Part shown: in pieces, positions 1 through 64,000 of the stretch | How the letters are laid out: each line of letters opens with the position of its first letter | Numbering within the stretch: position 1 is the first letter of the stretch | NCBI GenBank assembly: GCA_016178705.1 | Contig: JACOST010000008.1 | Coordinates: 102,069 to 166,068 of the forward strand | Source of the DNA: Deltaproteobacteria bacterium | Lineage (GTDB): Bacteria; Desulfobacterota; Binatia; HRBIN30; JACQVA1 | Length of the DNA: 64,000 nt | Direction: 5' to 3' | The notes under the pieces: generated by a model | Seen by the model: the letters and a program-made list of their open reading frames with translations, nothing else | Database searches by the model: none | Told to the model about the DNA's origin: nothing | Program-made: the position numbers and the translations under genes

Positions 1-289
1 TGTCGACGCGACCAAAGGTGTCGAGCGCGGCCTTGATGATCGCCTCGCCGCCTTCCGGCGTGGAGACGCTGTCGTAGTTGGCAACCGCCTCGCCACCCTT
101 GTCGCGAATCTCCTTCACCGTCACGTCCGCCATGCTGTGGCCGGCGCCGGTGCCGTCGGACTTGCCGCCGAGATCGTTGACGACGATTTTGGCGCCGCGA
201 CTGGCGAGCAACAGCGCGTACGTCTTTCCCAAGCCGCCGCCCGCTCCGGTGATGACAGCAACGCGATTGTCGTAGCGAATGTCTCCCAT
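1..289 (-). CDS. SDR-family oxidoreductase (short-chain dehydrogenase/reductase); N-terminal part only, continues beyond the window start
   Basis: Minus-strand translation starts [42 protein letters not shown], the classic TGxxxGxG Rossmann motif of SDRs. ATG is the complement of 287-289. Confidence 0.8.
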
Positions 290-386
290 AGTCAGACTCC
301 CTTAGTAGTCGGCAGTATCGCGGCCGCAACCGGCCGGCAACGTCACTAGACTCATGCGCCGCTGAGAGTCAATCACCGACTGGCCG

Positions 387-686
387 GTGTCGTTCGGGTT
401 GGTTGTACCATCCGTCGCTCCCTCCTATACTTCCGACATGCGCTCGGACATTCCACCATGGGTCGGTAAGACCAGCGATCTCTCCGATACCGAACGTTAC
501 GCGGCGATGACGCCTGTGCAACGTCTGGCTTGTTTTGTTGAGGTGTGCGAGCTGAGCCGGCGCATTCTCGAAAACCGGCACGATCGACGCGAGGTTCTGG
601 CGCGCCAGGAGCCGATGTCGCCACAGGCCGAGCGAACCTGGCTGCGTCTAGTTGACGAGGCGCGTCGTGCGCGATCAGCTCGGTAG
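387..686 (+). CDS. Small protein with a HEPN-like Rx4-6H motif (RILENRH); possible toxin partner of the downstream nucleotidyltransferase
   Basis: 99-aa ORF with GTG start (alternative ATG at 438). Contains ...CELSRRILENRHDRRE..., matching the R-x(4-6)-H HEPN signature. Overlaps the next ORF by about 35 nt. Confidence 0.35.
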   Translation: MSFGLVVPSVAPSYTSDMRSDIPPWVGKTSDLSDTERYAAMTPVQRLACFVEVCELSRRILENRHDRREVLARQEPMSPQAERTWLRLVDEARRARSAR

Positions 687-1236
687 TCTCGTTGATGTCG
701 TCGAGCGATTGATCGACGCCTTCGAGGCGACGCAGATTCCGTACGCGTTGGGGGGCGCCATCGCATACAGCGCGTGGGCCGAGCCCCGGGCAACGCGCGA
801 TATCGATCTCAACATCTGGCTCGATATGGAACATTTCGAGCCCGCATTTCGCTTGTTGGAAGCGTGCGGCGTCACGCTCGATCGGCCTGCCGCGCTGCAG
901 GCCGCGCGGGAGCGCGGGATGTTCGTCGTCCGCCACGGAGAGTATCGCATCGATGTCTTTGTCCCGAGCGTGCCCTTCTACGCCGAGGCGCTGGCGCGGC
1001 GTCAACGCGTCCGGATGGTCGATCGCGACACGTGGGTGCTGTCCGCGGAAAGTCTCGCGGTGTTCAAGATGTTGTTTCATCGTCCGAAGGACATCGCCGA
1101 CGTCGGCCGTCTCATCGAGATTCGCGGCGACGTGTTCGACGTCGACTTTGTCCGCCGGTCGTTGGTCGACATGCTCGGCGAAGACGAAGAGCGAATCGCC
1201 AGTTGGGACCGCCTGGTTCACGAGCATCGACGGTAG
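652..1236 (+). CDS. Nucleotidyltransferase-fold protein (minimal NTase / AbiEii-like family)
   Basis: Translation contains ALGGAIAYSAWAEPRATRDIDLNIWLD, fitting the hG[GS]...D.D NTase active-site pattern. Start is uncertain (TTG at 652, GTG at 667). Confidence 0.5.
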   Translation: MTRRVVRDQLGSLVDVVERLIDAFEATQIPYALGGAIAYSAWAEPRATRDIDLNIWLDMEHFEPAFRLLEACGVTLDRPAALQAARERGMFVVRHGEYRIDVFVPSVPFYAEALARRQRVRMVDRDTWVLSAESLAVFKMLFHRPKDIADVGRLIEIRGDVFDVDFVRRSLVDMLGEDEERIASWDRLVHEHRR

Positions 1237-1264
1237 CGTTCGGTGCGCAAGGCCGCACCGTTCA

Positions 1265-2413
1265 ATGATAGGCATTGATGTGAAGGCTGCGATTCGCCGG
1301 GACGCGCGACAGCTCGGCTTCCCGCTGTGCGGCTTCGCCCCACTACAGCCGCCCCCGCACGGCGAGTTCGTGCGCACGTGGCTGAAGGACGGCAACGCCG
1401 GCAACATGAGCTACCTCGGTCGTGGCTTGAAGAAGCGCCTCGATCCGGCGCGCGTGCTGCCGACCGCGCGTAGCGTCATCACGGTGGGATTTCCGTATCG
1501 TCCGACGCGTCCCGCGGCGATCGATTGGCGCGCGGAGATGCGCGGACGCATCGCCGCCTACGCGTTCGGTCCCGACTATCACGACATCGTCCGCGGCAAA
1601 CTCGAGCAACTCGCCGCCTCGGTCCGTGCACTCGGCGCGGCCGGGACGCGCACGTACATCGACACCGGTCCGATCCTCGAGCGCGAGTGGGCGAACCTCG
1701 GCGGGCTCGGCTGGTTCGGCAAGAACACCACGATCCTCCACCAACACGAAGGCTCGTGGTTCTTCCTCGGCGAGATCTTTACCGATCTCGAATTCGACCC
1801 CGAGCCGATCGTCGCCGATCACTGCGGTACCTGTCGCCGCTGCCTCGATCTGTGTCCGACCGGGGCACTCAAGGACGGCTACGTCATGGACGCGCGGCTA
1901 TGCATCTCGTACCTCACCATCGAGTACCGCGGCGTGATCCCGCGCGAGCTCCGCTCCAAGATGGGCGAGTGGATCTTCGGCTGCGACATTTGTCAGGAGG
2001 TCTGCCCGTGGAATGACACGCAGCGATCGCACACAGCGGAAGAGTTGCATCCGTATCTTCCCGATCTCCTGGCGCTCGACGCTGACACCTACCAACGCCG
2101 CTTCGCAGGGAGCGCGGTCAGCCGCGCGAGTCGCGATTGTTTCGTCCGCAACGTGGCGGTGGCGTTGGGCAACAGCCGGAATCCACGCGCGGTGTCGTGT
2201 CTGAGCACAGCGTTGGACACTGACCCGTCACCACTCGTACGTGCGCACGCCGCCTGGGCGCTGTCGCAGATCGACGATGCGGCCGCGCGGCGCGCCTTGG
2301 ATCGAGTCTGGAGAAGCGAATGCGAGGAGACTGTTCGTGCCGAGATCAAAGCGTCCCTCGATACGCCCGCTGCGCGGACTACTCGGGAAAGCGGAACCAT
2401 AAACTGCAGGTAG
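1265..2413 (+). CDS. queG: tRNA epoxyqueuosine reductase QueG
   Basis: Begins MIGIDVKAAIRRDARQLGF and has the 4Fe-4S ferredoxin motif CGTCRRCLDLCPTGA followed by C-terminal HEAT-like repeats. The ORF-track extension back to 953 is rejected because ATG 1265 gives the conserved N-terminus. Confidence 0.85.
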   Translation: MIGIDVKAAIRRDARQLGFPLCGFAPLQPPPHGEFVRTWLKDGNAGNMSYLGRGLKKRLDPARVLPTARSVITVGFPYRPTRPAAIDWRAEMRGRIAAYAFGPDYHDIVRGKLEQLAASVRALGAAGTRTYIDTGPILEREWANLGGLGWFGKNTTILHQHEGSWFFLGEIFTDLEFDPEPIVADHCGTCRRCLDLCPTGALKDGYVMDARLCISYLTIEYRGVIPRELRSKMGEWIFGCDICQEVCPWNDTQRSHTAEELHPYLPDLLALDADTYQRRFAGSAVSRASRDCFVRNVAVALGNSRNPRAVSCLSTALDTDPSPLVRAHAAWALSQIDDAAARRALDRVWRSECEETVRAEIKASLDTPAARTTRESGTINCR

Positions 2414-2427
2414 TGGATAGATCCATC

Positions 2428-2497
2428 CGTTTCCCCGAGTAGCAGTCCTGAGTAGAAGCCGAATGGCTTCGTATCGAAGGGCGGTCGCGTATCGAGG
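2428..2497. repeat. ~70-bp REP/MITE-like element, copy 1 (inverted copy at 10027-10095)
   Basis: tttccccgagtagcagtcctgagtagaagccgaatggcttcgtatcgaagggcggtcgcgtatcgaggggcg is nearly identical to the reverse complement of 10027-10095. It has internal sub-repeats (ccgagtag x2, cgtatcgaRgg x2) and a central hairpin gaagcc-gaat-ggcttc. Confidence 0.7.
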
Positions 2498-2597
2498 GGC
2501 GCTGGTTGACTCAGCGCCGCCAATACCTCAATGACCCCAAAAGACCCCAATCACGCGATGATGCGATGAACTCAACGATTCACCTCCGGAGGAACCC

Positions 2598-3512
2598 ATG
2601 GCCGATTTGATCTTGCACCAGTACGACACCTCGCCGTTCTCCGAGAAGATCCGCAAGATCTTCGCGCACAAGCATCTGGCGTGGCGCGCGGTCGAGCAGC
2701 CGACCATCATGCCGAAGCCGCAACTGATCCCGCTCACCGGCGGCTACCGCAAAATTCCGGTGCTACAGATCGGCGCCGACGTGTATTGCGATACGCAGCT
2801 CATCGCGCGCATTATCGAAGGGCTACATCCCGAGCCGACACTCTATCCCGACAACAGCGAGGGCGCGTGCCACGCCATCGGGATGTGGGCGGACCGGTTG
2901 TTCTTCTTCTCCACCATCCCAGTGCTGTTCGCGCTCCTCGGCGACAACCTGCCGCAGGCATTCATCGACGATCGCACCAAGATGATGCCCGGCCGCAACT
3001 TCGCCGACATTCCGAAGCTGGCACCGTACGCGAAGGAGCAGTGTCGTGGCTTCGCGGCCTGGCTCAACGCACAGCTCAGTGACGGCCGCGCCTTCCTTCT
3101 CGGTCAGCGGTTCAGCTTGGCCGACGCGGCGTGCTACCACCCGGTCTGGTTCCTGCGGAACGTGCCGCCGGCGGCGACGGTGTTCGACGAGTTCCCCAAG
3201 CTGATCGCCTGGTCGGAACGCATCAAAGCCATGGGTCACGGCCAACGCAGCGACATGGACCCCGCCGACGCGTTGCGCATCGCGCGTGAGAGCAACAGCG
3301 CGACGAAGGAAGTCATCGATCCGAACGATCCCAGCGGTTTGAAGCCGGGCGACAAGGTTGCTGTCACTCCAGACGACTACGGCTTCGATCCGGTCGCGGG
3401 CACGGTAGTGATGTCGTCAGTGCACGAGGTCGCCATCCGGCGGCAGGCAGCAGAAGTCGGTGAGGTAGTGGTGCACTTCCCGCGCGTGGGATTTCGCGTC
3501 GACCGAGCGTGA
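2598..3512 (+). CDS. Glutathione S-transferase family protein
   Basis: 304 aa with an N-terminal thioredoxin-like GST_N region (HQYDTSPFSEKIRKIFAHKHL...IPVLQIGADVY) and a C-terminal helical domain. Intact ORF. Confidence 0.7.
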   Translation: MADLILHQYDTSPFSEKIRKIFAHKHLAWRAVEQPTIMPKPQLIPLTGGYRKIPVLQIGADVYCDTQLIARIIEGLHPEPTLYPDNSEGACHAIGMWADRLFFFSTIPVLFALLGDNLPQAFIDDRTKMMPGRNFADIPKLAPYAKEQCRGFAAWLNAQLSDGRAFLLGQRFSLADAACYHPVWFLRNVPPAATVFDEFPKLIAWSERIKAMGHGQRSDMDPADALRIARESNSATKEVIDPNDPSGLKPGDKVAVTPDDYGFDPVAGTVVMSSVHEVAIRRQAAEVGEVVVHFPRVGFRVDRA

Positions 3513-3548
3513 TTGACGCTCATACGCGGAGGAATTGCCCAGCCAGAA

Positions 3549-3920
3549 TCAACGGGGGCGCCGCGCTGGTCGCCTGACGCGGATTTTGCGGCCTGTGGCG
3601 ACCACGAAGCAGCGGCGCCATCGCTCCACTTCTTCGCTCGCGAAGATGGCACCTACCCGCTCCGCGAGAGCACGCCGCCCAGGCTGGTTCAATCGAACCA
3701 GCAGCAAGCCGTGATGCGTACCCGGTGCGAACTGGCGCAGGTCGGAGAAGTCGAGGTCCTGCGTGATCAAGAATCGGCGCGTGCGCTGTGCGGCTGCCCA
3801 GATATCCGAATCGGGTCGGCTCGCGAGACCTTCGTCAGGCACACTGTCCACATCATGCCCAAGCGCCACGAGGCGCTTCACCAACGCGACGGGCATGTTC
3901 TCGTCGAGTTTGATTCTCAC
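3549..3920 (-). CDS. DUF5615-family (PIN-like) protein; putative toxin of a DUF433/DUF5615 pair
   Basis: MRIKLDENMPVALVKRLVALGHDVDSV...FLITQDLDFSDL matches the DUF5615 consensus. It overlaps the upstream DUF433 gene by 4 nt. Confidence 0.65.
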   Translation of the reverse strand: MRIKLDENMPVALVKRLVALGHDVDSVPDEGLASRPDSDIWAAAQRTRRFLITQDLDFSDLRQFAPGTHHGLLLVRLNQPGRRALAERVGAIFASEEVERWRRCFVVATGRKIRVRRPARRPR

Positions 3921-4186
3921 AGTTTGGCTGGAATCGCGGAGGCCGGCAGGTCTTCCTCGGCAGAGGCGGCAGCGAAGGCAATGACCGCACGGACGTCATC
4001 TGCGGTGAGCGTGGGGAAGTCGGCAAGGATTTCCTCGGTGCTCGCACCTTCCGCCAGACTCGCCAACACGGTGCGAAGCGTCACGCGCGTACCCTTGACG
4101 ACGGGCTCACCGCCACACACCTTGCGGTTCCGAACAATTCGACTGCGGTAGTCCATGATGACCTCGCTACCCCTCAATACCAGCAT
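3917..4186 (-). CDS. DUF433 domain protein; putative antitoxin partner
   Basis: GTRVTLRTVLASLAEGASTEEILADFPTLTADDVRAVIAFAA is the DUF433 signature. It is translationally coupled to the DUF5615 gene. Confidence 0.65.
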   Translation of the reverse strand: MLVLRGSEVIMDYRSRIVRNRKVCGGEPVVKGTRVTLRTVLASLAEGASTEEILADFPTLTADDVRAVIAFAAASAEEDLPASAIPAKL

Positions 4187-4234
4187 GTTCTGCGCGACAC
4201 CATCCGAAGGACCCTGCGGGATGAGCCTCCGACG

Positions 4235-4476
4235 CGTTACGCATCGCCCACGAGAGCACGAGCACGACGAAAGAAGCCGCCGACCCGAACGACCCGAGCG
4301 GCCTCAAACCCGGCGAGAAGGTCAGCGTCACCCCAGACGACTACGGCTTCGATCCGGTCGCGGGCACGGTAGTGATGTCGTCGGTGCATGAGATCGCCAT
4401 CCGCCGCAACGCAGCGGAAGTCGGTGACGTGGTAGTGCACTTCCCGCGCGTGGGATTTCGAATCGACCGAGTGTGA
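4235..4476 (+). pseudogene. 3'-terminal fragment of a GST gene paralogous to 2598-3512 (encodes only the last ~80 codons, no start codon)
   Basis: 4241-4479 aligns with 3273-3515 at about 88% nucleotide identity, with differences mostly at third codon positions. The in-frame translation DALRIAHESTSTTKEAADPNDPSGLKPGEKVSVTPDDYGFDPVAGTVVMSSVHEIAIRRNAAEVGDVVVHFPRVGFRIDRV* parallels the GST C-terminus. The open frame begins right after a stop at 4232-4234. Confidence 0.6.
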
Positions 4477-4534
4477 TTGACGGTCTAACGCTTCGAAGAC
4501 TGCGCCGCGAAGCATTCAACTCGCGAGGCACCGG

Positions 4535-7489
4535 CTACGAACCGAGGATTGCCTTCTTCGCATCAGCGAGTTCCTCGTCGCGGCCATGGTAGCCGCAAGC
4601 GTTGATGAGTTTCTCCGCTGCGGCGAGATCGGCTTGCGGCGATTCCCACGGATAAGCCGCCCCTTCATTTCGCATCCCGGAATCCGCATTCCGCATTCCA
4701 AAGAGCCGGGCGCGATGCAGGTGAATATCCGCCATGAACAGCCTCATGGGGCCGCGCTCGGCGATGTCCCAGGCTTCGTCCAGGTCGCTCTGGGCACTCT
4801 CGGGGCCGATGCGCGCGCCGGTGAGAAGCCGCAGCCAGGCGCGAGTGAGGAGGCCGAGGGGAATCATGTGCTGCGTGCCGGCGCGTCGGAGGCCGGCCAC
4901 GGCCTGATCAATTTCCGATTTCGGGTTTTGGATTTCGGACTTTTCCAAGATCACCGCGTAGAGCGCAGCGCGGCCCAGGGTGAGGTGGTGAAGCGCGAAG
5001 TCGAGAATAGGAGCGCCGCGCATTCCTTCCTCCCACTTGAGCGTCTGCGCCGCGCGCTGCTCGACCGCGCGGCATGCCTCAACCAATTTCGGATTTCGGA
5101 CTTCGGATTTCGAATTCAACAACAGTTCCCACGCGGCACGCTCCGCCTCCGTCAAGAGCAGGTCGCAATACTGGAAGCCCTGCACCGAATACAGCAGCGG
5201 GTAGCCGGGCTGACTCTCGGCCTGCATCTGCTCGGCCTCGCGGAAGCGCGCCTCCGCCTCGGCCCGGCGGCCCGCCTGGTGCAGGGCGTCGGCATGGGTC
5301 GTGCGCACAATATTCCACATGCCAGCATCGCCGCTGCGGTCGGCGTAGGTCACGGACTGCTCGGCGTCCCCCACCGCCCCGGCCACCTCGCCCAGCGTCA
5401 GCTCCAGCTCGCTCAGGTTGCTGGCGCCCGCGGCAGCGTGCTCCCAGTCCTTCTTCTTGGCCGCCCATTCTGTTGCAGCCCGCATCGGATCGAGGGCCTC
5501 GGTCAGCCGGCCCAAGGCGCGCAGGGTGAAGGCGGCTGCATTCAACAGCCAGGCTTGGTCGGCTTCCGTGAGCGCGGGCGAGACGCGGCTCCACGGGGTC
5601 TCGAAGAAGCAGGCGATCGCTCCCAGGTTGGAACCAAGCGCCCCGAGTTTTCTCACGCTATAGATTTCGTTTCCACGCTGGATGCGCGAGAAGAAGACCT
5701 TGTCACACGCCTCCTGCTGCCACCCCGCCTGGCAGCCGTGGGCCACGCTTTGGTAGAGCGGTTGGAGGTCTTCGAGGGTGGGCTGGTCGCCTTCCTTCGT
5801 GCTCGCGCAGAGGTGTTCGTAGAGCCGCCGGTGCGAGCCGCGCCAGGCCTCGGGCTGCCGCGTGCGGAGTTGCCGGGCGAAGTATTCGCGCAGCAGCGGG
5901 TGGGCATCCAGCGAGACCAGCGTGCCGGCCGCGTCCCGGTTCACCGTGAGTAGCTTCGCGGTCTCCAGCCGGGTGAGGGCCACGTTCCGCTGCGCCTCGC
6001 TGATCCGGACAAGCGCCCCGGTCAGGCCCGGGACGGCGGGAGCCTTCAGCAGCGCGGCCAGGCAGTCGGCGGTCGCGGGCCGGTCGAACAACCCGAGCAG
6101 TCGCAGTAGGGCGAGAGCGCGCTTGCCTTTCTCCCCCTCGCTTTCGTACGACAGCACATACGCATCCATCACACGGAAGGCGTGGCCGCCCTGTTCCTCG
6201 GCGTCGGCTTCCTCAAACTTCACGAGGTCGCGCTTGCGGATGTCCCCGGCATGCGCGTCGTGGAGGTAAGCGCCAAGCAGGTTCAAGGTGAGCGCGTGGC
6301 CTTGCACGTCTTCCACCAGCGCCGCGAATTCCTTTTGATTCCCCGTCACGCCGAGTCGCTTGAGCAGCGCCACGCCGGCGTCCTTGGACAGGCGCGTGAG
6401 CTTCACTTCCGGCGCGGTGGTCTGCCAGTAGGCGCGCAAGTCGGGGATGGAATACCGAGTGGTGACGACGCACAGGCCGTGGCTGGTGGCGGCCAGCCCT
6501 TTGAGCAGGGCGGCGAGACCCTGGTCTTTGAGTTCGCCCGGCGTGGGTGAGGTGGGCGCGTATTGCAGCGGCTCCAGGCCGTCGAGGATGAGCAGCGCCC
6601 GCCGCTCACCGACGAGCTGCGCCAGCCGCCGGCCTTTGTCGAACGCGCCCTGCGCACTGCCCGCCATCGCCGCGTCGCCGAAGAAGGTGAGCGCTTCCTT
6701 GAGAAACACGTCGGACGATGCCGCGGCCTGCTCGCGCGTGCCCTGGCTGTAGAAAGACCACGCGAAGACTGCGTCGCACCCCGACCAGTCCTGACCCGCC
6801 AACTCCGCCGCCCACTTCGCCACCAGCGAAGTCTTCCCCTCGCCGCCGAGGGCGACGAAGGTGAGCACGTGCGGGCGCGGTGCGGCGGCGTTGCGGACCT
6901 TCGCCCAGGCGTCGGAGAGCAGCTTTGTTTCCGCCTCGCGGCCGATGAGTTCCGCCGGGGCGTATTTGATGATGCGGGAGATGTCGAACCTGCTGGCAGG
7001 AGTCGGGGTCGAGTCGGGTGGTTTCCGTGGCGGGGTGATGCCTTGGTTGAGGGAGAGGCGCTTGAGAATCTCTTCCGCGATTTCCTTCGCGTTGCTGGTG
7101 TCGATGTCGATGTATCCATCTCCACTGAGAATGCCGAGTTCGGTAACATCTCCAGGGTTTCCGAAGCTGAGGAACATGATTCTCCGTGCCTCCACCGTGG
7201 CGAGCATCTGGCGGATGAATCTCCATTCAAGCCGGCACCAACGCTTGGCGGCATACTCCGGACAGAGAAAGAGCACGATCAGCTCCGACTGCGTGCGGTA
7301 GAGATTGGGCAGATAGACATCCAAGTCCGGCGCAGCGAATTCCGCCTGGTGGTACTTGTCGTAGAGTACCCGATCCGTGGTGAATTGGGCGGCCAGATGG
7401 CCTGCCACCTGTTTCACAAATTCCCGATGCTCGCCCGGAAACGAGAGGGCGACGTCGAAGCGGCGTGGAGTGTCCGCATCTGTACTCAT
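4535..7489 (-). CDS. TIR–NB-ARC (STAND NTPase)–TPR protein; bacterial NLR-like candidate antiphage defense protein
   Basis: 984 aa. The N-terminus (FDVALSFPGEHREFV...CPEYAAKRWCRLEW) is TIR-like. It is followed by Walker A LGGEGKTSL, Walker B LLILDGLE and a TTR motif (GLCVVTTRYS) typical of the NB-ARC/AP-ATPase clade. The C-terminal ~500 aa are TPR-like helical repeats with in-frame 7-aa repeats (KSEIQNP, GMRNADS). Confidence 0.7.
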   Translation of the reverse strand: MSTDADTPRRFDVALSFPGEHREFVKQVAGHLAAQFTTDRVLYDKYHQAEFAAPDLDVYLPNLYRTQSELIVLFLCPEYAAKRWCRLEWRFIRQMLATVEARRIMFLSFGNPGDVTELGILSGDGYIDIDTSNAKEIAEEILKRLSLNQGITPPRKPPDSTPTPASRFDISRIIKYAPAELIGREAETKLLSDAWAKVRNAAAPRPHVLTFVALGGEGKTSLVAKWAAELAGQDWSGCDAVFAWSFYSQGTREQAAASSDVFLKEALTFFGDAAMAGSAQGAFDKGRRLAQLVGERRALLILDGLEPLQYAPTSPTPGELKDQGLAALLKGLAATSHGLCVVTTRYSIPDLRAYWQTTAPEVKLTRLSKDAGVALLKRLGVTGNQKEFAALVEDVQGHALTLNLLGAYLHDAHAGDIRKRDLVKFEEADAEEQGGHAFRVMDAYVLSYESEGEKGKRALALLRLLGLFDRPATADCLAALLKAPAVPGLTGALVRISEAQRNVALTRLETAKLLTVNRDAAGTLVSLDAHPLLREYFARQLRTRQPEAWRGSHRRLYEHLCASTKEGDQPTLEDLQPLYQSVAHGCQAGWQQEACDKVFFSRIQRGNEIYSVRKLGALGSNLGAIACFFETPWSRVSPALTEADQAWLLNAAAFTLRALGRLTEALDPMRAATEWAAKKKDWEHAAAGASNLSELELTLGEVAGAVGDAEQSVTYADRSGDAGMWNIVRTTHADALHQAGRRAEAEARFREAEQMQAESQPGYPLLYSVQGFQYCDLLLTEAERAAWELLLNSKSEVRNPKLVEACRAVEQRAAQTLKWEEGMRGAPILDFALHHLTLGRAALYAVILEKSEIQNPKSEIDQAVAGLRRAGTQHMIPLGLLTRAWLRLLTGARIGPESAQSDLDEAWDIAERGPMRLFMADIHLHRARLFGMRNADSGMRNEGAAYPWESPQADLAAAEKLINACGYHGRDEELADAKKAILGS

Positions 7490-7644
7490 GGCTGGGCAGA
7501 GGGATACCAGTCATGGGCAGGCGTAGACAAGGATTTCGCTTTGACGTGGACGATTCAGTAGGACAGGCACCCCTTCTCACCCAGGAACGCGCAGGAGCGT
7601 CACCGGCCTTGGAACCGCACCAGCCTCCAAGCTATTGTAGTTGC

Positions 7645-7917
7645 ATGCTGCCGCGAGGAGTTGCCAGCGTTGTTACTGCTGCCACGCACGACCGCGTGGT
7701 CATCGGCGACGCCGAGCTGGATCACGCCAGGCGCCATTTCCCCTTGCCGCGCGACCTCCTGCTCAAACTCGTAGAGCGCGTCCTCATGCACCCCACGGCG
7801 GTACTCGTTGATGACGCCAAGAGCCCACGGCAATATCGTCTGTTCTATCGATTGGAGGACGGCCGCTACCTGCTGGCCGTTGTGAAGGTCACACGCGCCT
7901 TTTTCGCCAGCATGTAA
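7645..7917 (+). CDS. DUF4258-like small protein (putative toxin of a DUF4258/DUF2283 pair)
   Basis: ...HARRHFPLPRDLLLKLVERVLMHPTAVLVDDAKSPRQYRLFYRLEDGRYLLAVVKV resembles the DUF4258 pattern (HA..R...RgI...VV.v). ATG at 7645; a longer ORF from 7465 is possible. Confidence 0.4.
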   Translation: MLPRGVASVVTAATHDRVVIGDAELDHARRHFPLPRDLLLKLVERVLMHPTAVLVDDAKSPRQYRLFYRLEDGRYLLAVVKVTRAFFASM

Positions 7918-7969
7918 CCCAACGGGACGGCGCGTTCGGCGGCGCGCACCGCAAGTTCAGGAGGCTCCT

Positions 7970-8251
7970 ATGATGAAGAAGCCCAGCATCTCGTTCCGCC
8001 ACTTCGAGGGCTCCGGCCCGTTGTCGGTCTACTGGTACCCGGGGCCATACGGCGACGCCGTAGATGCCAGAAGCGGCGCCGGCGTCGGGTGGTTTGCGCC
8101 CAACGGGGAATTGCTCGGCGTCGAGTTCGACGACGTCACCGTTGAGCACGATCACCAAACACTTCCGTTCGCGAATGGAGAGAGCGTTGAAATCGAGGTC
8201 AGCCGCGGCAAGGTATCCGTCCGGCGCAAGCGGATTCGAAACGTTGCGTAG
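7970..8251 (+). CDS. DUF2283-like small protein (putative antitoxin partner)
   Basis: ...VGWFAPNGELLGVEFDDVTVEH fits the DUF2283 core (dG.lvGIEil). Adjacent and co-oriented with the DUF4258-like gene. Confidence 0.4.
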   Translation: MMKKPSISFRHFEGSGPLSVYWYPGPYGDAVDARSGAGVGWFAPNGELLGVEFDDVTVEHDHQTLPFANGESVEIEVSRGKVSVRRKRIRNVA

Positions 8252-8304
8252 CGCACGGAGACCAGGTGCAGCGTTTACTTGCGAGACCGCCAGAGCTGAG
8301 CGCC

Positions 8305-9402
8305 TCAGTCAACGTCGCCGCGCGGCTGCTGCTGCGTCAGGCAGTGGAGTGTTCCCAAACCCCACACGAGGTCGACGGCGTGGATGCCGATGATCTCGCG
8401 GGTTGAGAACAGTTTCGCGAGCGTGTCGAGGGCGACACGATCGTGCGGGTCGTTGAAGGTTGGGACCAACACCGACTGGTTGGCGATGTAGAAGTTGGCG
8501 TAGCTCGCCGGCAAACGCAGCGCCTCGTATCGAATCGGCTCGGGCATCGGCAGCTCGACGATTGCGAGCGGGCGACCGTCTTGATCGCGCATCGCTTTGA
8601 GCCGTCGCAGGTTGTCGGCCAGTGGCGCGTGATTCTCATCGTGTCGGTTCGGTTCGACGACGGTGACGACGGTGCGCGGATCGACGAAACGCGCGAGATC
8701 GTCGACGTGACCGTGCGTGTCGTCACCAGCGATGCCGCGGCCGAGCCACAAGATATTCGTCACCCCGAGATGATCGGCCAGAGCTTCCTCGATCTGTTGG
8801 CGCGACAAGCGCGGATTGCGTGCTTGGATTGGTGAGAGCAAACACTCTTCCGTCGTCAGCAGCGAGCCGCGGCCGTTGACGTCGATGCTGCCGCCTTCGA
8901 GCACGACGCGCTCGCCCTGCACGGTCGGCACGAACCGCGGCAGCCGCAGTCGGCGAGCCAGCTTGGCGTTGACGGCGTCGTCGAGCTGATGGTTGCGATA
9001 TTTCGCCCAGCCATTGAACCGCCAGTCGGTGATCGCGATCCGACGCCCGCGTCGGACGAAGATGGGACCGAAGTCGCGGGTCCAACCGCGATTGGTCGGG
9101 ATGATGAAGAACCGGATCTGCCTGAGCGGTACGTACGCCTTGGCCAGTAACCGCCGCACGCGCACGCGCGCAACAACGTCCTTAACGATGATCCGCAGCG
9201 GCTCGCTGCGCGCGAGCGCGCGCGCGATCTCGACGTAGACGAAGTGAATCGCGGCGATCTTCCCCGGCCAGTCCGCGCCATGATGCGGCCAGGCAATCCA
9301 GGTCGCCGCGTGCGGCTCGAACTCGGCCGGCATGCGGTAGCCGAGTTGCGCGGGGGTTTCGGGTTCGTCGTCGCTGCGCACGGTCGGCTCCACTATCGTC
9401 AC
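8305..9402 (-). CDS. aguA: Agmatine deiminase
   Basis: 365 aa with the C-terminal catalytic motif GTLHCLTQQQP (HCxTQQxP) and an N-terminal WIAWPH motif typical of the agmatine deiminase/PAD family. Confidence 0.8.
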   Translation of the reverse strand: MTIVEPTVRSDDEPETPAQLGYRMPAEFEPHAATWIAWPHHGADWPGKIAAIHFVYVEIARALARSEPLRIIVKDVVARVRVRRLLAKAYVPLRQIRFFIIPTNRGWTRDFGPIFVRRGRRIAITDWRFNGWAKYRNHQLDDAVNAKLARRLRLPRFVPTVQGERVVLEGGSIDVNGRGSLLTTEECLLSPIQARNPRLSRQQIEEALADHLGVTNILWLGRGIAGDDTHGHVDDLARFVDPRTVVTVVEPNRHDENHAPLADNLRRLKAMRDQDGRPLAIVELPMPEPIRYEALRLPASYANFYIANQSVLVPTFNDPHDRVALDTLAKLFSTREIIGIHAVDLVWGLGTLHCLTQQQPRGDVD

Positions 9403-9487
9403 GCCCGCCGCATGACAACCCTAGCGTGGGCTCAGCGGCTCAGATGCGCGGCTTGACTCGCACGGCGAGCCGTAGTCTGTTCCCGCC

Positions 9488-9991
9488 ATGCCGCGCCGCG
9501 CTCCCACACCAAAGCGAGCAGCCGCCCGCCCGACTCCTCCGTCGCGCCGCAAACCCTTGGTGCCACTGAGCGCGGTGCGCGCGTATCTCGTCGCGCAGTC
9601 TGAAGTGGTGGCGCCCGAGGACATTCGCACGTTACTCACTCAGGTCGATTCCATTCGCCACAAAGCCAAGCTCGACATGGTGCAGCACCCGCGGTTTCAC
9701 CGCCAGGTCGATGTCGCGCTGGAACTGTTGGTCGACCACACCGCCGGCGAGTGCCCGCAGATCCCCCTCTACACCGTCAGCTTGCTGGCCGCCGCGCTGT
9801 TCTACTTCATCGAGCCAATGGACCTCATCCCCGACTTCATTCCGCGCATCGGTCTGACCGACGATGCCCTCATGCTCGAACTCGCCTGCCAACTCGGCGC
9901 CCCGGGCCTCGATCGCTATTGCACGTTCAAGAGCATCGCGACCGACGGTGTGTTCACAAGGCCGGGCACACTCGCACGACGCCGATCGTAG
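9488..9991 (+). CDS. DUF1232 (YkvA-like) membrane protein
   Basis: Contains DLIPDFIPRIGLTDDALML, the DUF1232 signature. Confidence 0.65.
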   Translation: MPRRAPTPKRAAARPTPPSRRKPLVPLSAVRAYLVAQSEVVAPEDIRTLLTQVDSIRHKAKLDMVQHPRFHRQVDVALELLVDHTAGECPQIPLYTVSLLAAALFYFIEPMDLIPDFIPRIGLTDDALMLELACQLGAPGLDRYCTFKSIATDGVFTRPGTLARRRS

Positions 9992-10026
9992 TCTCCAGGG
10001 AAGCTGCGCAGGGCTAGCGAGCTTCC

Positions 10027-10095
10027 CACCAAAGTCGCCCCTCGATACGCCGTCCCTCGATACGAAGCCTTCGGCTTCTACTCGGGACGACTACT
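10027..10095. repeat. REP/MITE-like element, copy 2 (inverted relative to 2428-2497), followed by a partial third copy at about 10125-10170
   Basis: The reverse complement of cgcccctcgatacgccgtccctcgatacgaagccttcggcttctactcgggacgactactcggggaag matches 2428-2497 with few mismatches. The downstream cccgtttgcccgagtag...cgtatcgaggg repeats the element core in direct orientation. Confidence 0.7.
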
Positions 10096-10205
10096 CGGGG
10101 AAGCGGTGCGGGTCAGGAACTCCAACACCCGTTTGCCCGAGTAGATCGCAAAGCGATCGTATCGAGGGTGCGAAGCGCGCGACCGTGAGAGTCGCGCGGC
10201 GGTCG

Positions 10206-11225
10206 TTACGCGACCAAGTCGGTCGCGCTCTTCTTCTCGATGCCAAGCGCGGCGATCAGCCGCTCGCGGACGTGCTGCGCAGCGGGCTGCCAGTCGCCGT
10301 CGGGAACCGGCATGCGTCCGCCGGCGATTTGATCGTGGCCGCCCGCGTGGTGGCTGCCGAGGACCTTTTGCAGCAGCTCGCCGGCGTTGACGTCGCGATT
10401 GACCGTGCGCAGCGACACGTACAGCGCGCCCTGATAGTAGCCCATCGCCGCGGTCCATTCGGCCTGATCGAGCCGCAAAAGAAAATCGGCAACTTCAGCC
10501 ACCATGTCGGGATAGCGCACCTCGCCGATCGAGGTGATCACGGCCTTGTCGTCGTAGATCACCGCCGACTCGATAGCGTCGCGGAAGCCGCGGAAGTACT
10601 CGCGCGGCACGCGCGCGTTCTCGATCTTCGCCAGACGCCGCTTGTTGGTGTGCGGATAGAGAAACTGGCTGGCGTGAATGTCCGCCTGCGTCGCTTCGCG
10701 GCCAAGGTCTTGGGTTTCCGCCGCGATCCCGTAAAAGAGCGCGGTGGCGATTTTCGGTTCGATTTCCAACCGCGACTCTTGCAGGTACTCGGTGAGAATC
10801 GTGGAGGTGGCGCCGTACTCATCACGCAAGTCGAAGAATGGAACCTGATGCGTATCGCAGTAGGCCGGGTGATGATCGATCACCACCGCCGGCGGGAAGC
10901 CTTCGGGAAGCGAGTTGTTGGTACGCCCCGGTTGCGTGTCGACCAACGCGACGACGGTGTCGCGCGCGAACGGAATGTCGCCGACCGGAACGAGATTGAT
11001 GTTGAGGTAGGTTAGCATCGCGCGGTTCTCTGCCCGCCCGACGATCCCGCCGAGGGCGATGACGGAATCCTTCCCGAGCCGATGCTTGACGATGTACTGT
11101 AGCGTCGCGGCGCTGGCGAGCGCGTCGGGGTCCGGGTTGTCGTGCGGCAGGATGACAAACGGGCCGGCCTGCTCCACCACGTCGAGGAGAGCCCCGAGCG
11201 CCCCTTTACCCGAGTTATTGGGCAT
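10206..11225 (-). CDS. DHH/DHHA1 phosphoesterase (NrnA-like oligoribonuclease/pAp phosphatase)
   Basis: Has the DHH-family motifs ILPHDNPDPDALAS and VVIDHH, with a C-terminal DHHA1 region ending ...GGHDQIAGGRMP. Confidence 0.75.
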   Translation of the reverse strand: MPNNSGKGALGALLDVVEQAGPFVILPHDNPDPDALASAATLQYIVKHRLGKDSVIALGGIVGRAENRAMLTYLNINLVPVGDIPFARDTVVALVDTQPGRTNNSLPEGFPPAVVIDHHPAYCDTHQVPFFDLRDEYGATSTILTEYLQESRLEIEPKIATALFYGIAAETQDLGREATQADIHASQFLYPHTNKRRLAKIENARVPREYFRGFRDAIESAVIYDDKAVITSIGEVRYPDMVAEVADFLLRLDQAEWTAAMGYYQGALYVSLRTVNRDVNAGELLQKVLGSHHAGGHDQIAGGRMPVPDGDWQPAAQHVRERLIAALGIEKKSATDLVA

Positions 11226-11290
11226 ACGCGGCGGTTATAGTCCGCCCCGTGCCGCGCTCGCAACCGGCGCGAGCGAGCGATGACTCGACC

Positions 11291-11554
11291 TCATCGACTC
11301 GACGACTCGACGTGGCCCTGCAGCTCCGCGCGGGCCGCCATGTGCGCGGCGCGCAGACCGGCGAGCTGGCCGTCTTCGTAGTTGAACTCCGGATCGCGCA
11401 CGAGCGCGGGAAAATCGTGCGGGTTGCGGAGATCCTCGGACGTGAGATCGGGAACCACTTCACGCGCCATGCGCAGCAGCTTGCTCTCCTGCTGCGCGAT
11501 CATTTGCGTGAACAGCCGATCGAGCGCGGCGAGCGTGTCCTCGGCCACCGACAC
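11291..11554 (-). CDS. Hypothetical protein (87 aa, GTG start)
   Basis: ORF immediately upstream of the nrnA-like gene and co-oriented with it. No recognisable motif. It could be the 3' part of a frameshifted gene together with 11567-11926. Confidence 0.25.
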   Translation of the reverse strand: MSVAEDTLAALDRLFTQMIAQQESKLLRMAREVVPDLTSEDLRNPHDFPALVRDPEFNYEDGQLAGLRAAHMAARAELQGHVESSSR

Positions 11555-11566
11555 GATCCATCCGAT

Positions 11567-11926
11567 CTAGGCGAGTAAGGCGGCGAAGCGGCGCAGCAGG
11601 TTCGCGCGCACCGACTCCGGCACTTCGTCGTCGGGCGCGCGCGTCAGCGTGCTGTGATACCACTGGCACGCCGCCACGTAGAAGTAGTCGAGCACAACAT
11701 CGAAGACGATGCGGACGGTCAACGCGAACTCATCCTCGCGCAGCGCCAGTACCGATTGCTCGTCGTCGAGAAAGACGCCGGGCGTGTGCATCGCGCGAAA
11801 GACATTGACCCGCAGCCCCACGCATTCGTGCAGACTCGCGTATGGTGCTGCGTCGAGCAACCGCTGACTCACGTTCCCCTCCCCCGTGAACTGCGCATGA
11901 CCGGCTCGTGTACTTGACGGCGGCAT
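11567..11926 (-). CDS. Hypothetical protein (119 aa)
   Basis: ORF separated by 12 nt and a frame change from the next ORF. No recognisable motif. Confidence 0.25.
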   Translation of the reverse strand: MPPSSTRAGHAQFTGEGNVSQRLLDAAPYASLHECVGLRVNVFRAMHTPGVFLDDEQSVLALREDEFALTVRIVFDVVLDYFYVAACQWYHSTLTRAPDDEVPESVRANLLRRFAALLA

Positions 11927-11967
11927 GCTATCCAGTTTGAGAAGTCAATTGCAAGGATGAATTTGCC

Positions 11968-13415
<1,448 letters not shown>

Positions 13416-13419
<4 letters not shown>

Positions 13420-14768
13420 GCGCGCAGGCCCTCGAAGACATCGCTGAGGTGTTGCTCACCGCGGCGAAGCGCCACGGCGCTACCAGCGCTGACGTTGTGG
13501 TCGCCGAGGGCGATTCGCTGTCGGTCGGCGTTCGCTTGGGCGAAATCGAAAAGATCAAACGTGCGCGCGCCAAGCATCTCGGCTTGCGCGTGTTCGTCGG
13601 GCAATCGACCGCGATCTCCGCCACCGCCGACTTCAGCCGCGACTCGCTGACACAGCTAGCGGAAGAAACCTGCGCCCTGGCGCGCGTCACTGCACCGGAC
13701 CCGTTCGGCGGTCTGCCGCCAGCGGAGGATCTCGCCCGTGCGATTCCCGATCTCGACCTGTACGATCCCGACGCGGAAACCGTCACACCCGAGCACGGAA
13801 TCGAGCTGGCGCGTCGCGCCGAAGACGCCGCGCGCGGCGCAGACCCACGCATCACCAATTCCGAAGGCGCAGAGTTCGGCGCCGGACACGATCGCGTGCT
13901 CTATGCCTCCAGTACCGGATTCGTCGGCGGCTATCGCGATTCCGGTTTCTCGCTGTCGGCGGTACCGATCGCCACCGAGAACGGCAGCATGCAACGCGAC
14001 TACTGGTATTCGTCACACCGCAAGCTGGCCGCGCTCGAATCGCCCGAAGCTATCGGCCGCAAAGCCGCCGCGCGCACGGTGCGCCGCCTCGGTGCGCGCC
14101 AAGTGCCGACCTGCGAAGTCCCCGTCGTCTTCGACCCCGAGACCGCGGGGAGTCTGTTGCGCCACTTGGCCGGCGCGGTGTCGGGCTATTCACTCTACAA
14201 GGGCAGCTCGTTCCTCATCGGTAAGTTGGGCGAGCGCATTGCCCCGGAGTTTCTCACCGTGTACGACGATGGCACGCTCGTCGGTGGACTCGGCTCGAAG
14301 CCGTTCGACGGCGAAGGTCTCGCGACGCGGCGCAACACCATCATCGACCGCGGCGTGTTGACCAGCTACCTGTTCGATACCTACTCCGCCCGCAAGCTCA
14401 GCAGCCGCAGCACCGGCAGCGCCAGTCGCTCGATCGGCGATGCGCCGCACGTGGGCACCACCAACATGTTTCCAGTTGCCGGTACGTTGTCGGCGGCGGA
14501 GATCATTCGCAGCGTACCGGCGGGACTCTACGTCACTGAGTTGATCGGCATGGGTGTCAACCCGGTGACCGGAGACTACTCGCGCGGAGTCGTCGGTCAG
14601 TGGATCGTCAACGGCGAGTTGGCATACGCGGTGGAAGAGATCACCATCGCCGGCAACCTGTTGGAGATGTTCCGCACCATCGAATGCCTCGGCAGCGATC
14701 TCGATCTGCGACATTCGGTTTCGGCGCCGACCATCAAGATCGCGCGCATGACCGTCGCTGGAACTTGA
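13416..14768 (+). CDS. pmbA: Metalloprotease PmbA/TldE
   Basis: 450 aa paralog directly after tldD with an overlapping start, as in the typical tldD-pmbA pair. Confidence 0.8.
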
Positions 14769-14819
14769 GAGCGGCGGGCGTTCGTCAAAACCTACCGGCT
14801 CCGGTATAACTCGCCACGT

Positions 14820-15473
14820 ATGCGGCGGTGGGTGGTAGCGGCCGCGGCCGTGACCGCGATTGGGCTGTCCGGATGCGGGCTGTTCGGAGGCCCGCGCCCT
14901 GCGTCGAGCAGCGCCGTTACCGGCACAACCCAGACCGGCATCGCGTCGTGGTACGGCCCAGGCTTTCATGGCAACCCAACGTCGAGCGGCGAGATCTTCG
15001 ACCAAGACGAGTTGACCGCCGCGCACCAGACGCTGCCATTGGGCACGCGCGTCGCGGTCACCAACATGGAGAACGGCCGCTCGGTTGAAGTTCGCGTCAA
15101 CGATCGCGGGCCGTTCGTCGACGGTCGCATTATCGATCTGTCGCATGCCGCGGCACGATCGCTCGGCATGATCGGACCAGGCACCGCCCCCGTCCGACTC
15201 GAAGTGCTCGGCCAGCGGAACGCCCGGACGGAGACCGCGGCATTCGCGCTCCAAGTCGGTGCGTTCGCCGATCCGCGCAACGCGGAACAGCTCAAAGCCA
15301 GCCTGGAGAAGCGATTCGCCTATGTCCGTGTGGCGACGCTCAAGGGCGAGCAAGGGTGCTACTACCGCGTACGCGTGGGACGGTTTGCGCGACGAGTTGA
15401 CGCGGTCGAGATCGCGCGCACGATCACACCGCTCGGGTTGCCCACCGTGATCGTCGAAGATCCGGGACCGTGA
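14820..15473 (+). CDS. rlpA: Septal ring lytic transglycosylase RlpA family lipoprotein (DPBB + SPOR domains)
   Basis: Lipoprotein signal ...IGLSGCG. DPBB region IASWYGPGFHGNPTSSGEIFD...TAAH. C-terminal SPOR-like region FALQVGAFADPRNAEQL. Confidence 0.75.
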   Translation: MRRWVVAAAAVTAIGLSGCGLFGGPRPASSSAVTGTTQTGIASWYGPGFHGNPTSSGEIFDQDELTAAHQTLPLGTRVAVTNMENGRSVEVRVNDRGPFVDGRIIDLSHAAARSLGMIGPGTAPVRLEVLGQRNARTETAAFALQVGAFADPRNAEQLKASLEKRFAYVRVATLKGEQGCYYRVRVGRFARRVDAVEIARTITPLGLPTVIVEDPGP

Positions 15474-16117
15474 AGCGCGCCGACACCGATATCCTGCCGA
15501 AGCTCTGGAGTCCCAGCCTCGAAGCGCTCGCGCTGCTGGCGGTCACGTTGCCGCTGGCGCTGTACGCGCGCGAGCCCGCTCTCTGGTTTTTGGTACCGTT
15601 CGCCGTCATCACGATGCAACGGCGCACCTATGCCGACTACGGATTGGATTTCTCAGCGCGCACGATGTGGGGCACACCACGATTCCATCTGCTGACCTGT
15701 GCGATCATCTTCGTCCCCTACGCGATGGGACATATCCTGTTGGCGCGCGTGTGGTTCGGGCAACACTTCACGTTCGCCCTGCCGGAACGGTTACCGATGT
15801 TGTTGTGGGACCAGCTGCTGGGAGTCGCGCTGCCGGAGGAGTTCTTCTTCCGCGGCTATTTGCAGTCGCAACTGAACGCGAGTTTCGGCCGCCCCTACCG
15901 CACGTTCGGCGCCGCGTGGGGTCTCGGCCTGGTGTTCGGCGCGGCGCTGTTCGCACTCTGCCACGTCCCGTTGGGCGGGCCCGGACAACTCATCGTCTTC
16001 TTTCCCGGACTATTGTACGGCTGGCTGCGTGAGCGTACCGACAACGTCTTGGTGCCGACGGTCTACCACGCGGTGAGCAACGTGCTGCTCAAGACGATGC
16101 TGCTGAGTCTCCACTAA
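15470..16117 (+). CDS. CPBP-family intramembrane glutamic endopeptidase (CAAX protease-like)
   Basis: The three CPBP motifs are present (LPEEFFFRGYL, FALCHV, YHAVSNVL) on a multi-pass membrane protein. GTG start overlaps the rlpA stop. Confidence 0.7.
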   Translation: MKRADTDILPKLWSPSLEALALLAVTLPLALYAREPALWFLVPFAVITMQRRTYADYGLDFSARTMWGTPRFHLLTCAIIFVPYAMGHILLARVWFGQHFTFALPERLPMLLWDQLLGVALPEEFFFRGYLQSQLNASFGRPYRTFGAAWGLGLVFGAALFALCHVPLGGPGQLIVFFPGLLYGWLRERTDNVLVPTVYHAVSNVLLKTMLLSLH

Positions 16118-16289
16118 CGGCTGCGGACCGTTCTCGGGACGCGTTACCTAATTAACGATCAACGACCTTTCGCCGGCACGGATCTGGGCTCCAGCTGGCC
16201 ACTCAGGCCCGCGTTTTCCCCGTCGGCACGCACTGGCGTGTGGCGTGTTGATTGCTTAGAGCAGTGCCATTCGACGGAGGGGTCGAGGT

Positions 16290-17399
16290 ATGGATATCAC
16301 GCAGTTACTCACGTTCGCACATCAGCAAGGCGCCTCGGACGTTCATCTGAGCGCTGGCGAACCGCCGATGTTGCGTCTGCACGGGGACATGAAGCGGCTC
16401 GAACACGCTGCCCTGGGGGCGGAAGAGACCCGGCATATGGTGTTCGACATCATGTCGGACTCGGTACGCAAGGCCTACGACGAGACCCACGATGTCGATT
16501 TTTCCTTCGAGTTGGGCGATCTGGCGCGCTTCCGCGTCAACGTCTTTCGCCAACGCAAAGGCGATGCTGCGGTGTTCCGGCTCATCCCGTCAAAAGTCAT
16601 GACCATGGACCAGCTCAGCCTGCCCCCGATCTTGAAGGACATCTGCGAAAAGGAGAAGGGACTGGTGTTGGTGACCGGTCCGACCGGCTCGGGTAAATCG
16701 ACGACGCTGGCGGCCATGATCGACTTCATTAACATTACCTACGAAGGTCACATTCTGACCATCGAAGATCCGATCGAGTTCGTCCACGAATCGAAGAAGT
16801 GCCTGATCAACCAGCGCGAACTGGGCCCGCACACGCAGTCGTTTGCCAACGCATTGCGCGGCGCGCTGCGCGAGGATCCCGACGTGATTCTGGTCGGCGA
16901 AATGCGCGACCTCGAAACCATCTCGCTGGCGTTGACCGCGGCCGAAACCGGGCATTTGGTGTTCGCCACCGTCCACACCTCGAGCGCACCGAAGACGGTG
17001 GACCGAGTCATCGACGTGTTCCCTGCCGCGCAGCAAGAGCAAATCCGCACGATGTTTGCGGAGTCGATTCAGGCGGTCATCACCCAGACGTTGCTGAAGC
17101 AGCGCGTCGGCGGACGCATCGCGGCGTTGGAGATCCTGATGGGCACGCCGGCGGTGCGCAACCTAATCCGCGAAGGCAAGGTCCACCAGTTGCCATCGGC
17201 CATGCAGACGGGTCAGAATGTCGGCATGCAGACGCTGGACATGGCGCTGGTCGATCTGGTCAACAAGAACATGGTGACCATTGAAGAGGCGCAGTCCAAG
17301 ACCCTGACCCCCAACTTGTTCAAAGCCGCCGGTGGAGAAGCGCGAGCGAAGCTCGTACCGCCGCCCCGCTCCGCCAGCCCGCTGGTCGGACGCGCGTGA
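16290..17399 (+). CDS. pilT: Type IV pilus retraction ATPase PilT
   Basis: MDITQLLTFAHQQGASDVHLSAGEPPMLRLHGDM... with Walker A GPTGSGKST and the PilT family core. Confidence 0.85.
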   Translation: MDITQLLTFAHQQGASDVHLSAGEPPMLRLHGDMKRLEHAALGAEETRHMVFDIMSDSVRKAYDETHDVDFSFELGDLARFRVNVFRQRKGDAAVFRLIPSKVMTMDQLSLPPILKDICEKEKGLVLVTGPTGSGKSTTLAAMIDFINITYEGHILTIEDPIEFVHESKKCLINQRELGPHTQSFANALRGALREDPDVILVGEMRDLETISLALTAAETGHLVFATVHTSSAPKTVDRVIDVFPAAQQEQIRTMFAESIQAVITQTLLKQRVGGRIAALEILMGTPAVRNLIREGKVHQLPSAMQTGQNVGMQTLDMALVDLVNKNMVTIEEAQSKTLTPNLFKAAGGEARAKLVPPPRSASPLVGRA

Positions 17400-17406
17400 C
17401 CAATCG

Positions 17407-18576
17407 ATGCACGACATCCGAACGCTCCTGAGCGAGATGGGCGTGCGTGGCGCGTCCGACCTGTATCTCACCGCCGACAGTCCACCGGTGTTGCGCATCG
17501 AAGGCATCACGGAGAACTACGGGGACGAAATCCTCACCGCGCCCGAGGTCGAAGAGCTCGCCAACGCGGTAATGACCGAGCGCCAGCGTGCCACGTTCGA
17601 AGAGCGGCTCGAGATGAACCTCGCGTTGGCGTCCGGCCGGCTCGGCCGCTTTCGCGTCAACGTCTTCCGCCAACGCGGCGCGGTCGCCGTCGTAATCCGC
17701 CAAATCAAAACGCAGATTCCCAGCATCGACGAACTGTGCTTACCCGCAGTGCTGAAACGCATTGTGCTCAGTCGCCGCGGACTCGTGCTCGTCACCGGAG
17801 CCACCGGCTCCGGTAAATCGACGACCCAGGCCGCGATGATCGACTACCGTAACGATCACACCCGCGGTCACATCGTCACGATCGAAGATCCAATCGAATT
17901 TGTCCACCCGCACAAACACTGCCTCATCAGCCAACGCGAAGTCGGCTTCGACACCGTCTCGTTCAGCGAGGCCCTGCGTAACACCTTGCGCCAGGCACCG
18001 GACTTGATCCTGATCGGCGAAGTGCGCGACCTCGAGACGATGGAAGCCGCCATCACCTTCGCCGAGACCGGCCACCTGTGCGTCGCGACCCTCCACTCCA
18101 ACAATGCCAACCAGGCGATCGAGCGGGTGATGAACTTCTTCCCGGCGATGCGTCACCCGGAAATTTTCCTCCAACTGTCGCTCAATCTGCGCGCGATCAT
18201 CTCGCAGCGCCTGGTGCAGGGGGTCGATGGCAAACGGGTCGCTGGGCTCGAGATCCTGATCGATACGCCGCGCATCCGCGACCTGATCAAGAAGGGTGAG
18301 GTCGACGTCCTCAAAGACGCCATGCAGCAGAGCATGCTCGAAGGCGGGCAGACATTCGACCAGGCGCTCTACGATCTCTACGCCGAGGGTCGAATCACCG
18401 AAGAGCACGCGCTGGCCAACGCCGACAGCGCGAACAATCTGCGCATCCGCATCAAAAACCTCGACCTGCGCGAAGCCGCCAAGGCCGATGCCGGCAAGCC
18501 CTCTCGGCACAGCAAGCCTGACAAGGACGATTTGCGTATCGAAGGCGTCCCGACTGTCAACGTCCGCCGCCTGTAA
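17407..18576 (+). CDS. pilU: PilT-family ATPase paralog (PilU-like) with a ~40-aa basic C-terminal extension
   Basis: MHDIRTLLSEMGVRGASDLYLTADSPPVLRIEG... with Walker A GATGSGKST. Start at ATG 17407, in frame within the longer track ORF. Confidence 0.8.
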   Translation: MHDIRTLLSEMGVRGASDLYLTADSPPVLRIEGITENYGDEILTAPEVEELANAVMTERQRATFEERLEMNLALASGRLGRFRVNVFRQRGAVAVVIRQIKTQIPSIDELCLPAVLKRIVLSRRGLVLVTGATGSGKSTTQAAMIDYRNDHTRGHIVTIEDPIEFVHPHKHCLISQREVGFDTVSFSEALRNTLRQAPDLILIGEVRDLETMEAAITFAETGHLCVATLHSNNANQAIERVMNFFPAMRHPEIFLQLSLNLRAIISQRLVQGVDGKRVAGLEILIDTPRIRDLIKKGEVDVLKDAMQQSMLEGGQTFDQALYDLYAEGRITEEHALANADSANNLRIRIKNLDLREAAKADAGKPSRHSKPDKDDLRIEGVPTVNVRRL

Positions 18577-18592
18577 GGACCCGCGCCCGCGC

Positions 18593-19186
18593 TCAGTGGC
18601 CGGTTCGCGCCAACAAAATCCGCTTCGCGCTGCCGGCCACCGCCGAGGGAATGTTTTTACTCTTGGCGAGCAGACGGAGTTCGCGCTCACTCAGTGAGTT
18701 GACGAATTTCAACGCCACCGCGATTGGGGTCTTGGGGTTGCCGACCAACGCACTGCGTATCTGCGGATTGCGACCCCACTCCTTGTCGTCGCCGATGATG
18801 CGCAGCAGGTCCGCATCGATATTGCGGTTGCGTGAGACGGCTACGATCTCATCGTCGGTGATGCGGGGATTCTGCATGACGAAGCGCGGCACGATGTGGC
18901 TGGCATCGCGGATCAGGATGTTGCGCGCATCGCGATTGCCTTTCAACGCGAGCTTGATCTTCTCGCCGACGGTCAATCGCATGACTTGATTGTACAGGCT
19001 CTCGTTGATCTTCGGTTCCACCGGTTCGCCAGCGATCAACTCCTCGGGCGCGACTGGGGCCGGGCGTGGCGCCGATGCGGGCTCTGGATCTTCGATCAAG
19101 ACTTCGGGCAACTGATATGGATCCTCGCCGCGGTCGATCTGGTCGACGAGCGCAGCGAGTTCTTCGGCGCTGATCTCACCTGCCAT
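18593..19186 (-). CDS. Hypothetical protein with LRV/HEAT-like tandem helical repeats, translationally coupled to the EF-G paralog
   Basis: ATG overlaps the stop of the upstream EF-G-like gene (TAATG). Two repeats of the type NRDARNILIRD...NPRITDDEIVAV / NIDADLLRIIGDD...NPQIRSALVGNPKTP. The track ORF from 19408 is rejected as an extension. Confidence 0.4.
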   Translation of the reverse strand: MAGEISAEELAALVDQIDRGEDPYQLPEVLIEDPEPASAPRPAPVAPEELIAGEPVEPKINESLYNQVMRLTVGEKIKLALKGNRDARNILIRDASHIVPRFVMQNPRITDDEIVAVSRNRNIDADLLRIIGDDKEWGRNPQIRSALVGNPKTPIAVALKFVNSLSERELRLLAKSKNIPSAVAGSAKRILLARTGH

Positions 19187-21273
19187 TAGGCTTTCGCGGC
19201 GCGCGCCGCCTCCGCTTCTTTGACGATCTTCTCGGTGAGGTGCGCCGGCACTTCGTCGTAGTGATCGAACCCGATCGTGAACGAACCCCGGCCACTCGTC
19301 ATCGAGCGCAGGTCGGCGGCGTACTTGAGCACTTCCGCCATCGGAACGAGCGCACGAATCACCTGTCCACCCGCTTTGGTGTCCACACCGAGCACCTTGC
19401 CGCGACAACTGTTGAGGTCACCGATGACGTCACCCATGCAATCGTCCGGCACGGCGATCTCCATGGTCATCACGGGTTCGAGCAGGATCGGCTTGGCCTG
19501 GCTCATCGCGGCCTTGAACCCGAGCGACGCGGCGATCTTGAACGCCATTTCCGAGGAATCGACGGCATGAAACGAACCGTCGTACAGCGTCGCGCGGACA
19601 TCGACCACCGGGTAATGCGCCAGAATGCCTTCGCCGAGCGCTTCGCGGATGCCCTTTTCCACTGCCGGAATGAATTGCCGCGGGACCACGCCGCCGACTA
19701 TAGCATCGACGAACTCGAAGCCGCTACCGCGCGGCAGCGACTCGACCTTGAGCCAGGTGTCGGCGAACTGTCCGCGACCGCCCGATTGTTTCTTGAGTTT
19801 GCCCTGCGCCTCGGCGCGGCCCTTGATCGTCTCGCGATACGGAACCTTGGGCGCCTTGAGAGTGACCTCTACACCATACTTGCGCTTGAGCTTCTCGACC
19901 GCCACCTCGATGTGCAGCTGTCCGACACCCGACAGGATGATCTCGCGCGTCTCCGCATCGCGCGTCACGTGCAGCGTGAGATCTTCCTCCATCATCTTGT
20001 GCAGCGCCAGGGTCGCCTTCTCTTCGTCGCCCTTCGACTTGGGTTCCACCGCGAAGGACATCGACGTGGGGATCTCGATCAAGCCGGGATACAGGATGGG
20101 CGCCTTTTCATCCGCCAACGTATCGCCCGATGCGGTTTCCTTGAGCTTTGGCACCGCAACGATCTCGCCCGCGATCGCGTACGCGATTGCTTGCTGCTTC
20201 TTGCCTTCGAGTTTGAACAAGTGGCCGAAGCGCTCCTTGGCGTCGCGGCTGACGTTGAGCACCGTCGCGTCGGCGTTGACCCGGCCCGACAACACGCGAA
20301 ACACCGAGAGCTTGCCGGCGAACGGATCGACGATGGTCTTGAACACCAGCGCGGAGAACGGCTCATCGATCGCCGGGCGACGGCTGATCGGTTCGCGTAT
20401 TTTGGGATCGCGGCCCTCGGCCTCGCCCCGATCGGCGGGTGACGGCAAGTACGAAACGATCGCGTCGAGCAACGGGGGAATGCCGATGTTCTTCGCCGAC
20501 GAACCGCACAACACCGGCACCAGTTTGCCCGCGACCGTACCCACGTGCAGGGCGTGTTGGATCTCCTCGGTGGTCAACGCGCCCGCGTCGAGATATTTTT
20601 CGAGCAACTCATCGTCGGCTTCCGCCACCAGTTCCATGAGCTGCTCGCGCGCCGCCTTGGCGTCGGCCTGCATGTCGGCGGGAATCGGCTCCTCCGCCAT
20701 CGTGCCGTTCTCCTTCGCCACCAGCGCACGCATACCGACGAGGTCGATCACACCGCGAAACGTCTCCGCGGCGCCGAGCGGCAATTGAATCGGCACCGCC
20801 TTCGCACCGAGGATCGTCTTGAGATCGTCGACCGCCGCTGCGAAGTCGGCACGTTCACGATCCATCTTGGTCACAAACGCGATGCGCCCGAGTTGCAACT
20901 GATCGGCACGCTGCCACAGATTCTCGGCTTCGACTTTGATCTCGCCGTGCGCCGCAGCCAACACGAACACCAACCCGCTGGCGGCGCACATGCACGCCAG
21001 GGCGTCGGGGACGAAGTTGGCGTAGCCCGGCATGTCGAGCAGCGTGACATCGTGCTTACGCCAGGTCAGGTGATGAAACGCGGTGGTCAGTGTGAGTTGT
21101 CGACGCACTTCCTCCGGCTCGTGGCCGAAGGCGGAGGTGCCGTCATCGAGCCGCCCGATGCGTGTCGTGGCGCCGCCATCGAACAGCATGGTTTCTCCGA
21201 GGGCGGTCTTGCCGACACCGCCCTGACCAACAATGCCAAGGTTGCGAATCGATCCAACGTCCTCGACGGGCAT
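19186..21273 (-). CDS. Elongation factor G paralog (EF-G-like GTPase) with non-canonical G motifs
   Basis: 695 aa with the full five-domain EF-G architecture. The P-loop is GQGGVGKT (canonical AHIDAGKT), G3 is DMPGYANF (canonical DTPGHVDF, so Tyr replaces the catalytic His) and G4 is TKMD. Confidence 0.8.
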   Translation of the reverse strand: MPVEDVGSIRNLGIVGQGGVGKTALGETMLFDGGATTRIGRLDDGTSAFGHEPEEVRRQLTLTTAFHHLTWRKHDVTLLDMPGYANFVPDALACMCAASGLVFVLAAAHGEIKVEAENLWQRADQLQLGRIAFVTKMDRERADFAAAVDDLKTILGAKAVPIQLPLGAAETFRGVIDLVGMRALVAKENGTMAEEPIPADMQADAKAAREQLMELVAEADDELLEKYLDAGALTTEEIQHALHVGTVAGKLVPVLCGSSAKNIGIPPLLDAIVSYLPSPADRGEAEGRDPKIREPISRRPAIDEPFSALVFKTIVDPFAGKLSVFRVLSGRVNADATVLNVSRDAKERFGHLFKLEGKKQQAIAYAIAGEIVAVPKLKETASGDTLADEKAPILYPGLIEIPTSMSFAVEPKSKGDEEKATLALHKMMEEDLTLHVTRDAETREIILSGVGQLHIEVAVEKLKRKYGVEVTLKAPKVPYRETIKGRAEAQGKLKKQSGGRGQFADTWLKVESLPRGSGFEFVDAIVGGVVPRQFIPAVEKGIREALGEGILAHYPVVDVRATLYDGSFHAVDSSEMAFKIAASLGFKAAMSQAKPILLEPVMTMEIAVPDDCMGDVIGDLNSCRGKVLGVDTKAGGQVIRALVPMAEVLKYAADLRSMTSGRGSFTIGFDHYDEVPAHLTEKIVKEAEAARAAKA

Positions 21274-21285
21274 AGTCCCTCCAAG

Positions 21286-22053
21286 TCAGTTTCCGACACG
21301 ATTGCGTTCAAAAATCAGCCGCAGACCTTCCAGCGTGAGAAACTCGTCCACCTCTTCGATGGTTTCCGATTCCGGCGCCAACAGACCGGCGAAGCCGCCC
21401 GTCGCGATCACACGCCCACGCACGCCCTGTTCTTTCCGAATCCGCTCTACCAAGCCATCGACCATCGCCACATAGCCATAGATCAAACCGGATTGAATGG
21501 CATTCACCGTATTGCGCCCGACCACGTGCTTGGGCTTGGCCAACTCGACCCGGTAAAGCTTGGCGGCGCGCTCGAACAACGCCTCGCTGGCGATGCCCAA
21601 CCCCGGCGCGATGATGCCGCCGACGTACTCGCCCTTCTCCGAAATGTAGTCGAAGATCGTCGCGGTACTGAAATCCACGACGATGGTGGTGGTCCGCGTG
21701 CGCTCGAACGCGGCGATGGCGTTGACGATGCGGTCGGCACCGACTTCGCGCGGGTTGTCGTAGAGAATCGGCATGCCGGTCTTGACGCCAGGCCCGATGA
21801 ACAGCGGCGCCGTGCCGAGGTAGTCGCGGCACATTGCCTCGATCACACCCGTCATCGCCGGCACCACGCACGACACAGCGATGCCCGCGACCTGCGGTCC
21901 GAACTCCGCGCCGAGCAAGCCGCGGACGAGGAAACCGTATTCGTCGGCGGTTCGTTCCACGTCGGTCATCACCCGCCAATGCCGCCGCAAGCGCCTGCCC
22001 TCGTACAGTCCGAGCAGAGTCTGCGTGTTGCTTACGTCGATGGCCAGAAACAT
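21286..22053 (-). CDS. coaX: Type III pantothenate kinase, copy 1
   Basis: MFLAIDVSNTQTLLGLYEG... with the acetate/sugar kinase fold motifs of the CoaX family. Confidence 0.8.
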   Translation of the reverse strand: MFLAIDVSNTQTLLGLYEGRRLRRHWRVMTDVERTADEYGFLVRGLLGAEFGPQVAGIAVSCVVPAMTGVIEAMCRDYLGTAPLFIGPGVKTGMPILYDNPREVGADRIVNAIAAFERTRTTTIVVDFSTATIFDYISEKGEYVGGIIAPGLGIASEALFERAAKLYRVELAKPKHVVGRNTVNAIQSGLIYGYVAMVDGLVERIRKEQGVRGRVIATGGFAGLLAPESETIEEVDEFLTLEGLRLIFERNRVGN

Positions 22054-22070
22054 GGGCGCGGCTCCACTCC

Positions 22071-22835
22071 TCAGTTCATCGCGTTGCGCTTGTAGATCAG
22101 CCGAATGCCATCGAGGGTGAGGAACTCGTCGACTTCGTCAATGGTCGCCGATGCGGGCGCGAGCAAACTCGAGAACCCGCCGGTCGCGATGATGCGGGCC
22201 GTAACGCCGCACTCGCGCTGAATGCGCGCGACCAGTCCGTCGATCATCGCCACGTAGCCGTAGAACAGTCCCGATTGAATCGCGGTCATCGTGTTGCGGC
22301 CGACGACCTGCGATGGCTGGCTCAGCTCGACCCGCGAGAGCAGCGCGGCGCGGGCGAACAGCGCGTCACTCGCGATGCCGACGCCCGGGGCGATGACTCC
22401 GCCGATGTACTCGCCGTCGGCCGAGATGTATTCGAACTTGGTCGCCGTGCCGAGATCGACCACGATGGTAGCAGCGTGTGTCCGCTCGTAGGCCGCGACC
22501 GCGTTCACGATGCGGTCGGCGCCGAGTTGGCGCGGGTCGTCGTACAGGATCGCCATACCGGTCTTGATGCCGGGCCCGACGAAGAGCGGCGCCAGCCCCA
22601 AGTAGTCGTGGCACACGGTGGCGATCGTTCCAGTCATCGCCGGCACCACCGAAGCCACCGCGACGCCGGCGAGGCCGCTCCCGGTCGATTCGCCGAGCAG
22701 ACTGCGCAACAGAAACCCGTACTCATCGGCGGTGCGCGCGGGCTCGGTGACCAACCGCCAGTGGCGCTGCAACCGCGCACCGTCGTAGAGCCCGAGCACC
22801 GTGTTCGAGTTGCCGATGTCGATGGCGAGCATCAT
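22071..22835 (-). CDS. coaX: Type III pantothenate kinase, copy 2 (tandem paralog, about 70% aa identity to copy 1)
   Basis: MMLAIDIGNSNTVLGLYDG... ATG at 22835; the upstream extension in the track is rejected. Confidence 0.75.
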   Translation of the reverse strand: MMLAIDIGNSNTVLGLYDGARLQRHWRLVTEPARTADEYGFLLRSLLGESTGSGLAGVAVASVVPAMTGTIATVCHDYLGLAPLFVGPGIKTGMAILYDDPRQLGADRIVNAVAAYERTHAATIVVDLGTATKFEYISADGEYIGGVIAPGVGIASDALFARAALLSRVELSQPSQVVGRNTMTAIQSGLFYGYVAMIDGLVARIQRECGVTARIIATGGFSSLLAPASATIDEVDEFLTLDGIRLIYKRNAMN

Positions 22836-22842
22836 GGCTGAC

Positions 22843-23676
22843 TTAGTCGGTCCTCGCCTCTCGCAATTGATCGTAGCCACCCAACACGGTCACGTCGCCC
22901 GCCACCACGCGGCACTCGCGGCCATCGGCGCCACGCACGCGCAAGGCTCCATCATCGGCCAAGCCCAGCGCGACCCCCTCGATACGTTCCGACTTTCCAT
23001 GCACATCGCTCTGCACCACAATCGGCTGGTCCGTCAAACACGAGAAGCGCTCCCATTCGGGCGCCAACGTCGCAAACCCATCGCGCTGCCATTGATCGTA
23101 GCGTGCCTCGCAGCGGTTCAACAGCCGCGCCGTGAAGCGTGCGCGATCGATCGCCGCGCCGGTGATCATCGACAGCGAGGTGGCGATGCCGCGCACCGCG
23201 GGTGGAAAATCCTCGGGCGCGCTGTTGAGGTTGACACCGATGCCGGGGATGACGAAACGGACGCCGGACTCGTCCGCCACCATCTCGGTGAGAATGCCCG
23301 CCAGCTTGCGCCCGCCGCTGACCAGATCGTTCGGCCATTTGATCGCGACGTTCGATGTCCACTCGCGGACGGTCTCGGCGGCGGCGAGACCCACAACCAA
23401 GGTGAGCTGTGGAATCACTTCGGACGGCAGCCTCGGCCGCAACACCAACGACAGATAGAGATTGCGCTGCGGCGGCGACACCCACTGCCGGCCCAGCCGT
23501 CCACGCCCGCGGCGTTGACTCTCCGCGATCACCACGGTGCCCTCTTCCGCGCCCGCCTCGGCCAACTCGCGCGCGGTTGTGTTGGTCGAGTCGACCTCCT
23601 CGAACACGTGCAGGCGGCGACCGAAGCGCCGCGTCGTCAGGTGCGGCTCGATGTCGGTGGCCTGCATGCCATTCAC
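22843..23676 (-). CDS. birA: Biotin--[acetyl-CoA-carboxylase] ligase BirA (no obvious N-terminal HTH)
   Basis: ...ESQRRGRGRLGRQWVSPP... is the GRGRxGRxW BirA motif. Classic birA-coaX adjacency. Confidence 0.8.
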   Translation of the reverse strand: MNGMQATDIEPHLTTRRFGRRLHVFEEVDSTNTTARELAEAGAEEGTVVIAESQRRGRGRLGRQWVSPPQRNLYLSLVLRPRLPSEVIPQLTLVVGLAAAETVREWTSNVAIKWPNDLVSGGRKLAGILTEMVADESGVRFVIPGIGVNLNSAPEDFPPAVRGIATSLSMITGAAIDRARFTARLLNRCEARYDQWQRDGFATLAPEWERFSCLTDQPIVVQSDVHGKSERIEGVALGLADDGALRVRGADGRECRVVAGDVTVLGGYDQLREARTD

Positions 23677-24548
23677 CCCGCGCCTCTTCCAGAAAGAGTA
23701 GGGGGAGAGATCTTCATGCTGAAGTCGAACGCGGCGGCGGAATGCGTCAGCGCGCCGACCGAAATCAGATCGACCCCCGCGGCGGCGACTGCCCGCACGC
23801 GTCCGAGAGTCATGTTGCCCGACGCTTCAACCAGCGCGAGGCCGCCGATCTGCTTCACCGCAGCGGTGGTCATCGCCACGTCCATGTTGTCGAGCAAGAT
23901 GCAGTCGGCGCCGGCCGCCAACGCCTCTTCGACTTGTTCGAGCGTGCCGCACTCGATCTCGATCTTGAGCGTGTGCGGCGCGCCGGCGCGCGCACGCTCG
24001 ACCGCCGCGGCGACTCCGCCGGCGGCGGCGATGTGATTGTCTTTGATCAGAATGCCGTCGGAGAGATTGAAGCGATGATTGCCGCCGCCACCGACGCGCA
24101 CCGCATATTTCTCCAGCAGGCGCAGACCCGGCAGCGTTTTGCGCGTGTCGACAATGCGGCAACGCGTGCCGTCTACCGCTTGCACAAACGCGTTGGTGAG
24201 CGTGGCGATGCCCGAGAGGTGCTGCAAGAGATTGAGCGCAACCCGTTCACCGTTCAGCAACGCGCGAGTCTTGCCGCTCAGCGCCGCCACCACCGCGCTC
24301 TCTTCGAGCGGATCGCCGTCCTGATAGTGCGGCTCGATCCTTACATCGCCGAGGACATCGTAGACGCGCTGCACGAGCGGCAAGCCGGCGAGCAATCCGC
24401 CCTGCTTGGCAATGATGTACGCGGTCGAACGGCTATTCGCGGCGACGGTGAGCGCCGTAGTTACATCGCCGGAACCGAGGTCTTCCGTCAACGCGGCTCT
24501 GACTAAGTCGACAACGGCAGGCAGGCTGAGCACGTCGTCCATCAACAA
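23673..24548 (-). CDS. nadC: Nicotinate-nucleotide pyrophosphorylase (quinolinate phosphoribosyltransferase)
   Basis: 291 aa with the QPRTase family core (...LLDNMDVAMT...). Confidence 0.85.
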   Translation of the reverse strand: MLMDDVLSLPAVVDLVRAALTEDLGSGDVTTALTVAANSRSTAYIIAKQGGLLAGLPLVQRVYDVLGDVRIEPHYQDGDPLEESAVVAALSGKTRALLNGERVALNLLQHLSGIATLTNAFVQAVDGTRCRIVDTRKTLPGLRLLEKYAVRVGGGGNHRFNLSDGILIKDNHIAAAGGVAAAVERARAGAPHTLKIEIECGTLEQVEEALAAGADCILLDNMDVAMTTAAVKQIGGLALVEASGNMTLGRVRAVAAAGVDLISVGALTHSAAAFDFSMKISPPTLSGRGAG

Positions 24549-24554
24549 GTCCGT

Positions 24555-27221
<2,667 letters not shown>

Positions 27222-27285
27222 GGGCGAAACAGATGCGTGCTGTCGCTACCGGAATCGAGTGCGCTGAGCAAGTGATGGTAGGCAG

Positions 27286-27370
27286 CTTCTGGTCTGTGGT
27301 TTCTGGTTTCTGGTCTGTGGTTTCTGGTCTCTGGCTTTCAGCTTTCGGCTTTCCGCTTTCAACTTCTTCC
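27286..27370. repeat. Tandem array with 7-nt period (ctggtct/gtggttt/ctggctt units, about 12 units)
   Basis: cttctggtctgtggtttctggtttctggtctgtggtttctggtctctggctttcagctttcggctttccgctttc, read directly from the sequence upstream of valS. Confidence 0.8.
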
Positions 27371-27443
27371 CTGCCTAGGTAGTGTCTCAGTTTGAAAATT
27401 CAACGGGCTTGGAACGACCCGGCAATCGTGCGATCTTGTCCGC

Positions 27444-27674
27444 ATGCCGAAGGGACCGCAAGGCCAGCGCAGACCCGCCGACGTGATCGGCAACGCGGTC
27501 CACGTGATGCGGATTGCGACCGGCGAGATTGAGGATACGCCACGCGACCCCGGCAAAGAGTACATGCGCAAGGGTGGGCTGAAGGGCGGGAAGGCGCGGG
27601 CGGCGACGCTCAGCAAGAAACGGCGGACGCAGATTGCAAAAAATGCCGCTCGGGCACGATGGGAGAAACCGTGA
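27444..27674 (+). CDS. Small basic conserved hypothetical protein (76 aa)
   Basis: MPKGPQGQRRPADVIGNAVHVMRIATGEIED...KGGLKGGKARAATLSKKRRTQIAKNAARARW. I recognise this as a widespread small-protein family of unknown function but cannot name it. Confidence 0.35.
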   Translation: MPKGPQGQRRPADVIGNAVHVMRIATGEIEDTPRDPGKEYMRKGGLKGGKARAATLSKKRRTQIAKNAARARWEKP

Positions 27675-27730
27675 ACCAAAACAAACAACGAAATTGCGGC
27701 GTGGTAGGCAACTTGCTGTCGTCTCCGAAC

Positions 27731-27961
27731 ATGGCGGATACAGTCGAACGAGTCGTTCTCTTGGCCGAGATCGAAAAGGGCCTCCGGAGTCGCGTTGCTG
27801 GAATTGACGGATGGCTGGCTGAAATTGGTAGCTCCTGTAAAACGGACCAGCGTCATTGCGAAGAGGGGACGGTCGAGCGCGCCTATTGGCACTACGGCTA
27901 TGCCGTAGCGATCAAGGACGTGCTCGACCTCCTTCAGTCAGCGGCGATGCCGATCAACTAA
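27731..27961 (+). CDS. Hypothetical protein
   Basis: ORF MADTVERVVLLAEIEKGL... with no recognisable motif. Confidence 0.2.
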   Translation: MADTVERVVLLAEIEKGLRSRVAGIDGWLAEIGSSCKTDQRHCEEGTVERAYWHYGYAVAIKDVLDLLQSAAMPIN

Positions 27962-28365
27962 GCACCACACGCCGGGCAGTGGTTCCAGGCGTAAGGCTTC
28001 GCCGGATGGATCTCGTTGTCCAGCCGCCCCTGCGCACCACCGAATGCATGGTAGAGGAGGCATTCCTTTTCGTAAGCGGCCGTTGCATTAGGAAAGTGGC
28101 CGTACATGAAGTACCGGTATTTGCCGATCCAATCCTTCAGACGGCCGTTCAAGTCGTCGTCGGATCGTCCGGCATAGCGAATGGTCAGCGAGTTATCGGG
28201 AAGGAGCACATCACCAAGAAGATAAGCGCCGATCGACCTGCTGACGTTCGCATCAATTTCTGAGCGTGTCAGGCTAAAGATTCCGGAAAGACCAGTTGCA
28301 ATTGCCATTGCAAACCTCATCATCTGCGGTTCGTGACCGCCGTAAAGGACTTGCCAGGAATTCAT
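27958..28365 (-). CDS. Hypothetical protein, weak GIY-YIG-nuclease-like motif spacing, C-terminal CxxC
   Basis: GIFSL...AYLLG...R...YRYFMYGHF...AYEKECLLYHAF...N and a C-terminal NHCPACGA. The resemblance to GIY-YIG is by eye only. Co-oriented and immediately downstream of the HTH-HATPase-STAS gene. Confidence 0.25.
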   Translation of the reverse strand: MNSWQVLYGGHEPQMMRFAMAIATGLSGIFSLTRSEIDANVSRSIGAYLLGDVLLPDNSLTIRYAGRSDDDLNGRLKDWIGKYRYFMYGHFPNATAAYEKECLLYHAFGGAQGRLDNEIHPAKPYAWNHCPACGA

Positions 28366-28524
28366 GGACTCGCTAAGAAGGCTTCTGCTCGGCTAATTCT
28401 GGCAAACCCGAGTTGATACCACCGACAAGGCCGCTGCGTGGGGCAGCGGCCTTGTCGCCTTGATGGGACTGAATCTTCTTGTACGGCACTTCCAGATAAG
28501 CGTCCTCCCTTCCCCTTCTGCACT

Positions 28525-29652
28525 CTAAGCTATTTCCGTCTCCCCCTTTGGGCGCGGTCCTTCGCCATTCTCGCTCAGTGGCGTCATGCCGGGCAGAAAT
28601 GGTGTTTCGGTATTGCCGCCGTCGCTCTTGACGTGCAGAATCATTCGCACCACGTCGGAACTAGCGTTCACTTGCCAGATGTGAATGTCTGGATGCTCGC
28701 GGGCGAACACTCGAAATATCTCGTCAGCGAATCCCTGGCCAATACTTTCAACCCCAGAGAAGTCGAGAACGACCTCCCTAAAGTGGTCAACCCGCTTGAG
28801 GAGTCGGCGCGCCTGCGATCGAGAAACCAGCATCTCGCCGTCATGCTGAGCAAGGCTTGCGACCAAGTGGGTGCGCGTAAACCCGTAGTGGTCGGTGCTC
28901 GGCGCAAATTGGTTGAACACTTCCAACGCTGTTCGCAGCGACAGAGGATGGATGGTCATGTGGACATGGGTCCCTGCCGCTGGGGCCGGGTCTATCTCTA
29001 ACAGCCAGTCCTTTTCGTCACGGTGCGCGAAGTACAACTGGGCCGACATGATGCCGAACAGATCGAACATCCTGGAAGTAAAAAAGATGCCTTCGCCACT
29101 GTGGTGGGCATGGTCGGTTGTGAGTTTTCCCTTTGAGAGTTCCAATACAGCGTGTCGCGGATCATCAAGTCCGAAGGCCCTTTGGAGCTTGGCGAAGATT
29201 CCGACGCCGTGGTCGACGACGGTCAGCCCGATCGCTGCGGCCGTGCGGCTGATACCAACGACAAATGCGGGAGACTCTGAATGCACGATCGCGTTGTTCA
29301 CGATTTCCGTGATCCCGTGTTGACAAATGGTTCGCACGTTTGCCGGTACGTCCTTCAGGTGCGGTAGAATCTCATTTCGCCATACCTCATCTTCGTTGAC
29401 GCCAGGACCGATCTCTCGTCGTGCGACATGGTTCACCAGTTGGGCGAGACAATACGATCTGCCCTTTGTATCTCCATTGGGAATGAGCCAACCCATCTGG
29501 ACAAGATCATGTAGGTGGCGATGTACTGCCTGCCGACTCACATCGAAGTGTTCCGCAGTCACTCTGGCGATGTCACCAGGATGGGCCGCGACATTGTCCA
29601 CAATCCACCGCTGCATGGACTCCTGCTCTGACATGGCCGTATTTGAAACCAT
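28525..29652 (-). CDS. HTH – GHKL (HATPase_c, RsbW/SpoIIAB-like) – STAS-like (DUF4325) fusion protein
   Basis: N-terminal wHTH (DIARVTAEHFDVSRQAVHRHLHDL). GHKL N-box ITEIVNNAIVHS, G1 VVDHGVGIF, G2 HHSGEGIFF. C-terminal VVLDFSGVESIGQGFADEIFRVF...VNASSDVVRMI matches the DUF4325 consensus. Confidence 0.55.
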   Translation of the reverse strand: MVSNTAMSEQESMQRWIVDNVAAHPGDIARVTAEHFDVSRQAVHRHLHDLVQMGWLIPNGDTKGRSYCLAQLVNHVARREIGPGVNEDEVWRNEILPHLKDVPANVRTICQHGITEIVNNAIVHSESPAFVVGISRTAAAIGLTVVDHGVGIFAKLQRAFGLDDPRHAVLELSKGKLTTDHAHHSGEGIFFTSRMFDLFGIMSAQLYFAHRDEKDWLLEIDPAPAAGTHVHMTIHPLSLRTALEVFNQFAPSTDHYGFTRTHLVASLAQHDGEMLVSRSQARRLLKRVDHFREVVLDFSGVESIGQGFADEIFRVFAREHPDIHIWQVNASSDVVRMILHVKSDGGNTETPFLPGMTPLSENGEGPRPKGETEIA

Positions 29653-29797
29653 GATCGCGCGTTTGTCAACCTACACGCTTTGATTTGGCAACGGGACATG
29701 GTAGATTTGCGCCGTTCTTCGGTTTTTGGTGGTAACGATGGCTCCAAATAGTCAATTGATGCTTGACACTCAAGCAAAAATATCATATACTCCGGGC

Positions 29798-30652
29798 ATG
29801 AACAGATTGCCCCTAGCCAAGCGCGCCCAAATCCTCTCGCTGCTCTGTGAAGGTTCGTCGATGCGCTCAGTGTCGCGGCTCGTGGACGTGTCGATCAACA
29901 CCGTCACCCGCGAGCTGATCCTTGCCGGCCAGGCATGCACGGCATTCCACGATCAGGTGGTGCGCAACGTGAACTCCAAGCGCATTCAGTGTGATGAGAT
30001 TTGGTCGTTCTGCTACTCCAAGGCGAAAAACGTCCCGGAAGAGAAGCGAGGGAAGTTCGGGTACGGCGACGTGTGGACGTGGACGGCAATCGACGCCGAT
30101 TCCAAGCTCTGTCTTTCGTGGTTTCTTGGCGGACGCGATGCGGGCGCGGCCTACTACTTCATGATGGACCTATCGGAACGCCTCACGTCGCGCGTGCAAC
30201 TCACGACCGACGGGCACAAGACGTACCTCAGCGCCGTTGAATCCGCGTTTGGCATCGGGATCGACTATGCGATGCTGGTGAAGATTTACGGCGCATCGCC
30301 CGAGGGCGAAACGCGCTACAGCCCAGCGGTCTGCATCGGCACCGAACGCCACGCGGTCACGGGCGACCCGGACCCCGAGCACATTTCAACGAGCTACGTG
30401 GAACGCTCAAACCTCACGATGCGGATGCACATGCGCCGCTTTACTCGCCTCACCAACGCCTTCTCGAAGAAGATCGAGAACCACGGCCACATGGTTGCGC
30501 TCTATACGGTCTGGTACAACTTCGTGAGAATCCACAAGACGCTGCGGATGAGTCCGGCGATGGCTGCTGGTGTTACGTCGGCCCTCTTGTCGATGGAAAA
30601 CGTGGTCGAGATGGTCGATCAGTGGGAAGCGGCGAAAAAGACCGCGACGTGA
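29798..30652 (+). mobile_element. IS1-family transposase (single-ORF form with HTH + DDE)
   Basis: CDEIWSF...TTDGHKTY...ERSNLTMRMHMRRFTRLTNAFSKKIENH parallels E. coli IS1 InsB (DEQWGY...TDGWPLY...[28 protein letters not shown]). There is an AT-rich stretch just upstream (29770-29795). Terminal inverted repeats are not defined. Confidence 0.7.
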
Positions 30653-30669
30653 TAGAGACCAAAGCCGCA

Positions 30670-31119
30670 ATGGAAACAGAGGACAACCCACCACCGCGCG
30701 CCAGCGTGAACTACCGACGCGGCCTAACACGCTTGTATGTTGTGATCTCGGCCCTCTGGATTGCATTTGTCCTAGTCGGCGTGCCGTGGTGGGCACGTGA
30801 TACATGGATACGGAACGCTAGCGTGGCTTTGGAGCAGAAAAAGCAGGAGATGTCCTCCCGCGACGCGGCCCTGAAGAAGTCCCCGATCGACCAACGCGAA
30901 GCGGATGAGCATCAACGCCTCGCCGACGAACATCAGCGTGACGCCGAGTGGTTCCGGCAGCACGCAGACAACTGGTGGTCAGAAACCTGGCTTGCCCCGC
31001 GCCTGTTGTCGCTTTGGGCAATCGCCCTCGGCGCAATACCAATAGCTCTCTATGGCATTCTCTACGCACTGATTTCGGGACTGGACTGGGCCAAGCGCGG
31101 CTTCAGAAATTCAAACTGA
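30670..31119 (+). CDS. Hypothetical membrane protein (2 TM helices)
   Basis: Hydrophobic segments LYVVISALWIAFVLVGVPWW and LLSLWAIALGAIPIALYGILYALI. No other motif. Confidence 0.3.
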   Translation: METEDNPPPRASVNYRRGLTRLYVVISALWIAFVLVGVPWWARDTWIRNASVALEQKKQEMSSRDAALKKSPIDQREADEHQRLADEHQRDAEWFRQHADNWWSETWLAPRLLSLWAIALGAIPIALYGILYALISGLDWAKRGFRNSN

Positions 31120-31205
31120 GACACTACCCCTGCCTACTGTCCCTTGACCGTGTCGCAGCGGGAAGCTATCACCGTCGCGCGCTAGCCGACAGTGTTCACA
31201 CCCAT

Positions 31206-31289
31206 GCGAAAGTGGCGGAACTGGCAGACGCGCAGGATTCAGGATCCTGTGGGGTAAAACCCGTGGGGGTTCAAGTCCCCCCTTTCGCA
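31206..31289 (+). tRNA. tRNA-Leu (anticodon CAG), long variable arm
   Basis: Acceptor stem GCGAAAG/CTTTCGC, D-arm TGGCGGAACTGGCAGACGCG, anticodon stem-loop CAGGA-TTCAGGA-TCCTG (CAG at positions 34-36), long variable arm, T-arm GGGGGTTCAAGTCCCCC. No CCA encoded. Confidence 0.8.
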
Positions 31290-31488
31290 CTTCGTCCGTT
31301 GAGCGCTAACGCATTTGCCAGATCTACCTGACGCTGCGTTTGTTGCTGTTTCTCGCTACCACCCAGCAGGCCCACGACCCGCATCGCAGCGCTTCGCGAA
31401 GTAAGATGCGATAGCCGGAAGCTAACACTCCGGAACGAATAGAGGACCCCTTCCCTCCCCGAGCGCCTGTTCGGCGATCTAGGGAGCG

Positions 31489-31512
31489 TCGTCGCTGGCA
31501 TCCCACGACATG
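31489..31512. repeat. 24-bp exact direct repeat, copy 1 (copy 2 at 33946-33969)
   Basis: tcgtcgctggcatcccacgacatg occurs twice. On the minus strand it encodes MSWDASDD, which is the C-terminal end of the PPOX-like gene at copy 2. Confidence 0.8.
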
Positions 31513-31665
31513 CGCCGGCGCGCCAACTATCAGCGACACGATCACGGCCGCGCCGCGTCTGGCCATCATCTACCACGATCTCTCGTGACGGCATCCTCGA
31601 TACGGTCGGACAGGGAGCGATGCCGTTGCCGACACACACCCCGTTTGTGTTACCGCGCGATCACC

Positions 31666-32808
31666 CTATTGGCACGCGAACGTGCCGGTGACGACGACGT
31701 CACCGGTTTGCTCGTCCAGGTTGCCGAATGCGCTCACCTGCGACGAGCCGCTCAGTCCGTCCATCGGATTGCCCGCCATGATCTTACCGCAGTCGAGCGC
31801 CGACCCGGTGACCTTGGTCCGGCAGTGACTCGCGCCGCAGACCTGCCCGTCGGCGATGCTGGTGCCCTGGATATCGCTGGTGTTCAGGATTTGCGCCGTC
31901 GCCGTTCCGGTGGTGGTCGCCAGCAGGTTGGGCTTCCCTATGCCGACATCGTCGGCGGTACAGGGAATGCCGTCCGGCCCCTCTGGGGCGCCCGCCGTGT
32001 TGGGCGGCACGGTCTTGCACGTACCGCCGTCCGGCAACAGGCTGACCGACGTATTCGAGTTGATCACCGCCGAACCAGTCGGGCCGGAGCCGCTGAAGGT
32101 AGTCACCGGCATGGCGTTGCACGCCGGCTTGCTGCTGCATAGGCTAGGGTTGTGCGGATGCATATCCGAACCGTCTTCCGGCGTCCCGCTTGTGCAATTC
32201 GGATCGGGGTCGGGCGTGTCGCAGTGCGTGTCGTGGTCGATGCTGTAGAGGTAGTTCACATTCGCCAAGCCGGCGGAGCCGCAGCCGGCTTTGCCTTCGG
32301 CGGAGTTCATGCCGCCGAAGGCGGCCACCGGCACGCTGCGCACGCAGGCGCAGCCCACGCCGGACACCTTGACGGGATCGAACGTCATATCGGGCGCCGC
32401 GATGACGATCGGCACCTCCATCGCGGCGAAGGCAGGCGTCGATGACCCGGCGTAGAAAGTGGAATCCGTCCGTGGATGCCCAGTGGTGAGCGTTTGCTGG
32501 CCGGTGAGGCGGAGCTGGATCGCGAAGATGGCCGTCTGCACCTTGGAGACGGTATCGGGGCCGAACACGCACAAGCGGCGGTTTTCCACCGTGCAATTGG
32601 CCGCACAGCCGTCGCCGCCGATGGTATTGCCATCGTCGCATTCCTCGGAACCTTCCATCACGCCGTTGCCGCAGACAGCGCCTGTACTGGAGGGCGTGTT
32701 CGCCGGGGTAGCCGTCCCGCCTTCGTTATCACCGCCGCAGGCGGCGAGGAAGATCGCCATGCCGCCGGCCGCGAGGATCGCGCCGAACCACTGGTTCCGA
32801 GTCTTCAT
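31666..32808 (-). CDS. Secreted lipoprotein with myxobacterial-type cysteine-rich repeat
   Basis: Lipobox LAACGG. VCGNGVMEGSEECDDGNTIGGDGCAANCTVE matches the Myxococcus cysteine-rich repeat (CGDG...EECDDGN...DGC...C..E). The remainder is Gly/Thr/Cys-rich. Confidence 0.6.
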   Translation of the reverse strand: MKTRNQWFGAILAAGGMAIFLAACGGDNEGGTATPANTPSSTGAVCGNGVMEGSEECDDGNTIGGDGCAANCTVENRRLCVFGPDTVSKVQTAIFAIQLRLTGQQTLTTGHPRTDSTFYAGSSTPAFAAMEVPIVIAAPDMTFDPVKVSGVGCACVRSVPVAAFGGMNSAEGKAGCGSAGLANVNYLYSIDHDTHCDTPDPDPNCTSGTPEDGSDMHPHNPSLCSSKPACNAMPVTTFSGSGPTGSAVINSNTSVSLLPDGGTCKTVPPNTAGAPEGPDGIPCTADDVGIGKPNLLATTTGTATAQILNTSDIQGTSIADGQVCGASHCRTKVTGSALDCGKIMAGNPMDGLSGSSQVSAFGNLDEQTGDVVVTGTFACQ

Positions 32809-33183
32809 GTCATCCTCCTCAACTAGTGTACCCCGTGTCGATCTCGTGATGGCCAGGATCGAGCAGCGTGTTCAGCGACTGCGGAGTCGGCGACAGGGCA
32901 GCGGCGGGATCGATCGGAGCCGCCCGAGCCGGCAGCGCGGCACCGTGCAGTCACAGATCCCCGTCGAAGTATTTTTGGTACGTCTTACCGCGAATCCGCT
33001 CGCGGTTGATCGCGAACTGCCGCTGTGTGGCGACCGGATAGTACGTGACCCGGTTCTTCATGCTCCCTTCCGTGGGAACGGGTGTGCGCCAAGGTAGTGC
33101 GCATGCCACTCCGCGGTGAGGCGGGAGAACGTCGGCGCGGTGAGCTCGGCGGGGCGATGTCCAGCGGGCTGCCATCGTGGCGC

Positions 33184-33789
33184 TCAGAAGCGGAGCATGT
33201 CGACCGGGCCTGTGCCCTCGGGAAGCGGCGGTCGCGCCGTGAGTGTCTCGATCGGCTCGCCGGCCTCGTAGCGCGCGACGAGTTCCTCCGGATCAAAGAT
33301 CACGCCGATCGGATTGGCGGAGAACTCGCCGCTGCGCATCCAGGCGTCAATCGCCCGGGCGGAGGGCATGCTGTCGACCTGCAGCTCGACGCGGTTGCCG
33401 TCGGGATCCTTGTAGTACAGCGAGGTGGTCGGCCCGCGGTTGATGCACCAGTACGGCTCGATACCGGCTGCCTTGAGGCACCGGAAGGTGTGCAACAGAT
33501 CGCCGAGATCCGCGTAGCTGAACGCGATGTGATCGGTGCCAGCAGCCATCATTGGCTGCTCTTCGAGCCCAGGAATACTCGCGATGGCGATCCGATGGTG
33601 CTCGTCGTCGTAAGTGAGAAAGGCGAGTACGCCGTCGGAGTGCACCACCTCGGCGCCGAGGACAGTGCAATACCAACGTACCAACTCGTCGAAGCGCGCG
33701 GTACGACGCACGACGTGTGCAAGCTGGCGCGGCTTCACCACGCCGCGATTCACGGACAGCCGACGTTGGCGGTCTTCCCGAGTGCTCAT
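33184..33789 (-). CDS. VOC-family protein (glyoxalase/extradiol dioxygenase fold)
   Basis: MSTREDRQRRLSVNRGVVKPRQLAHVVRRTARFDELVRWYCTVLGAEVV... shows the typical VOC beta-alpha-beta-beta-beta module pattern. ATG at 33789; the track ORF from 33948 starts inside the 24-bp repeat. Confidence 0.55.
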   Translation of the reverse strand: MSTREDRQRRLSVNRGVVKPRQLAHVVRRTARFDELVRWYCTVLGAEVVHSDGVLAFLTYDDEHHRIAIASIPGLEEQPMMAAGTDHIAFSYADLGDLLHTFRCLKAAGIEPYWCINRGPTTSLYYKDPDGNRVELQVDSMPSARAIDAWMRSGEFSANPIGVIFDPEELVARYEAGEPIETLTARPPLPEGTGPVDMLRF

Positions 33790-33916
33790 GTGTTCTCCTG
33801 TCTCCTGCAGGTCCTTGGCCGTTCGTTGAAAACGTCCCTCTTGGATCGGGGCCGGACCAGAACGAGGAAATCTTCCTGCGTGGAAATCGCGCTCGTGCCG
33901 CGACCCCGTGCTCCGT

Positions 33917-34486
33917 TCAGGGGGAGGGACGTGCATCGTCGCTGGCATCCCACGACATGAGCGAGCTCACCCAGTGCGTGATCGGCTCCTCTTGGTCGTT
34001 GCGGTGGAGATGGCGCGGAGGCTGCGCGAACGTCTCATAGGGCTGGCAGCGGAGGACGACCCGGCCCTCCTGCTCCGCCATCGCTTGGACCATGGGGCGC
34101 GCGTGATCGGGAAGGGGCTGGCCCGACATACGACCGGCCACGGCCATCATGACGTCGACCACCAGCTCCGGATCGGTCTCGACGCGAGCGTCGCAATAGA
34201 CTTGAAGATAGGCGAAGGGCCAGCGCTCGTCGAGGATGCACAGGCTCACCTTGCCGTTGCGAGCGACCGCCTTCGCCTTGGCACGACCGCGCATGGTGGA
34301 AACGAGCAGCTCATCGCCGTCAGTCGGCACGTAATACACGATAGACATAGCTGGACCGTCCAGGCGACGGGCGTTGCCGAAGACGCAGGTGCGGTGGGTC
34401 CGGACGAAGGTCCGCCGCTCGGACGGTAGCATGTCGCGATCGGTTGGGGTCGTGAAGGGTTCAACGGGCCACGGTAGCAAGTGCAT
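33917..34486 (-). CDS. PPOX-class (pyridoxamine 5'-phosphate oxidase-like) probable F420-dependent oxidoreductase
   Basis: MHLLPWPVEPF...RTCVFGNARRLDGPAMSIVYYVPTDGDELLVSTMRGRAKAKAVARNGKVSLCILD fits the PPOX-class F420-dependent enzyme pattern. Divergently transcribed from the TetR gene. Confidence 0.55.
   Translation of the reverse strand: MHLLPWPVEPFTTPTDRDMLPSERRTFVRTHRTCVFGNARRLDGPAMSIVYYVPTDGDELLVSTMRGRAKAKAVARNGKVSLCILDERWPFAYLQVYCDARVETDPELVVDVMMAVAGRMSGQPLPDHARPMVQAMAEQEGRVVLRCQPYETFAQPPRHLHRNDQEEPITHWVSSLMSWDASDDARPSP
33946..33969. repeat. 24-bp exact direct repeat, copy 2
   Basis: Identical to 31489-31512. It overlaps the last 8 codons of the PPOX-like gene on the minus strand. Confidence 0.8.
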
Positions 34487-34509
34487 TTGGGGCTCTCCTT
34501 CGGAGCAGA

Positions 34510-35259
34510 TTGTATTATCGATCGATAATACTATATCGTAGCTCCGTGAGTTACACAAGCAAGGGCCGCCCCCGCGTTCGTCGCGATCGCAAGAACCTGC
34601 GCTCACAGTTGTTGGACGCAGCGCTCGTCGAATTCGGCGCGAAAGGATTCACCGGCGCATCGACGCGAGCCATCGCCCGGCGCGCCAACGCCCACCAGCC
34701 GCAGATCAACTACCACTTCGCCTCGAAGCGCGCGCTGTGGAACGCGGCGCTCGAGCACCTCTTCGCTCTGCTTGGCGACGCCATGGGCGGCGTCGTAGTG
34801 CCCCCGCGCACCGGCCGGAGGCACGACGTCCAGGCGCTTGCGGATGCGTTCGCCGAGGGTATCCGATGCTTCGTGCGGTTCGCGGCCGCGCACCCTGAGC
34901 TGAACCGGATCGTGGTGCACGAGGCGACGGCGGCGAGTGAGCGACTCCGTTGGATGACGAAGCGACACGTGCGGCCGTTCTACGAAACCGTCCGCGCGCT
35001 CTGGCGTCCGCTGCGCGCCGCCGGGATCGCGGCGCCCATCGACGAGAAGCTGGTGCACTACGTGCTCGTCGGTGCCGCCTCGCTACCCTACGTCAATGCT
35101 CCCGAGGCGCGGCTCCTCACCGGCGCCGAGCCAACCGATCCGGCCTGGGTTGAAGCGCACGCGGATGCCCTGGTGGCGACGTTGCTGCCCGGGCGGACCG
35201 AGAGGCCGCGAGCAGCGCGGCGGGAGGTTGCTTTCGCGAGACGCCGTCGGACCAAGTGA
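34510..35259 (+). CDS. TetR/AcrR-family transcriptional regulator
   Basis: N-terminal HTH ...RSQLLDAALVEFGAKGFTGASTRAIARRANAHQPQINYHFASKRALW. The start may be GTG 34546, downstream of the palindrome. Confidence 0.75.
   Translation: MYYRSIILYRSSVSYTSKGRPRVRRDRKNLRSQLLDAALVEFGAKGFTGASTRAIARRANAHQPQINYHFASKRALWNAALEHLFALLGDAMGGVVVPPRTGRRHDVQALADAFAEGIRCFVRFAAAHPELNRIVVHEATAASERLRWMTKRHVRPFYETVRALWRPLRAAGIAAPIDEKLVHYVLVGAASLPYVNAPEARLLTGAEPTDPAWVEAHADALVATLLPGRTERPRAARREVAFARRRRTK
34513..34530. promoter_or_regulatory. 18-bp perfect palindrome TATTATCGATCGATAATA in the divergent PPOX/TetR promoter region (probable TetR operator)
   Basis: Read directly from the sequence. It lies between minus-strand ATG 34486 and the TetR ORF, in an AT-rich context. 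Confidence 0.45.
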
Positions 35260-35317
35260 CGGAGAAGAACGGACGCTGACGGCAGCGTCTGCATTCTTTC
35301 ATGCTTAGCCCGCTGAC

Positions 35318-35362
35318 CCTGTGGGGCAAGACCCGTGGGGGGTTCAAGTCCCCCCTTTCGCA
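35318..35362. repeat. Direct repeat of the 3' end of tRNA-Leu(CAG) (45 nt, 3 differences): att-site-like island boundary
   Basis: cctgtggggcaagacccgtggggggttcaagtcccccctttcgca versus tRNA 31245-31289 cctgtggggtaaaacccgtgggggttcaagtcccccctttcgca. No matching 5' half upstream, so it is not a second tRNA. Confidence 0.7.
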
Positions 35363-35407
35363 TCTAAATTCCTGCTCGACAAATCTCGCCGAGTTGCGCG
35401 CCCGCCG

Positions 35408-35455
35408 CGGCATGGCCGCGTAGAGTCACTCAAGCCGCCTTCGCCGTGACGGACA
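35408..35455. repeat. 48-bp direct repeat, copy 1 (includes the last 8 codons + stop of the higA-like gene and 24 nt downstream)
   Basis: cggcatggccgcgtagagtcactcaagccgccttcgccgtgacggaca matches 36197-36245 with 2 mismatches. Confidence 0.75.
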
Positions 35456-35750
35456 ATCTAACGCGCGTCTTCTTCTGCAGGGTACGGACGATGCCGAAGA
35501 AATTTTCGGTGCTCGGATTTCCGTGCGGTGCCAGCATCCGATGGAGGCTCTTGCTCGGTTTGTTGACTGCCGCCGCGAGGGCCTCGAAGCCGACCGTCGC
35601 GTTAACCAAATCGCGCAAGATAGCCTTGCCAGTAGATGTGTCGCCGGCGAGATAGGCGTTGATCGCTTCGCTAAACAGCGCTTGACGGAATCGCGCATCG
35701 CGCTGGGCTCGTGCCAGGATGGTTTCCCTGAAATCTCGTGTGAGCGCCAT
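35430..35750 (-). CDS. higA: HigA-family addiction-module antidote protein (HTH)
   Basis: MALTRDFRETILARAQRDARFRQALFSEAINAYLAGD...FFGIVRTL matches the addiction-module antidote (HigA) family pattern. Immediately downstream of the killer gene. Confidence 0.65.
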   Translation of the reverse strand: MALTRDFRETILARAQRDARFRQALFSEAINAYLAGDTSTGKAILRDLVNATVGFEALAAAVNKPSKSLHRMLAPHGNPSTENFFGIVRTLQKKTRVRLSVTAKAA

Positions 35751-35768
35751 AATCTCCTCTCTGACAAT

Positions 35769-36122
35769 TCACGCCTTCCGGCGCCGGTAGTCGGCCCATC
35801 GCGCTCTTGCCGAGGCGATGGCTTCCTGCTGTCGTTGCTTGCTGCTCCCACCCAGCAAGATCACCAGGGCATCTCCATCTCTGCCGAAATAGACGCGGTA
35901 GCCAGGACCAAACTCGATCTTCCGTTCGAACACACCGGAGCCAACACCTTTCACGTTCGAAAAATTGCCAGCGGCCAGCTGATGGACAGCCGCAGCCACT
36001 TTGGCCGCCGCCGGCGCATTCAACGAGTCGAACCACCTCGCGTAGGCGGAACGGCCGTGGCCATCGAGGTATTCAACGAGCCGGATCGGCGCCACGCATG
36101 AAAGTAACATAAATGTTACCAT
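35769..36122 (-). CDS. higB: Addiction-module killer protein (RelE/HigB-like toxin)
   Basis: MVTFMLLSCVAPIRLVEYLDG...GNFSNVKGVGSGVFERKIEFGPGYRVYFGRDGDALVILLGGSSKQRQQEAIASA fits the putative addiction module killer family. ATG at 36122 sits within the inverted repeat GTAACAT-AA-ATGTTAC. Confidence 0.65.
   Translation of the reverse strand: MVTFMLLSCVAPIRLVEYLDGHGRSAYARWFDSLNAPAAAKVAAAVHQLAAGNFSNVKGVGSGVFERKIEFGPGYRVYFGRDGDALVILLGGSSKQRQQEAIASARARWADYRRRKA
36104..36119. promoter_or_regulatory. Inverted repeat GTAACAT-aa-ATGTTAC overlapping the higB-like start codon (candidate autoregulatory operator)
   Basis: Read directly from the sequence. TA operons are typically autorepressed at palindromes near the start. 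Confidence 0.3.
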
Positions 36123-36140
36123 TGTTGCAACCGCGGCATC

Positions 36141-36177
36141 GGCGGGCACCATCCATAGATCCGGCGGAGCCTCCTCG
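36141..36177. repeat. ~37-bp direct repeat, copy 1 (copy 2 at 37710-37748 immediately after the stop of the 36505-37710 gene)
   Basis: ggcgggcaccatccatagatccggcggagcctc versus ggcgggagccatccataaatcgggcggagcctc (4 mismatches). Confidence 0.65.
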
Positions 36178-36196
36178 AACCGGGCGGGATTTCGGC

Positions 36197-36245
36197 GGCA
36201 TGGCCGCGTCGAGTCGCTCAAGCCGCCTTCGCCGTGACGGACATG
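36197..36245. repeat. 48-bp direct repeat, copy 2 (orphan higA 3'-end remnant upstream of higB)
   Basis: The minus strand reads ...ATGTCCGTCACGGCGAAGGCGGCTTGA, i.e. SVTAKAA*, the same C-terminal codons as the higA-like gene. Confidence 0.75.
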
Positions 36246-36504
36246 CCGGAATCGCGACCGAGGCACATCGCGCATCTGGCTTGGGGCACTTCCCCCAGCA
36301 AACGTTGGAGAGCGTAGTGTCTGCCTTCGATCGCCAGTTCCTGTACCAAACTCCTCTTGGCCGGACTCTTGCGTTACATTCATTCGACGCCTCGAAGATG
36401 CGCAACAACATTCCCCTTAGTTCGTTGCCATCCAGGCAGGGGTGAATACGGCCAGGCACTCATCGCGGGGAAGTTCGGTATTTCAGCTCAGATCAAGGGG
36501 AGGA

Positions 36505-37710
36505 ATGAACGGTCACATGGAAAGGACAATGAAGGCGTCGCACGTCCTGCTCACGTCGAGAAGACTATCATTCTTGCCGATCTTTGGACTCGTGTTGGTC
36601 GCGTTGAATACGGGAGCTACGTTACAGGCACAATTCCCTGCTCGCGGAGACGATGTTACGCCGTCGCTCGGCCAATTTAATGTCGTCGTTGATCCCCACT
36701 TCGAGGCTGCAATCCAGAGCAATCCCGCGTATGGCCCGTTTCTCTCCAACAAGGGCGGTAACTTGAATTTCACCAGCCCGATCCTCTTTGATCCGACAAC
36801 AACGATCGGGCGAAGTGACCCGCTCAGCGCAGGTTCGGCTGAGGATATCGCCGGGGTGCTGTCGGGGACTTTGGCGCCGCGCCTGCTTCAAGACGGCCAA
36901 TTCACGGTGAGGCCCTCCTTTGCGGAGGGCCCCGACGGCACGCACGAGGTTCACACTTTCATCGAATCCCTCCACCTGATGGGAAATGGATTCGAAGTGA
37001 AGGCCGGAGACCAAGCTCCGCGGCGGCCAATCAGCGTGGGTGAGGTGGAGTCTCTGTCCGGCAACAGCGGGAATCCGATTCAGGACTTCCCGGCTAACAG
37101 CTTTTTCGATGTCTTCGTTGAGGTAGACGTTCCCGCTCTGGGGGGATTTCCGAGTGTCCAGTTGGTCAATGTCGATCCCCTCTTGGTTCAAAGCGACAGT
37201 ATCACCAGCTTCCCGCCAACCGTTCTCTATGTACACGGGAACTCTTCCGCCGTGCCGCTATACTTCTACGCGGACATACCTGTTTTCGGCGTTCATCGAG
37301 GGGACCTGTTCGGCCAACTGACTGTGGCCGGCCACGGGGTCGGCTTCACCGAGGCGGACGTGGCGGAGTTCGAAGCCAAGGAAATGGAATCCGAGCAGCA
37401 TCGTGGTCGTCTGCCGCTTCAGGCCAATCCAATCCCGCACGTGACCATTGTCGATGAGGTTTTGAACACTCCCACACCAACACCGACACCCACACCAACA
37501 GCGACCCCGACAACGACCCCTCCGCCCTGTATCGGCGATTGCGATGGCTCGCGCTCCGTGACCGTCGAGGAACTAATCATCGGGGTCAACATCGCGCTGG
37601 ACCAAGCACCGCTCAGCGGCTGCATGAACTTCGACAGCGACAACAGTCAGACGGTCACCGTCGAGGAACTGGTGCAGGCAGTCGGCAACGCGCTGGGCAA
37701 CTGCCCGTAG
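36505..37710 (+). CDS. Secreted protein with Pro/Thr linker and C-terminal dockerin-like tandem calcium-binding repeats
   Basis: Signal peptide MKASHVLLTSRRLSFLPIFGLVLVALNTGATLQA. Linker TPTPTPTPTPTATPTTTPPP. C-terminus CIGDCDGSRSVTVEELIIGVNIAL...CMNFDSDNSQTVTVEELVQAVGNAL has two DxDxS/N..VTVEEL repeats. The start is one of ATG 36505, 36517 or 36529. Confidence 0.5.
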   Translation: MNGHMERTMKASHVLLTSRRLSFLPIFGLVLVALNTGATLQAQFPARGDDVTPSLGQFNVVVDPHFEAAIQSNPAYGPFLSNKGGNLNFTSPILFDPTTTIGRSDPLSAGSAEDIAGVLSGTLAPRLLQDGQFTVRPSFAEGPDGTHEVHTFIESLHLMGNGFEVKAGDQAPRRPISVGEVESLSGNSGNPIQDFPANSFFDVFVEVDVPALGGFPSVQLVNVDPLLVQSDSITSFPPTVLYVHGNSSAVPLYFYADIPVFGVHRGDLFGQLTVAGHGVGFTEADVAEFEAKEMESEQHRGRLPLQANPIPHVTIVDEVLNTPTPTPTPTPTATPTTTPPPCIGDCDGSRSVTVEELIIGVNIALDQAPLSGCMNFDSDNSQTVTVEELVQAVGNALGNCP

Positions 37711-37748
37711 GCGGGAGCCATCCATAAATCGGGCGGAGCCTCGGCAAC
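37710..37748. repeat. ~37-bp direct repeat, copy 2
   Basis: See 36141-36177. Confidence 0.65.
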
Positions 37749-37822
37749 CCCGGCCTGAGGCTGGCCCGGGATGCCATCCGCGGTTACCTCGAATGCCCTG
37801 TGTATCAACGAGAAGAGAAAAG

Positions 37823-37895
37823 TGGAGCTGAACGGAATCGAACCGTCGACCTCCTGAATGCCATTCAGGCGCTCTCCCAACTGAGCTACAGCCCC
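37823..37895 (-). tRNA. tRNA-Ala (anticodon GGC) with the G3:U70 identity pair
   Basis: The reverse complement GGGGCTGTAGCTCAGTTGGGAGAGCGCCTGAATGGCATTCAGGAGGTCGACGGTTCGATTCCGTTCAGCTCCA folds as a canonical cloverleaf. The anticodon loop ATGGCAT gives GGC. Acceptor pair 3:70 is G:U. Confidence 0.8.
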
Positions 37896-37944
37896 ACAGG
37901 TGAGTGGACGCAAAAGTTGTAACCGAAACGCTACGGCAGGGCAA

Positions 37945-38007
37945 GGTTTTGGATTGCGGATTGGGGATTGCGGAGTGCGGAATGCAGAGTGCGGAATGCG
38001 GAATGCC
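37945..38007. repeat. Heptamer tandem array (GGATTGC/GGAATGC/GGAGTGC units, about 9 units)
   Basis: ggttttggattgcggattggggattgcggagtgcggaatgcagagtgcggaatgcggaatgcc. Confidence 0.8.
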
Positions 38008-38027
38008 ACCACGGTCCGCGCGAATGA

Positions 38028-38090
38028 GTCACGAACACGACTCACCAGTCACGAATCACGATTTCACGATCTCACGACCTCACGGTCCGC
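38028..38090. repeat. Heptamer tandem array (CACGAAT/CACGATT units, about 8 units)
   Basis: gtcacgaacacgactcaccagtcacgaatcacgatttcacgatctcacgacctcacgg. Confidence 0.75.
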
Positions 38091-38401
38091 GCAGACGGAT
38101 GTCGTCTTTGCCCTCCATCATCTCGGGCGTGACGATGTAGGTACCGCGGCAGGCGTTGTCCCAGATTTTCTGCGTGGCATCCGCATCGCCGAGGGTGACC
38201 GCGTACACCAGCACGCCGGTGACACCACCGATGATCGAGTAGACCAGCTTGAGCGGCAGGTAGACGATGTTGGTCAGCACCGCACCGGTGATCACGATCG
38301 GACGGTGTCCCTCGTCTTCTGCGTCTCGCCGTACCGCGTGAGCCGGCGCCACGAGCAGTGCGATCACGATGATTGCGATGAACGTTCGACTGCTCCCACG
38401 C
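38080..38401 (-). CDS. Small hypothetical membrane protein
   Basis: MRGSSRTFIAIIVIALLVAPAHA...IVITGAVLTNIVYLPLKLVYSIIGGVTGVLVYAVTL has two hydrophobic helices. The start is uncertain. Confidence 0.3.
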
Positions 38402-38429
38402 ATCCGCCACCTCCTCGTCCGCAGAATAC

Positions 38430-38512
38430 GGAGTCCAAACCTCAAAGTCCAAGGTTCAAAGTCAACTCTTGGGCTTGGAACTTTGGACTTTAGACCTTGG
38501 ACTTTGGACTCA
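38430..38512. repeat. Heptamer array with inverted symmetry (AAAGTCC units then GGACTTT units); overlaps the last codons of rarA
   Basis: gagtccaaacctcaaagtccaaggttcaaagtcaactcttgggcttggaactttggactttagaccttggactttggactc. Confidence 0.75.
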
Positions 38513-39863
38513 TCTTTTCCCGCCAGCGCTCGAGGCGCTCTTTGATCGCGCGCTCTTCGCCAATGTCGGTGGGCTCGTAGTAGCGGCGGCCGGCGAGCCG
38601 GTCGGGCAGGTGTTGCTGCGCGACGACGTGTTCGTCGTAGTCGTGAGCATACTTGTAGTCGCGCCCGTAACCCAATCCCTTCATCAGCGGCGTCGGCGCG
38701 TTGCGCAAGTGCAGGGGAGTGGACAACGCGCCGTGTTCCTTGACGTCGGCGGCGGCCGCCAGCATCGCCTTGTACGAGGCATTCGATTTCGGTGCAGTGG
38801 CCAAGTACGTCACCGCTTGCGCGAGCGGGATACGACCTTCGGGCAAGCCGATAAAATGGAACGCGTCCTTCGCCGCCACCGCGATCTGCAACGCGCGCGG
38901 ATCGGCGTTGCCGACATCTTCGGCCGCAAAGATCACCATCCGGCGCGCGATGAAGAGCGGATCTTCACCGGCTTCGATCATCCGCATCATCCAATACACC
39001 GCCGCGTCGGGATCGCTGCCGCGCATGCTCTTGATGAACGCCGAGATGACGTTGTAGTGCTCTTCGCCCGCTTTGTCGTAGAGCAGCGCGCGGTGCTGCG
39101 AAGCTTCTTCGGCGTGCGTCAACGCGATCACCGGCGTGCCCGCTCGGCCGGCGAGATCGGCGGCCGCTTCGAGCACGTTGAGGGCGGAGCGCGCGTCGCC
39201 GTGCGCTTGCTCGGCGATAAACGTGCGGGCCGCCGCATCGAGGGTCAGACGGCGCTCGCCCAAGCCGCGCTCGTGATCGTGGAGAGCGCGATCAAGCAAG
39301 CCCGCGATTTCCTCGGCCGTCAGCGCCTGCAGCACAAGCACCGAGCAGCGCGACAGCAACGGCGCGATCACCTCGAACGAAGGATTCTCGGTGGTCGCCC
39401 CGATCAACACGATCGAGCCGTCTTCGACGTGGGGCAGAAACGCATCCTGCTGCGCCTTGTTGAAACGGTGGATCTCGTCGACGAACAGAATCGTGCGGCG
39501 CCCGTTGAGCCGTAGGGCCTCGTGCGCTTCTTCGATGACCTGACGCAATTCCTTCACTCCCGAGAGCACGGCGGAGAAGTGGGTGAAGTGGCACTGCGTC
39601 GAGTGCGCGATCAGCAGCGCGAGTGTGGTCTTGCCGGTGCCTGGAGGTCCCCACAGAATCAGCGCGTGCAGCCGTTGGCCGTCGATCATCTCGCGCAGCA
39701 AACGGCCGGGCGCGATCAGATGACTCTGACCGATCACTTCGTCGAGACTGCGCGGCCGGATGCGATCGGCGAGCGGGGCACCCTCCTGGCGCACGCGCTC
39801 GGCCTCGGCGGTGAACAAATCCGGCCCGCTGCCGCGCATGGGAGATCGCTTGGGCATGCGCAT
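38490..39863 (-). CDS. rarA: Replication-associated recombination protein A (AAA+ ATPase RarA/MgsA)
   Basis: Walker A GPPGTGKTT, Walker B ILFVDEIHRFNKAQQD, and a C-terminal MgsA helical domain. Confidence 0.85.
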   Translation of the reverse strand: MRMPKRSPMRGSGPDLFTAEAERVRQEGAPLADRIRPRSLDEVIGQSHLIAPGRLLREMIDGQRLHALILWGPPGTGKTTLALLIAHSTQCHFTHFSAVLSGVKELRQVIEEAHEALRLNGRRTILFVDEIHRFNKAQQDAFLPHVEDGSIVLIGATTENPSFEVIAPLLSRCSVLVLQALTAEEIAGLLDRALHDHERGLGERRLTLDAAARTFIAEQAHGDARSALNVLEAAADLAGRAGTPVIALTHAEEASQHRALLYDKAGEEHYNVISAFIKSMRGSDPDAAVYWMMRMIEAGEDPLFIARRMVIFAAEDVGNADPRALQIAVAAKDAFHFIGLPEGRIPLAQAVTYLATAPKSNASYKAMLAAAADVKEHGALSTPLHLRNAPTPLMKGLGYGRDYKYAHDYDEHVVAQQHLPDRLAGRRYYEPTDIGEERAIKERLERWREKMSPKSKV

Positions 39864-39920
39864 TCAATAGATGGTCTGCGTCGTGAGGTCCACTCGCGCA
39901 GATGTCGCGTTCCCCTGTAG

Positions 39921-39993
39921 GGGTGACGCATGCGTCGCCCGCGATCGAGGTGGTCGACCGCGGAGAAGACGGAGGGCGATGCATGCATCGCCC
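39921..39993. promoter_or_regulatory. Two related 20-bp palindromes (GGGTGACGCATGCGTCGCCC and GGGCGATGCATGCATCGCCC) in the divergent rarA / nadK-recN intergenic region
   Basis: Read directly from the sequence. The second is a perfect palindrome and the first has one imperfect pair. Spacing between them is about 33 bp. Confidence 0.4.
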
Positions 39994-40074
39994 CTACGTT
40001 TCAGAGACGGCCGCGTCTCCGTGGCAGCGGCACACGCGGTATGGTAGCGTTCGCGGCGTGACGGGATCCAACTG

Positions 40075-40932
40075 ATGCAGCGCATCGGGGTGGTGGTGAA
40101 ACGCGGGCGGGCCAAAGCGCTGGCCCTTGGTCGCGAGTTGGTCACGTGGCTGCGCCAACGCGATCTCGTCCCGCTGATCGATGCCGACAGCGCCACCGAA
40201 CTGCACGACGGCACGGGCGTCTCCAAGGCCGAAATGGCGGCGACCGCCGATCTCATCGTCGTCCTCGGCGGCGATGGGACACTGCTCAGCATCGCCCGCT
40301 GCCTGCGCGAGCGCGCGGTGCCGATCCTTGGTGTCAACCTCGGCGGCCTCGGTTTCCTCACCGCCGTCACCTCGGACGAATTGTTCCCTGTGCTCGCCGA
40401 AGTACTCGCCGGCAAGTACACGGTCGAGCAGCGCATGACACTGGCGGCTTCGCTGCGGCGCGGCGGTAGCGTCATCGGGACGTATCAAGCGCTCAACGAC
40501 GTGGTGATCACCAAGGCCGTGCTCGCCCGCATCATTGATCTCGAGACCAACGTCGATGGCCAACACGTGGCGACGTACAAGGCGGACGGCTTGATCGTCG
40601 CCACCCCCACCGGCTCGACTGCGTATGCGATGTCCGCCGGAGGCCCGATCGTCTACCCATCGCTCGGTGTCATGGTGCTGTGCCCGATTTGCCCCCACAC
40701 GCTCACCAACCGGCCGATGGTGTTGCCGGAAACCTCGGTGCTGCAAGTAACAGTACGCTCCGACGCGCAGCAGGACGTGGTCCTCACGCTCGACGGACAA
40801 GAGGGCTACCCGCTGCACAACGGCGACGTGGTCGAGATCCGCAAAGGCGCGAGCGTGGTGCCGCTGATCGACTCGCCCGACCGCCGCTACTTCGAAGTGC
40901 TGCGCCAGAAGCTGCGCTGGGGCGAGCGGTGA
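40075..40932 (+). CDS. nadK: NAD+ kinase
   Basis: GGDGTLL motif ([16 protein letters not shown]) and an NAD kinase C-terminal domain. Confidence 0.85.
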
Positions 40933-40946
40933 GGCGCATGCGCCGG

Positions 40947-41078
40947 CAGATGGCTGATCGCCGATGGCTGATCGCAGAGCGAGCGTTCCGACTGGTTTTG
41001 CGGTTCTCCCTCCCACCATCAGCCATCAGCCATGTGCCATCAGCCACTCCCGCCATCAGCCACACGCCATAAGCCACC
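40947..41078. repeat. Heptamer array with inverted symmetry (GATGGCT units then CATCAGC units) between nadK and recN
   Basis: cagatggctgatcgccgatggctgatcgc...accatcagccatcagccatgtgccatcagccactcccgccatcagccacacgccataagccacc. Confidence 0.75.
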
Positions 41079-41084
41079 GCGGCC

Positions 41085-42803
41085 ATGCTCCGTTCTCTTC
41101 GCATCGCGAACTTCGCCATCATCGACGAGCTGGCGCTGGAGTTTGCGCCCGGCCTCAACGTCCTGACCGGCGAGACCGGTGCCGGCAAGAGTATCATCAT
41201 GCAGGCGCTCGGGTTGCTCTGCGGAGCGCGCGGATCGGCCGACCTCATCCGCACGGGCGCCGACGAAGCGGCGATCGACGCGGTGCTCGATTTGTCTGCC
41301 GATGCCCGTACGGCCGCAACGGAGTTGGGCCTCGACGGCGACGACGAACTGAGCTTGCGGCGCATGATCGCGCGCGCCGGCAAAGGGCGGCTGCACCTCA
41401 ACGGCAGTCCGTCGACGCTGGCGGTGCTGACGCAACTCGGGTTGCGGCTGCTGCACATCTACGGTCAGCATGAGTATGCGCTGCTGTTGCACCCGGATAC
41501 GCATCTCGACTTGCTCGATGACCTTGGCCGGCTTACGGCGCCTCGGCACGAGTTCACCACGGCGTATCGTGCCCTGGTGGCTGCGCACCACAATCTGACG
41601 GCGCTCACACAGGGCGGGCAAGCGGCGCGCGCGCACGCTGAGCTGCTGCGTTTTCAAATCACCGAACTCGAAGCCGCGGCACCGGAGCCGGACGAAGAAT
41701 CTCACCTTCAACAGGAACGCGAAGTGCTGCGCCACGCCGAGCAATTGGCGCAAGCGTGTGACGGCGGCGAGGCGGCACTGTACTCGGGCGACGATGCGGC
41801 GGCGCCGGTTGTCGCCCGCATCCGCACGCAATTGCGCGACCTCGCCCGCATCGACCCGCGCCTCAGCGAGATCGCCGCGTTGCTCGACGCTGCGCATACG
41901 CAACTCGACGAGGCGGCGCTGCAGTTGCGACAATACGCCAATCGCATTCATCACGATCCAGACAGATTGGCGGCGGCCGACGAGCGGCTCGCGCTGCTGC
42001 GCCAGTTGGCGCGCAAGCACAACTGCCGCGGCGACGAATTGGCCGCGCAGCTCGAGACGCTACGCGCCGAATTGGATCGCGTCACCGGTGCCGGGCTCGA
42101 TCTCGAATCGGCACAGCAGGCGGTGACCGTCGCCGCCCGCGCGGCCTGGCGAAGCGCCGCCGCCCTCTCTGCGGTGCGGCGCCTCGCCGGGTGCGAACTC
42201 GAGCGGCGCATGCACGCCGAGCTACCGACTCTGGGGATGGAAGGGGCAACCTTCACCGTGCAGTTTGCCAGCGAGATGAACGCCAGCGAGCCGTCGGCGA
42301 GTGATCCGTTCGTCCTTGGCGAGGCGCGGCTGAGCGAACGCGGCGGCGATCGCGTCGAGTTTCATCTCAGCGCCAACCGCGGTGAGGCGCCGCGCCCGCT
42401 CGCCAAGGTCGCCTCGGGCGGTGAGCTGTCGCGCATCATGCTGGCGCTCAAGGTCCTCACCGCCGGTGCCGGCGAAGTCGACACGCTGATCTTCGACGAA
42501 GTCGACACGGGGATCGGGGGCACCGTGGCCGACGCCGTTGGGCGCCGGCTCAAGGCGCTCGCATGCGAGCGGCAGATCCTGTGCATCACGCATCTGCCGC
42601 AGATTGCGGTCCACGCGGATCACCACTTCGCAGTCGAGAAGCGCGTGCGCAAGGGCCGCACGGTGACCAGCGCAAAGGCGCTGAGTCCCGACGAGCGCGT
42701 TGTTGAGTTGTCGCGCATGTTGGGCGGTGCCGTCACCAGCCGCGAGGCGGAACGCTACGCGCGCCGCCTGATCTCCGAGGCGCACAAGGGGTCTCCAGCC
42801 TGA
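41085..42803 (+). CDS. recN: DNA repair protein RecN
   Basis: MLRSLRIANFAIIDELALEFAPGLNVLTGETGAGKSIIMQAL..., SMC-like coiled-coil, and a C-terminal signature ...LSGGELSRIMLAL...IFDEVDTGIGG. Confidence 0.85.
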   Translation: MLRSLRIANFAIIDELALEFAPGLNVLTGETGAGKSIIMQALGLLCGARGSADLIRTGADEAAIDAVLDLSADARTAATELGLDGDDELSLRRMIARAGKGRLHLNGSPSTLAVLTQLGLRLLHIYGQHEYALLLHPDTHLDLLDDLGRLTAPRHEFTTAYRALVAAHHNLTALTQGGQAARAHAELLRFQITELEAAAPEPDEESHLQQEREVLRHAEQLAQACDGGEAALYSGDDAAAPVVARIRTQLRDLARIDPRLSEIAALLDAAHTQLDEAALQLRQYANRIHHDPDRLAAADERLALLRQLARKHNCRGDELAAQLETLRAELDRVTGAGLDLESAQQAVTVAARAAWRSAAALSAVRRLAGCELERRMHAELPTLGMEGATFTVQFASEMNASEPSASDPFVLGEARLSERGGDRVEFHLSANRGEAPRPLAKVASGGELSRIMLALKVLTAGAGEVDTLIFDEVDTGIGGTVADAVGRRLKALACERQILCITHLPQIAVHADHHFAVEKRVRKGRTVTSAKALSPDERVVELSRMLGGAVTSREAERYARRLISEAHKGSPA

Positions 42804-42829
42804 CCCTCGCCGTTAATCGCAGAACAAGC

Positions 42830-42859
42830 TTGACATGTTTGCGAGGGTCGGCGTAGCAT
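42830..42859 (+). promoter_or_regulatory. Sigma-70-like promoter candidate (TTGACA-18 nt-TAGCAT) upstream of the OmpA-family gene
   Basis: Hexamers read directly from the sequence. No experimental support. Confidence 0.3.
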
Positions 42860-42939
42860 CCGCGCGCTTTTTGAGTTTGGGACGGGCCAGCATGCGGAGA
42901 CGCCAGGGGGGAAACCTGGCCCCGTTGAAGGAGGAGGCG

Positions 42940-44205
42940 ATGAAGGGTGTAGCTCGCACGGTGATACTGGCAGGACTCGGGGTTCTCGGGTGGTCAATCG
43001 CCGCCCGCGCGTCGGACGCGTCAGCGGTACAGGTGACCGATGAAGACCGCACATCGCGGAACTTCACGCGCGATAGCGCCACCGTCGGCGACGGAAAAAT
43101 CCGGCTCGAAGTTCGCGCCATGGCGTTGAACGACGAAGGCGACACCCGGCTCAATCTGCTGGGATTCCCGGCGCGCGAGGAAGTCTCCCGCGAGAACGGC
43201 GGCATCTTCGACGTGATCGGCTCCTACGGCCTCGGTAAATCCACCGAGCTGGGCTTCTCGGTGCCGACGTTCATCGAGAAGCAGCGCGTGGGAGACTCGA
43301 CGACGCAGAACAAGGATGTCGGTGATGTGCTGCTGTATGGGAAGTTCAAACACGACGTGGCGACGCACTGCAGCATCGCCGGCGGTGTTGAACTCACGAT
43401 CCCGACCGGTATCGAGCGCAAGAGCTTCGGCACCGGAAATTATGCCACCAATCCTTTCGTGTCGACCCGCTACGCGAACGGCCGCTTCTCGATCGGCGCG
43501 CATGCCGGCTACCAGATCTACGCCGGTGACACTCCTGACGTATACAACTACAGCGCAGACATCATTCTGCGCGCAAGCCATGAGTATGCGTTGCGGGTCG
43601 AGATGTCGGGCCGGATGTTCCAGCAATCCGGGTTGAAGTACAACGACCTTGTGGTCATGCCCGGCATCGACTACTTCCTGACGCCTGATTTCGTCATTCG
43701 ACCAACCGGCCTCGCTGGCATAACGACCGAAGCGCTCGATTGGGGCATCGGCTTGGGCCTCGTGTATACCTTCCAGGCACCGAGCTTCAGTCTGCCACAG
43801 GCGCCGCCACCAGCAGTCGCGCAGGCAGCGGAGCCGCCGCCCGCTCCGGCGCCGGTAATGAAAAAGAAGATCGTGCTGCGCGGCGTCAACTTCGATTTCA
43901 GTAAGTCCAACATCCGTCCGGACGCGGTACCGATCTTGGATCAAGCCATCAGCACGCTCAAGGAGTCGAGCGGCATCACGATCTCCGTCGAAGGACACAC
44001 CGACGACATCGGTTCCGACGAGTACAACCAAGCGCTCTCGCTGCGGCGCGCCGAAGCGGTGCGCGACTACCTGGCATCGCACGGCATCGCCGCCTCGCGC
44101 ATGACCGTACAGGGCTTCGGCGAATCGAGCCCGGTGGCCACCAACGATACGGATGAAGGCCGGGCACAAAACCGCCGGGTCGAGTTGCGCGTAACTCAAG
44201 AATAG
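42940..44205 (+). CDS. OmpA-family outer-membrane protein (beta-barrel + C-terminal OmpA domain)
   Basis: RBS GGAGGAGG + ATG. Signal peptide MKGVARTVILAGLGVLGWSIAARA. C-terminal OmpA domain ...SVEGHTDDIGSDEYNQALSLRRAEAV...RRVELRV. Confidence 0.7.
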   Translation: MKGVARTVILAGLGVLGWSIAARASDASAVQVTDEDRTSRNFTRDSATVGDGKIRLEVRAMALNDEGDTRLNLLGFPAREEVSRENGGIFDVIGSYGLGKSTELGFSVPTFIEKQRVGDSTTQNKDVGDVLLYGKFKHDVATHCSIAGGVELTIPTGIERKSFGTGNYATNPFVSTRYANGRFSIGAHAGYQIYAGDTPDVYNYSADIILRASHEYALRVEMSGRMFQQSGLKYNDLVVMPGIDYFLTPDFVIRPTGLAGITTEALDWGIGLGLVYTFQAPSFSLPQAPPPAVAQAAEPPPAPAPVMKKKIVLRGVNFDFSKSNIRPDAVPILDQAISTLKESSGITISVEGHTDDIGSDEYNQALSLRRAEAVRDYLASHGIAASRMTVQGFGESSPVATNDTDEGRAQNRRVELRVTQE

Positions 44206-44252
44206 TCGATTCGGCCGGTGACGAGTCCGCGCGACTCGTCACCGGCCACGAT

Positions 44253-44990
44253 TCATCTTTCGTACGTCACCGCCATCAGACACAATCCCTGCGCCGGAGC
44301 GGTCGGGCCCGCTTGGCGCCGATCCCGCTGCCCCAGCAGGTCGCGAAACTGCGCGACACTGCGCGTGCCGTCGCCGACCTCGATCAGGGTTCCGATCAGG
44401 TTGCGGACCATGTGCCGCACGAACGCGGTGGCCTCAACGGTGTAAACGAGCTGCTCGGGCTCGACGCTGAAGTCGCTCCGCAGCACGCGCCGGATCGCGT
44501 GGTCCGCGTCGCAATCCGCGGCTTGGAACGAGGTGAAGTCGTGCTCGCCGATCAACGCCGCCGCGGCCGTGCGCAGCGCATCGACATCCAACGGTGCGCA
44601 CACATGCCAGCTGTAACGGTGCCAAAACGGGGAGCGCCAGCGCGGCCGCCAGAGACGATAGCAGTACGTGCGACTGGAGGCGTGGCGCCGCGGATCGAAG
44701 TCGTCTGCGACCACCTCGACCGCGGCAATCGCGATACCGTCCGGCGTGAGCGCATTGAGCGCGCGCTGCAGGTCGGCGACCGGCATCGCCTTGAGGGCGC
44801 GAAAGCACGCGACTTGTCCCAGTGCATGGACGCCGGCATCCGTGCGACCGGCCGCAGTCACGCGCGCGGGCGCACCGAACAGCCGTTGCACGGCCGACTC
44901 CAACGCCCCTTGAACCGTCGGCCCCTGCGGTTGCAGCTGCCAACCGAGAAAGTCGGTTCCGTCGTACTGGACGATGAGCTTGTAGTGCAT
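44253..44990 (-). CDS. truA: tRNA pseudouridine(38-40) synthase TruA
   Basis: MHYKLIVQYDGTDFLGWQLQP...AAGRTDAGVHALGQV (catalytic Asp in RTDAGVHA). Confidence 0.8.
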   Translation of the reverse strand: MHYKLIVQYDGTDFLGWQLQPQGPTVQGALESAVQRLFGAPARVTAAGRTDAGVHALGQVACFRALKAMPVADLQRALNALTPDGIAIAAVEVVADDFDPRRHASSRTYCYRLWRPRWRSPFWHRYSWHVCAPLDVDALRTAAAALIGEHDFTSFQAADCDADHAIRRVLRSDFSVEPEQLVYTVEATAFVRHMVRNLIGTLIEVGDGTRSVAQFRDLLGQRDRRQAGPTAPAQGLCLMAVTYER

Positions 44991-45040
44991 TGCTTGGTCC
45001 AGGGTTCGAGTTGGATACCCCTTGAACCCTCGAACCCTTC

Positions 45041-46066
45041 CTACAAGTACTCGCGAATCAGAATCTCGGCGATCGCCACGGCGTTGAGCGCGGCACCCTT
45101 GCGCAGGTTGTCGCCGACGATCCACAGATTGAGCCCATTGTCGACCGACTCGTCATCGCGGATGCGGCCGACGCACGTCGCCTCGCCGCCAATCGTTGTC
45201 ATCGGCGTCGGATACTCGTTGGCGCCTGCGTCGTCTTGCACCAACACCCCAGGCGCACTGCGCAGCACTTCGCGCGCGGCGGCGGCGCTCAGTGGTTCGG
45301 TGGTCTCGACGTTCACCGACTGGCTCAGCCCATAGAAAAGCGGCACTCGCACGCTCGTGGCCGTCATCGCCAGCGCCGGGTCGTCGAGCACGCGCCGCGT
45401 TTGCGCCATCAGATTCTGTTCAGCGCGCGTGTAGCCACCGTCGAGAAACTCGCCGACCTGCGGGAAGACGTTGAAGGCGACACGGTGCGGGAACAGCGCG
45501 CTGACTACGTCCTGTCCGTTGAGCAACGCGACCGTCTGTTGGCTAAGCGCGTCGAGCCCGGCGCGGCCAGCATCCGACACCGGCTGGTAGCTCGACACTA
45601 CGACGCGTTTCAACCCGGCGGCATCGCGCAACGGCTTGAGCACCGCGGCCAGTTGCACCACCGCGGCGTCCGGACTGGCGATGATTCGGCGGCCGGAGTA
45701 CTCGGCAACAACCGCCGCATTGACTTCGGAAACCACCAGCGGCACCGCAACGTCCTCAGCGTACAATCGACTCAAGTCGATGACGACGGCGTCGGCGGCA
45801 GTCGCGCGCCCGGCCCATTCGGCGGTAATTTGTTCCGGCGTCGCGAAAAACACGATGTCGACGCCGTGGAACTCCGCTCGCGCCAGCAGTTCCACGACAA
45901 CCCGCACACTGCCGGCGGACACATCATCGCCCGCCGTTCGTTCGGACGCGTAACAGGTCAGCTCGCCGAGCGGGAACTCGCGTTCTGCGAGCACGGTGAG
46001 GATCTCGGCCCCGACCAAGCCGGTCGCACCCACCACCGCAACGTTGTACGACGCGCGACTCATCAA
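45041..46066 (-). CDS. asd: Aspartate-semialdehyde dehydrogenase
   Basis: N-terminal NAD(P)-binding motif [11 protein letters not shown] with the Asd family core. Confidence 0.85.
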
Positions 46067-47176
46067 GGCGCCAGGTGCTCGCGCACGGCGGCGCCCATCG
46101 CGCTAGTGTTCACCGCGCGCCCGCCCGCCGCCATGATGTCGGGCGTGCGATAGCCGGCGTGCAGCACGCCGGCGACCGCGGTCTCGATCGCCGCGGCCGC
46201 CTGCGGCTGGGCGAGCGAGTAGCGCAGCATCATCGCCACCGAGAGAATCGCCGCCAACGGATTGGCCTTGCCCTGCCCGGCGATGTCGGGGGCGCTGCCA
46301 TGAATCGGTTCGTACAATCCGCGCGGTTGCCCGAGCTGATTGCGGGCTTCGCCGAGCGAAGCAGACGGCAACAGACCGAGCGAACCAGCCAGCATCGAAG
46401 CCTCGTCCGTGAGAATATCGCCGAAGAGATTTTCCGTGGCGATCACGTCGAAGTCGCGCGGGCGTTTGAGTAAGTGCATCGCCATCGCGTCGACAAGCAC
46501 GTCTTCGTAGGCAACGTCGGGATACTCTTTGGCCACCTCGTGCGCCACTTCGCGCCACAGCCGTGACGACGACATCACGTTGGCTTTGTCGACCGAGGTC
46601 ACCTTCTTGCGCCGGGTGCGCGCGAGTTCAAACGCGCTGCGCATCAGCCGCGCGATCTCGCCCTCGGTATAGATCAGGGTATCGATCGCTTCGCGCCCGT
46701 TCGACGTCTGGCGTCGCTCGCTCGGCTTTCCGAAGTAGATGCCACCGGTCAGTTCGCGTACGACAACGAGATCGACGCCGCGCAGAAGGTCGGTTTTCAG
46801 CGGCGCCGCTTCGAGCAACTCCGGGAACACGGTGACCGGGCGCAGATTCGCGAACACCCCGAGTTCCTTGCGCAGGCCGAGCAACCCTTGCTCGGGACGG
46901 ACGGTCGCGTTGGGGTTGTCCCACTTCGGACCGCCAACGGCGCCGAGCAGCACGGCATCACTCGCCGTGGCCAGCGCGCGCGTCACTTCCGGCAGCGCGA
47001 TGCCGTGCGCGTCGATGGCGCAACCGCCGAACATCGCTTCGGCACAGGCCACTGAGAAATTGAACCGCTGCGCACAGTCCTGCAGGACCGCGACGGCTTC
47101 AGTGATCACTTCCGGCCCGATCCCGTCACCGGGCAATACACACACATTCGCGGTCACGAATCCTCCCGATGAAATG
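46063..47176 (-). CDS. leuB: 3-isopropylmalate dehydrogenase
   Basis: [14 protein letters not shown]-terminus and the isocitrate/isopropylmalate dehydrogenase core. GTG 47176 preceded by GGGAGG. Confidence 0.85.
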
Positions 47177-47222
47177 AGCTGGGGAGCGGGGGGGCGAACC
47201 CCGTCTCCCCAGCTCCTTCGAT

Positions 47223-48770
47223 TCACGGTCCACCGCTGCGTTGCTGCTGATAGTGCTGGCGCCGGTACTCCAATTTATTGAGCGCGTTGATGTAGGCGAG
47301 CGCGCTCGCCTGTACGATGTCGCTGTGCGCACCCTGGCCACTGGCGGTGACCCCGTCTTGATGAATCAGGCATGAGACTTCGCCGAGCGCGTCGGTACCG
47401 CCGGTGATCGCCTTCACCGCGTATCGATCAAGTTCCGGCTGCATGCCGGTGATCTGCGCGATCACCTTGTAGCAGGCGTCAACCACCCCATCGCCATCGC
47501 CCTCGCCTTCGCGCTGCTCGCCATCGACGCGCAGCCGCAACTTCGCGTGCGGCAGCGTGCCGCTCAGAGCCGTGACGTTGAGCTCGATCAATTCGAAGCG
47601 ATCCGGCACGCGCACGGTCTCTTCGGTCACGATCGCGACGAGGTCGTCGTCGTAAACGTTCTTCTTCAGGTCGGCGAGCACCTTGAAACGTTCGAACGCC
47701 TTGTTCATGTCGACTTCGTACAACTCGACGCCGAGTTGCTTGAGCCGCTCGGCGAACGCGTGGCGGCCGGAGTGTTTACCCAGCACCAACTTATTGCTGG
47801 AGATGCCGACGTCCTCAGGACGCATGATTTCGTACGTCTGCTTGTCCTTGAGAACGCCGTCCTGGTGAATACCGGCCTCGTGCGCGAAGGCGTTGTCGCC
47901 GACGATCGGTTTATTCGCCGGCACCGTCAGGCCGGTGACCTGGGCGAGCAAGCGGCTGGCCGGATAGATCTGTTCGGTGACGATGTTGGTGCGCACGGTA
48001 TGGAAGAAGTCCTTGCGCGTGGCCAGAGCCATCACCACTTCTTCGAGCGAGGTATTGCCGGCGCGCTCGCCAATGCCGTTGATCGTACACTCGATCTGCC
48101 GCGCGCCGTTGCGGACTGCGGCGAGCGAGTTGGCCACCGCCATGCCGAGGTCGTTGTGGCAGTGCGCGCTCCAGCACACCGTGTCGCCACCCGGCGTGTT
48201 GGCGATGAGGTACTTGAACAGTCCGCCAAATTCTTCGGGCACCGCGTAACCGGTGGTGTCGGGCACGTTGAGCGTCACCGCGCCGCAACGAATCACTTCG
48301 CCGAAGACCTTGACCAAGTAGTCGCGATCCGTGCGTGAGGCGTCTTCAGCCGAGAACTCGACGTAGTCGAGGTGTTTCTTCGCCATTTCGACGGCCCAAC
48401 ACGCCGCGTCGAGCACCTCTTGCTGGCTCATCATGAGTTTTCGCTTGAGATGCAGATCGGAGGTGGCGATGAAGATGTGTATGCCGGGCCGCTTCGCCTT
48501 CTCGACGCTCTTGATCGCTTGCCGGATGTCGGCTTCCTTCGGGCGCGCCAAGCTCAGCACGATCGGCCGCGCCACAGTCTCGGCGACGCGGGCGACCGAA
48601 TCGAAATCTCCCGGCGATGAAACGGCGAAGCCCGCCTCGATCACATCGACGCCGAGCTTTTCGAGCTGCCGTGCGATGACCACCTTCTCTTCGACGTTCA
48701 TCGTCGCCCCGGGCGACTGCTCGCCGTCGCGGAGCGTGGTGTCGAATATCTGCACTACTGCTGGTTCCAT
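47223..48770 (-). CDS. leuA: 2-isopropylmalate synthase
   Basis: [22 protein letters not shown]..., [37 protein letters not shown], plus a C-terminal LeuA-dimer regulatory domain. ATG at 48770. Confidence 0.85.
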
Positions 48771-49660
48771 GGCGCACCCCCTATAGCATCGACTCCGGTG
48801 GGCGGCGACACCCACATCGGGTCGGTCTGAATTGCGTGAGTCATGCGGCCGACCATGCGGCTGGTCGGTGCGACTTCGCCGGCGACGATGCGGGTCGGCA
48901 GAGCCTGGAAGGACTCTGCGCGCACCGTCATCGCCTTGAACACGGCCTCGAACGCGGTGTTACCGCCGCGCGGGCCGAGTCCGTTGATCGTACACTCGAT
49001 CTGGCGCGCTCCGTTGCGCACCGCGGCGAGTGAGTTGGCAACCGCCAGTGACAGATCGTCGTGACAGTGCACGCTCCAGCACACCGTACCGCCGCCCGGC
49101 GTGTGGCCGATGAGGTACTGGATCAGCGCGCCGAATTCATCGGGCAGCGCGATGCCGGCGGTATCGGGGACGTTGACTGTGGTGGCTCCGCAGCGGATCG
49201 CCTCGCCGTAAATTCGTACCAACGCGTCGCGATCCAGTCGCGAGGCGTTGGCCATCGTGAACTCGACCTCGTCGAGTTGCTGCTTGGCATACTCAACCGT
49301 GCGGCAGGCGGTGTCGACGACCTCCTGCCGCGTGCGCACGAGCTGAGCGCTGGAGGCAGCCACGAAGACGTGAACGCCGGGATGCTTTGCCTTGGCGACG
49401 CTGCGCACTGCGTGGTCGATGTCGGACTCAATGGCGCGCGCCAGGCTGAGCACAACCGATTCGCTCACCGCCGCGGCGATCGCCGCGACCGCTTCACCGT
49501 CGCCATCGAACGCTCCCGGAAATCCCACCTCGATGACATCGACGCCCAGTTTCTCAAGCTGACGCGCGACGGCGACCATCTCGGAGACGGACAGAAGAGC
49601 CGACGACGATTGGCCGTCGCGCAAGGTGGTGTCGAGAATCCGAACTCGGTCTGCTTCCAT
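48755..49660 (-). CDS. Truncated LeuA/HMGL-like paralog (catalytic TIM-barrel region only, 301 aa) with substitutions in conserved motifs; possibly a pseudogene
   Basis: MEADRVRILDTTLRDGQSS... (DGQS instead of DGEQ), ...[37 protein letters not shown] (GPRGGN instead of GERAGN). No subdomain or regulatory domain. Some stretches are nearly identical in nucleotide sequence to leuA. Overlaps the leuA start by 16 nt. Confidence 0.55.
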   Translation of the reverse strand: MEADRVRILDTTLRDGQSSSALLSVSEMVAVARQLEKLGVDVIEVGFPGAFDGDGEAVAAIAAAVSESVVLSLARAIESDIDHAVRSVAKAKHPGVHVFVAASSAQLVRTRQEVVDTACRTVEYAKQQLDEVEFTMANASRLDRDALVRIYGEAIRCGATTVNVPDTAGIALPDEFGALIQYLIGHTPGGGTVCWSVHCHDDLSLAVANSLAAVRNGARQIECTINGLGPRGGNTAFEAVFKAMTVRAESFQALPTRIVAGEVAPTSRMVGRMTHAIQTDPMWVSPPTGVDAIGGAPWNQQ

Positions 49661-49710
49661 GGCGCACTCTCCTTCGCCGCGGTGCCGTTGCCGACCCGCT
49701 GCGGGCTATG

Positions 49711-49818
49711 CGACCAAAAGAAAGGGCCACGGGGTGCGCCACCCGTGGCCCTCTAGAAGCAGAAACGCCACGGAGCGGTCATCCCACCCGTGGCGTCTTT
49801 CGGTCGCGTATTGGTAGT
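49711..49818 (-). promoter_or_regulatory. Leucine-operon transcription attenuator: two alternative hairpins; the distal one is a GC-rich stem followed by a U-tract
   Basis: On the minus-strand RNA: acgccacgggugggaugaccgcuccguggcgu (plus 49765-49796), then gggccacggguggcgcaccccguggccc followed by uuucuuuugg (plus 49724-49751 and downstream). Both stems share ccacgggugg, which allows antiterminator pairing. Confidence 0.55.
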
Positions 49819-49905
49819 CTACGCTCCCCCGGACGCAGCGGGTGGGCACGGCAGCAGCAGCCCGAGGAGCAGAAGACCCAATGCGTTGTGCGAGCGAGCG
49901 TTCAT
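49819..49905 (-). CDS. Leucine-rich leader peptide (28 codons, MNARSHNALGLLLLGLLLPCPPAASGGA)
   Basis: Its ATG overlaps the pssA stop (ATGA). It has 7 Leu codons in an 8-codon stretch (ctt ctg ctc ctc ggg ctg ctg ctg) and is followed within 25 nt by the attenuator hairpins and then the leuA-paralog RBS GAAGGAGAG. Confidence 0.5.
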   Translation of the reverse strand: MNARSHNALGLLLLGLLLPCPPAASGGA

Positions 49906-50753
49906 TGCGCACCCTTCGTAGGCGACTCGCTCGATGTTGTCAAGGTGGGATTTTCGACGACCTTGAGCGGATGCCGTCGCCCGCGCGCATGCAACAGCCA
50001 GCGGCCGCGCACAAACAGCGAGCGCGCCGGTCCTGAGAGCGCGAACAGCGTCGAGCCCGCGAATGCCATCCATTGCGGCTCGGCGATGAGCAGGTTGAGC
50101 ACGAGGATCACGAGCACCAGCATCGAGAACGGATGGCGACGGTGCAATTGCAACTCTTTGAAGCTGAAGTATTTCACGTTGCTCACCATCAACGCGGCTA
50201 AGCCGTAGATGACGAGTAACACCAACAGATGCTTGTGGGTGGCGCCGGCGCCGCCGTACTTGTAGTAGAGCAACACAGTCGCCGCGATCACGTCGGCGGC
50301 GGCTGGAATTGGGAGGCCGATGAAGTGGCGCTTCTCGACATTGTCGTACTGCACGTTGAAGCGCGCCAAGCGCAACGCGCCGCAGGTGACGTAGAGCGAT
50401 GCGGCCAGCCAGCCCCAGTTTTGCCACGGCTCGAGTGCCCAGCGGTAGGCGAGAATGCCGGGCGCCACGCCGAAGGCGACGAGATCCGCCAACGAATCGT
50501 ACTCGATGCCGAAGCGGCTGGTGGTGCGCGTCAGGCGCGCGACCCTTCCGTCGAGGATGTCGAAAATCTGCGCCAGCAAAATCGCCAGTGCGGCGAGTTG
50601 GAAATCGCCGTGCAGGCTGGCGATGACCGAGTAGAAACCGGAGAACAATCCGCCGGTGGTGAAGAGATTGGGCAGGATGTAAACACCCTTGCGTAGCGGC
50701 GCGGGCATGCCCCGACCGCCGCGAATGACGCGCACGCGTTCTTTTACTGCCAT
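49902..50753 (-). CDS. pssA: CDP-diacylglycerol--serine O-phosphatidyltransferase
   Basis: CDP-alcohol phosphatidyltransferase motif DILDGRVAR...GIEYDSLADLVAFGVAPG. ATG at 50753. Confidence 0.75.
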   Translation of the reverse strand: MAVKERVRVIRGGRGMPAPLRKGVYILPNLFTTGGLFSGFYSVIASLHGDFQLAALAILLAQIFDILDGRVARLTRTTSRFGIEYDSLADLVAFGVAPGILAYRWALEPWQNWGWLAASLYVTCGALRLARFNVQYDNVEKRHFIGLPIPAAADVIAATVLLYYKYGGAGATHKHLLVLLVIYGLAALMVSNVKYFSFKELQLHRRHPFSMLVLVILVLNLLIAEPQWMAFAGSTLFALSGPARSLFVRGRWLLHARGRRHPLKVVENPTLTTSSESPTKGAQ

Positions 50754-51418
50754 GAGCCGATCACCGTTTCGCCCGCGGTGGTGTGGTCGCCGACACGTAC
50801 CTGCACCGCGACCTCGGGTGGCAGATAGATATCCACCCGCGATCCGAACTTGATGATGCCACAGCGCCGTCCACGCTCGACGTTCATACCGGGACGAAGA
50901 TAGCAGACAATCCGGCGCGCCAGAAAGCCCGCGATCTGCACGAAGCACACGCGCCGCCCATGCTTGTCTTCGACGACGATGGCGTTCTGTTCGTTGTCGA
51001 GCGAGGCTTTCTCAGCGAAGGCGCGGAAGTACTTGCCGTGATTGTAGTGCGTGCTCACCACCGCACCGCTCACCGGATTGCGGTTCACGTGGACGTTCAG
51101 CGGCGACATGAAGATGCTGACCTTGATCGTATCGGCGTGGAGAAAGCGATCCTCGCGTACCGGTGCGACGGTGATCACACGGCCGTCGGCTGGAGCGACG
51201 ATCAGCCGTTCATCTGCTGGGGAGATCCGTTCCGGATCGCGAAAGAAGTTGAGCACGATTCCAAACAGCCCGGCACCAACGATCGCGCCGATCGCGCCGC
51301 CGAGCAGCCACAGCAACAGCGCAATGCCCGCGGCGCCAGCGATCAGCGGATAGCCCTCGCGCGCAATGGGAAGCCCCGCCCAGTGGGCGGGCATCTCTCG
51401 GGTCGCCTCAGTATTCAC
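50744..51418 (-). CDS. psd: Phosphatidylserine decarboxylase (short archaeal-type form)
   Basis: 224 aa with ...IVVEDKHGRRVCFVQIAGFLARRIV... and a C-terminal GS(W) region. Operon partner of pssA. Confidence 0.7.
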   Translation of the reverse strand: MNTEATREMPAHWAGLPIAREGYPLIAGAAGIALLLWLLGGAIGAIVGAGLFGIVLNFFRDPERISPADERLIVAPADGRVITVAPVREDRFLHADTIKVSIFMSPLNVHVNRNPVSGAVVSTHYNHGKYFRAFAEKASLDNEQNAIVVEDKHGRRVCFVQIAGFLARRIVCYLRPGMNVERGRRCGIIKFGSRVDIYLPPEVAVQVRVGDHTTAGETVIGSWQ

Positions 51419-51566
51419 GGTGCGCGGACTATAGCGGAAGGACGGCGGAGACCCAACTCTTTGGTGTGACGAGCGCTGCTGGCCCTCGGCGGCACCGGGT
51501 CGAGTCCTCGGTTGGACAGCGATGGGCTTCGCGCGCAGGCGCGGAAGCCTGCCGCTACCTAGATTG

Positions 51567-53095
<1,529 letters not shown>

Positions 53096-53099
53096 GAGG

Positions 53100-53336
53100 T
53101 CAGTGCGATCGATACTTGCCGAGAATCTCCATGATGTGATCCTTGCCGGCGAGCTTGAGCTTCTGGAGGCGTTTCTTTTCGACTTCTTCTTCTGGCGTGA
53201 GGAAGTGTTTGTGCTGGAACGTGGCGAGCTGCTTTTCGAGTACGAGGTGCTCCTCGTAATAGCGGCGCAGCTCAACGTCCTTGTCCAACAGAGTACGGAT
53301 CAACTCTTCTTCATGCTTCTCCATAGTGATCTCCAT
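53100..53336 (-). CDS. DUF465 (YdcH-like) small protein
   Basis: ...LTPEEEVEKKRLQKLKLAGKDHIMEIL matches the DUF465 pattern. Confidence 0.5.
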   Translation of the reverse strand: MEITMEKHEEELIRTLLDKDVELRRYYEEHLVLEKQLATFQHKHFLTPEEEVEKKRLQKLKLAGKDHIMEILGKYRSH

Positions 53337-53419
53337 CAGGCAGGTGGCCGGAAGCTACCGCAGGGCTCGGTCACTGTCAAATTACCCCGATGCGATGAAA
53401 GTGTCACGATTCTAGTGCG

Positions 53420-54106
53420 TTAACAAAATTTTCGCTCGGCCTCAGAGGCCCGAACGTAGAACGGCTCCACGCTCGCCAACTCGGCCGCAACACCTGCCGC
53501 GAGGCGTTCACGCCCGATGGCCGCAACGGCCGCGCCAGACGGTGGCGCCGCAGCGAGCGGTAGTCGTTTGACCACGGCGCCGAAGAGCTCGATCAACACG
53601 TCTTGGTATTCGTCGACGCCATCACCGATGAAGACCACATCCTCTGGGCCGCTCACAAAACGAGCCAGTTCGCGCGGAGCGATGGCCATCTCGGCGACCA
53701 CACGATCGAGCTGGTCGCCGCGCCAGCGAAAGCTGGCGGCGTAGATCTCGCTGCGGCGCGCATCGAGGATCGTCCACACCGTTTCGGTACGAGGGCCGAG
53801 TGCGCGTGCGAGCGCTTCCAGCGTCGGCACCGCCACCAGATGAGCGTTGGCAGCGTACGCCAACCCCTTCGCCGTGCTGAGCCCAACACGCAGCCCGGTA
53901 AACGACCCAGGGCCGGCTGACACCGCGATCGCGTCGAGATCACTGATCGCGATGCGCGCTTGAGTGAGAACGCCGTCAATCAGGGGAATGATGGCGGCAG
54001 CGAGCGTGTTCTCGACGCGTTCGGTCCGCTGCGCGACGGCCACGCCGTCGCGATCAATCCCGACACTCGCGGTCCACGTCGCGGTGTCGAGTCCGAGGGT
54101 CCACAC
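53420..54106 (-). CDS. tsaB: tRNA threonylcarbamoyladenosine biosynthesis protein TsaB (YeaZ)
   Basis: MWTLGLDTATWTASVGI...ISDLDAIAVSAGPGSFTGLRVGLSTAKGLA. Confidence 0.75.
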   Translation of the reverse strand: MWTLGLDTATWTASVGIDRDGVAVAQRTERVENTLAAAIIPLIDGVLTQARIAISDLDAIAVSAGPGSFTGLRVGLSTAKGLAYAANAHLVAVPTLEALARALGPRTETVWTILDARRSEIYAASFRWRGDQLDRVVAEMAIAPRELARFVSGPEDVVFIGDGVDEYQDVLIELFGAVVKRLPLAAAPPSGAAVAAIGRERLAAGVAAELASVEPFYVRASEAERKFC

Positions 54107-54112
54107 GGTGTG

Positions 54113-55186
54113 CTAGCCCTGTAGGACGCGGGCGATGTCGTTGTAGAAGGCGAACAGCATCAACGCGATCAGCACAAACAAGCCGACCTGCTGCGCCAGT
54201 TCGCGGTAGCGCAGCTCAATCGGGCGGCCGAGCAGTCCTTCGATGGCAAAGAAAAACAGGTGCCCACCATCGAGCACCGGGATCGGCAGCAGGTTGAGGA
54301 TGCCGAGATTGATGCTGATCACCGCGGTGAACATGAGGAGAAACTCGATGCCCAGCGCCGCCTGCTTGCCGGCTTGGCGGACGATCTCGATTGGCCCGCC
54401 GATTTCGCTCGATGGGATCTTGCCCGAGACCATCTTCACCAATCCCACCAGAATCGTCTCACCCCAGATGAACGTTTGCTGACCAGCCATCCAGACAGCT
54501 TCGAGCGGGCCAACGTTCTTCACGTCGAGCCCGGGCTCGATGCCGATGAGATAGAGTTTGGTTTCGAGTTCTTCGCCGAAGATCGTCTTGTTGGGGCGCT
54601 CCTTCGGCGTGACGTTGATCTTGCGTTCGCCGCCGTTGCGATCGATCGTCAGCGTCAGCGTGCGACCGCCACTCTGACGGATCGCCTGCGACATTTCGTC
54701 CCAGGTGCTGACCGGCTTGTCATCAACAAAGCGAACGACATCGCCGGCTTCGACGCCGGCCTCGATCGCCGGCATGCCGGCCGACAGCCCGCCGACCTTC
54801 GCCTGTTCGCTCGGTGTGCGTACGCCGAACGCGATGTACGTCACGCAAAAGATCAGGAAGGCAAATAGCAGATTCGTGCCCGGTCCGGCGAAGACGATGG
54901 CAAAGCGCCGGCTGACAGGTTGGTGCGCAAACGACACCTTCTTCGCCGCCTCGTCCAGTTCGGCGTCGGAATCCTCGCCCTCCATTTTGACGTAGCCGCC
55001 CAGCGGGACGACACTGAGTTGATACTCCGTATCGCCGGAGCGCCAACCGAATAGTTTTGGACCGAAGCCGATGGAAAAGCGGAGCACCTTGACGCCAACG
55101 CGCTTGGCTACCAAAAAGTGACCCAGCTCGTGCACCAAGATCAGAAATCCCAGGACGATGATGGCCGCGAGAATACTGGTGGGCAT
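54113..55186 (-). CDS. rseP: RIP zinc metalloprotease RseP (site-2 protease)
   Basis: HELGHFLVAKR (HExxH) in TM1, a PDZ domain, and a C-terminal LNLLPIPVLDGGH motif. Confidence 0.8.
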   Translation of the reverse strand: MPTSILAAIIVLGFLILVHELGHFLVAKRVGVKVLRFSIGFGPKLFGWRSGDTEYQLSVVPLGGYVKMEGEDSDAELDEAAKKVSFAHQPVSRRFAIVFAGPGTNLLFAFLIFCVTYIAFGVRTPSEQAKVGGLSAGMPAIEAGVEAGDVVRFVDDKPVSTWDEMSQAIRQSGGRTLTLTIDRNGGERKINVTPKERPNKTIFGEELETKLYLIGIEPGLDVKNVGPLEAVWMAGQQTFIWGETILVGLVKMVSGKIPSSEIGGPIEIVRQAGKQAALGIEFLLMFTAVISINLGILNLLPIPVLDGGHLFFFAIEGLLGRPIELRYRELAQQVGLFVLIALMLFAFYNDIARVLQG

Positions 55187-55205
55187 TGAATCTCCTCACT
55201 CCACC

Positions 55206-56021
55206 TCAACGGCAGAGATCGACGTAATAGTATAGGAGGGCTACCGGGAACACCAGACTGTCGATGCGATCCAGCACGCCGCCATGGCCGGGGAAAATCC
55301 ATCCCGACTCCTTGGCGGCGAACGTGCGCTTCATCATGGATTCGCACAGATCGCCTACCTGCCCCACCACGCCAATCACTACCGCAACCACCGTCGCTTC
55401 AGTCCATCCCAGGTCGGGGACATCGAGTCCCATCAGCGGTAGCAGCACCAGCTCTACGATACCGACCCCCGCCACGCTTCCGGCGAGAATGCCGAGTGCG
55501 CCTTCGACGGTCTTGCCGGGGCTGACGCGCGGCATGAGCTTGTGCTTGCCGAACGCGTGGCCGGCGAAGTAGCCGCTGCTGTCACCCCCCATCCCCGCAC
55601 CAAGGAGAAGAATGACCCAGCCGGCGCCGTGCGGCGTCTGCCACAGCCACACGAAGTACGGCAGCAACACGCTGACGTACAAAATCCCCAACAACGTCAG
55701 GCCGAGATCGCCGATGCCCTTCTCGAAATCGACACGCGCCAGCAACGTCCAGCTCAACCCGATCACTAAAGCGGCCACCATCGCGAAGGCGAGCCAGTCG
55801 GCGCGGGTCGACGCGCTCGCGATCGCCAGCATCCAACCGAGCGCCACACCCAACGCGCGCGAGCCCGGTTGGCTCGGAAACGCCATCACGAAATATTCGA
55901 GGACACCAACCGCCGCGATCAGCGCCAACACCGCGGCGAAGAGCCAGAATGGTGCGTACTTGATCAGTAGCAGCAGCAGAGGGATGGCGACCGCGGCAGT
56001 CGCGAGCCTAGCGCGCAACAC
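55206..56021 (-). CDS. cdsA: Phosphatidate cytidylyltransferase
   Basis: C-terminal signature SMMKRTFAAKESGWIFPGHGGVLDRIDS. GTG/TTG start near 56021 overlapping the uppS stop; the long track extension is rejected. Confidence 0.75.
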   Translation of the reverse strand: MLRARLATAAVAIPLLLLLIKYAPFWLFAAVLALIAAVGVLEYFVMAFPSQPGSRALGVALGWMLAIASASTRADWLAFAMVAALVIGLSWTLLARVDFEKGIGDLGLTLLGILYVSVLLPYFVWLWQTPHGAGWVILLLGAGMGGDSSGYFAGHAFGKHKLMPRVSPGKTVEGALGILAGSVAGVGIVELVLLPLMGLDVPDLGWTEATVVAVVIGVVGQVGDLCESMMKRTFAAKESGWIFPGHGGVLDRIDSLVFPVALLYYYVDLCR

Positions 56022-56772
56022 GGAGCGGTTCCCCTTGCGGCGATTCGAGCACGCGGCCGAAGCGCCGTTCGCGTTGCTGAAACACCGCGAGTGCTTCACA
56101 AAACTGGCGCTCGCGGAAGTCCGGCCACAGAGTCTCAGTGACGAAAATTTCGCTGTACGCCAGCTGCCAGAGGTAGAAGTTCGACAGCCGCATCTCGCCA
56201 CTGGTGCGAATGAGCAGATCGGGATCAGGAATGCCGTGCGTGCTGAGGTAACGGTCGACGACAGCTTCGTCGATGCGGTCGGGGTCGAGTCGCCCCGCTT
56301 CACACTCACGGGCGATCACCCGCGCGGCGCGGACAATGTCCGAGCGGGCGCCGTAACTCACCGCTAGCACGACCGTCATCCCGGTGTTGTGTTTGGTGGC
56401 TTCGATGTCCGCCGCCAAGTAGCGCTGCACCGCGAGCGGCAGGCGAGTCGTGTCGCCAACGGCGACCAACCGGATGTCGCGCTCCATCATTTTCTTGAGT
56501 TCGGTGCGCAGGTAGCGGCGCAGCAAGCCCATCAACGCGCTCACTTCGGTGCGCGGACGTTGCCAATTTTCCGTCGAGAAGGCGTACAGGCTGAGATACT
56601 CGATGCCCAGGTCGCGCGCTTGTTCGACGATTGCCCGCACGGAGTCCTTGCCGTGTTTGTGCCCTTCGATGCGGCTGAGGCCGCGCTGCTGCGCCCACCG
56701 GCCGTTGCCGTCCATGATGATGGCGACGTGACGGGGCAGACGCGTCAGGTCCAGAGAAGGCAGCGCCGGCAC
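56008..56772 (-). CDS. uppS: Isoprenyl transferase (undecaprenyl diphosphate synthase)
   Basis: HVAIIMDGNGRWA... and ...FSTENWQRP... motifs. Confidence 0.85.
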   Translation of the reverse strand: MPALPSLDLTRLPRHVAIIMDGNGRWAQQRGLSRIEGHKHGKDSVRAIVEQARDLGIEYLSLYAFSTENWQRPRTEVSALMGLLRRYLRTELKKMMERDIRLVAVGDTTRLPLAVQRYLAADIEATKHNTGMTVVLAVSYGARSDIVRAARVIARECEAGRLDPDRIDEAVVDRYLSTHGIPDPDLLIRTSGEMRLSNFYLWQLAYSEIFVTETLWPDFRERQFCEALAVFQQRERRFGRVLESPQGEPLRVAR

Positions 56773-56776
56773 CGGA

Positions 56777-58101
<1,325 letters not shown>

Positions 58102-58956
58102 TTATGCCGCCTGCTCGGTCTGCTCCCCGAGCTGGTACCGCGCGAAGCGCTTGACCGTTATCGATCCACCGACCCGCTTCACGACCTCCGCCAACCACGT
58201 GCTCACGGAGCGATCGGGGTCCTTGATGAACGGCTGTTCGAGCAAGCAGACATCTCTGAAAAACTTGTCCAACTTGCCGGTCACCATCTTCTCGATCACT
58301 GCGTCGGGCTTTCCCGAGGTGGCGGCTTGAGCGCGATAGATGGCGCGCTCGCCATCGAGGACATCGACCGCCACTTCCTCACGGCGGACGTAGCGCGGAT
58401 TCGCCGCAGCGACTTGCATCGCGAGATCGCGGACCAGTTGGGCGCAATCCGCTGAATTCGTGATCGCTCCGTCGCGGGCCAGTTCGAGCAGCACGCCGAT
58501 CTTGCCGCCAGCGTGGATGTAGGAGCCGACTAACCCGCCGTTCGCCGGTGATTCGAAGCGCGCCGCCCGGCGCATCACGACGTTCTCGCCAGTCTTCGCC
58601 ACCGCAGTGGTAATCAGCTCACCCAGATTCACGTCGGCGCCATGCGTCAACACTTGTTGGGCCGCCTGCTCGACCAGCGCGCCGAATTCGGGCGTGCGGG
58701 CGACGAAATCGGTTTCGCAGTTCACTTCGACCAGGGCGCCGACCGTGCCGTCGCCATTGCTGGCCGCGACGATCAGACCTTCGCTCGCCACGCGGGTGGC
58801 GCGTTTCGCCGCCGCGGCGAGTCCCTTCTCGCGCAGTACGACGATCGCCTTTTCGAGGTCGCCTGCACTGTCGGCGAGCGCCCGCTTGCAATCCATCATT
58901 CCCGCCCCGGTCTTATCGCGCAGTTCGCGAACCAGGGCGGCGCTGACTTCACTCAC
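58102..58956 (-). CDS. tsf: Elongation factor Ts
   Basis: [28 protein letters not shown]... GTG start overlaps the rpsB stop (GTGA). The 450-aa track ORF is rejected as an upstream extension. Confidence 0.85.
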
Positions 58957-59735
58957 TGCACCATCCCTCCTTCGACAGTGGCCGCGGGGGCCACCTGGCT
59001 CGGGCCGGCGTCGTCGGCAACCTGGTCGCTCACACCCTTGGCGCGCTCTTCGGCGCGTGCGCGACCTTCGAGGACCGCATCCGCGATCGCCCCGCAGAAC
59101 AGACGAATGGCGCGGATGGCGTCGTCGTTGCCGGGGATCTTGTGATCGATCACGTCGGGGTCGCAGTTGGTGTCGACCACCGCGACCACCGGGATGTGGA
59201 GCTTGTTGGCTTCCTTGACCGCGATCTCTTCCTTCTGCGGGTCGATCACAAACAGCGCGTCGGGCAGCTTGCGCATGTTCTTGATTCCACCGAGGGCACC
59301 GAGGAGCTTGTCGCGCTCGCGACTGACGTTGAGCATTTCCTTCTTGGTGAGAGCTTGGGCCATCACCGGGTTCTCGAGCGTCTCTTCGCACTTCTTCAAC
59401 TTGTCGATGCTCTGCTTGATGGTTTGGAAGTTCGTGAGGGTGCCGCCCAGCCAACGGGTGTTGACGTAGAACATGCCGCAGCGGTCGGACTCTTCCTTGA
59501 TCGCGTCCTGGGCTTGCTTCTTGGTGCCGACAAACAGGACGTGGCCGCCCTGGGCCGCCACTTCGCGCACGAACGCGTAGGCGTTCTCGAAGAGCTTTAC
59601 CGTCTGCTGCAGATCGATGATGTAGATGCCGTTGCGGGCGCCAAAGATGTACGGCTTCATCTTTGGGTTCCAGCGGCTCGTTTGGTGGCCGAAGTGCACA
59701 CCGGCCTCCAAGAGCTGCTTCATGCTCACTTCCAT
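58953..59735 (-). CDS. rpsB: 30S ribosomal protein S2
   Basis: [26 protein letters not shown]... ATG 59735 preceded by GGAGAGGAGA. Confidence 0.9.
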
Positions 59736-59820
59736 ACAGATCTCCTCTCCAACATTCAGAACCGGGTCAGATTCAAGAGCACAGAGATAACAGAAAGGGA
59801 ATTCCTCAGGCAACCGCCCG

Positions 59821-61257
59821 CTACTGGTTCATCGAGGCCAGGAACTCGGCATTGGTCTTGGTGTCGCCGACCTTGTCGAGCACGAATTCCATGGCCTCGA
59901 CCGGGTTCAACTGGGCCAACAGCTTGCGCAAAATCCATACGCGGCTGAGGGTTTCGCGTTCCAGGAGCAGCTCTTCCTTGCGCGTGCCCGAACGGTTGAT
60001 GTCGATGGCGGGGAAAATACGCTTGTCGACCAGCCGGCGATCGAGGTGGATTTCCATGTTCCCGGTGGCCTTGAACTCTTCGAAAATCACTTCATCCATG
60101 CGACTGCCGGTGTCCACGAGGGCGGTCCCCATGATGGTGAGACTGCCGCCGTCTTCGATGTTGCGCGCGGCACCGAGAAACTTTTTCGGCTTGTGCAAGG
60201 CGTTGGAATCGACGCCACCGGAAAGGATCTTGCCGCTCGGCGGCACCACCGTGTTGTAGGCGCGCGCCAAGCGCGTGATGCTGTCGAGCAGGATCACCAC
60301 GTCGCGGCCGTGCTCGACCAGCCGTTTCGCCTTCTCGATCACCATTTCCGCCACCTGCACGTGGCGGGTAGCGGGCTCGTCGAAGGTCGAACTGATCACT
60401 TCGCCCTTCACCGAGCGCTGCATGTCGGTGACTTCTTCCGGCCGCTCGTCGATGAGCAGGACGATCAGCACCACCTCCTTGTGATTCTGCGTGATGCCGT
60501 GCGCAATATGTTGCAGCATCATCGTCTTGCCGGTACGTGGCGGCGCAACGATCAGGCCGCGCGTGCCCTTCCCGATGGGCGTGAACAGATCGATCAGTCG
60601 CCCCGTGAATTCTCGCGGATCGTGTTCCAACTTGAGCTGCTCATTGGGATACAGCGGCGTGAGGTTGTCGAAGAGGATCTTCTCGCGCGCCTTCTCCGGC
60701 TCCTCGTAGTTGATCGCTTCAACCTTGAGCAGGGCAAAATAGCGCTCGCCCTCTTTGGGTGGCCGAATCTGACCGGAAACCACATCGCCGGTACGCAAGT
60801 TGAAGCGGCGAATCTGACTCGGAGAGATGTAGATATCGTCGGGGCCGGGGAGGTAGTTGTAGTCGGGCGCGCGGAGGAATCCGAAACCGTCGGGCAGTAT
60901 CTCAAGGACGCCTTCGCCGTAGACGAAGCCACTCTGCTCGGTCTGCGCGCCCAAGATGGCAAAGATCAGCTCCTGCTTGCGCAGATTGGCGGCGCCTTCG
61001 ACATTGAAGTCTTTCGCTATCTGCGCCAGCTCGTTGATCTTCTTTTCCTTGAGCGCCTTCAGGTTGAGCGCACCCTCACGCTCGGGTGGCTCTTCGACCG
61101 GTTCGGTGGGCAAGCCTTGCACCGGTGCGGGCTCGTGCCGCTGCTGCCCACCGTCGTCCCCGTGATGATTGTTGTGGTGCGAGTGATGACGGCGGCGGCG
61201 CTCCGGGCGTCCCCCTGAGCCTTGCGGTCTCTCTCTCCCGACAACGTCGTCGGCCAT
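59821..61257 (-). CDS. rho: Transcription termination factor Rho (with His/Arg-rich N-terminal extension)
   Basis: RNA-binding domain, Walker [10 protein letters not shown] and R loops. The ~60-aa N-terminal His/Gly/Arg-rich insertion is typical of some high-GC lineages. Confidence 0.9.
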
Positions 61258-61259
61258 AC

Positions 61260-62357
61260 TTAGGTCCTCTCTTCTTTCAACGATCTCAATTTCGGAGATG
61301 CGCGGTGTGATGATCGGGCGGTTCCGAGGCGGGTGTCGTGCTCGGAGGCCCTCGGTCGTGACGCGCGTTGCTGTTGTGGGGAAACGCTACTGGATGGTCT
61401 GGGTGAAGTCAAGCTGGCAAGCGCCAATCTGGCTAGTCCCATCCGGTCGAGCAGGCCGAGCAGATCGTCGGGCAACCCTGCCGAGACGCCGATCGACTTA
61501 CCGGTGTGCGGATGCACAAACTCGATTCGCGCTGCGTGCAGGGCCTGCCGCGACATCGCCAAGGCGGCTGCACGCGCACCGCCACCACCGTAGAGGGCGT
61601 CGCCGACAACCGGATGTCCCAGGGCGGCGAGATGGACGCGAATCTGATGCGTGCGACCGGTTTGCGGCCACACGCGCACCACGCTCATGCCGTTCGTGTC
61701 CGCTACCACTTCGTAGCGCGTAATCGCGGCACGCCCGCCGGCGCGCACACTCATGCGTTTGCGCTGCACCGGATGACGGCCGATCGGCCGCCGGATCTCA
61801 CCTTGACGCTCGCGCAACGTGCCCCACACCAGGGCGAGATACTCCTTGCTGACCTCGCGGGCGCGAAACTGCGCGCCCAACGCGGCCAAGGTCGCGGCGT
61901 CTTTCGCGATCACCAACACGCCCGAGGTATCCTTGTCGAGCCGGTGAACGATTCCCGGCCGCAGCGGGTCGAGATCGGCGGGCCGGCTCTGCCAGCGGTG
62001 CAGTAGCGCACTCACCAGAGTGCCCTGCCAATGGCCCGGCGCCGGATGCACGACCAAACCCGGCGGCTTATTGATGATGAGCAGCCAGTCGTCTTCGTGC
62101 AGCACATCGAGCGGGATGGCTTCCGGCATCACGTCAGCACACGAGGGGTGGCGACGCGCGGGGCGAACTTCAACGCATTGGCCACAGCGCAGCACAGAAC
62201 TGGGTTTCGCCGGCACCCCATCGATCCACACACCACCGTCGGCGATGAGTCGGTGCACTTGCGAACGGGTCCCCCAAGTCCCAACGCCGGCCAAGAAGCG
62301 ATCGAGCCGTTGCCGCGCATCGGCGCGTTCGATCGTAACGGTGAACACGTCCATCAT
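61260..62357 (-). CDS. rluD: RluA-family 23S rRNA pseudouridine synthase (RluD-like) with a ~55-aa basic C-terminal tail
   Basis: S4 domain followed by [12 protein letters not shown] (catalytic Asp). Confidence 0.8.
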
Positions 62358-63296
62358 TCAGACTAGCTCTTGCGCCAGCACCGCGCGCGCCGCCGCCACG
62401 TCTTGGTGGATCTGCGTGACCAACGCCTCGGCGTCGGCGAACTTCACCTCACCGCGGATGCGCTTGAGAAACGCCACTTCCACCCGCTGCCGATAGAGAT
62501 CGGCAGCGAAATCGAAAACGTGAGTCTCGATGCTGCGTTCACGATCGCCGAAGGTCGGGTTGAACCCGATGTTGGCGATCGCCGCGCGCCACTGATCGCG
62601 GTACCGCAGGCGTACCGCATATACCCCGTCCGGCGGTAACATCGCCGCCTTCACGCGCAGGTTGGCGGTGGGAAAACCCATCGTGCGACCGCGATGGTGG
62701 CCATGAATCACGCGCCCGGCGATGGTGTGCGGCCGGCCGAGCAGGAGGCGCGCGTGCTCAATCTCCCCCGCGCGCAACGCTCGCCGCACGGCGCTGCTGC
62801 TGGCAACGTGGTCGCCGACACGAACCGGCTCGACCACTTCGACCTCCACGCCAAGTTCGGCGCCCAGTCGACCTAGCACCGCCGCGTTGCCGCCTCGGTT
62901 GTGGCCAAAGCTGACGCTGTGACCAACCACCAGACGCCGCACCCCGAGCCGCTCGACGATCAAGCGCCGAACGAAGTCTTCCGCCGTGATGCGAGCGAAG
63001 CGCAGGCTGAAGCGTTGCGCGATGATCACATCGACACCGCATGCGGCCATCAATTCGAGTCGCTGGCGCAAACCCATGATCACCGCAGCCCCGCGGGCCG
63101 GCGCGAGCACCTGCGCCGGGTGCGGCCAGAAGGTGATGGCGATGGCTTCCCCATCCTGCGCACGCGCCGCGGCGACCGTGCGGGCGAGGATCGCTTGATG
63201 GCCGCAGTGGACTCCGTCAAAGTTACCGAGCGTCAACACCGGCGTCGCAAACCGACGCTCGATGTGCTCGAGATGCCGCAACACGAGCATAGGCAA
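62358..63296 (-). CDS. ribF: Bifunctional riboflavin kinase / FMN adenylyltransferase
   Basis: ...LTLGNFDGVHCGHQAIL... and a C-terminal riboflavin kinase domain (...GFPTANL...). Confidence 0.85.
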   Translation of the reverse strand: MPMLVLRHLEHIERRFATPVLTLGNFDGVHCGHQAILARTVAAARAQDGEAIAITFWPHPAQVLAPARGAAVIMGLRQRLELMAACGVDVIIAQRFSLRFARITAEDFVRRLIVERLGVRRLVVGHSVSFGHNRGGNAAVLGRLGAELGVEVEVVEPVRVGDHVASSSAVRRALRAGEIEHARLLLGRPHTIAGRVIHGHHRGRTMGFPTANLRVKAAMLPPDGVYAVRLRYRDQWRAAIANIGFNPTFGDRERSIETHVFDFAADLYRQRVEVAFLKRIRGEVKFADAEALVTQIHQDVAAARAVLAQELV

Positions 63297-63335
63297 GGTA
63301 TACAGGCGAATGGCCGCGGCGACAGCGCGCCACCG

Positions 63336-64000
63336 TCAGTCGCCGAGACTGCGTAGTTTCTGTCGTCCCTGCTCCGCCTCTTCCGACTTCGGATGATCGC
63401 TGATCAATTTCTGCAGCACGAGGCGGGCATCGAGCTTGTCGCCAGAGTCTTCAAACGCCGCAGCCAGCGTCCACAACGCGCTCGGCACCTTGTCGCCCTT
63501 GGGATACTTGGAGAGCACGTCGTTCAATTCGACGATGGCCTTGTTGTAGTTCTTCTGCCGGTAGTAGCACTCGCCGACCCAATACTGCGCGTTGTCGGCC
63601 AGATCGGACTTGGGATTTTTGCGGATGAAGGCGCGGAACTTCGGCTCGGCTTGATCACATTGACCGGCCTTCACCGCGCGAATGCCGTCGCGATACTCTT
63701 CATCAACCTTGGTGCCTTGCAGCGCGGCGTCTTCGCGTGCGAGCGCCGCTTCAGAAACCGTCAGCGGCTTGGTCGGCTCGGGAGTTGGCGGCGGGGACGC
63801 GACAACGGGCGGCGCTTCACCCGTCGTTGGGGTACCCGGCATCACACCGGCCGGCGGCGATCCCCCCGGCGGCACGCCGACCGGCGGAATAGTCTGCCCC
63901 TGCGCGGCGAGTCGCGCCTCAAGCTCAGCCAGACGCTTCTCCAAGTCTTCCGTTGAGCGCGAACCACCGCGCGCGCCATGACCGCCAGCGCGATTGGCTT
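63336..64000 (-). CDS. cpoB: Tol-Pal system protein CpoB/YbgF-like (coiled-coil + TPR); 5' end beyond the window
   Basis: C-terminal TPR ...NAQYWVGECYYRQKNYNKAIVELNDVLSKYPKGDKVPSALWTLAAAFE... The reading frame is open to the window edge. Confidence 0.6.
   Translation of the reverse strand, partial: ANRAGGHGARGGSRSTEDLEKRLAELEARLAAQGQTIPPVGVPPGGSPPAGVMPGTPTTGEAPPVVASPPPTPEPTKPLTVSEAALAREDAALQGTKVDEEYRDGIRAVKAGQCDQAEPKFRAFIRKNPKSDLADNAQYWVGECYYRQKNYNKAIVELNDVLSKYPKGDKVPSALWTLAAAFEDSGDKLDARLVLQKLISDHPKSEEAEQGRQKLRSLGD

Follow-up and report, generated by a model that had tools for sequence, protein, structure and literature searches.

An intact tRNA-Leu(CAG) gene in a 64-kb window from the class Binatia (the whole stretch of DNA analyzed, 64,000 nucleotides) is followed 4.07 kb downstream, on the same strand, by a displaced copy of its own 3' end, and the block between the two copies is, structurally, a decayed tDNA island or CIME-like islet of an ordinary kind. 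We favor, on indirect evidence and with some reservation, the reading that positions 31291–35314 are the remains of an element inserted into the 3' part of tRNA-Leu(CAG) by a tyrosine integrase. A tRNA with a displaced 3' copy is the usual scar of an inserted element whose integrase has been lost; the feature is real but common, and the finding matters little beyond annotation.

A displaced copy of the tRNA-Leu 3' end

The two ends of the islet are as follows.

31206–31290, + strand: intact tRNA-Leu(CAG), the attL-like end (ARAGORN)
35315–35362, + strand: tRNA-Leu 3'-end fragment, 48 nt, the attR-like end (alignment, repeat search)

ARAGORN (31206–31290) and Rfam (RF00005; 31206–31289, 55 bits) both recognized the complete tRNA-Leu that a preliminary description of this DNA had placed at 31206–31289, and its sequence is identical in the sister lineage (L074). 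The 45-nt repeat reported earlier at 35318–35362 with three differences is likewise present, the differences being two substitutions and one inserted G; extending the match to 48 nt adds one substitution, giving three substitutions and one extra G over the full fragment. As reported, the fragment is preceded by no matching 5' half, neither ARAGORN nor Rfam calling anything there. It runs from the 3' strand of the anticodon stem through the acceptor end, with GATCCTGTGGGGTAAAACCCGT-GGGGGTTCAAGTCCCCCCTTTCGCA in the tRNA aligned opposite GACCCTGTGGGGCAAGACCCGTGGGGGGTTCAAGTCCCCCCTTTCGCA; the final 24 nt (T arm to acceptor end) are identical in the two copies, and identity stops exactly at the last base of the tRNA. 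The fragment lies in a 170-nt gap between the stop codons of a TetR gene (35259) and an antitoxin gene (35430) and overlaps no Pfam domain.

The 22-mer core of the repeat occurs exactly twice in the window, with zero occurrences expected from shuffles, and a relaxed 17-mer search of the same 64 kb found no third copy of the tRNA-Leu 3' end. The repeat is not due to chance. Nor is the 45-mer a generic repeat: among 68 Binatia species, those retrieved by a pattern scan of GTDB species genomes, it is confined to the tRNA-Leu gene, bar a few extra partial copies that, judged by sequence, look like further att scars. The variant carried by the fragment (CAAG variable loop plus extra G) is matched by no tRNA-Leu in these 68 species, which counts against integration. 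The att sequence has zero matches in IMG/VR.

Host-like composition and ordinary cargo

Between the two tRNA-derived ends we annotated the following features.

31291–31665: non-coding spacer, 375 nt; no Pfam match in any ORF (E ≤ 1)
31666–32808, − strand: Cys-rich lipoprotein (DUF4215), 380 aa (Pfam PF13948)
32951–33061, − strand: hypothetical ORF, 36 aa, called in independent Logan assemblies; no Pfam match
33184–33789, − strand: glyoxalase/VOC-family protein, 201 aa (Pfam PF00903, E = 7e-14)
33917–34486, − strand: PNPOx-like protein (pyridoxamine 5'-phosphate oxidase fold), 189 aa (Pfam PF01243, E = 1.5e-11)
34546–35259, + strand: TetR-family regulator, 237 aa (Pfam PF00440), divergent from the PNPOx-like gene

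Pfam thus agreed with the gene content first described (Cys-rich lipoprotein, VOC, PPOX-type oxidoreductase and TetR). None of this cargo, from the lipoprotein and the VOC-family enzyme to the PNPOx-like enzyme regulated by TetR, is remarkable. The lipoprotein is species-specific, a point for integration: no orthologue was found in the sister lineage, the best non-self homologue among 5.8 billion proteins is 45–47% identical, with nothing outside the species above 47%, and the nearest homologue is located in unrelated ABC-transporter surroundings. Its codon use is host-like (z = 0.63), and the TetR gene has z = −0.94 (34546–35259).

Relatives of the PNPOx-like protein are encoded on 254 metagenome stretches, the best 80 of the 254 being 74–86% identical and no homologue in the scan exceeding 86%. 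The TetR gene accompanies it in at least 44 of the 80 metagenome loci at 60–75% identity, and a palindrome, ATTATCGATCGATAAT, can be read from the sequence within the promoter region common to the two genes. Widely conserved in many genomic contexts as a two-gene module, the pair is not recognizable island cargo, and elsewhere it is not tied to any tRNA, which weighs against integration. We considered the four-gene block as a conserved cassette and rejected this, as only the TetR-PNPOx pair recurs elsewhere and its flanks are always unrelated.

Composition was measured as GC content, codon use and tetranucleotide z relative to the host or the window. The 4-kb block has a GC content of 0.653 versus 0.634 for the window, a codon z of −0.16 and a tetranucleotide z of 0.42. 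The deviation in GC and codon use for which the preliminary description had proposed a check is therefore absent; the block is indistinguishable from the host, and this argues against integration. The same test was positive just outside the block, at 35363–37800 and 27378–31128. The neighboring features are these.

27378–31128: IS1-family transposon, a separate mobile element just upstream of tRNA-Leu (repeats; Pfam DDE_Tnp_IS1, DUF4325)
35363–37800: second lineage-specific segment, compositionally atypical (Pfam, repeats, composition)
35430–35750, − strand: HigA-like antitoxin (Pfam)
35769–36080, − strand: Gp49/HigB-like toxin (Pfam)
36517–37710, + strand: secreted protein, 397/422 aa, within segment 35363–37800
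37822–37895, − strand: tRNA-Ala(GGC), convergent with tRNA-Leu (ARAGORN, Rfam)

The IS1-family transposon ends in perfect 19-nt inverted repeats, is flanked by an 8–9 bp target duplication (CCTGCCTA), has a GC content of 0.571 and a tetranucleotide z of 3.85, and its site is empty in sister-lineage contigs L004 and L074. On the other side, the 2.4-kb segment 35363–37800 has a GC content of 0.596, a tetranucleotide z of 3.45 and codon z from −2.2 to −2.9, and is missing from sister-lineage contig L079. Within it, 49-nt direct repeats bracket the toxin-antitoxin pair and 45-nt direct repeats bracket the secreted-protein gene. It was rejected as an island in tRNA-Ala, since no tRNA-Ala fragment exists.

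An integrase gene usually sits beside its target tRNA, so the expected place for one here is the spacer 31291–31665. Pfam detected no integrase (PF00589) in the interval, whether in the island genes or the spacer ORFs, and no integrase remnant was detected in the spacers 31291–31665, 32809–33183 and 35363–35429 (Pfam, E ≤ 1) or by tblastn with two Binatia integrases (L011 and L166). Nor did one turn up among the large ORFs scanned elsewhere in the window or in the genes tabulated for L071 and L081. The segment indeed lacks an integrase, as had been claimed; the lack of a detectable remnant in the scanned spacers and ORFs is at the same time an argument against integration. Pfam also found in the block none of the phage structural or replication genes by which a prophage or satellite is recognized.

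Synteny ends at the tRNA

The ValRS-tRNA-Leu neighborhood is kept across Binatia. In the sister lineage (contigs L074 and L004), homology at ~92% nucleotide identity extends across ValRS and tRNA-Leu and stops at 31293 in the window, 4 nt beyond the tRNA, with different DNA thereafter. This abrupt loss of synteny is what integration at the tRNA would leave. Homology resumes ~22 nt from the 3' end of tRNA-Ala, so that the lineage-specific DNA is not bounded by the fragment: it spans the full 6.5 kb to the convergent tRNA-Ala 3' end (~37800), and a right flank that differs all the way to tRNA-Ala speaks against integration of the 4-kb block. As in tRNA-flanked plasticity zones or integration hot spots, synteny with close relatives is lost exactly where two convergent tRNA genes have their 3' ends, and the intervening DNA is a mosaic with toxin-antitoxin modules and short direct repeats, an IS lying nearby; the region departs from such zones in no unusual way.

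To look for an empty site we took relatives whose ValRS and MgsA orthologues are 96%, 86% and 80–82% identical. Among the relatives examined, tRNA-Leu is nowhere joined directly to the right flank of the block, and what lies downstream of tRNA-Leu is different in each of them. The ValRS/tRNA-Leu and tRNA-Ala/MgsA neighborhoods are adjacent in none of them, which implies a rearrangement or large deletion in some lineage. As the search turned up no empty site sharing the right flank, insertion of this particular 4-kb block is an inference and not an observation. Every assembly of the species that was found contains the block, so its earlier description as "fixed" is reasonable.

tRNA-Leu(CAG) is an integrase target in Binatia

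Relatives bear integrases at the same tRNA gene. In L011 an integrase (PF00589) abuts the tRNA-Leu 3' end and reads through it, and L048 has the same gene in frameshifted form. Only C-terminal stubs are present in L047 (86 aa, 60% identity) and L056 (82 aa, 54%), and shorter ones in L042, L045 and L057. A second type of integrase, also frameshifted, lies ~1 kb downstream of the tRNA in L166 (ValRS 82% identical) and scores 63.5 bits on PF00589 once the frameshift is repaired. Fragment repeats occur as well: one in L013 begins in the anticodon loop with a Prim-Pol/AAA_25 gene ahead of it, a 24-nt repeat lies 3.9 kb downstream in L056, and a 25-nt repeat lies 3 kb downstream, without an integrase, in L046. 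L075 has a DUF499/DUF1156/SNF2 gene cluster of more than 10 kb at this tRNA, probably a defense system. Taken together, the integrases, frameshifted integrases, stubs and fragment repeats form what reads, from sequence comparison, as a decay series. That tRNA-Leu is an integrase target and bears other fragment repeats in Binatia supports integration in the window.

In integrases of the Mx8 and SSV types, the gene extends across attP (cited in PMC4383910). The integrase frames of L011, L048, L047 and L056 resemble these in that, read antisense to the tRNA-Leu gene, they enter its 3' end (tail ...CERGDLNP), a likeness limited to the relatives, since neither such a gene nor a stub of one is present in the window.

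Comparison with tDNA islands and CIMEs

The islet shares with the Islander/TIGER tDNA islands defined by Hudson, Lau & Williams 2015 (PMC4383910) an intact tRNA and a downstream, same-strand 3' fragment within 2–200 kb. Fragment and tRNA are cognate, their orientation and spacing are those used by Islander, the fragment lies outside any full tRNA or Pfam domain, and its start on the 3' side of the anticodon arm is consistent with the anticodon-centered (A) subsite. This geometry argues for integration. The islet differs in having no PF00589 integrase within or overlapping the interval, so that the Islander filter would reject it; at 4 kb it is far under the typical size peaks of 13.6 kb and 40 kb (PMC4383910), and unlike tDNA islands it is not anomalous in composition.

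Cis-mobilizable elements (CIMEs), defined in ICEberg 2.0 (PMC6323972), are also att-flanked without integration or transfer genes, a likeness that holds in the structural sense only. Such a structure is as expected of a deletion derivative of an integrative element. CIMEs are defined by functional att sites and demonstrated mobilization by accretion with an incoming ICE, whereas the islet is known from its structure and its att copies differ at 4 of 48 positions; described CIMEs are mostly from Firmicutes, and the islet is from Binatia.

Alternative origins of the repeat

A tandem array of two decayed elements is possible but clearly less probable than a single insertion. Segment 35363–37800 would be the older element and would have given the tRNA its 3' end; the 4-kb block, arriving second, would have displaced that end to form the fragment, and both integrases and the outermost fragment would have been lost later. 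The compositionally foreign part does lie to the right of the fragment, in DNA that is also missing from the sister lineage, the fragment variant is not the Binatia consensus, as expected if it was supplied by an element, and such arrays at tDNAs are documented (PMC4383910). However, there is no second fragment near tRNA-Ala or elsewhere in the window, and the right flank of the fragment is not significantly similar to the integrase 3' ends of L047, L048 and L056 (shuffle test; best of seven p ~ 0.03, the rest > 0.19).

We consider it rather unlikely that the block is native chromosomal DNA and that the fragment derives from the right-hand foreign segment or from rearrangement at the tRNA genes. 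The host-like composition and codon use, the conservation of the TetR-PNPOx module across many genomes and the separation of the ValRS/tRNA-Leu and tRNA-Ala/MgsA regions in the relatives examined would fit this origin. It is at odds with the sister lineage, which lacks the block at its tRNA-Leu site and yielded no lipoprotein orthologue, and with the metagenome scan, in which no PNPOx-like homologue exceeded 86% identity. A direct, downstream 3' fragment is moreover the exact prediction of integration into the adjacent tRNA, whereas on the native-DNA reading some further event, not site-specific, must have put it there.

It is highly improbable that a second, tandemly duplicated tRNA-Leu lost its 5' half by deletion and left the fragment as a stub: nothing more than the sequence similarity itself suggests it, a second tRNA lies nearby in 0 of 68 Binatia loci, and the other partial copies are also 3'-only and direct, starting at the anticodon loop or T arm, which are known integrase crossover subsites (PMC4383910). 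A chance match or assembly artifact can be dismissed, with zero matches expected by chance and the same structure recurring in contigs assembled separately from two SRA runs and in a MAG contig from NCBI that matches the window at 99.7% identity.

Discussion

The remnant integrative island proposed in the preliminary description stands as to its geometry, missing integrase, synteny break and targeting of the same tRNA in relatives; it finds no echo in composition or in an empty site. In the favored single-insertion reading, a tyrosine integrase would have inserted an element in the 3' part of tRNA-Leu(CAG), splitting the gene. Since the element would have brought a replacement 3' end, the tRNA at 31206–31290 would have stayed whole, and the original 3' end, pushed to the far side, would be the present 48-nt fragment at 35315–35362. 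An integrase gene, which the element would once have possessed, and any transfer genes would have been deleted later, so that an attL-like and an attR-like site now enclose four accessory genes of ordinary kinds. In the tRNA-proximal spacer, 31486–31524 duplicates the PNPOx-like gene's 3' end (24 nt exact, 39 nt at 85%), a sign of internal rearrangement that counts for a decayed element.

A 24-nt core, T arm to acceptor, is perfectly conserved between the two att copies. There is a slim chance that the islet is a CIME-like element predicted to be still recombinable, a reading of which this shared core is part. If so, an incoming tRNA-Leu-specific integrase of the L011 or L166 type could excise the islet or co-mobilize it in cis, and integrase-less cargo blocks such as this islet and that of L046 would circulate among Binatia by hitch-hiking.

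Together, the cases in the window and its relatives mark the tRNA-Leu(CAG) gene beside ValRS as a hot spot of repeated integration in Binatia, an uncultured class. At this one site the integrase is intact, frameshifted, reduced to a stub or missing altogether, a putative course of decay that might serve in calibrating programs for finding islands, which drop integrase-less cases.

A second copy of the tRNA-Leu 3' end, on the same strand

The window holds a complete tRNA-Leu(CAG) and, downstream of it, a second copy of its 3' part.

Features of the region, with GC content and composition z-scores
31206-31290, + strand: tRNA-Leu(CAG), from ARAGORN; Rfam agrees
31291-35314: 4-kb block; GC 0.653, tetranucleotide z 0.42, codon-choice z -0.16
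35315-35362, + strand, as the tRNA: second copy of the tRNA-Leu 3' part (the fragment), from alignment
35363-37800: segment with a HigBA-like toxin-antitoxin pair and a secreted protein; GC 0.596, tetranucleotide z 3.45, codon-choice z -2.2 to -2.9
37822-37895: tRNA-Ala(GGC), convergent with tRNA-Leu
27378-31128: 3.75-kb element; GC 0.571, tetranucleotide z 3.85
Whole window: GC 0.634

Over an alignment of 48 nt, the fragment differs from the tRNA by three substitutions and an additional G. These differences are confined to the first half: one at the first base of the 3' strand of the anticodon stem, two in the variable loop and one ahead of the T stem. The final 24 nt are identical, and identity stops exactly at the tRNA's last base. 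The 22-mer core of the repeat occurs twice in 64 kb against 0 expected, a relaxed search of the 64-kb window found no third copy of the tRNA 3' part, and no tRNA 5' half lies ahead of the fragment. ARAGORN, Rfam, the alignment and the 22-mer count thus uphold the preliminary description, which had reported a tRNA-Leu followed by a repeat of its 3' end lacking the 5' half. The structure is real and present in every assembly of the species found, since contig JACPZC010000026.1 (GCA_016195705.1) is 99.7% identical to the window over 20 kb, both repeat copies included, and the same interior recurs in contigs from two SRA runs, each assembled separately.

Integrases at this tRNA in other Binatia

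Scanning one genome per GTDB species for the tRNA 3' half yielded 68 loci, nearly all labelled Candidatus Binatia, and the tRNA-Leu(CAG) site is an integrase target in this group. One family of tyrosine integrases adjoins the tRNA at several of the relatives' loci (L-numbers). At L011, a PF00589 integrase gene (2609-3751, - strand) lies directly past the tRNA on the opposite strand, as an open frame that enters the tRNA 3' end and runs off the contig end. The gene of this type at L048 is frameshifted, only 82-86 C-terminal residues are left at L047 and L056, and fewer at L042, L045 and L057. L011-type integrases whose frame runs into the tRNA 3' end carry the C-terminal tail ...CERGDLNP; in this they resemble the Mx8 and SSV integrase genes, which extend across attP (PMC4383910), a feature of the relatives and not of the window. 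An unrelated type of tyrosine integrase occurs at L166 (ENA ERZ27266267 k141_4898309; ValRS 82% identical to the window's), frameshifted, ~1 kb downstream of tRNA-Leu and in the tRNA's own orientation; repairing the frameshift gives a PF00589 score of 63.5 bits, and a 22-aa remnant of this type persists in L045.

Partial copies of the tRNA also occur at some of the relatives' loci. At L056 a 24-nt repeat lies 3.9 kb downstream, and the intervening genes are RelE, a methyltransferase, an RT fragment, an IS200-like gene and HigA; L046 has a 25-nt repeat 3 kb downstream without an integrase. At L013, Prim-Pol/AAA_25 and SDH-protease genes precede a tRNA fragment that starts at the anticodon loop; this MAG has its intact tRNA on a different contig.

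Pfam found no integrase among the island genes and spacer ORFs or in the scanned large ORFs elsewhere in the window, the gene tables of matching contigs listed none, and tblastn with both Binatia integrase types matched only residues encoded by the tRNA itself, so the earlier claim of a segment without an integrase stands. A candidate likeness of the fragment's right flank to integrase 3' ends was rejected, the similarity not being significant. The relatives' integrases form a decay series, from intact to frameshifted to stub to nothing, with the window and L046 at its end.

Gene content of the 4-kb block

Pfam bears out the genes previously described between the repeats: a DUF4215 Cys-rich lipoprotein, a glyoxalase/VOC protein, a PNPOx-like protein and a divergently transcribed TetR regulator, to which a 36-aa ORF is added. 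The PNPOx-like protein has 254 metagenomic relatives, the best 80 of which are 74-86% identical; at least 44 of these 80 loci pair it with the same TetR (60-75% identical). The pair's neighbours are almost all different between loci, the VOC or lipoprotein gene never accompanies it, no tRNA-Leu(CAG) lies beside it in the loci examined, and outside this species no lipoprotein homologue exceeds 47% identity. The block is thus a mosaic in which no known element can be recognised.

The 16-nt sequence ATTATCGATCGATAAT (34516-34531), a perfect palindrome between the divergent TetR and PNPOx-like genes, is likely a TetR operator. A 24-nt exact copy (39 nt at 85%; 31486-31524 versus 33933-33971) of the final codons of the PNPOx-like gene (..MSWDASDDA.P*) sits in the non-coding spacer that separates tRNA-Leu from the lipoprotein gene, a sign of an earlier internal rearrangement.

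Synteny and neighbouring atypical DNA

ValRS adjoins tRNA-Leu(CAG) throughout Binatia, and the intact tRNA is therefore at its ancestral position. ValRS lies ~110 nt downstream of the tRNA on the same strand in about 31 of 68 species, and upstream and divergent in the window's clade; at clade level the tRNA is thus inverted with respect to ValRS. In the closest other lineage, contigs L004 and L074 (ValRS 96% identical in protein, ~92% in DNA) align over 21820-27285, show a gap at 27286-31128, resume at 31129 and end at 31293, 4 bases past the tRNA. The right-hand boundary comes from L079 (MgsA 96% identical), whose alignment extends leftward from 44232 to 37800, ~22 nt beyond the tRNA-Ala 3' end. 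The whole 6.5 kb from one tRNA 3' end to the other is thus species-specific. Past these ends the sister lineage has unrelated genes, an SRAP pseudogene at one of them and DUF4760, ThiS, AFOR and Lhr at the other. None of the relatives compared shares the window's right flank, so no true empty site, with the tRNA joined to that flank, was seen in them. Downstream of the same tRNA-Leu, L075 (GCA_016210005.1 JACQVA010000006.1) carries a cluster of more than 10 kb (DUF499, PDDEXK_3, a DUF1156 methyltransferase-like protein, AAA_14/DUF4143 and a 1205-aa SNF2/helicase protein), probably a defence system.

The preliminary description had looked to GC and codon deviation as a mark of the island; the 4-kb block shows neither (GC 0.653, tetranucleotide z 0.42, codon z -0.16), and by composition it is the segments on either side that are atypical. 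The segment at 35363-37800, compositionally foreign and missing from the sister lineage, encodes a HigA-like antitoxin and a Gp49/HigB-like toxin. It also encodes a secreted protein of 397/422 aa that has a Thr/Pro linker and two C-terminal repeats. Direct repeats of 49 nt (35407-35455 and 36195-36243, 96% identical), copies of the antitoxin gene's 3' end, flank the toxin-antitoxin pair; repeats of 45 nt (36141-36185 and 37710-37754, 80% identical) flank the secreted-protein gene, one copy beginning at its stop codon, ~70 nt from tRNA-Ala. Neither pair was found outside this species.

The element at 27378-31128, directly upstream of tRNA-Leu, is a separate IS1-family transposon. Its 19-nt terminal inverted repeats (GGTAGTGTCTCAGTTTGAA) are perfect, its target duplication (CCTGCCTA) measures 8-9 bp, and L004 and L074 show a clean empty site. 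Besides an IS1-like DDE transposase it carries, as passengers, a DUF4325/HATPase-like protein and ORFs of 135 aa and, for a membrane protein, 165 aa. Short intergenic tandem repeats lie upstream of ValRS (27290-27360, GGTTTCTGGTCTGTGG-like, replaced by a GGCAGTAGGCAGAGG-like repeat in the sister lineage) and of tRNA-Ala (37945-38000, 14-nt period, GGATTGCGGA-like). At 4535-7489 (- strand), a 984-aa protein whose one Pfam match is an N-terminal TIR domain (PF13676) may serve in defence or signalling.

Origin of the block

The best-supported account is that the 4-kb block is probably a decayed tDNA island. Integration into tRNA-Leu would have moved its 3' end to 35315-35362, with later deletion of the integrase and of whatever mobility genes there were. 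A rather unlikely alternative is a tandem array, in which the fragment would mark where one decayed element meets another. This accounts for the foreign-looking DNA to the right of the fragment and for the fragment's sequence variant, which matches no Binatia tRNA, but a second fragment is lacking and the similarity of the fragment's flank to integrase 3' ends is not significant. Rearrangement or native chromosomal DNA fits the block's host-like composition but requires an extra ad hoc event, and we consider it decidedly improbable. Truncated gene duplication and artefact are both unlikely sources of the fragment.

Held against the Islander criteria for tDNA-integrated genomic islands (PMC4383910), the locus agrees in all but the integrase filter. 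Structurally it matches the definition of a cis-mobilizable element (CIME; PMC6323972), with putative att sites. That incoming Binatia elements could mobilise the integrase-less block in cis is highly doubtful, and would, if true, be of modest importance. The locus adds one more case of a familiar kind, from a phylum that has been little studied.

Follow-up and report, generated by a model that had tools for sequence, protein, structure and literature searches.

The window, i.e. the whole 64-kb stretch of DNA analysed here from an uncultured Binatia genome, contains an intact, self-contained type II toxin-antitoxin (TA) operon with its own promoter, a palindromic putative operator, a RelE/ParE-superfamily toxin and a predicted helical DNA-binding antitoxin, and this operon lies between two near-identical 49-nt direct repeats, R1 and R2. 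The upstream copy, R2, is most likely a non-functional stub, a real but fairly ordinary recombination scar beside the intact operon. As to its origin, we give a little better than an even chance to the explanation that R2 is what is left of a second TA copy, the body of which was replaced by the unit of the neighbouring gene, a 397-aa gene referred to as gene G.

The toxin gene (35769-36095, minus strand) has a GTG start and encodes a 108-aa protein of the RelE/ParE superfamily. The protein matches the NCBIfam model TIGR02683 ('upstrm_HI1419') with 85.7 bits (cut-off 62.85) at model positions 6-94 of 95, and phrog_3445, 'toxin', at 1.5e-20; its score against Pfam Gp49 (20.6) falls under the cut-off of 23.9. 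The antitoxin gene (35430-35750, minus strand) follows after a gap of 18 nt, which gives the toxin-first order of HigBA, and encodes a 106-aa, all-helical protein with weak resemblance to Xre-type HTH regulators. This toxin-antitoxin pairing is kept in most of 80 related loci. The promoter region (36104-36130, minus strand) comprises a -35-like box, TTGCAA (36130-36125), and the palindrome GGTAAC-N6-GTTAC (36120-36104). In 55 of 59 relatives, a palindrome of the form (G)GTAAC-N6-GTTAC(C) immediately precedes the toxin start; judging from the sequence, it is likely the operator of the TA unit, with a predicted autoregulatory role.

The antitoxin belongs to a very large family. At E <= 0.001 there are 7545 matches, the best 120 of which show 81-92% amino acid identity, and the sources of the family together with the related loci extend over several phyla, with Burkholderiales, Nitrospira and Acidobacteriota among the groups represented. 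Members are found on plasmids too (~55% identity), where they adjoin annotated RelE/ParE toxins; carriage of the family by phages was looked for and none was found. No model in Pfam, NCBIfam (HTH_3 and TIGR02684 included) or PHROGs matches the protein, and neither sequence search nor profile search of the PDB yielded a usable solved relative. The AlphaFold (AF2) model has six helices (pLDDT 85), and Foldseek returned for it weak matches only (E > 1), to the HTH domains of Xre, HipB and HicB/HicB3. Compared with HigBA-type type II systems (RelE/ParE, toxin-first), the module therefore shares the full-length TIGR02683 toxin, the upstream position of the toxin, the 18-nt gap, a palindromic candidate operator overlapping the promoter and the occurrence of the family on plasmids beside RelE/ParE toxins, whereas its antitoxin differs in having no match to HigA/Xre (HTH_3), TIGR02684 or any other curated model and no solved sequence relative. 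Thus the original prediction of a HigB/HigA-like module stands for the toxin and the gene order; for the antitoxin, no HigA model gives a match.

The borders of the TA unit are sharp. In comparisons with ~90 related loci, nucleotide homology sets in at 36134/36119, at the -35 box, and ends at 35430/35426, at the stop codon of the antitoxin gene, which defines a minimal TA unit of ~705 bp; in none of these loci does homology reach into the 23 nt that follow the antitoxin gene or farther upstream of the promoter. None of the relatives shows two intact TA copies in tandem at this position.

R1 (35407-35455, minus strand) and R2 (36195-36243, minus strand) are identical at 47 of 49 positions, lie 788 nt apart from start to start, and are of the sequence GCGGCATGGCCGCGTMGAGTCRCTCAAGCC... 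R1 joins the final 26 nt of the antitoxin gene (35430-35455), comprising its last eight codons and the stop codon (SVTAKAA*, read from 35455 to 35430), to 23 nt of 3' flank (35407-35429). R2 combines an orphan copy of the 26-nt antitoxin 3' end with the same 23-nt flank, and is located 61 nt upstream of the -35 box of the TA promoter and 99 nt upstream of the GTG start of the toxin gene. The two mismatches lie among the 23 non-coding nucleotides, the 26 coding nucleotides are identical, and the two copies have a perfect block of 27 nt in common. The near-identical direct repeats around the TA pair and the antitoxin 3' end within them, with its orphan copy upstream of the toxin gene, were thus correctly recognized in the original prediction, in which the second copy was placed at 36197-36245, two nucleotides off.

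The R pair is the most similar short direct repeat of the entire 64-kb window, and two R matches did not occur in any of 100 dinucleotide shuffles. The same arrangement of R1 and R2 is present in three assemblies, namely the NCBI MAG contig JACPZC010000026.1 (GCA_016195705.1) and two Logan contigs from two sequencing runs; since the three agree, the pair is not an assembly artefact, although all three represent one population. Since the C-terminus VTAKAA is a conserved feature of the whole antitoxin family, it is the orphan R2 that was derived from the end of an antitoxin gene, not the gene end from R2. Because the conserved unit stops at the antitoxin stop codon, R straddles the border of the TA unit, with 26 nt inside and 23 nt outside, and because the homology of the relatives stops before the 23-nt flank, R2 is a copy of the junction at this locus, or of a sister junction, rather than the end of a general element. 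Past R, no similarity was detected between positions 36244-36360 and the body of the antitoxin gene (p = 0.18). A role of R as a terminator was considered and rejected, as it contains no terminator-like site.

A second pair of direct repeats, D2, accompanies R. D2a (36127-36185) has its core at 36141-36185, which is 80% identical to the core of D2b at 37710-37754, and the local alignment reaches 36127; the score of the pair was attained in none of 300 shuffles. D2b (37697-37754), the core of which begins where gene G ends, at its stop codon, lies 67 nt from the 3' end of a tRNA-Ala gene. D2a and R2 are separated by only 9 nt (36186-36194), which we read as the junction of two segments. On the other side of R2 is the gene G unit (36260-37710, plus strand), composed of a conserved 5' region, which reaches back at least to 36260, and of the gene itself (36517-37710), which encodes a secreted protein of 397 aa. 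Its closest relatives, L097 and L101, show ~85% nucleotide identity from window position 36260 to ~37490-37600 only, and D2 is absent beside the gene G relatives in L097, L098, L100 and L101. Since the homology of gene G begins no more than 17 nt from R2 and excludes D2b, the G unit fills the slot of a TA body.

On the plus strand the order is thus R1, TA body, D2a, 9 nt, R2, G unit, D2b, and the locus reads as two adjacent segments whose ends are alike and whose cargo is different, a TA operon in one and gene G, facing the opposite direction, in the other. D2a, the 9 nt and R2, with both repeats in direct orientation, form the end-to-start joint of a tandem unit, one of eight possible arrangements. 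The microhomology GCAACYGC is located at the edge of D2. The two pairs differ in divergence, 4% for R versus 20% for D2 (Fisher p ~0.02 if all sites are taken as neutral, weaker with coding constraint on R1). A D2-like sequence following R1 was not significant. Meanwhile, a degenerate R beside D2b was suggested by MAFFT alone; blastn-short gave no R match there (37755-37821), and the suggestion was not used.

Both segments belong to a larger stretch of variable DNA. An intact tRNA-Leu(CAG) gene (31206-31290, plus strand) forms its left border, and on the opposite side is the tRNA-Ala(GGC) gene (37822-37895, minus strand). The closest relative contig, L084 (RarA 96% amino acid identity; 91-94% nucleotide identity), is colinear with the window from 44232 to 37800, where synteny stops, and lacks the stretch of 31.3-37.8 kb entirely. 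The names carried by RarA homologues assign the organism to Candidatus Binatia. Because L084 diverges 22 nt past the 3' end of tRNA-Ala and the intact tRNA-Leu gene, with a copy of its 3' part, lies on the opposite side, the ~6.5 kb between the two tRNA genes are variable DNA. The comparison with related strains shows in this way that the interval is strain-specific; it did not reveal a relative with an earlier state of the R/TA arrangement, and no ancestral state was recovered, since the whole region is missing from L084. The original prediction had also noted a tRNA-Leu repeat adjoining the module, and this is indeed present: a tRNA-Leu 3' fragment (35318-35362, plus strand), 93% identical to 31246-31289, lies 44 nt from R1. 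The tRNA-Leu repeats bracket 31291-35317, not the TA module, and are a separate feature.

The interval holds other debris. A frameshifted C-terminal piece of a toxin of the same kind as that of the module (31300-31420, minus strand; ..GYRIL..RVVGLLGGSEKQQQTQ..) abuts tRNA-Leu, and the orphan end of a PNPOx-like gene (31457-31515, minus strand) is a copy of the 3' end and flank found at 33904-33962, with a 39-nt ungapped core of 85% identity. No integrase gene was called in 29375-41750, and no recombinase gene lies between 31.3 and 41.7 kb or within ~6 kb of the module; only an IS1-like DDE transposase (29726-30652) is encoded, 5 kb away. Searches for known RNA families found only the two tRNAs in this region of the window and none in the repeat-rich relatives. 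The interval between the tRNA genes is a scrambled, strain-specific and repeatedly rebuilt hot spot. It resembles tRNA-linked genomic islands with att repeats in being a strain-specific stretch bounded by tRNA-Leu and tRNA-Ala, with the 45-nt tRNA-Leu 3' repeat close to the module; however, R is not tRNA-derived and no integrase gene is left here.

We favour the explanation of R2 as the stub of a replaced TA copy because R2 carries the conserved coding end of the antitoxin, because R straddles the border of the TA unit, because the similarity of D2a and D2b is significant, because D2a, the 9 nt and R2 fit a tandem joint, and because gene G fills the slot of a TA body; in addition, similar scars, i.e. 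the toxin pseudogene by tRNA-Leu and the orphan PNPOx gene end, are present in the same interval, which the closest relative lacks. In the proposed course of events, duplication of the TA unit would have produced a tandem array of the form R-cargo-D2, 9 nt, R-cargo-D2. The TA body of the second unit would then have been exchanged for gene G and its promoter region, probably by illegitimate recombination, with the GCAACYGC microhomology lying at the D2 edge. We infer this order, duplication and then replacement, from the present layout, and any recombination activity of the repeats is to be understood likewise. The collapse of a tandem TA array, as originally suggested, comes close to this best-supported reading; however, a clean homologous collapse would leave no orphan, and the suggestion is therefore amended to a replacement of the body that left a 49-nt stub. 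There are weak points. Two events are needed, the ends of the replacement match the borders of the TA unit suspiciously well, and R looks younger than D2. That neither a single-cargo allele nor a relative with two intact TA copies at this place turned up also counts against it.

The locus might have come about in two other ways. One is a templated patch, in which a break between the divergent promoters was repaired by template switching, during which the sequence 3' of the antitoxin gene and that 3' of gene G were copied into it. This would account for two short sequences of local origin lying 9 nt from each other in the non-coding DNA that separates the divergent genes. However, order and orientation match the junction of tandem units, which is one of the eight arrangements, and D2 is only 80% identical, while a copy contemporary with R should be of similar age; we know of no well-documented templated insertions of such length in bacteria, and consider this origin very unlikely. 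The other is that an older antitoxin stub already stood beside gene G and that the TA unit was re-inserted later by homologous recombination at the 49-nt homology, coming from a 788-bp circle, a sister chromosome or a foreign allele, by a Campbell-type or unequal crossover. The 96% identity of R with its 27-nt perfect block, far above the similarity of the other scars of the region, would agree with such an event, and if a TA allele and a circle with the 9 nt, R, G and D2 recombined at D2, exactly the observed order would result. Against it, no alternative alleles were observed. Re-insertion would extend the stub explanation and not replace it, because an earlier TA copy and its replacement are still needed, and we regard it as unlikely.

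A length of ~27 nt is about the minimum for RecA-dependent recombination. RecA-dependent recombination at the perfect block of the R copies could, on rare occasions, delete or amplify the 788-bp TA segment, and the D2 pair could likewise allow loss or amplification of gene G; loss of the TA segment would be counter-selected by the toxin. No allele was seen in which the same flanks enclose a single cargo, TA or G alone, and the three contigs carry one arrangement.

Copies of the repeats were sought more widely. The 64-kb window has only two copies of R and two of D2; no third R was found in it with up to three mismatches, no further copies of R or D2 occur in the window or in ~100 fetched related loci, and exact-pattern scans of the JGI metagenomes and IMG/VR gave 0 matches for R and 0 for D2. 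Thus, in the window, the fetched loci and these scans, the search for other copies of the repeat that the original prediction called for came back empty. On either strand, neither the R1 region nor the R2-D2a patch folded better than shuffled sequences (z = -0.85, +1.16 and +0.51), and R is not palindromic. These results speak against R as a dispersed, REP- or MITE-like repeat that overlaps the end of the antitoxin gene by chance. True dispersed repeats do flank the TA unit in some relatives, such as the REP-like 125-nt element of L044 and the ~150-nt element of Nitrospira; here, however, conserved antitoxin coding sequence makes up half of the repeat, no significant fold is present and the copies number two in 64 kb, so that an origin of this kind is extremely improbable.

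More has to be said of the idea that D2, the 9 nt and R together constitute a site for a recombinase encoded elsewhere, and that the TA operon and gene G are two cassettes inserted in tandem, either as an integron array or in the form attL, E1, attP-like junction, E2, attR. The neighbouring segments have different cargo and similar ends, the cargo borders are unit borders that are conserved elsewhere, and chromosomal integrons are known to contain TA cassettes, V. cholerae higBA being an example (cited in PMC6957337). In addition, insertion as cassettes deals more naturally than a stub does with the need for two events, the coincidence of borders and the gap in divergence between R and D2. The site itself argues otherwise. 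Because R includes TA coding sequence, it is no generic recombination site. By eye, no pair of the attC motifs RYYYAAC and GTTRRRY is present around R1 and R2; the sole GTTRRRY, GTTAGAT (35462-35456), is unpaired and missing at R2. No core is common to the three junctions, the folding is no better than shuffled, no extra copy of R or D2 turned up in the window, the related loci or the pattern scans, and within ~6 kb there is no integrase or other recombinase gene, only the IS1-like transposase. The attC/integron interpretation was therefore rejected: folding and an inspection of the motifs by eye spoke against it, and no integrase gene was called in 29375-41750. The small integrative cassette with att-like ends of the original prediction finds no recombinase nearby, no attC motifs or fold and no additional repeat copies to sustain it, and insertion of the two units as cassettes at such a site is rather unlikely.

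With the TA cassettes of sedentary chromosomal integrons, such as V. cholerae higBA-1 and higBA-2, the locus has in common that a small TA unit, which carries a promoter of its own, stands beside a single-gene unit with repeats at the borders, and R overlaps the 3' end of an ORF as attC sites often do; in contrast to them, the repeats here have no attC-type palindrome or fold and, by eye, no R''/R' motifs, no IntI is encoded nearby, there are only two sites and the units face opposite ways. The pdif (XerC/XerD) modules of Acinetobacter plasmids also carry TA pairs such as higBA. Their pdif sites measure 28 bp, are dif-like and stand in inverted orientation. The present locus is similar in that discrete, TA-sized modules are bounded by short sites and adjacent modules differ in cargo, whereas its repeats are 45-49 nt long, direct and not dif-like, and one of them includes coding sequence.

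The surroundings of the TA unit in other genomes also bear on cassette behaviour. Forty-five related loci with a complete TA pair and 400-nt flanks were examined for repeats with a local score of at least 20. Direct repeats on both sides of the TA unit were found in 10 of the 45, often within repeat arrays, versus 2 of 134 shifted control positions; these controls are not at gene boundaries, and the enrichment is partly trivial, as a small operon lies between repeat-rich intergenic regions. This frequency is in favour of tandem cassettes, but the repeats that flank the unit in the relatives have no sequence relation to R or D2 and are mostly multi-copy, lineage-specific, and dispersed or REP-type. 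In Nitrospira, a palindromic element of ~150 nt with no Rfam family recurs every 0.5-1.7 kb. L076 has four copies of a 285-nt repeat, L028 and L012 have three or four repeat copies, and in L071 the 5' end of an ABC-F gene occurs twice, once on each side of the TA unit.

A broader reading is that the minimal TA unit as such is a mobile cassette, which a recombinase from another part of the genome exchanges at short sites in its flanks, and that the TA/gene G pair of the window would be one snapshot of this process. We consider this decidedly unlikely. If it were true, the repeat-flanked or array-embedded TA copies in about one fifth of the relatives, which span several phyla and include the case of the Nitrospira element, would be further snapshots, and the whole would represent an integron-like cassette system without canonical attC sites.

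For the stub explanation, the decay of toxTA in H. influenzae offers a precedent, where 87 bp of filler stand in place of a 1015-bp deletion (PMC6957337). There, too, parts of a TA locus were lost by deletion and remnants or unrelated filler were left behind (PMC6957337); the differences are that the TA family is another one and that a decayed copy remains there, whereas an intact copy stands beside a stub here. The locus is in itself of little import: a TA operon in an uncultured Binatia genome, within a rebuilt, tRNA-bounded hot spot, next to the surviving stub of what was probably a second copy. Of some wider value is the antitoxin family, which, although very large, matched neither a Pfam or NCBIfam model nor any protein of solved structure. 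In addition, the sharp borders of the TA unit and the frequency with which repeats bracket it in unrelated genomes bear on how minimal TA operons move between genomes.

Within the 45 related loci compared (from the L004-L083 set), direct repeats within 400 nt flank the TA unit, that is, the TIGR02683-type toxin and its antitoxin from the -35 box to the antitoxin stop codon, in 10 cases, compared with 2 of 134 shifted controls. In these relatives, the repeats around the unit are lineage-specific and mostly multi-copy. For example, a conserved palindromic element of ~150 nt (AACCATTTCGCGGCGCGTGGCGGGGAGCTGG...CCAGATAGACTGCCTCTGAATCGCCCTCCCCTCAC), which no Rfam family matches, is found in the Nitrospira contigs L072, L078, L080, L081, L062 and L070, where it recurs every 0.5-1.7 kb between small genes, the TA pair among them; the copies in L072 include those at 292-422, 1421-1551, 3144-3274 and 4450-4580. 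In the MAG of a nitrifier betaproteobacterium (L071), the start of an ABC-F ATPase gene, about its first 14 codons, occurs on either side of the TA unit (4369-4417 and 5311-5359), the downstream one of these two copies overlapping the stop codon of the antitoxin gene. The antitoxin itself (window 35430-35750, minus strand) belongs to a very large and highly conserved family with 7545 matches, the best 120 of which show 81-92% identity. No model in Pfam, NCBIfam or PHROG matches the antitoxin, and no solved relative was found by sequence.

The follow-up also revealed a second repeat pair in the window, D2, which had not been part of the original prediction. Its copies, at 36141-36185 and 37710-37754, are 45 nt long and 80% identical, and they bound the neighbouring secreted-protein gene (gene G) just as the 49-nt repeat R bounds the TA pair. 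In its own closest relatives, gene G is adjoined by a MazE-Fic pair (L097, 4460-7167; L101, 2843-5320). In L101, gene G breaks off at the point that corresponds to window 37457, and PDDEXK, Fic-cyclase and TIR-pentapeptide genes come next. Taken together, these neighbours suggest that gene G lies in variable, defence-like surroundings in the relatives as well.

Other gene remnants are present between tRNA-Leu and tRNA-Ala. The intact tRNA-Leu directly precedes what is left of a TIGR02683-like toxin, a C-terminal piece with a frameshift (31300-31420, minus strand; ..GYRIL..RVVGLLGGSEKQQQTQ..), which is not accompanied by an antitoxin gene. An orphan PNPOx-like gene end (31457-31515 versus 33904-33962), comprising the last codons and 13 nt of 3' flank with an ungapped core of 39 nt at 85% identity, is a second orphan gene end within the region that holds R2, the second copy of R. 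Beyond tRNA-Ala and before the RarA gene, short low-complexity repeats in tandem and inverted arrangement (GGATTGC/GGAATGC heptads and GGACTTTGGA-type arms) occur at 37951-37999 and 38431-38511; a small ORF, called in relatives too, contains them or lies close by.

The records themselves differ at the start of the TetR gene, where 55 bp (window 34537-34591) are missing from the NCBI entry for this contig and present in a Logan contig; either strains vary here or the assemblies do. The Logan contig for this region (L002) ends inside tRNA-Leu (window 31260) and inside tRNA-Ala (window 37853), which would fit branching of the assembly graph at both tRNA genes. Such branching, if true, would mean that the population holds alternative content.

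Follow-up and report, generated by a model that had tools for sequence, protein, structure and literature searches.

Heptamer simple sequence repeats (SSRs) have long been noticed as a peculiarity of bacterial genomes. Three cyanobacterial families, STRR1 (CCCCAGT), STRR2 (TTGGTCA) and STRR3 (CAACAGT), were reportedly described by Mazel et al. in 1990. A further heptamer, GGGGA(C/T)T, is found in Nostoc (PMC4692102), where deletion of heptamer repeats alters the output of recF/recO reporters (bioRxiv 10.1101/2022.06.06.494920). Heptamer SSRs are over-represented in many bacteria, and polymerase slippage favoured at this unit size has been proposed as the cause (Mrazek 2007, as cited in PMC4692102). 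The GGGAATC arrays of Xanthomonas, (GGGANTN)n, comprise 2–26 imperfect units, occur chromosome-wide and differ in length between species (PMC4692102). Approximately 185 heterogeneous arrays per genome and 70–75 convergent inverted pairs have been counted (Rehm et al. 2015, PMC4692102); 89–93 % of the arrays are intergenic, at a mean of 28 nt from the upstream ORF, and 7–11 % overlap ORFs (PMC4692102). Geobacter metallireducens carries GGACCGG in four copies at 49 sites and MTYCTGA in five copies, with the repeats located within and between genes (PMC2700814). Direct repeats of TAACTGA are present in Beggiatoaceae, cyanobacteria and Bacteroidetes, for which candidate binding proteins and a role in translational regulation have been proposed (MacGregor 2015, PMC4679880). 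In the Vibrio cholerae ctxAB promoter, TTTTGAT heptads are described in a preprint as recruiting transcriptional regulators (bioRxiv 10.1101/2021.05.14.444153).

No paper on heptamer repeats in Binatia was found in the literature. The 64,000 nt stretch of DNA analysed here (the window) derives from a member of Candidatus Binatia, an uncultured soil or groundwater bacterium. The heptamer arrays that it carries are genuine and statistically clear; the host is new and the phenomenon is not, since such repeats are known from Xanthomonas, cyanobacteria and Geobacter. A sequence-only reading of the same DNA had rightly taken the arrays for heptamer microsatellites of the STRR kind. Its view of heptamer repeats as belonging mainly to heterocystous cyanobacteria was too narrow, given their over-representation in many bacteria including Xanthomonas, Geobacter metallireducens, Beggiatoaceae and Bacteroidetes. 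The myxobacteria-like context that it described was mistaken, as the RarA protein encoded in the window is closest to those of Candidatus Binatia MAGs, with identities of 97 % to L055 and 85 % to L001. A look-up by exact protein match assigned the window to contig JACPZC010000026.1 (154 kb) of the MAG GCA_016195705.1.

The closest precedent is the GGGAATC arrays of Xanthomonas. Both hosts are high-GC, and in both the arrays are imperfect, mostly intergenic and close to where the upstream ORF ends, with a minority overlapping ORFs, lengths that vary among related species and inverted pairs capable of forming stem loops; pairs in the window are likewise convergent and intergenic. In contrast, Xanthomonas has one dominant G3-containing, G-quadruplex-capable unit, whereas the Binatia window has at least eight units, none with GGG in its consensus. 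Classical G-quadruplexes are not expected in the Binatia arrays because their units have at most GG. One third of the Binatia arrays are inside ORFs and in frame, and the host phylum differs. Cyanobacterial STRRs resemble the present arrays in that several heptamer families occur per genome, in tandem, mostly intergenically and sometimes inverted, but have other unit sequences and another host, and are often longer and more perfect. STRR in the strict sense (STRR1–3 units in a heterocystous cyanobacterium) does not describe the window, whose host is Candidatus Binatia.

The host lineage shares with G. metallireducens its classification with the deltaproteobacteria. However, the fixed copy number and single consensus of each Geobacter family suggested discrete elements or binding sites, while copy number and units vary in Binatia. 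The TAACTGA repeats are intergenic, often directly upstream of start codons (compare the nadK–recN right arm and recN) and in some cases within ORFs, yet they consist of a single unit that is almost always direct, inverted once, and present in 2–6 copies in that genome. The ctxAB heptads lie directly upstream of a −35 box, as do arrays A and B described below, but are confined to one locus, which has established binders (ToxT/ToxR/H-NS) and copy-number-dependent promoter activity.

Heptamer arrays in the window

A lag-match scan of the 64 kb window returned 10 loci of period 7 and 0–2 for periods 4, 5, 8, 10, 11 and 13; periods 6, 9, 12 and 15 are codon multiples. With a stricter lag criterion (28 nt window, at least 80 % lag matches), dinucleotide shuffles (n=20) yielded no loci at any period. 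TRF reported nine period-7 rows in the window, each of at least 4.4 copies (Table 1). Perfect two-copy heptamers numbered 12, against approximately 3 predicted from the 4-fold decay between periods 4 and 5. The arrays have three properties of the LSSR 5–11 class of Mrazek et al. (2007): 7 nt units head to tail in at least 3–4 copies, an excess of period 7 over other non-triplet periods and over chance, and unit gain or loss between related genomes, seen as an indel in L055 and as differences in L001.

Five loci had been proposed from the letters of the sequence, and TRF and the sequence itself place imperfect tandem heptamers at or near each of them. The period-7 excess extends beyond these loci, with four more arrays in the window and two more in the 8.4 kb of contig past the window end (L094 184–244 and 1491–1519); the 5.5 kb past the opposite end contain none. 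The label ‘intergenic’ is incomplete, because the four additional arrays within the window sit in frame inside ORFs. The arrays, including the 2 outside the window, are scattered across the 78 kb of contig sampled, at a density of about 150 per Mb.

At least eight different units without a common core occur in the 78 kb: GGAATGC, CCGAAAT, AAAGTCC, GATGGCT, CGTGAnn, CAGTAGG, CTGGTTT and GCTTTCR. The GC content of the arrays is 39–62 %, compared with 63 % for the window, and all are interrupted, with a longest perfect run in the window of about 2.5 units. Arrays begin 0–16 nt past the stop codons of the 107-aa gene, rarA, nadK, secG and pgk. No terminal motif common to the arrays was found, and searches of Rfam 15 gave no matches at the arrays even at E ≤ 1; only two tRNAs were matched in the window. 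Two further ORFs, 953–2413 (+) and 373–1407 (−), have no exact-protein record, and their true start codons probably differ.

Table 1. Heptamer arrays and neighbouring features, with positions in the window
Feature	Position	Strand	Unit or composition	Basis and remarks
TIR-STAND-TPR protein	4535–7489	minus	984 aa	Pfam and gene call
STAND loop 3 array	4666–4699	minus	GGAATGC (sense)	TRF; encodes GMRNADSGMRN
STAND loop 2 array	4908–4945	minus	CCGAAAT (sense)	lag scan 4908–4942; encodes EKSEIQNPKSEI
STAND loop 1 array	5080–5119	minus	CCGAAAT/CCGAAGT (sense)	TRF 5086–5116; encodes NSKSEVRNPK
ValRS	24555–27221	minus		Pfam and gene call
valS in-frame array	25413–25455	minus	GCAGTAG-type (sense), 21 nt super-period	TRF 25413–25445; encodes AVGSEQTAVGSADL
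Array A	27284–27368		CTGGTYT, ~7 units, then GCTTTCR, ~5	TRF 27287–27339 and 27334–27365
tRNA-Ala(GGC)	37822–37895	minus		ARAGORN; Rfam 66.5 bits
Putative tRNA-Ala promoter	37916–37944	minus	−35 TTGCCC (37939–37944), 17 nt spacer, −10 TACAAC (37916–37921)	
Array B	37945–38007		GGATTGC/GGAATGC (plus-strand reading), ~8–9 units	TRF 37951–38006, 8.0 copies, 83 % matches
12 nt direct repeat	38010–38021 and 38081–38092		CACGGTCCGCGC	brackets array C
Array C	38024–38084		TCGTGAN on minus strand (TCACGAA on plus), ~8.5 units	TRF 38029–38084
107-aa hypothetical protein	38080–38403	minus		gene call; signal-peptide-like N-terminus
rarA 3′ inverted pair	38430–38512	minus	AAAGTCC then GGACTTT	TRF 38432–38510; ~35 bp hairpin
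RarA	38490–39863	minus		Pfam and gene call
NadK	40075–40932	plus		Pfam and gene call
nadK–recN left arm	40947–40976	plus	GATGGCT/GATCGCC alternating, 4 units	TRF 40949–40975
nadK–recN right arm	41013–41078	plus	CCATCAG, ~8–9 units, inverse of left arm	TRF 41016–41076
RecN	41085–42803	plus		Pfam and gene call
secG–leuU array	outside window, secG stop codon to tRNA-Leu(GAG)		CGTGAnT, ~9 units	6 nt from tRNA 5′ end
pgk–tpiA array	outside window, 53 nt spacer		CAGTAGG, 4 units	

Probable growth of the arrays in place

Array lengths differ between the window and its relatives. The left arm of the nadK–recN pair is 36 nt longer in L055, and substitutions between the window and L055 are concentrated in the arrays. 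In the more distant L001, the rarA 3′ and nadK–recN arrays exist as versions of 2–4 units, and rudiments are present at three of four comparable intergenic loci, array B having none. The spacer orthologous to the tRNA-Ala region lacks array B and has array C only as a rudiment (CCGTGACGTTGTGACGACTCGT; CCGTGACGTTGTGAC...), and the window has approximately 100 nt here that are missing from L001. The position of this rudiment, at the same place as array C, points to growth in place.

Among 80 loci of relatives (1.33 Mb), 27 three-copy heptamer arrays were found, concentrated in L001, L003, L005, L017, L055 and L064. The 64 kb window has 8 and is thus about 6-fold denser.

Logan assemblies from five runs are identical to the window where they cover it, four of them at the tRNA-Ala and rarA loci and two at the nadK–recN locus, and the same 984-aa TIR-STAND-TPR protein was recovered from independent assemblies. 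A check of copy number, suggested in the sequence-only reading, showed no variation within the population in the assembly consensus of five runs, and length differences from the species-level relatives L055 and L001; at present the arrays are not hypervariable. The idea that the arrays mark recombination-prone regions found no support, the arrays being identical in every covering read-set assembly. A metagenome scan with NadK for strain variants returned only distant relatives, at most 57 % identical. An assembly artefact was considered and rejected; the arrays are identical in independent assemblies and occur in modified forms in other species.

It is rather probable that the arrays are lineage-specific heptanucleotide SSRs (‘STRR-like’) which have grown by slippage, are mostly tolerated and have locally been co-opted. 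The population itself showed no copy-number variation, and slippage is accordingly deduced solely from differences between species. Seeds of 2–3 units would expand or contract in place via slipped-strand mispairing or unequal exchange; seven-base loops exceed the size handled by MutS-type mismatch repair. If a second, inverse array arises, template switching or selection for pairing could keep the arms complementary, and long hairpins would result. Arrays would persist where they are tolerated, that is in intergenic spacers, at the 3′ tail of an ORF or in surface loops of proteins. Within ORFs only lengths divisible by 3 would survive, and units creating in-frame stops would be mutated. As the arrays are now interrupted, they would be stable. 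Pure random slippage does not account for the recurrence of the same unit at unlinked loci; this recurrence and the arrays in STAND loops fall outside the slippage explanation and carry the novelty of the case.

Arrays upstream of tRNA genes

Arrays B and C together make up the focal region (37945–38090). On the minus strand the order is 107-aa gene, array C, a 22 nt spacer, array B (GCATTCC/GCAATCC), 6 nt, the putative promoter and tRNA-Ala. The two arrays had been described as flanking tRNA-Ala; as both are upstream, on the 5′ side of the tRNA, there is no flanking. Array C begins at the TGA stop codon (38080–38082) of the 107-aa gene, and the second copy of the 12 nt direct repeat spans the final codons and the stop codon. 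The 107-aa protein has no Pfam matches, and an orthologue of its gene is present in L001. Array B starts 6 nt upstream of the putative −35 box. Both promoter hexamers and the tRNA are conserved in L001; the promoter is described as putative because a strict sigma-70 scan gave no call there. Predicted RNA structure in the focal region shows no excess on either strand (z 0.6 and 0.0).

Array A (TTCTGGT ×7.4, then GCTTTCR ×4.6 by TRF) has a 21 nt super-period with 96 % matches. It is located in a divergent spacer, 63 nt before the start codon of valS. Prior to an IS insertion, 16 nt separated its end from the downstream −35 box of tRNA-Leu(CAG). No RNA structure was predicted for array A (z 0.4). 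All three tRNA genes in the sampled 78 kb have an array on their 5′ side. Given their UP-element or upstream-activator position, arrays A and B may modulate the two tRNA promoters.

These locations raise the question of whether the arrays could be multi-site platforms for a trans-acting protein that binds DNA or RNA, and so form a dispersed regulatory network. Candidates would be a nucleoid or UP-element-type factor acting at the tRNA promoters or, for GGA units, an RNA binder of the S1/Csp/CsrA kind; array B contains seven GGA motifs at 7 nt spacing. However, GGA is present in only three of the eight unit families, so that a universal GGA core was rejected, and the at least eight units in 78 kb have no other core in common. 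The reuse of a limited unit repertoire at unlinked loci, with related units in other Binatia genomes, agrees with a network, but the same unit may be found in either orientation with respect to transcription (valS and pgk–tpiA; array C and the secG array). Likewise, arrays A and B abut two tRNA −35 boxes and a third array lies 6 nt 5′ of tRNA-Leu(GAG), yet array B is missing in L001 despite the conserved promoter, and 0 of 12 tRNA genes in the relatives’ loci have an array. A general association of arrays with tRNAs was rejected on the latter count; three tRNA genes are the whole basis of the association, which is specific to this genome. Although the ctxAB heptads, the candidate TAACTGA binders and the reporter effect in Nostoc provide precedents, a binding platform is an unlikely explanation of the arrays.

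A role in providing stop codons in all three frames was also considered. It suits array C, with a TGA in each unit, and fails for the CGTGAnn array after secG, which is reversed, and for the left arm at rarA.

Unit recurrence and arrays within coding sequences

Several units are shared between loci. The AATGCGG unit is found at both 4666 and 37951, ACTGCCT in valS and in the pgk–tpiA spacer, and CGTGAnn beside two separate tRNA genes. Under a uniform model, two exact unit coincidences among 12 arrays have a probability of approximately 0.001. The related units GTCCAAR and CCGAART occur in other Binatia genomes. In IMG/VR, four perfect copies of GGAWTGC were found on 24 contigs and of CCGAART on 6, compared with 5 and 9 for scrambled controls. 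Enrichment of the GGAWTGC family is thus modest at best, and it was set aside as a special family. Public viral contigs thus commonly carry arrays of scrambled units as well, and unit recurrence therefore needs no special element.

Four arrays are within coding sequences. The valS array encodes a peptide in a loop between the motifs MN and DRWILSR which varies in length and sequence in an alignment of 14 ValRS homologues, and the unit that would yield an in-frame TAG has mutated. The other three are in the gene for the TIR-STAND-TPR protein. In an AlphaFold model of this protein (pLDDT 76.6, pTM 0.77), each array-encoded segment is in an inter-helix loop of a predicted alpha-solenoid. The insert in loop 3 is modelled with pLDDT below 50, and its 10 aa are absent from most homologues. 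STAND homologues from other phyla have heptamer arrays in the same three loops, with units GGAWTGC, CCGCAAT or CCGAART. One loop can hold different array families in different homologues, and many homologues have no insert. L099 has 6–7 arrays within one 2 kb STAND gene, and L100, which is Phycisphaerae-like, encodes a STAND homologue with loop arrays. Array-type peptides were detected in 16 of 120 STAND homologues, against about 0 for scrambled controls.

An ‘invasive microsatellite’, in which a mobile or ectopic gene-conversion mechanism would copy or insert whole arrays or inverted pairs at new sites in either orientation, would account for identical units at unlinked loci. Small dispersed repeats nested in the heptamer tracts of cyanobacteria are said to have led Elhai, in 2008, to propose such behaviour. 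Array C and the secG–leuU array share an odd 6 nt unit followed by the same heptamer (GTGTTC GTGACTC), and the 12 nt direct repeat brackets array C; but the two arrays do not resemble each other significantly in unit order (permutation p = 0.08). Paralogy of the whole arrays is suggestive by eye and is not claimed because of this value. Arrays in the same loops of STAND homologues from other phyla (16 of 120 against about 0) would also suit copying, although intragenic recombination between similar TPR repeats could shift loops within a STAND gene. Additionally, the rudiments at three of the four comparable loci in L001 argue for growth in place, the arrays have no shared terminal motifs, and scrambled-unit arrays are common too in IMG/VR (on 5 and 9 contigs, the real units being on 24 and 6). 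Invasion is, on balance, improbable.

A broader version of propagation would have the arrays as an actively propagated, orientation-independent system rather than passive products of slippage, a system that seeds tRNA promoters, intercistronic spacers and, in frame, the inter-helix loops in the TPR (sensor) domain of NLR-like TIR/STAND defence proteins, diversifying the loops through array gain, loss and exchange, with a small unit repertoire common to Binatia and even to other phyla. This combination is considered distinctly unlikely.

Inverted pairs near rarA and recN

Two of the loci, the rarA 3′ end and the nadK–recN spacer, are inverted arrangements capable of forming hairpins, as had been suspected and as folding z-scores now indicate. 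The rarA 3′ array overlaps the rarA stop codon (38490–38492), again in agreement with the sequence-only reading, and supplies the final RarA residues (...SPKSKV). This array-encoded tail lies beyond the Pfam MgsA_C domain, whose last residue is number 448 of the 457 in RarA. The stem follows the rarA stop codon and precedes the ribosome-binding site (GGAGG) of the gene downstream. Folding of region 38425–38520 gave −34.7 kcal/mol, with z −4.2 for the transcribed strand and −5.5 for the other strand. The second pair is indeed located between nadK and recN; its left arm starts 15 nt past the nadK stop codon and its right arm extends to the recN start codon (41085). Hairpin potential is retained in the window (z −2.9), L055 (−3.7) and L001 (−4.0), with units of the GATCGCC type on both arms in L001 and of the GATGGCT type on both arms in the window. 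The arms therefore co-evolve, the hairpin having been kept while both arms changed unit.

Five more inverted pairs are present in relatives, in addition to the two in the window. Directly after rarA, L017 has a TTAAGAG/CTCTTAA pair (z −3.7). Upstream of rarA are a pair in L003 (z −8.5) and a GTCCAAn/TTGGACn pair in L001 (z −5.7). The units of these three rarA-adjacent pairs are unrelated to those of the window pairs. Units and lengths differ from hairpin to hairpin and no shared termini of the REP, REPIN or MITE type were found among the hairpins, which are thus not the many near-identical palindrome copies of such elements.

The strong hairpins directly past the rarA and nadK stop codons, one of them conserved as hairpin potential in three genomes, could be taken for transcription terminators or attenuators, with the other arrays as their degenerate remnants. 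Terminators without a U-tract have been proposed for high-GC bacteria, but on the transcribed strand no U-tract comes after either window stem (the tails are GUAUUCUGCGG and AUCAGCCACUCC), and a terminator scan of the window found nothing at the arrays on the transcribed strands. The GC-rich stem loop plus U-tract of an intrinsic (Rho-independent) terminator is accordingly absent. Both hairpins are between co-oriented genes 86–152 nt apart, with the downstream ribosome-binding site or start codon immediately after; three of the five intergenic loci have no structure (z ~0); and the L003 and L001 hairpins are upstream of rarA, in a divergent promoter region. The terminator account is very doubtful. 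Of the earlier suggestion of transcription-terminating regions there remain hairpins, at two of the five intergenic loci at most, and these lack the U-tract.

That the arrays are phase-variation (contingency) switches, operated by unit gain or loss and with the TIR-STAND defence-like gene as the obvious target, is barely credible: slippage of a 7 nt unit in an ORF would cause a frameshift and three arrays share this one gene, but perfect tracts are no longer than about 2.5 units, the identical 984-aa protein and arrays recur in independent assemblies, and neither a long perfect tract nor copy-number heterogeneity was seen, as judged on assembly consensus sequences.

Implications

If the arrays are slippage-grown SSRs, the inverted pairs would place stem loops of about 30–40 bp in the transcripts running from rarA to the next gene and from nadK to recN. 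Such stem loops are most plausibly elements of processing, stability or attenuation rather than classical terminators. The in-frame arrays would add peptides with a 7 aa period to protein loops.

Current knowledge is not overturned by these arrays; their value is as a well-documented example and as a source of hypotheses. With Binatia, an uncultured lineage at phylum level joins the known hosts, and its array density is high over the 78 kb sampled; the orthologous sites at 97 % and 85 % protein identity make the birth and growth of arrays and the co-evolution of one arm with the other visible. Testable situations are provided by the arrays abutting tRNA promoters, the conserved hairpins beside rarA and recN, both of them DNA-repair genes, and the in-frame arrays in STAND loops.

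Heptamer arrays at tRNA genes

Within the 78 kb of this genome that was sampled (the window and same-contig sequence beyond its two ends), all three tRNA genes have a heptamer array on the 5′ side; in the loci of relatives, a 5′-side heptamer array was found at 0 of 12 tRNA genes. The tRNA-Leu(GAG) gene, in contig sequence beyond the window end (L094), is set in a secG-leuU-like arrangement.

The former spacer between valS and tRNA-Leu(CAG) is divided by an insertion with a lower GC content (~55 %). Exact 19-nt inverted termini, GGTAGTGTCTCAGTTTGAA, are present at both of its ends, and the 8-bp target duplication CCTGCCTA surrounds it (27370–27377 and 31129–31136). Its gene content consists of an IS1-like DDE transposase (a faint match), a DUF4325 gene and small ORFs. 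Before insertion, the end of array A, in the valS upstream spacer, lay 16 nt upstream of the −35 box of the tRNA-Leu(CAG) promoter.

Features and their positions (in the window unless a locus is named)
Feature	Position	Detail
tRNA-Ala and arrays	37822–38090	array 6 nt from putative −35 box
tRNA-Leu(CAG) region	31144–31290	array 16 nt from −35 box before IS insertion
−35 box, tRNA-Leu(CAG) promoter	31144–31149	TTGACC
tRNA-Leu(GAG) and array	L094 93–244	6 nt between array and mature 5′ end
Insertion, 3,751 bp	27378–31128	bounded by exact inverted termini and target duplication
TIR-STAND-TPR (NLR-like) genes	4535–7489; L099 10001–11995; L100 2809–4158	
Hypothetical gene	36592–37710	plus strand

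Other repeats in the window and contig

Array C, which follows the stop of a 107-aa gene, is bracketed by the 12-nt direct repeat CACGGTCCGCGC (38010–38021 and 38081–38092, spaced 71 nt apart), the second copy of which contains the end of that gene. This direct repeat may be the scar of a duplication or may have arisen by template switching.

The spacer between the divergent rarA and nadK genes contains two GC-rich palindromes that resemble each other, GGGGCGATGCATGCATCGCCC and GGGCGACGCATGCGTCACCCC (39930–40010); in L001, a relative with 85 % RarA identity, the corresponding site has an inverted heptamer pair instead. Within the same spacer, two Logan contigs (L087 and L088) start upstream of nadK at a distance of 106 nt.

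The hypothetical gene carries an in-frame hexamer array (ACACCG x7.3, 37471–37517) and a 43-nt segment duplicated 96 nt apart at 72 % identity (37558–37696), which suggests a product with internal protein repeats. Two dispersed direct repeats are also apparent, one of 49 nt (35407–35455 and 36195–36243; 96 % identity, 788 nt apart) close to two small paralogous ORFs, the other of 266 nt (3262–3527 and 4226–4491; 84 % identity, 964 nt apart) adjoining the DUF433/PIN genes that lie downstream of TIR-STAND. An intergenic 9-nt tandem repeat, AACGGATTG x3, beyond the window start (L096, ~19280–19310) is the sole non-triplet-like array besides heptamers observed in the additional contig sequence.

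Heptamer arrays within coding sequence

In-frame heptamer arrays occur within inter-helix loops of the TIR-STAND-TPR family in several phyla, including a Phycisphaerae-like locus (L100), and the loop insert is missing from many homologues. GGAWTGC arrays encode the peptides GMRNAEC/GLRIADC, and CCGAAAT/CCGCAAT arrays encode PKSEIRN/PQSAIRN. The homologue in L099 holds 6–7 arrays within 2 kb, including a perfect array of ATTGCGG x4.4, as well as an intragenic inverted pair. Across the family, one loop position can hold different array families.

Follow-up and report, generated by a model that had tools for sequence, protein, structure and literature searches.

The question raised by this locus is whether a short, leucine-rich open reading frame (ORF) lying between pssA and a leuA-like gene is the leader peptide of a transcription attenuator, and how the RNA around it would choose between termination and read-through. 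Leader-peptide attenuation is a textbook mechanism, and the earlier note on the window (the whole stretch of 64,000 nt of DNA that was analysed) had read the region as a classic leucine attenuator. Comparison with related loci and modelling of the leader RNA suggest that the element is very probably a leucine-responsive, ribosome-mediated transcription attenuator of leuA'-leuA-leuB-asd. The conservation of the leader and the mutually exclusive pairings supported the earlier reading, and its model was incomplete rather than wrong. It had given a four-segment picture, compared with the six-segment chain found here, and it had missed the terminator-like nature of the first hairpin and the promoter inside pssA. 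It also lacked a coupling between the ribosome and the hairpins, which is provided by the pairing of region 1 (49846..49832) with the 5' arm of hairpin 1 and of region 0 with region 1.

The leader ORF, its leucine codons and its predicted promoter

The genes upstream of the element are ilvN-ilvC-psd-pssA and those downstream are leuA'-leuA-leuB-asd (NCBIfam assignments in the neighbourhood of the locus), so that the gene order previously given after the leader was borne out. The first regulated gene after the attenuator is leuA', a truncated leuA paralog encoding a 301-aa N-terminal LeuA fragment with the HMGL-like catalytic domain only (NCBIfam). Since the ends of leuA, leuB and asd overlap or abut, these genes form one operon downstream of the attenuator. 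The order ilvC-psd-pssA, a gap of 230-490 nt and then leuA-leuB-asd is common to many related loci (tblastn mapping); in the most distant loci (Nitrospirota and others), the gap between pssA and leuA is only 3-150 nt and contains no leader. The features of the locus are summarized in Table 1.

Table 1. Positions of the features of the (putative) attenuator and its operon in the window
Feature	Positions	Strand	Details
Predicted leuA-operon promoter	49915..49943	minus	Inside the 3' end of pssA; from comparison of leaders; -35 TTGACA (49943..49938), 17-nt spacer, -10 TACGAA (49920..49915), 9 nt to leader ATG
Leader peptide ORF	49819..49905	minus	28 codons and TAG stop (49821..49819); ATG 49905..49903, overlapping pssA TGA 49904..49902 (ATGA); Leu codons 49881..49879 and run 49875..49852; product MNARSHNALGLLLLGLLLPCPPAASGGA* (short-ORF listing)
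Region 0	49876..49886	minus	ACGCAUUGGGU; pairs with 3' half of region 1 (49843..49833)
Region 1	49832..49846	minus	CCCACCCG-CU-GCGUC; within 3' part of leader ORF; pairs with region 2
Hairpin S	49806..49824	minus	GCGUA...UACGC; holds leader stop codon; apical part of 1:2 helix
Hairpin 1 (regions 2:3)	49765..49797	minus	13 bp with one bulge; region 2 49797..49783, region 3 49774..49765
Putative terminator T2 (regions 4:5)	49715..49751	minus	49751..49742 with 49733..49724; U tract 49723..49715
leuA' with RBS	48755..49674	minus	RBS AAGGAGAG 49674..49667; leuA' CDS 49660..48755
leuA, leuB, asd	45041..48770	minus	leuA 48770..47223; gene ends overlapping or abutting

The leader ORF has no annotation in the source record. 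Its 28 codons and its leucine run, LLLLGLLL with seven Leu in eight codons, were read directly from the sequence as had been described, and so was the overlap of its start codon with the pssA stop codon. No other eight-codon stretch with at least six Leu was present among the 1959 open frames in the six frames of the whole window. Conservation of the leader in relatives had been set beforehand as a test by which the attenuator reading could be refuted. A LeuA scan with one genome per species gave 80 loci, mostly from Candidatus Binatia, with LeuA identities of 52-97%. Leu-rich short ORFs were found 5' of leuA in about 55 of the 80; among these, 34 were studied in detail and 30 were aligned for the structure counts. 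Examples of the leader peptides are MKTNSHNALGLLLLGLLLRCPPGASGGA (L003), MIASHNAPRPSLLLDLLLLGPPGASAGA (L004) and VTARPQIVAGLLLLGLLLPCPSAAPWVV (L009).

The three aligned Leu codons that precede region 1 are, according to the species, CTGCTGCTG, CTACTGCTG, CTGTTGCTC, CTACTACTT, CTTCTACTT, CTACTTCTT or CTCCTTCTT, and this synonymous change among species shows that selection acts on the amino acid and not on the bases. When the Leu codons of the 34 leaders were pooled, CUU accounted for 19% (5% in the flanking genes) and CUA for 14% (2% in the flanking genes), the p value of this bias being only indicative because the pooled leader sequences are not independent. The window's own leader uses mostly common Leu codons (four CUG and two CUC).

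Comparison of the leaders also revealed a conserved promoter motif. The -35 element TTGAC[AT] was present in 34 of 34 leaders, TA was invariant at the -10 position, and the spacer was 17 nt, or 18 nt in one subgroup. The gap between the -10 element and the ATG was exactly 9 nt in 20 of 34 leaders and 7-10 nt in 28 of 34. The motif was also found in loci without pssA upstream (L007-L009, L011, L014 and L017). A consensus promoter scan of the locus gave no match, because the last base of the -10 element is not T, and the promoter was found by comparison only. We infer from these sequences that the leuA operon has its own predicted promoter and that the 5' UTR of the leader mRNA would be 0-3 nt. 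A start only a few nucleotides before the leader AUG would leave no room for a Shine-Dalgarno (SD) sequence, and the fixed 9-nt gap hints at leaderless translation in this Binatia lineage. Note that the -10 element of the window (TACGAA) is weak and that 9 nt is a long distance if transcription is to begin precisely with the A of the AUG.

Alternative pairings of the leader RNA

The RNA from the leader ORF to the U tract contains six segments that can pair in two registers, 0:1, 2:3 and 4:5 in one and 1:2 and 3:4 in the other. The 0:1 pairing places the Leu run in a hairpin loop and corresponds to a protector hairpin. CCACGGGYGG is common to regions 2 and 4 and CCGUGGC is common to regions 3 and 5, as expected if each segment must fit two partners. 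The first hairpin, which had been placed about 23 nt past the leader stop, was found at 49796..49765, starting 22 nt after the stop; it is followed by the U-rich tail UUUCUGCUUCU, which extends from the last base of the stem (49765) to about 49755. The GC-rich second hairpin with a U tract before the RBS of leuA', also described previously, was confirmed at 49751..49715. Its arms GGGCCACGGG and CCCGUGGCCC (49751..49724), which form a GC stem of 10-13 bp, are followed by UUUCUUUUGG, and it was the top terminator-like site in 12 kb. The folding of the 260-nt leader gave z = -5.3 against dinucleotide shuffles.

A MAFFT alignment of 27 species was used to count the pairs of both states. For the terminator state, pairing was 92% and none of 500 shuffles reached the covariation score; helix 2:3 was 96.7% paired with four compensatory pairs, and helix 4:5 was 98.5% paired with five. 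The antiterminator state was 88.7% paired on the same alignment (helix 1:2, 90.6%; helix 3:4, 96.8%). A covariance model based solely on the terminator state, with helices 1:2 and 3:4 left outside it, then gave alignment A5 of 30 species. On this terminator-fitted alignment, the antiterminator state was 91.7% paired with 12 pairs changed on both sides, none of 500 shuffles reached any of five measures, and slid controls gave 37-44%. Because the species are phylogenetically related, the shuffle statistics, like the pooled codon statistics, overstate independence. Helix 1:2 was about 90% paired with five pairs changed on both sides, including A-U pairs in the window versus G-C pairs in relatives. 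Four of the five pairs of hairpin S changed on both sides, although hairpin S is part of the covariance model and its counts thus lean towards the structure. Mutual exclusivity of the hairpins had likewise been set beforehand as a refutation test, and the alternative pairing of region 3 with region 4 was maintained at 96.8% over 27-30 species.

Individual cases in the aligned sequences, inspected by eye, were consistent with these counts. In L012, both sides of the 1:2 helix have changed (GUCCG and CGGAC). In L017, regions 2, 3 and 4 have all switched (A to G, U to C and A to G, respectively) and region 5 keeps its U in a G-U pair. In the L022 group, the CA/UG of the terminator is replaced by UG/CA, and 3:4 is preserved through G-U pairs. 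Shifts in the register of 0:1 also co-vary, for example in L011, L014 and L017.

Two other explanations have to be weighed against these results. One holds that the hairpins are the intrinsic terminators of the ilvN-ilvC-psd-pssA unit, that the Leu-rich ORF has no regulatory role and that leuA depends on a different promoter or on read-through that is not regulated. The hairpins do lie just 3' of pssA, whose stop is overlapped by the leader ATG, and would stop transcripts from upstream; moreover, three loci (L020, L021 and L039) have only a terminator, without a leader, between pssA and leuA. However, the conserved promoter is located before the terminators, 9 nt from the leader ATG, even where pssA is not upstream, and a plain terminator of the upstream unit leaves the conserved Leu run and the covarying helices 1:2 and 3:4 unexplained, and we regard this explanation as very improbable. 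The other holds that the ORF encodes a functional small hydrophobic (e.g. membrane) peptide and that the Leu run is kept for the function of the peptide. The product is hydrophobic, its C-terminal PPGASGGA is conserved in relatives, and Leu is kept under synonymous change, although the last point shows only that the ORF is translated. On the other hand, the N-terminal part of the peptide varies, compensatory changes with region 2 account for the conserved C-terminus at the RNA level, rare Leu codons are preferred, the variant classes of leader share only their Leu richness, and the ORF always lies between the promoter and the terminators directly 5' of leuA. A functional peptide thus appears highly improbable, and the attenuator remains the reading that we follow below.

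The distances between the elements were also conserved. In 27 of 27 species, the last Leu codon is 5 nt from region 1 and region 1 is 10 nt from the stop codon, and the stop codon is separated from region 2 by 13-28 nt, in most cases by about 20 nt (27 species). This spacing bears on the possibility that something other than the position of the ribosome is sensed, for instance that the RNA is an antiterminator dependent on a protein or a ligand (such as a leucine riboswitch, a T-box-like tRNA sensor or the target of an RNA-binding regulator) and that the leader ORF is secondary. Conservation of the stretch ACGCAACCGAAGGACGCC, which separates the stop codon from hairpin 1, does exceed what pairing alone demands, and a protein-binding LEU element has been proposed for actinobacterial leuA instead of classical attenuation (PMC1262725). 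However, an Rfam scan of 49400..50200 with E values up to 10 gave no T-box, no riboswitch and no Leu_leader (RF00512), the best match scoring 18.7 bits against thresholds of 41-43; at gathering score, the matches in the whole window were two tRNAs only. In addition, the RNA lacks the large, conserved and unpaired core typical of riboswitches, each conserved segment fits one of the two registers, and the fixed spacing of the Leu run, region 1 and the stop makes sense only if a ribosome reads the ORF. We therefore consider a different sensor quite improbable.

Two further pairings were considered. In the minimum free energy (MFE) structure of the window, the Leu run and region 1 (about 49858..49834) pair with the stretch before the RBS (49696..49672), as in the actinobacterial LEU element (z -3.2). 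This pairing was rejected as a part of the mechanism, as it was not conserved (mean z -0.1, 27 species); the duplex between the leader and the pre-SD stretch was significant only in the window and L038 among 27 species. Direct pairing of region 1 with region 4, leaving hairpin 1 intact, is the MFE structure of the window when region 5 is absent. It looks weaker in relatives by eye because region 4 varies where region 2 is invariant, and we keep it only as a possible secondary antiterminator.

Predicted folds and a proposed course of attenuation

Folding predictions agreed with the two registers when the RNA was restricted to the parts that would be available. In the window, 1:2 and 3:4 form when the RNA begins at 49848 and ends with region 4, the stop-codon hairpin being at the tip of 1:2, and the RNA from 49808 on, which would be left free by a ribosome at the stop codon, folds as 2:3 and 4:5. 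Among 27 species, 1:2 with 3:4 was the MFE fold of the RNA from region 1 to region 4 in 26. When region 1 was masked, 2:3 with 4:5 formed in 23 of the 27, and the other four gave a nested 2:5/3:4 hairpin ending at the U tract. In all of the 20 homologs folded, the nascent leader (from the ATG to region 1) formed the 0:1 hairpin, which comprised 12-19 pairs.

For the full-length leader, the terminator state is always the more stable one at equilibrium, by about 13-20 kcal/mol, so that the choice must be a kinetic one, as it is in classical attenuators, and antitermination depends wholly on co-transcriptional kinetics that are assumed here. A sliding ribosome mask combined with the equilibrium fold of the full-length leader was rejected: the terminator won at every codon position. 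Since such a mask cannot discriminate, folds were computed instead for the RNA already present when region 5 has yet to be made. Under assumed footprints, the masked folds and the spacings (5 nt, 10 nt and about 20 nt) are consistent with a geometry in which the position of the ribosome may choose the fold. However, a ribosome that has reached the stop codon would mask no more than the inner part of region 1, the outer 8 bp being at the edge of the standard footprint, and region 1 would be partly masked if the stall occurred as late as the last one or two Leu codons.

The results show the sequence elements, their conservation, the covariation of the two registers and the predicted folds. From these the following course can be proposed, for which we infer where transcription starts, how the ribosome is placed, how fast the helices form, that each hairpin terminates and that leucine is what the operon responds to. 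Transcription would be driven by the promoter that lies within the end of pssA and would start a few nucleotides before the leader AUG. When leucine is replete, the ribosome would run to the stop codon and, because this codon lies in the tip of the 1:2 helix, cover region 1, so that 2:3 and 4:5 could form; as both hairpins are followed by U-rich tracts, RNA polymerase would then terminate. When charged tRNA-Leu is scarce, the ribosome would stall on the Leu run and cover region 0, leaving region 1 free to pair with region 2 as soon as the latter is made; 3:4 would then form, no terminator would arise and the operon would be read. Without translation, 0:1, 2:3 and 4:5 would form and lead to termination.

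The U-rich tail of hairpin 1 leads us to read this hairpin as a first terminator (T1), or at least as a pause site. In most species, 7-9 of the 12 nt after 2:3 are U, so that this tail equals or exceeds in U content the one after 4:5, for which the core group has 5-8 U. Two canonical terminators are found in the L022 group. A U tail is present only after the first hairpin in L030 and only after the second in L033 and L038, and apparently also in L018 and L024 as judged from the aligned sequences. Hairpin 1 would thus be an anti-antiterminator and likely the first terminator, with 1:2 as its antiterminator, and hairpin 2 would be a back-up terminator, with 3:4 as its antiterminator. The segments would act like dominoes: 1:2 would block terminator 1, region 3 would be freed and terminator 2 would be blocked in turn. 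If this is true, the design would be fail-safe, as termination would be multiplied when leucine is replete and nothing would be lost when it is scarce.

The U tract can also pair with GACCGAAAG upstream of hairpin 1, closing both hairpins into a compact three-way structure. Such a structure could stabilise a short transcript, and the terminated leader (about 150-195 nt) might then be mainly a stable small RNA acting in trans, its effect in cis on leuA being incidental; the weak, sub-threshold Rfam similarities are to terminator-bearing small RNAs. However, the Rfam scores of about 18 bits, compared with gathering thresholds of 41-43, reflect the terminator hairpin only, and there is one element per genome locus, always directly 5' of leuA. 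We consider a main role in trans extremely improbable, and return to cis attenuation of the leuA operon.

Distribution of the element and comparison with known systems

The covariance model matched about 40 of the 80 loci on the sense strand; its minus-strand matches were reverse-complement echoes of the hairpins and were discarded. Within the window, no further copy was found by motif search beyond the two motif copies in the element, and the covariance model gave no second copy on the sense strand. Other Binatia loci have less elaborate variants, in which a single terminator goes with Leu-rich peptides of other types, such as the Binataceae-type leader M(R)SILLTALLLLGLTKARAEGVVKQV and another type that ends in ...LLSLSLTSAPLAPAG. 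In a metagenome-assembled genome (MAG) from Desulfarculaceae (L074), an Ile/Leu/Val-rich leader followed by two tandem terminators lies 5' of leuA. We tentatively suggest, with slightly less than even confidence, that the elements of about 40 Binatia species, together with the Desulfarculaceae look-alike, make up an undescribed RNA family with one leaderless Leu leader, two serial terminators and a six-segment domino, in which the lineages differ in the terminator that is kept. Our literature search, which left most subscription journals outside its range (including Vitreschak et al. 2004), found no Binatia attenuator and no leader-peptide attenuator with tandem terminators.

These results would extend cis-regulation that is open to experiment to Binatia, which are uncultured and known from metagenomes only. 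The comparative set is unusually clean, as it combines the promoter and the predicted leaderless start with the Leu run and both covarying folds; it could seed an RNA family model, and such a model could improve the annotation of leuA operons in MAGs from soil and groundwater. The tandem chain and the lineage-specific loss of terminators would also offer a natural series for the gain and loss of attenuator stages.

Among the known systems, the enterobacterial leuL (RF00512) is alike in having a short ORF with a Leu run, in which rare codons are preferred, 5' of leuA, and in its protector, antiterminator and terminator hairpins, its Rho-independent terminator and its regulatory logic. However, leuL has no detectable similarity in sequence or structure to the Binatia element and belongs to Gammaproteobacteria rather than class Binatia. 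The Leu run of the Binatia element is in the loop between regions 0 and 1, whereas that of leuL is within the first stem segment, and the Binatia element differs further in its six segments, its two terminator-like hairpins, its promoter inside pssA and its leader, which has no SD sequence and is apparently leaderless. The his attenuator of E. coli and Salmonella is similar in its architecture: a six-segment chain pairs as A:B, C:D and E:F or as B:C and D:E, only the last hairpin is a terminator, and the chain terminates without translation. As proposed for the Binatia element, a ribosome held at the regulatory codons keeps the first hairpin from forming and so tips over the six-segment domino. 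The his system serves another amino acid and another operon and shows no homology, and in the Binatia element, unlike the his attenuator, hairpin 2:3 is also followed by a U tail in most species.

Leaderless Leu leader peptides are also known 5' of leuA in Actinobacteria, namely LeuL1 (MRFGLLLLSCRGEGL) of Streptomyces lividans and a counterpart in Corynebacterium (PMC8079986; PMC3890552). These peptides, which precede leuA and leuS, resemble the Binatia leader in the Leu run, in the leaderless transcript 5' of leuA that is predicted for Binatia and in the high GC content of the organism. The actinobacterial leuA leaders are without a typical terminator and have a LEU pseudoknot, the base stem of which is formed by the Leu codons and the leuA SD sequence (PMC1262725); in contrast to this LEU element (Seliverstov et al. 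2005), the Binatia element has two clear terminator hairpins, and its pairing of the leader with the pre-SD stretch is not conserved. Mutation studies of an actinobacterial leuA leader did not fit classical attenuation (PMC1262725), so that a Leu leader alone is not proof of the mechanism. In Staphylococcus aureus, a leucine-rich leader peptide is reported to control the branched-chain amino acid biosynthesis genes by attenuation (PMC5794164). That system differs in belonging to Firmicutes, in controlling the whole ilvBNC-leuABCD operon together with CodY and in its unrelated sequence. In the light of these systems, we rate the class of mechanism as known; what we regard as new is the host lineage and the family itself, together with the predicted leaderless start and the chain of apparent tandem terminators.

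The truncated LeuA paralog and the inverted repeat

The first gene behind the attenuator, leuA', encodes only the HMGL-like catalytic domain, with about 55-57% identity to the neighbouring full LeuA, and its end overlaps the start of leuA (48770) by 16 nt. The HCH motif is retained and RDGQSS stands in place of RDGEQS. This gene was present only in the window and in L001, its 97% relative, and its dN/dS of 0.20, against 0.06 for leuA, indicates that leuA' is constrained yet relaxed. In the related locus L002, the RBS and ATGGAAG start of the window are retained and are followed, as read by eye, by an apparently in-frame extension into leuA, which would suggest that leuA' is a remnant left by deletion.

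A long inverted repeat has its arms on either side of the two attenuator hairpins, so that the run of Leu codons and region 1 (the 3' part of the leader ORF) are complementary to the stretch immediately 5' of the leuA' RBS. Its core is a perfect 10-bp match (ACCCGCUGCG / CGCAGCGGGU), and the MFE fold of the window leader places the Leu codons CUCCU opposite the Shine-Dalgarno AGGAG. The pairing was significant in the window (z -3.2) and weaker in L001 (z -1.9), and no conservation was found in species other than these two. The inverted repeat is possibly connected with the insertion of leuA'.

Coordinates of features in the window and in related leuA loci
Feature	Coordinates	Strand	Basis or remark
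leuA'	48755..49660	-	301-aa LeuA paralog; first gene 3' of attenuator
Inverted repeat arms	49858..49834 and 49696..49672	-	complementarity, MFE fold
Terminator U tract and stretch 5' of hairpin 1	about 49720..49712 and 49805..49797	-	folding
74-aa ORF upstream of ilvN	53324..53100	-	
Promoter-like site of 74-aa ORF, TTGACA-N17-TAGCTT	about 53378..53350	-	
Single-terminator Leu leader, L043	3246..3338		
Single-terminator Leu leader, L041	3230..3322		
Ile/Leu/Val-rich leader, L074 (Desulfarculaceae MAG)	3103..3310		upstream of leuA

Possible pairing of the U tract

Folding also showed that the terminator U tract CUUUUGGUC is able to pair with GACCGAAAG, directly upstream of hairpin 1, and a GAAGG / CCUUC complementarity was seen again in relatives. 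In the terminated transcript, pairing of the U tract would enclose both hairpins in a three-way junction, and it may stabilise the short RNA.

Leaders at other loci

The window ilvN has no ilvB in front of it, and no leader or attenuator was evident in the region 5' of this gene (53100..53400, minus strand). The 74-aa ORF upstream of ilvN gave no match in a Pfam search, and beyond it lie genes for a TsaD-family protein, an RseP-like M50 protease and CdsA.

Among the related leuA loci, other Binatia and Binataceae genomes (L040-L069) carry different, simpler Leu leaders with one terminator each, all with a TTGAC promoter near the ATG. One type reads M(R)SILLTALLLLGLTKARAEGVVKQV followed by the terminator ACGCCCCGGGC...GCCCGGGGCGUUUUCUUUU; the other ends in ...EAALLSLSLTSAPLAPAG, followed by CGCCACGGGCGC...CCCCGUGGCGUUUUUGUAU. 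At L020, L021 and L039, the short pssA-leuA gap holds only a plain terminator (GGGAGACUCCCGC...GCGGGAGUUUUUGUUUG), and neither a Leu leader nor TTGACA was found upstream of leuA; some Binatia-like lineages have therefore either lost the attenuator or never acquired it.

The leader peptide of L074, MNQAVMSLQVTLILLLVVEVLLVLILRRDPPPG, is rich in Ile, Leu and Val and precedes two tandem canonical terminators, the leader 3' end and the first terminator's 5' arm being complementary. With 35 bits, the element matched the covariance model of the Binatia leaders weakly. Leaders with tandem terminators may thus not be confined to Binatia.
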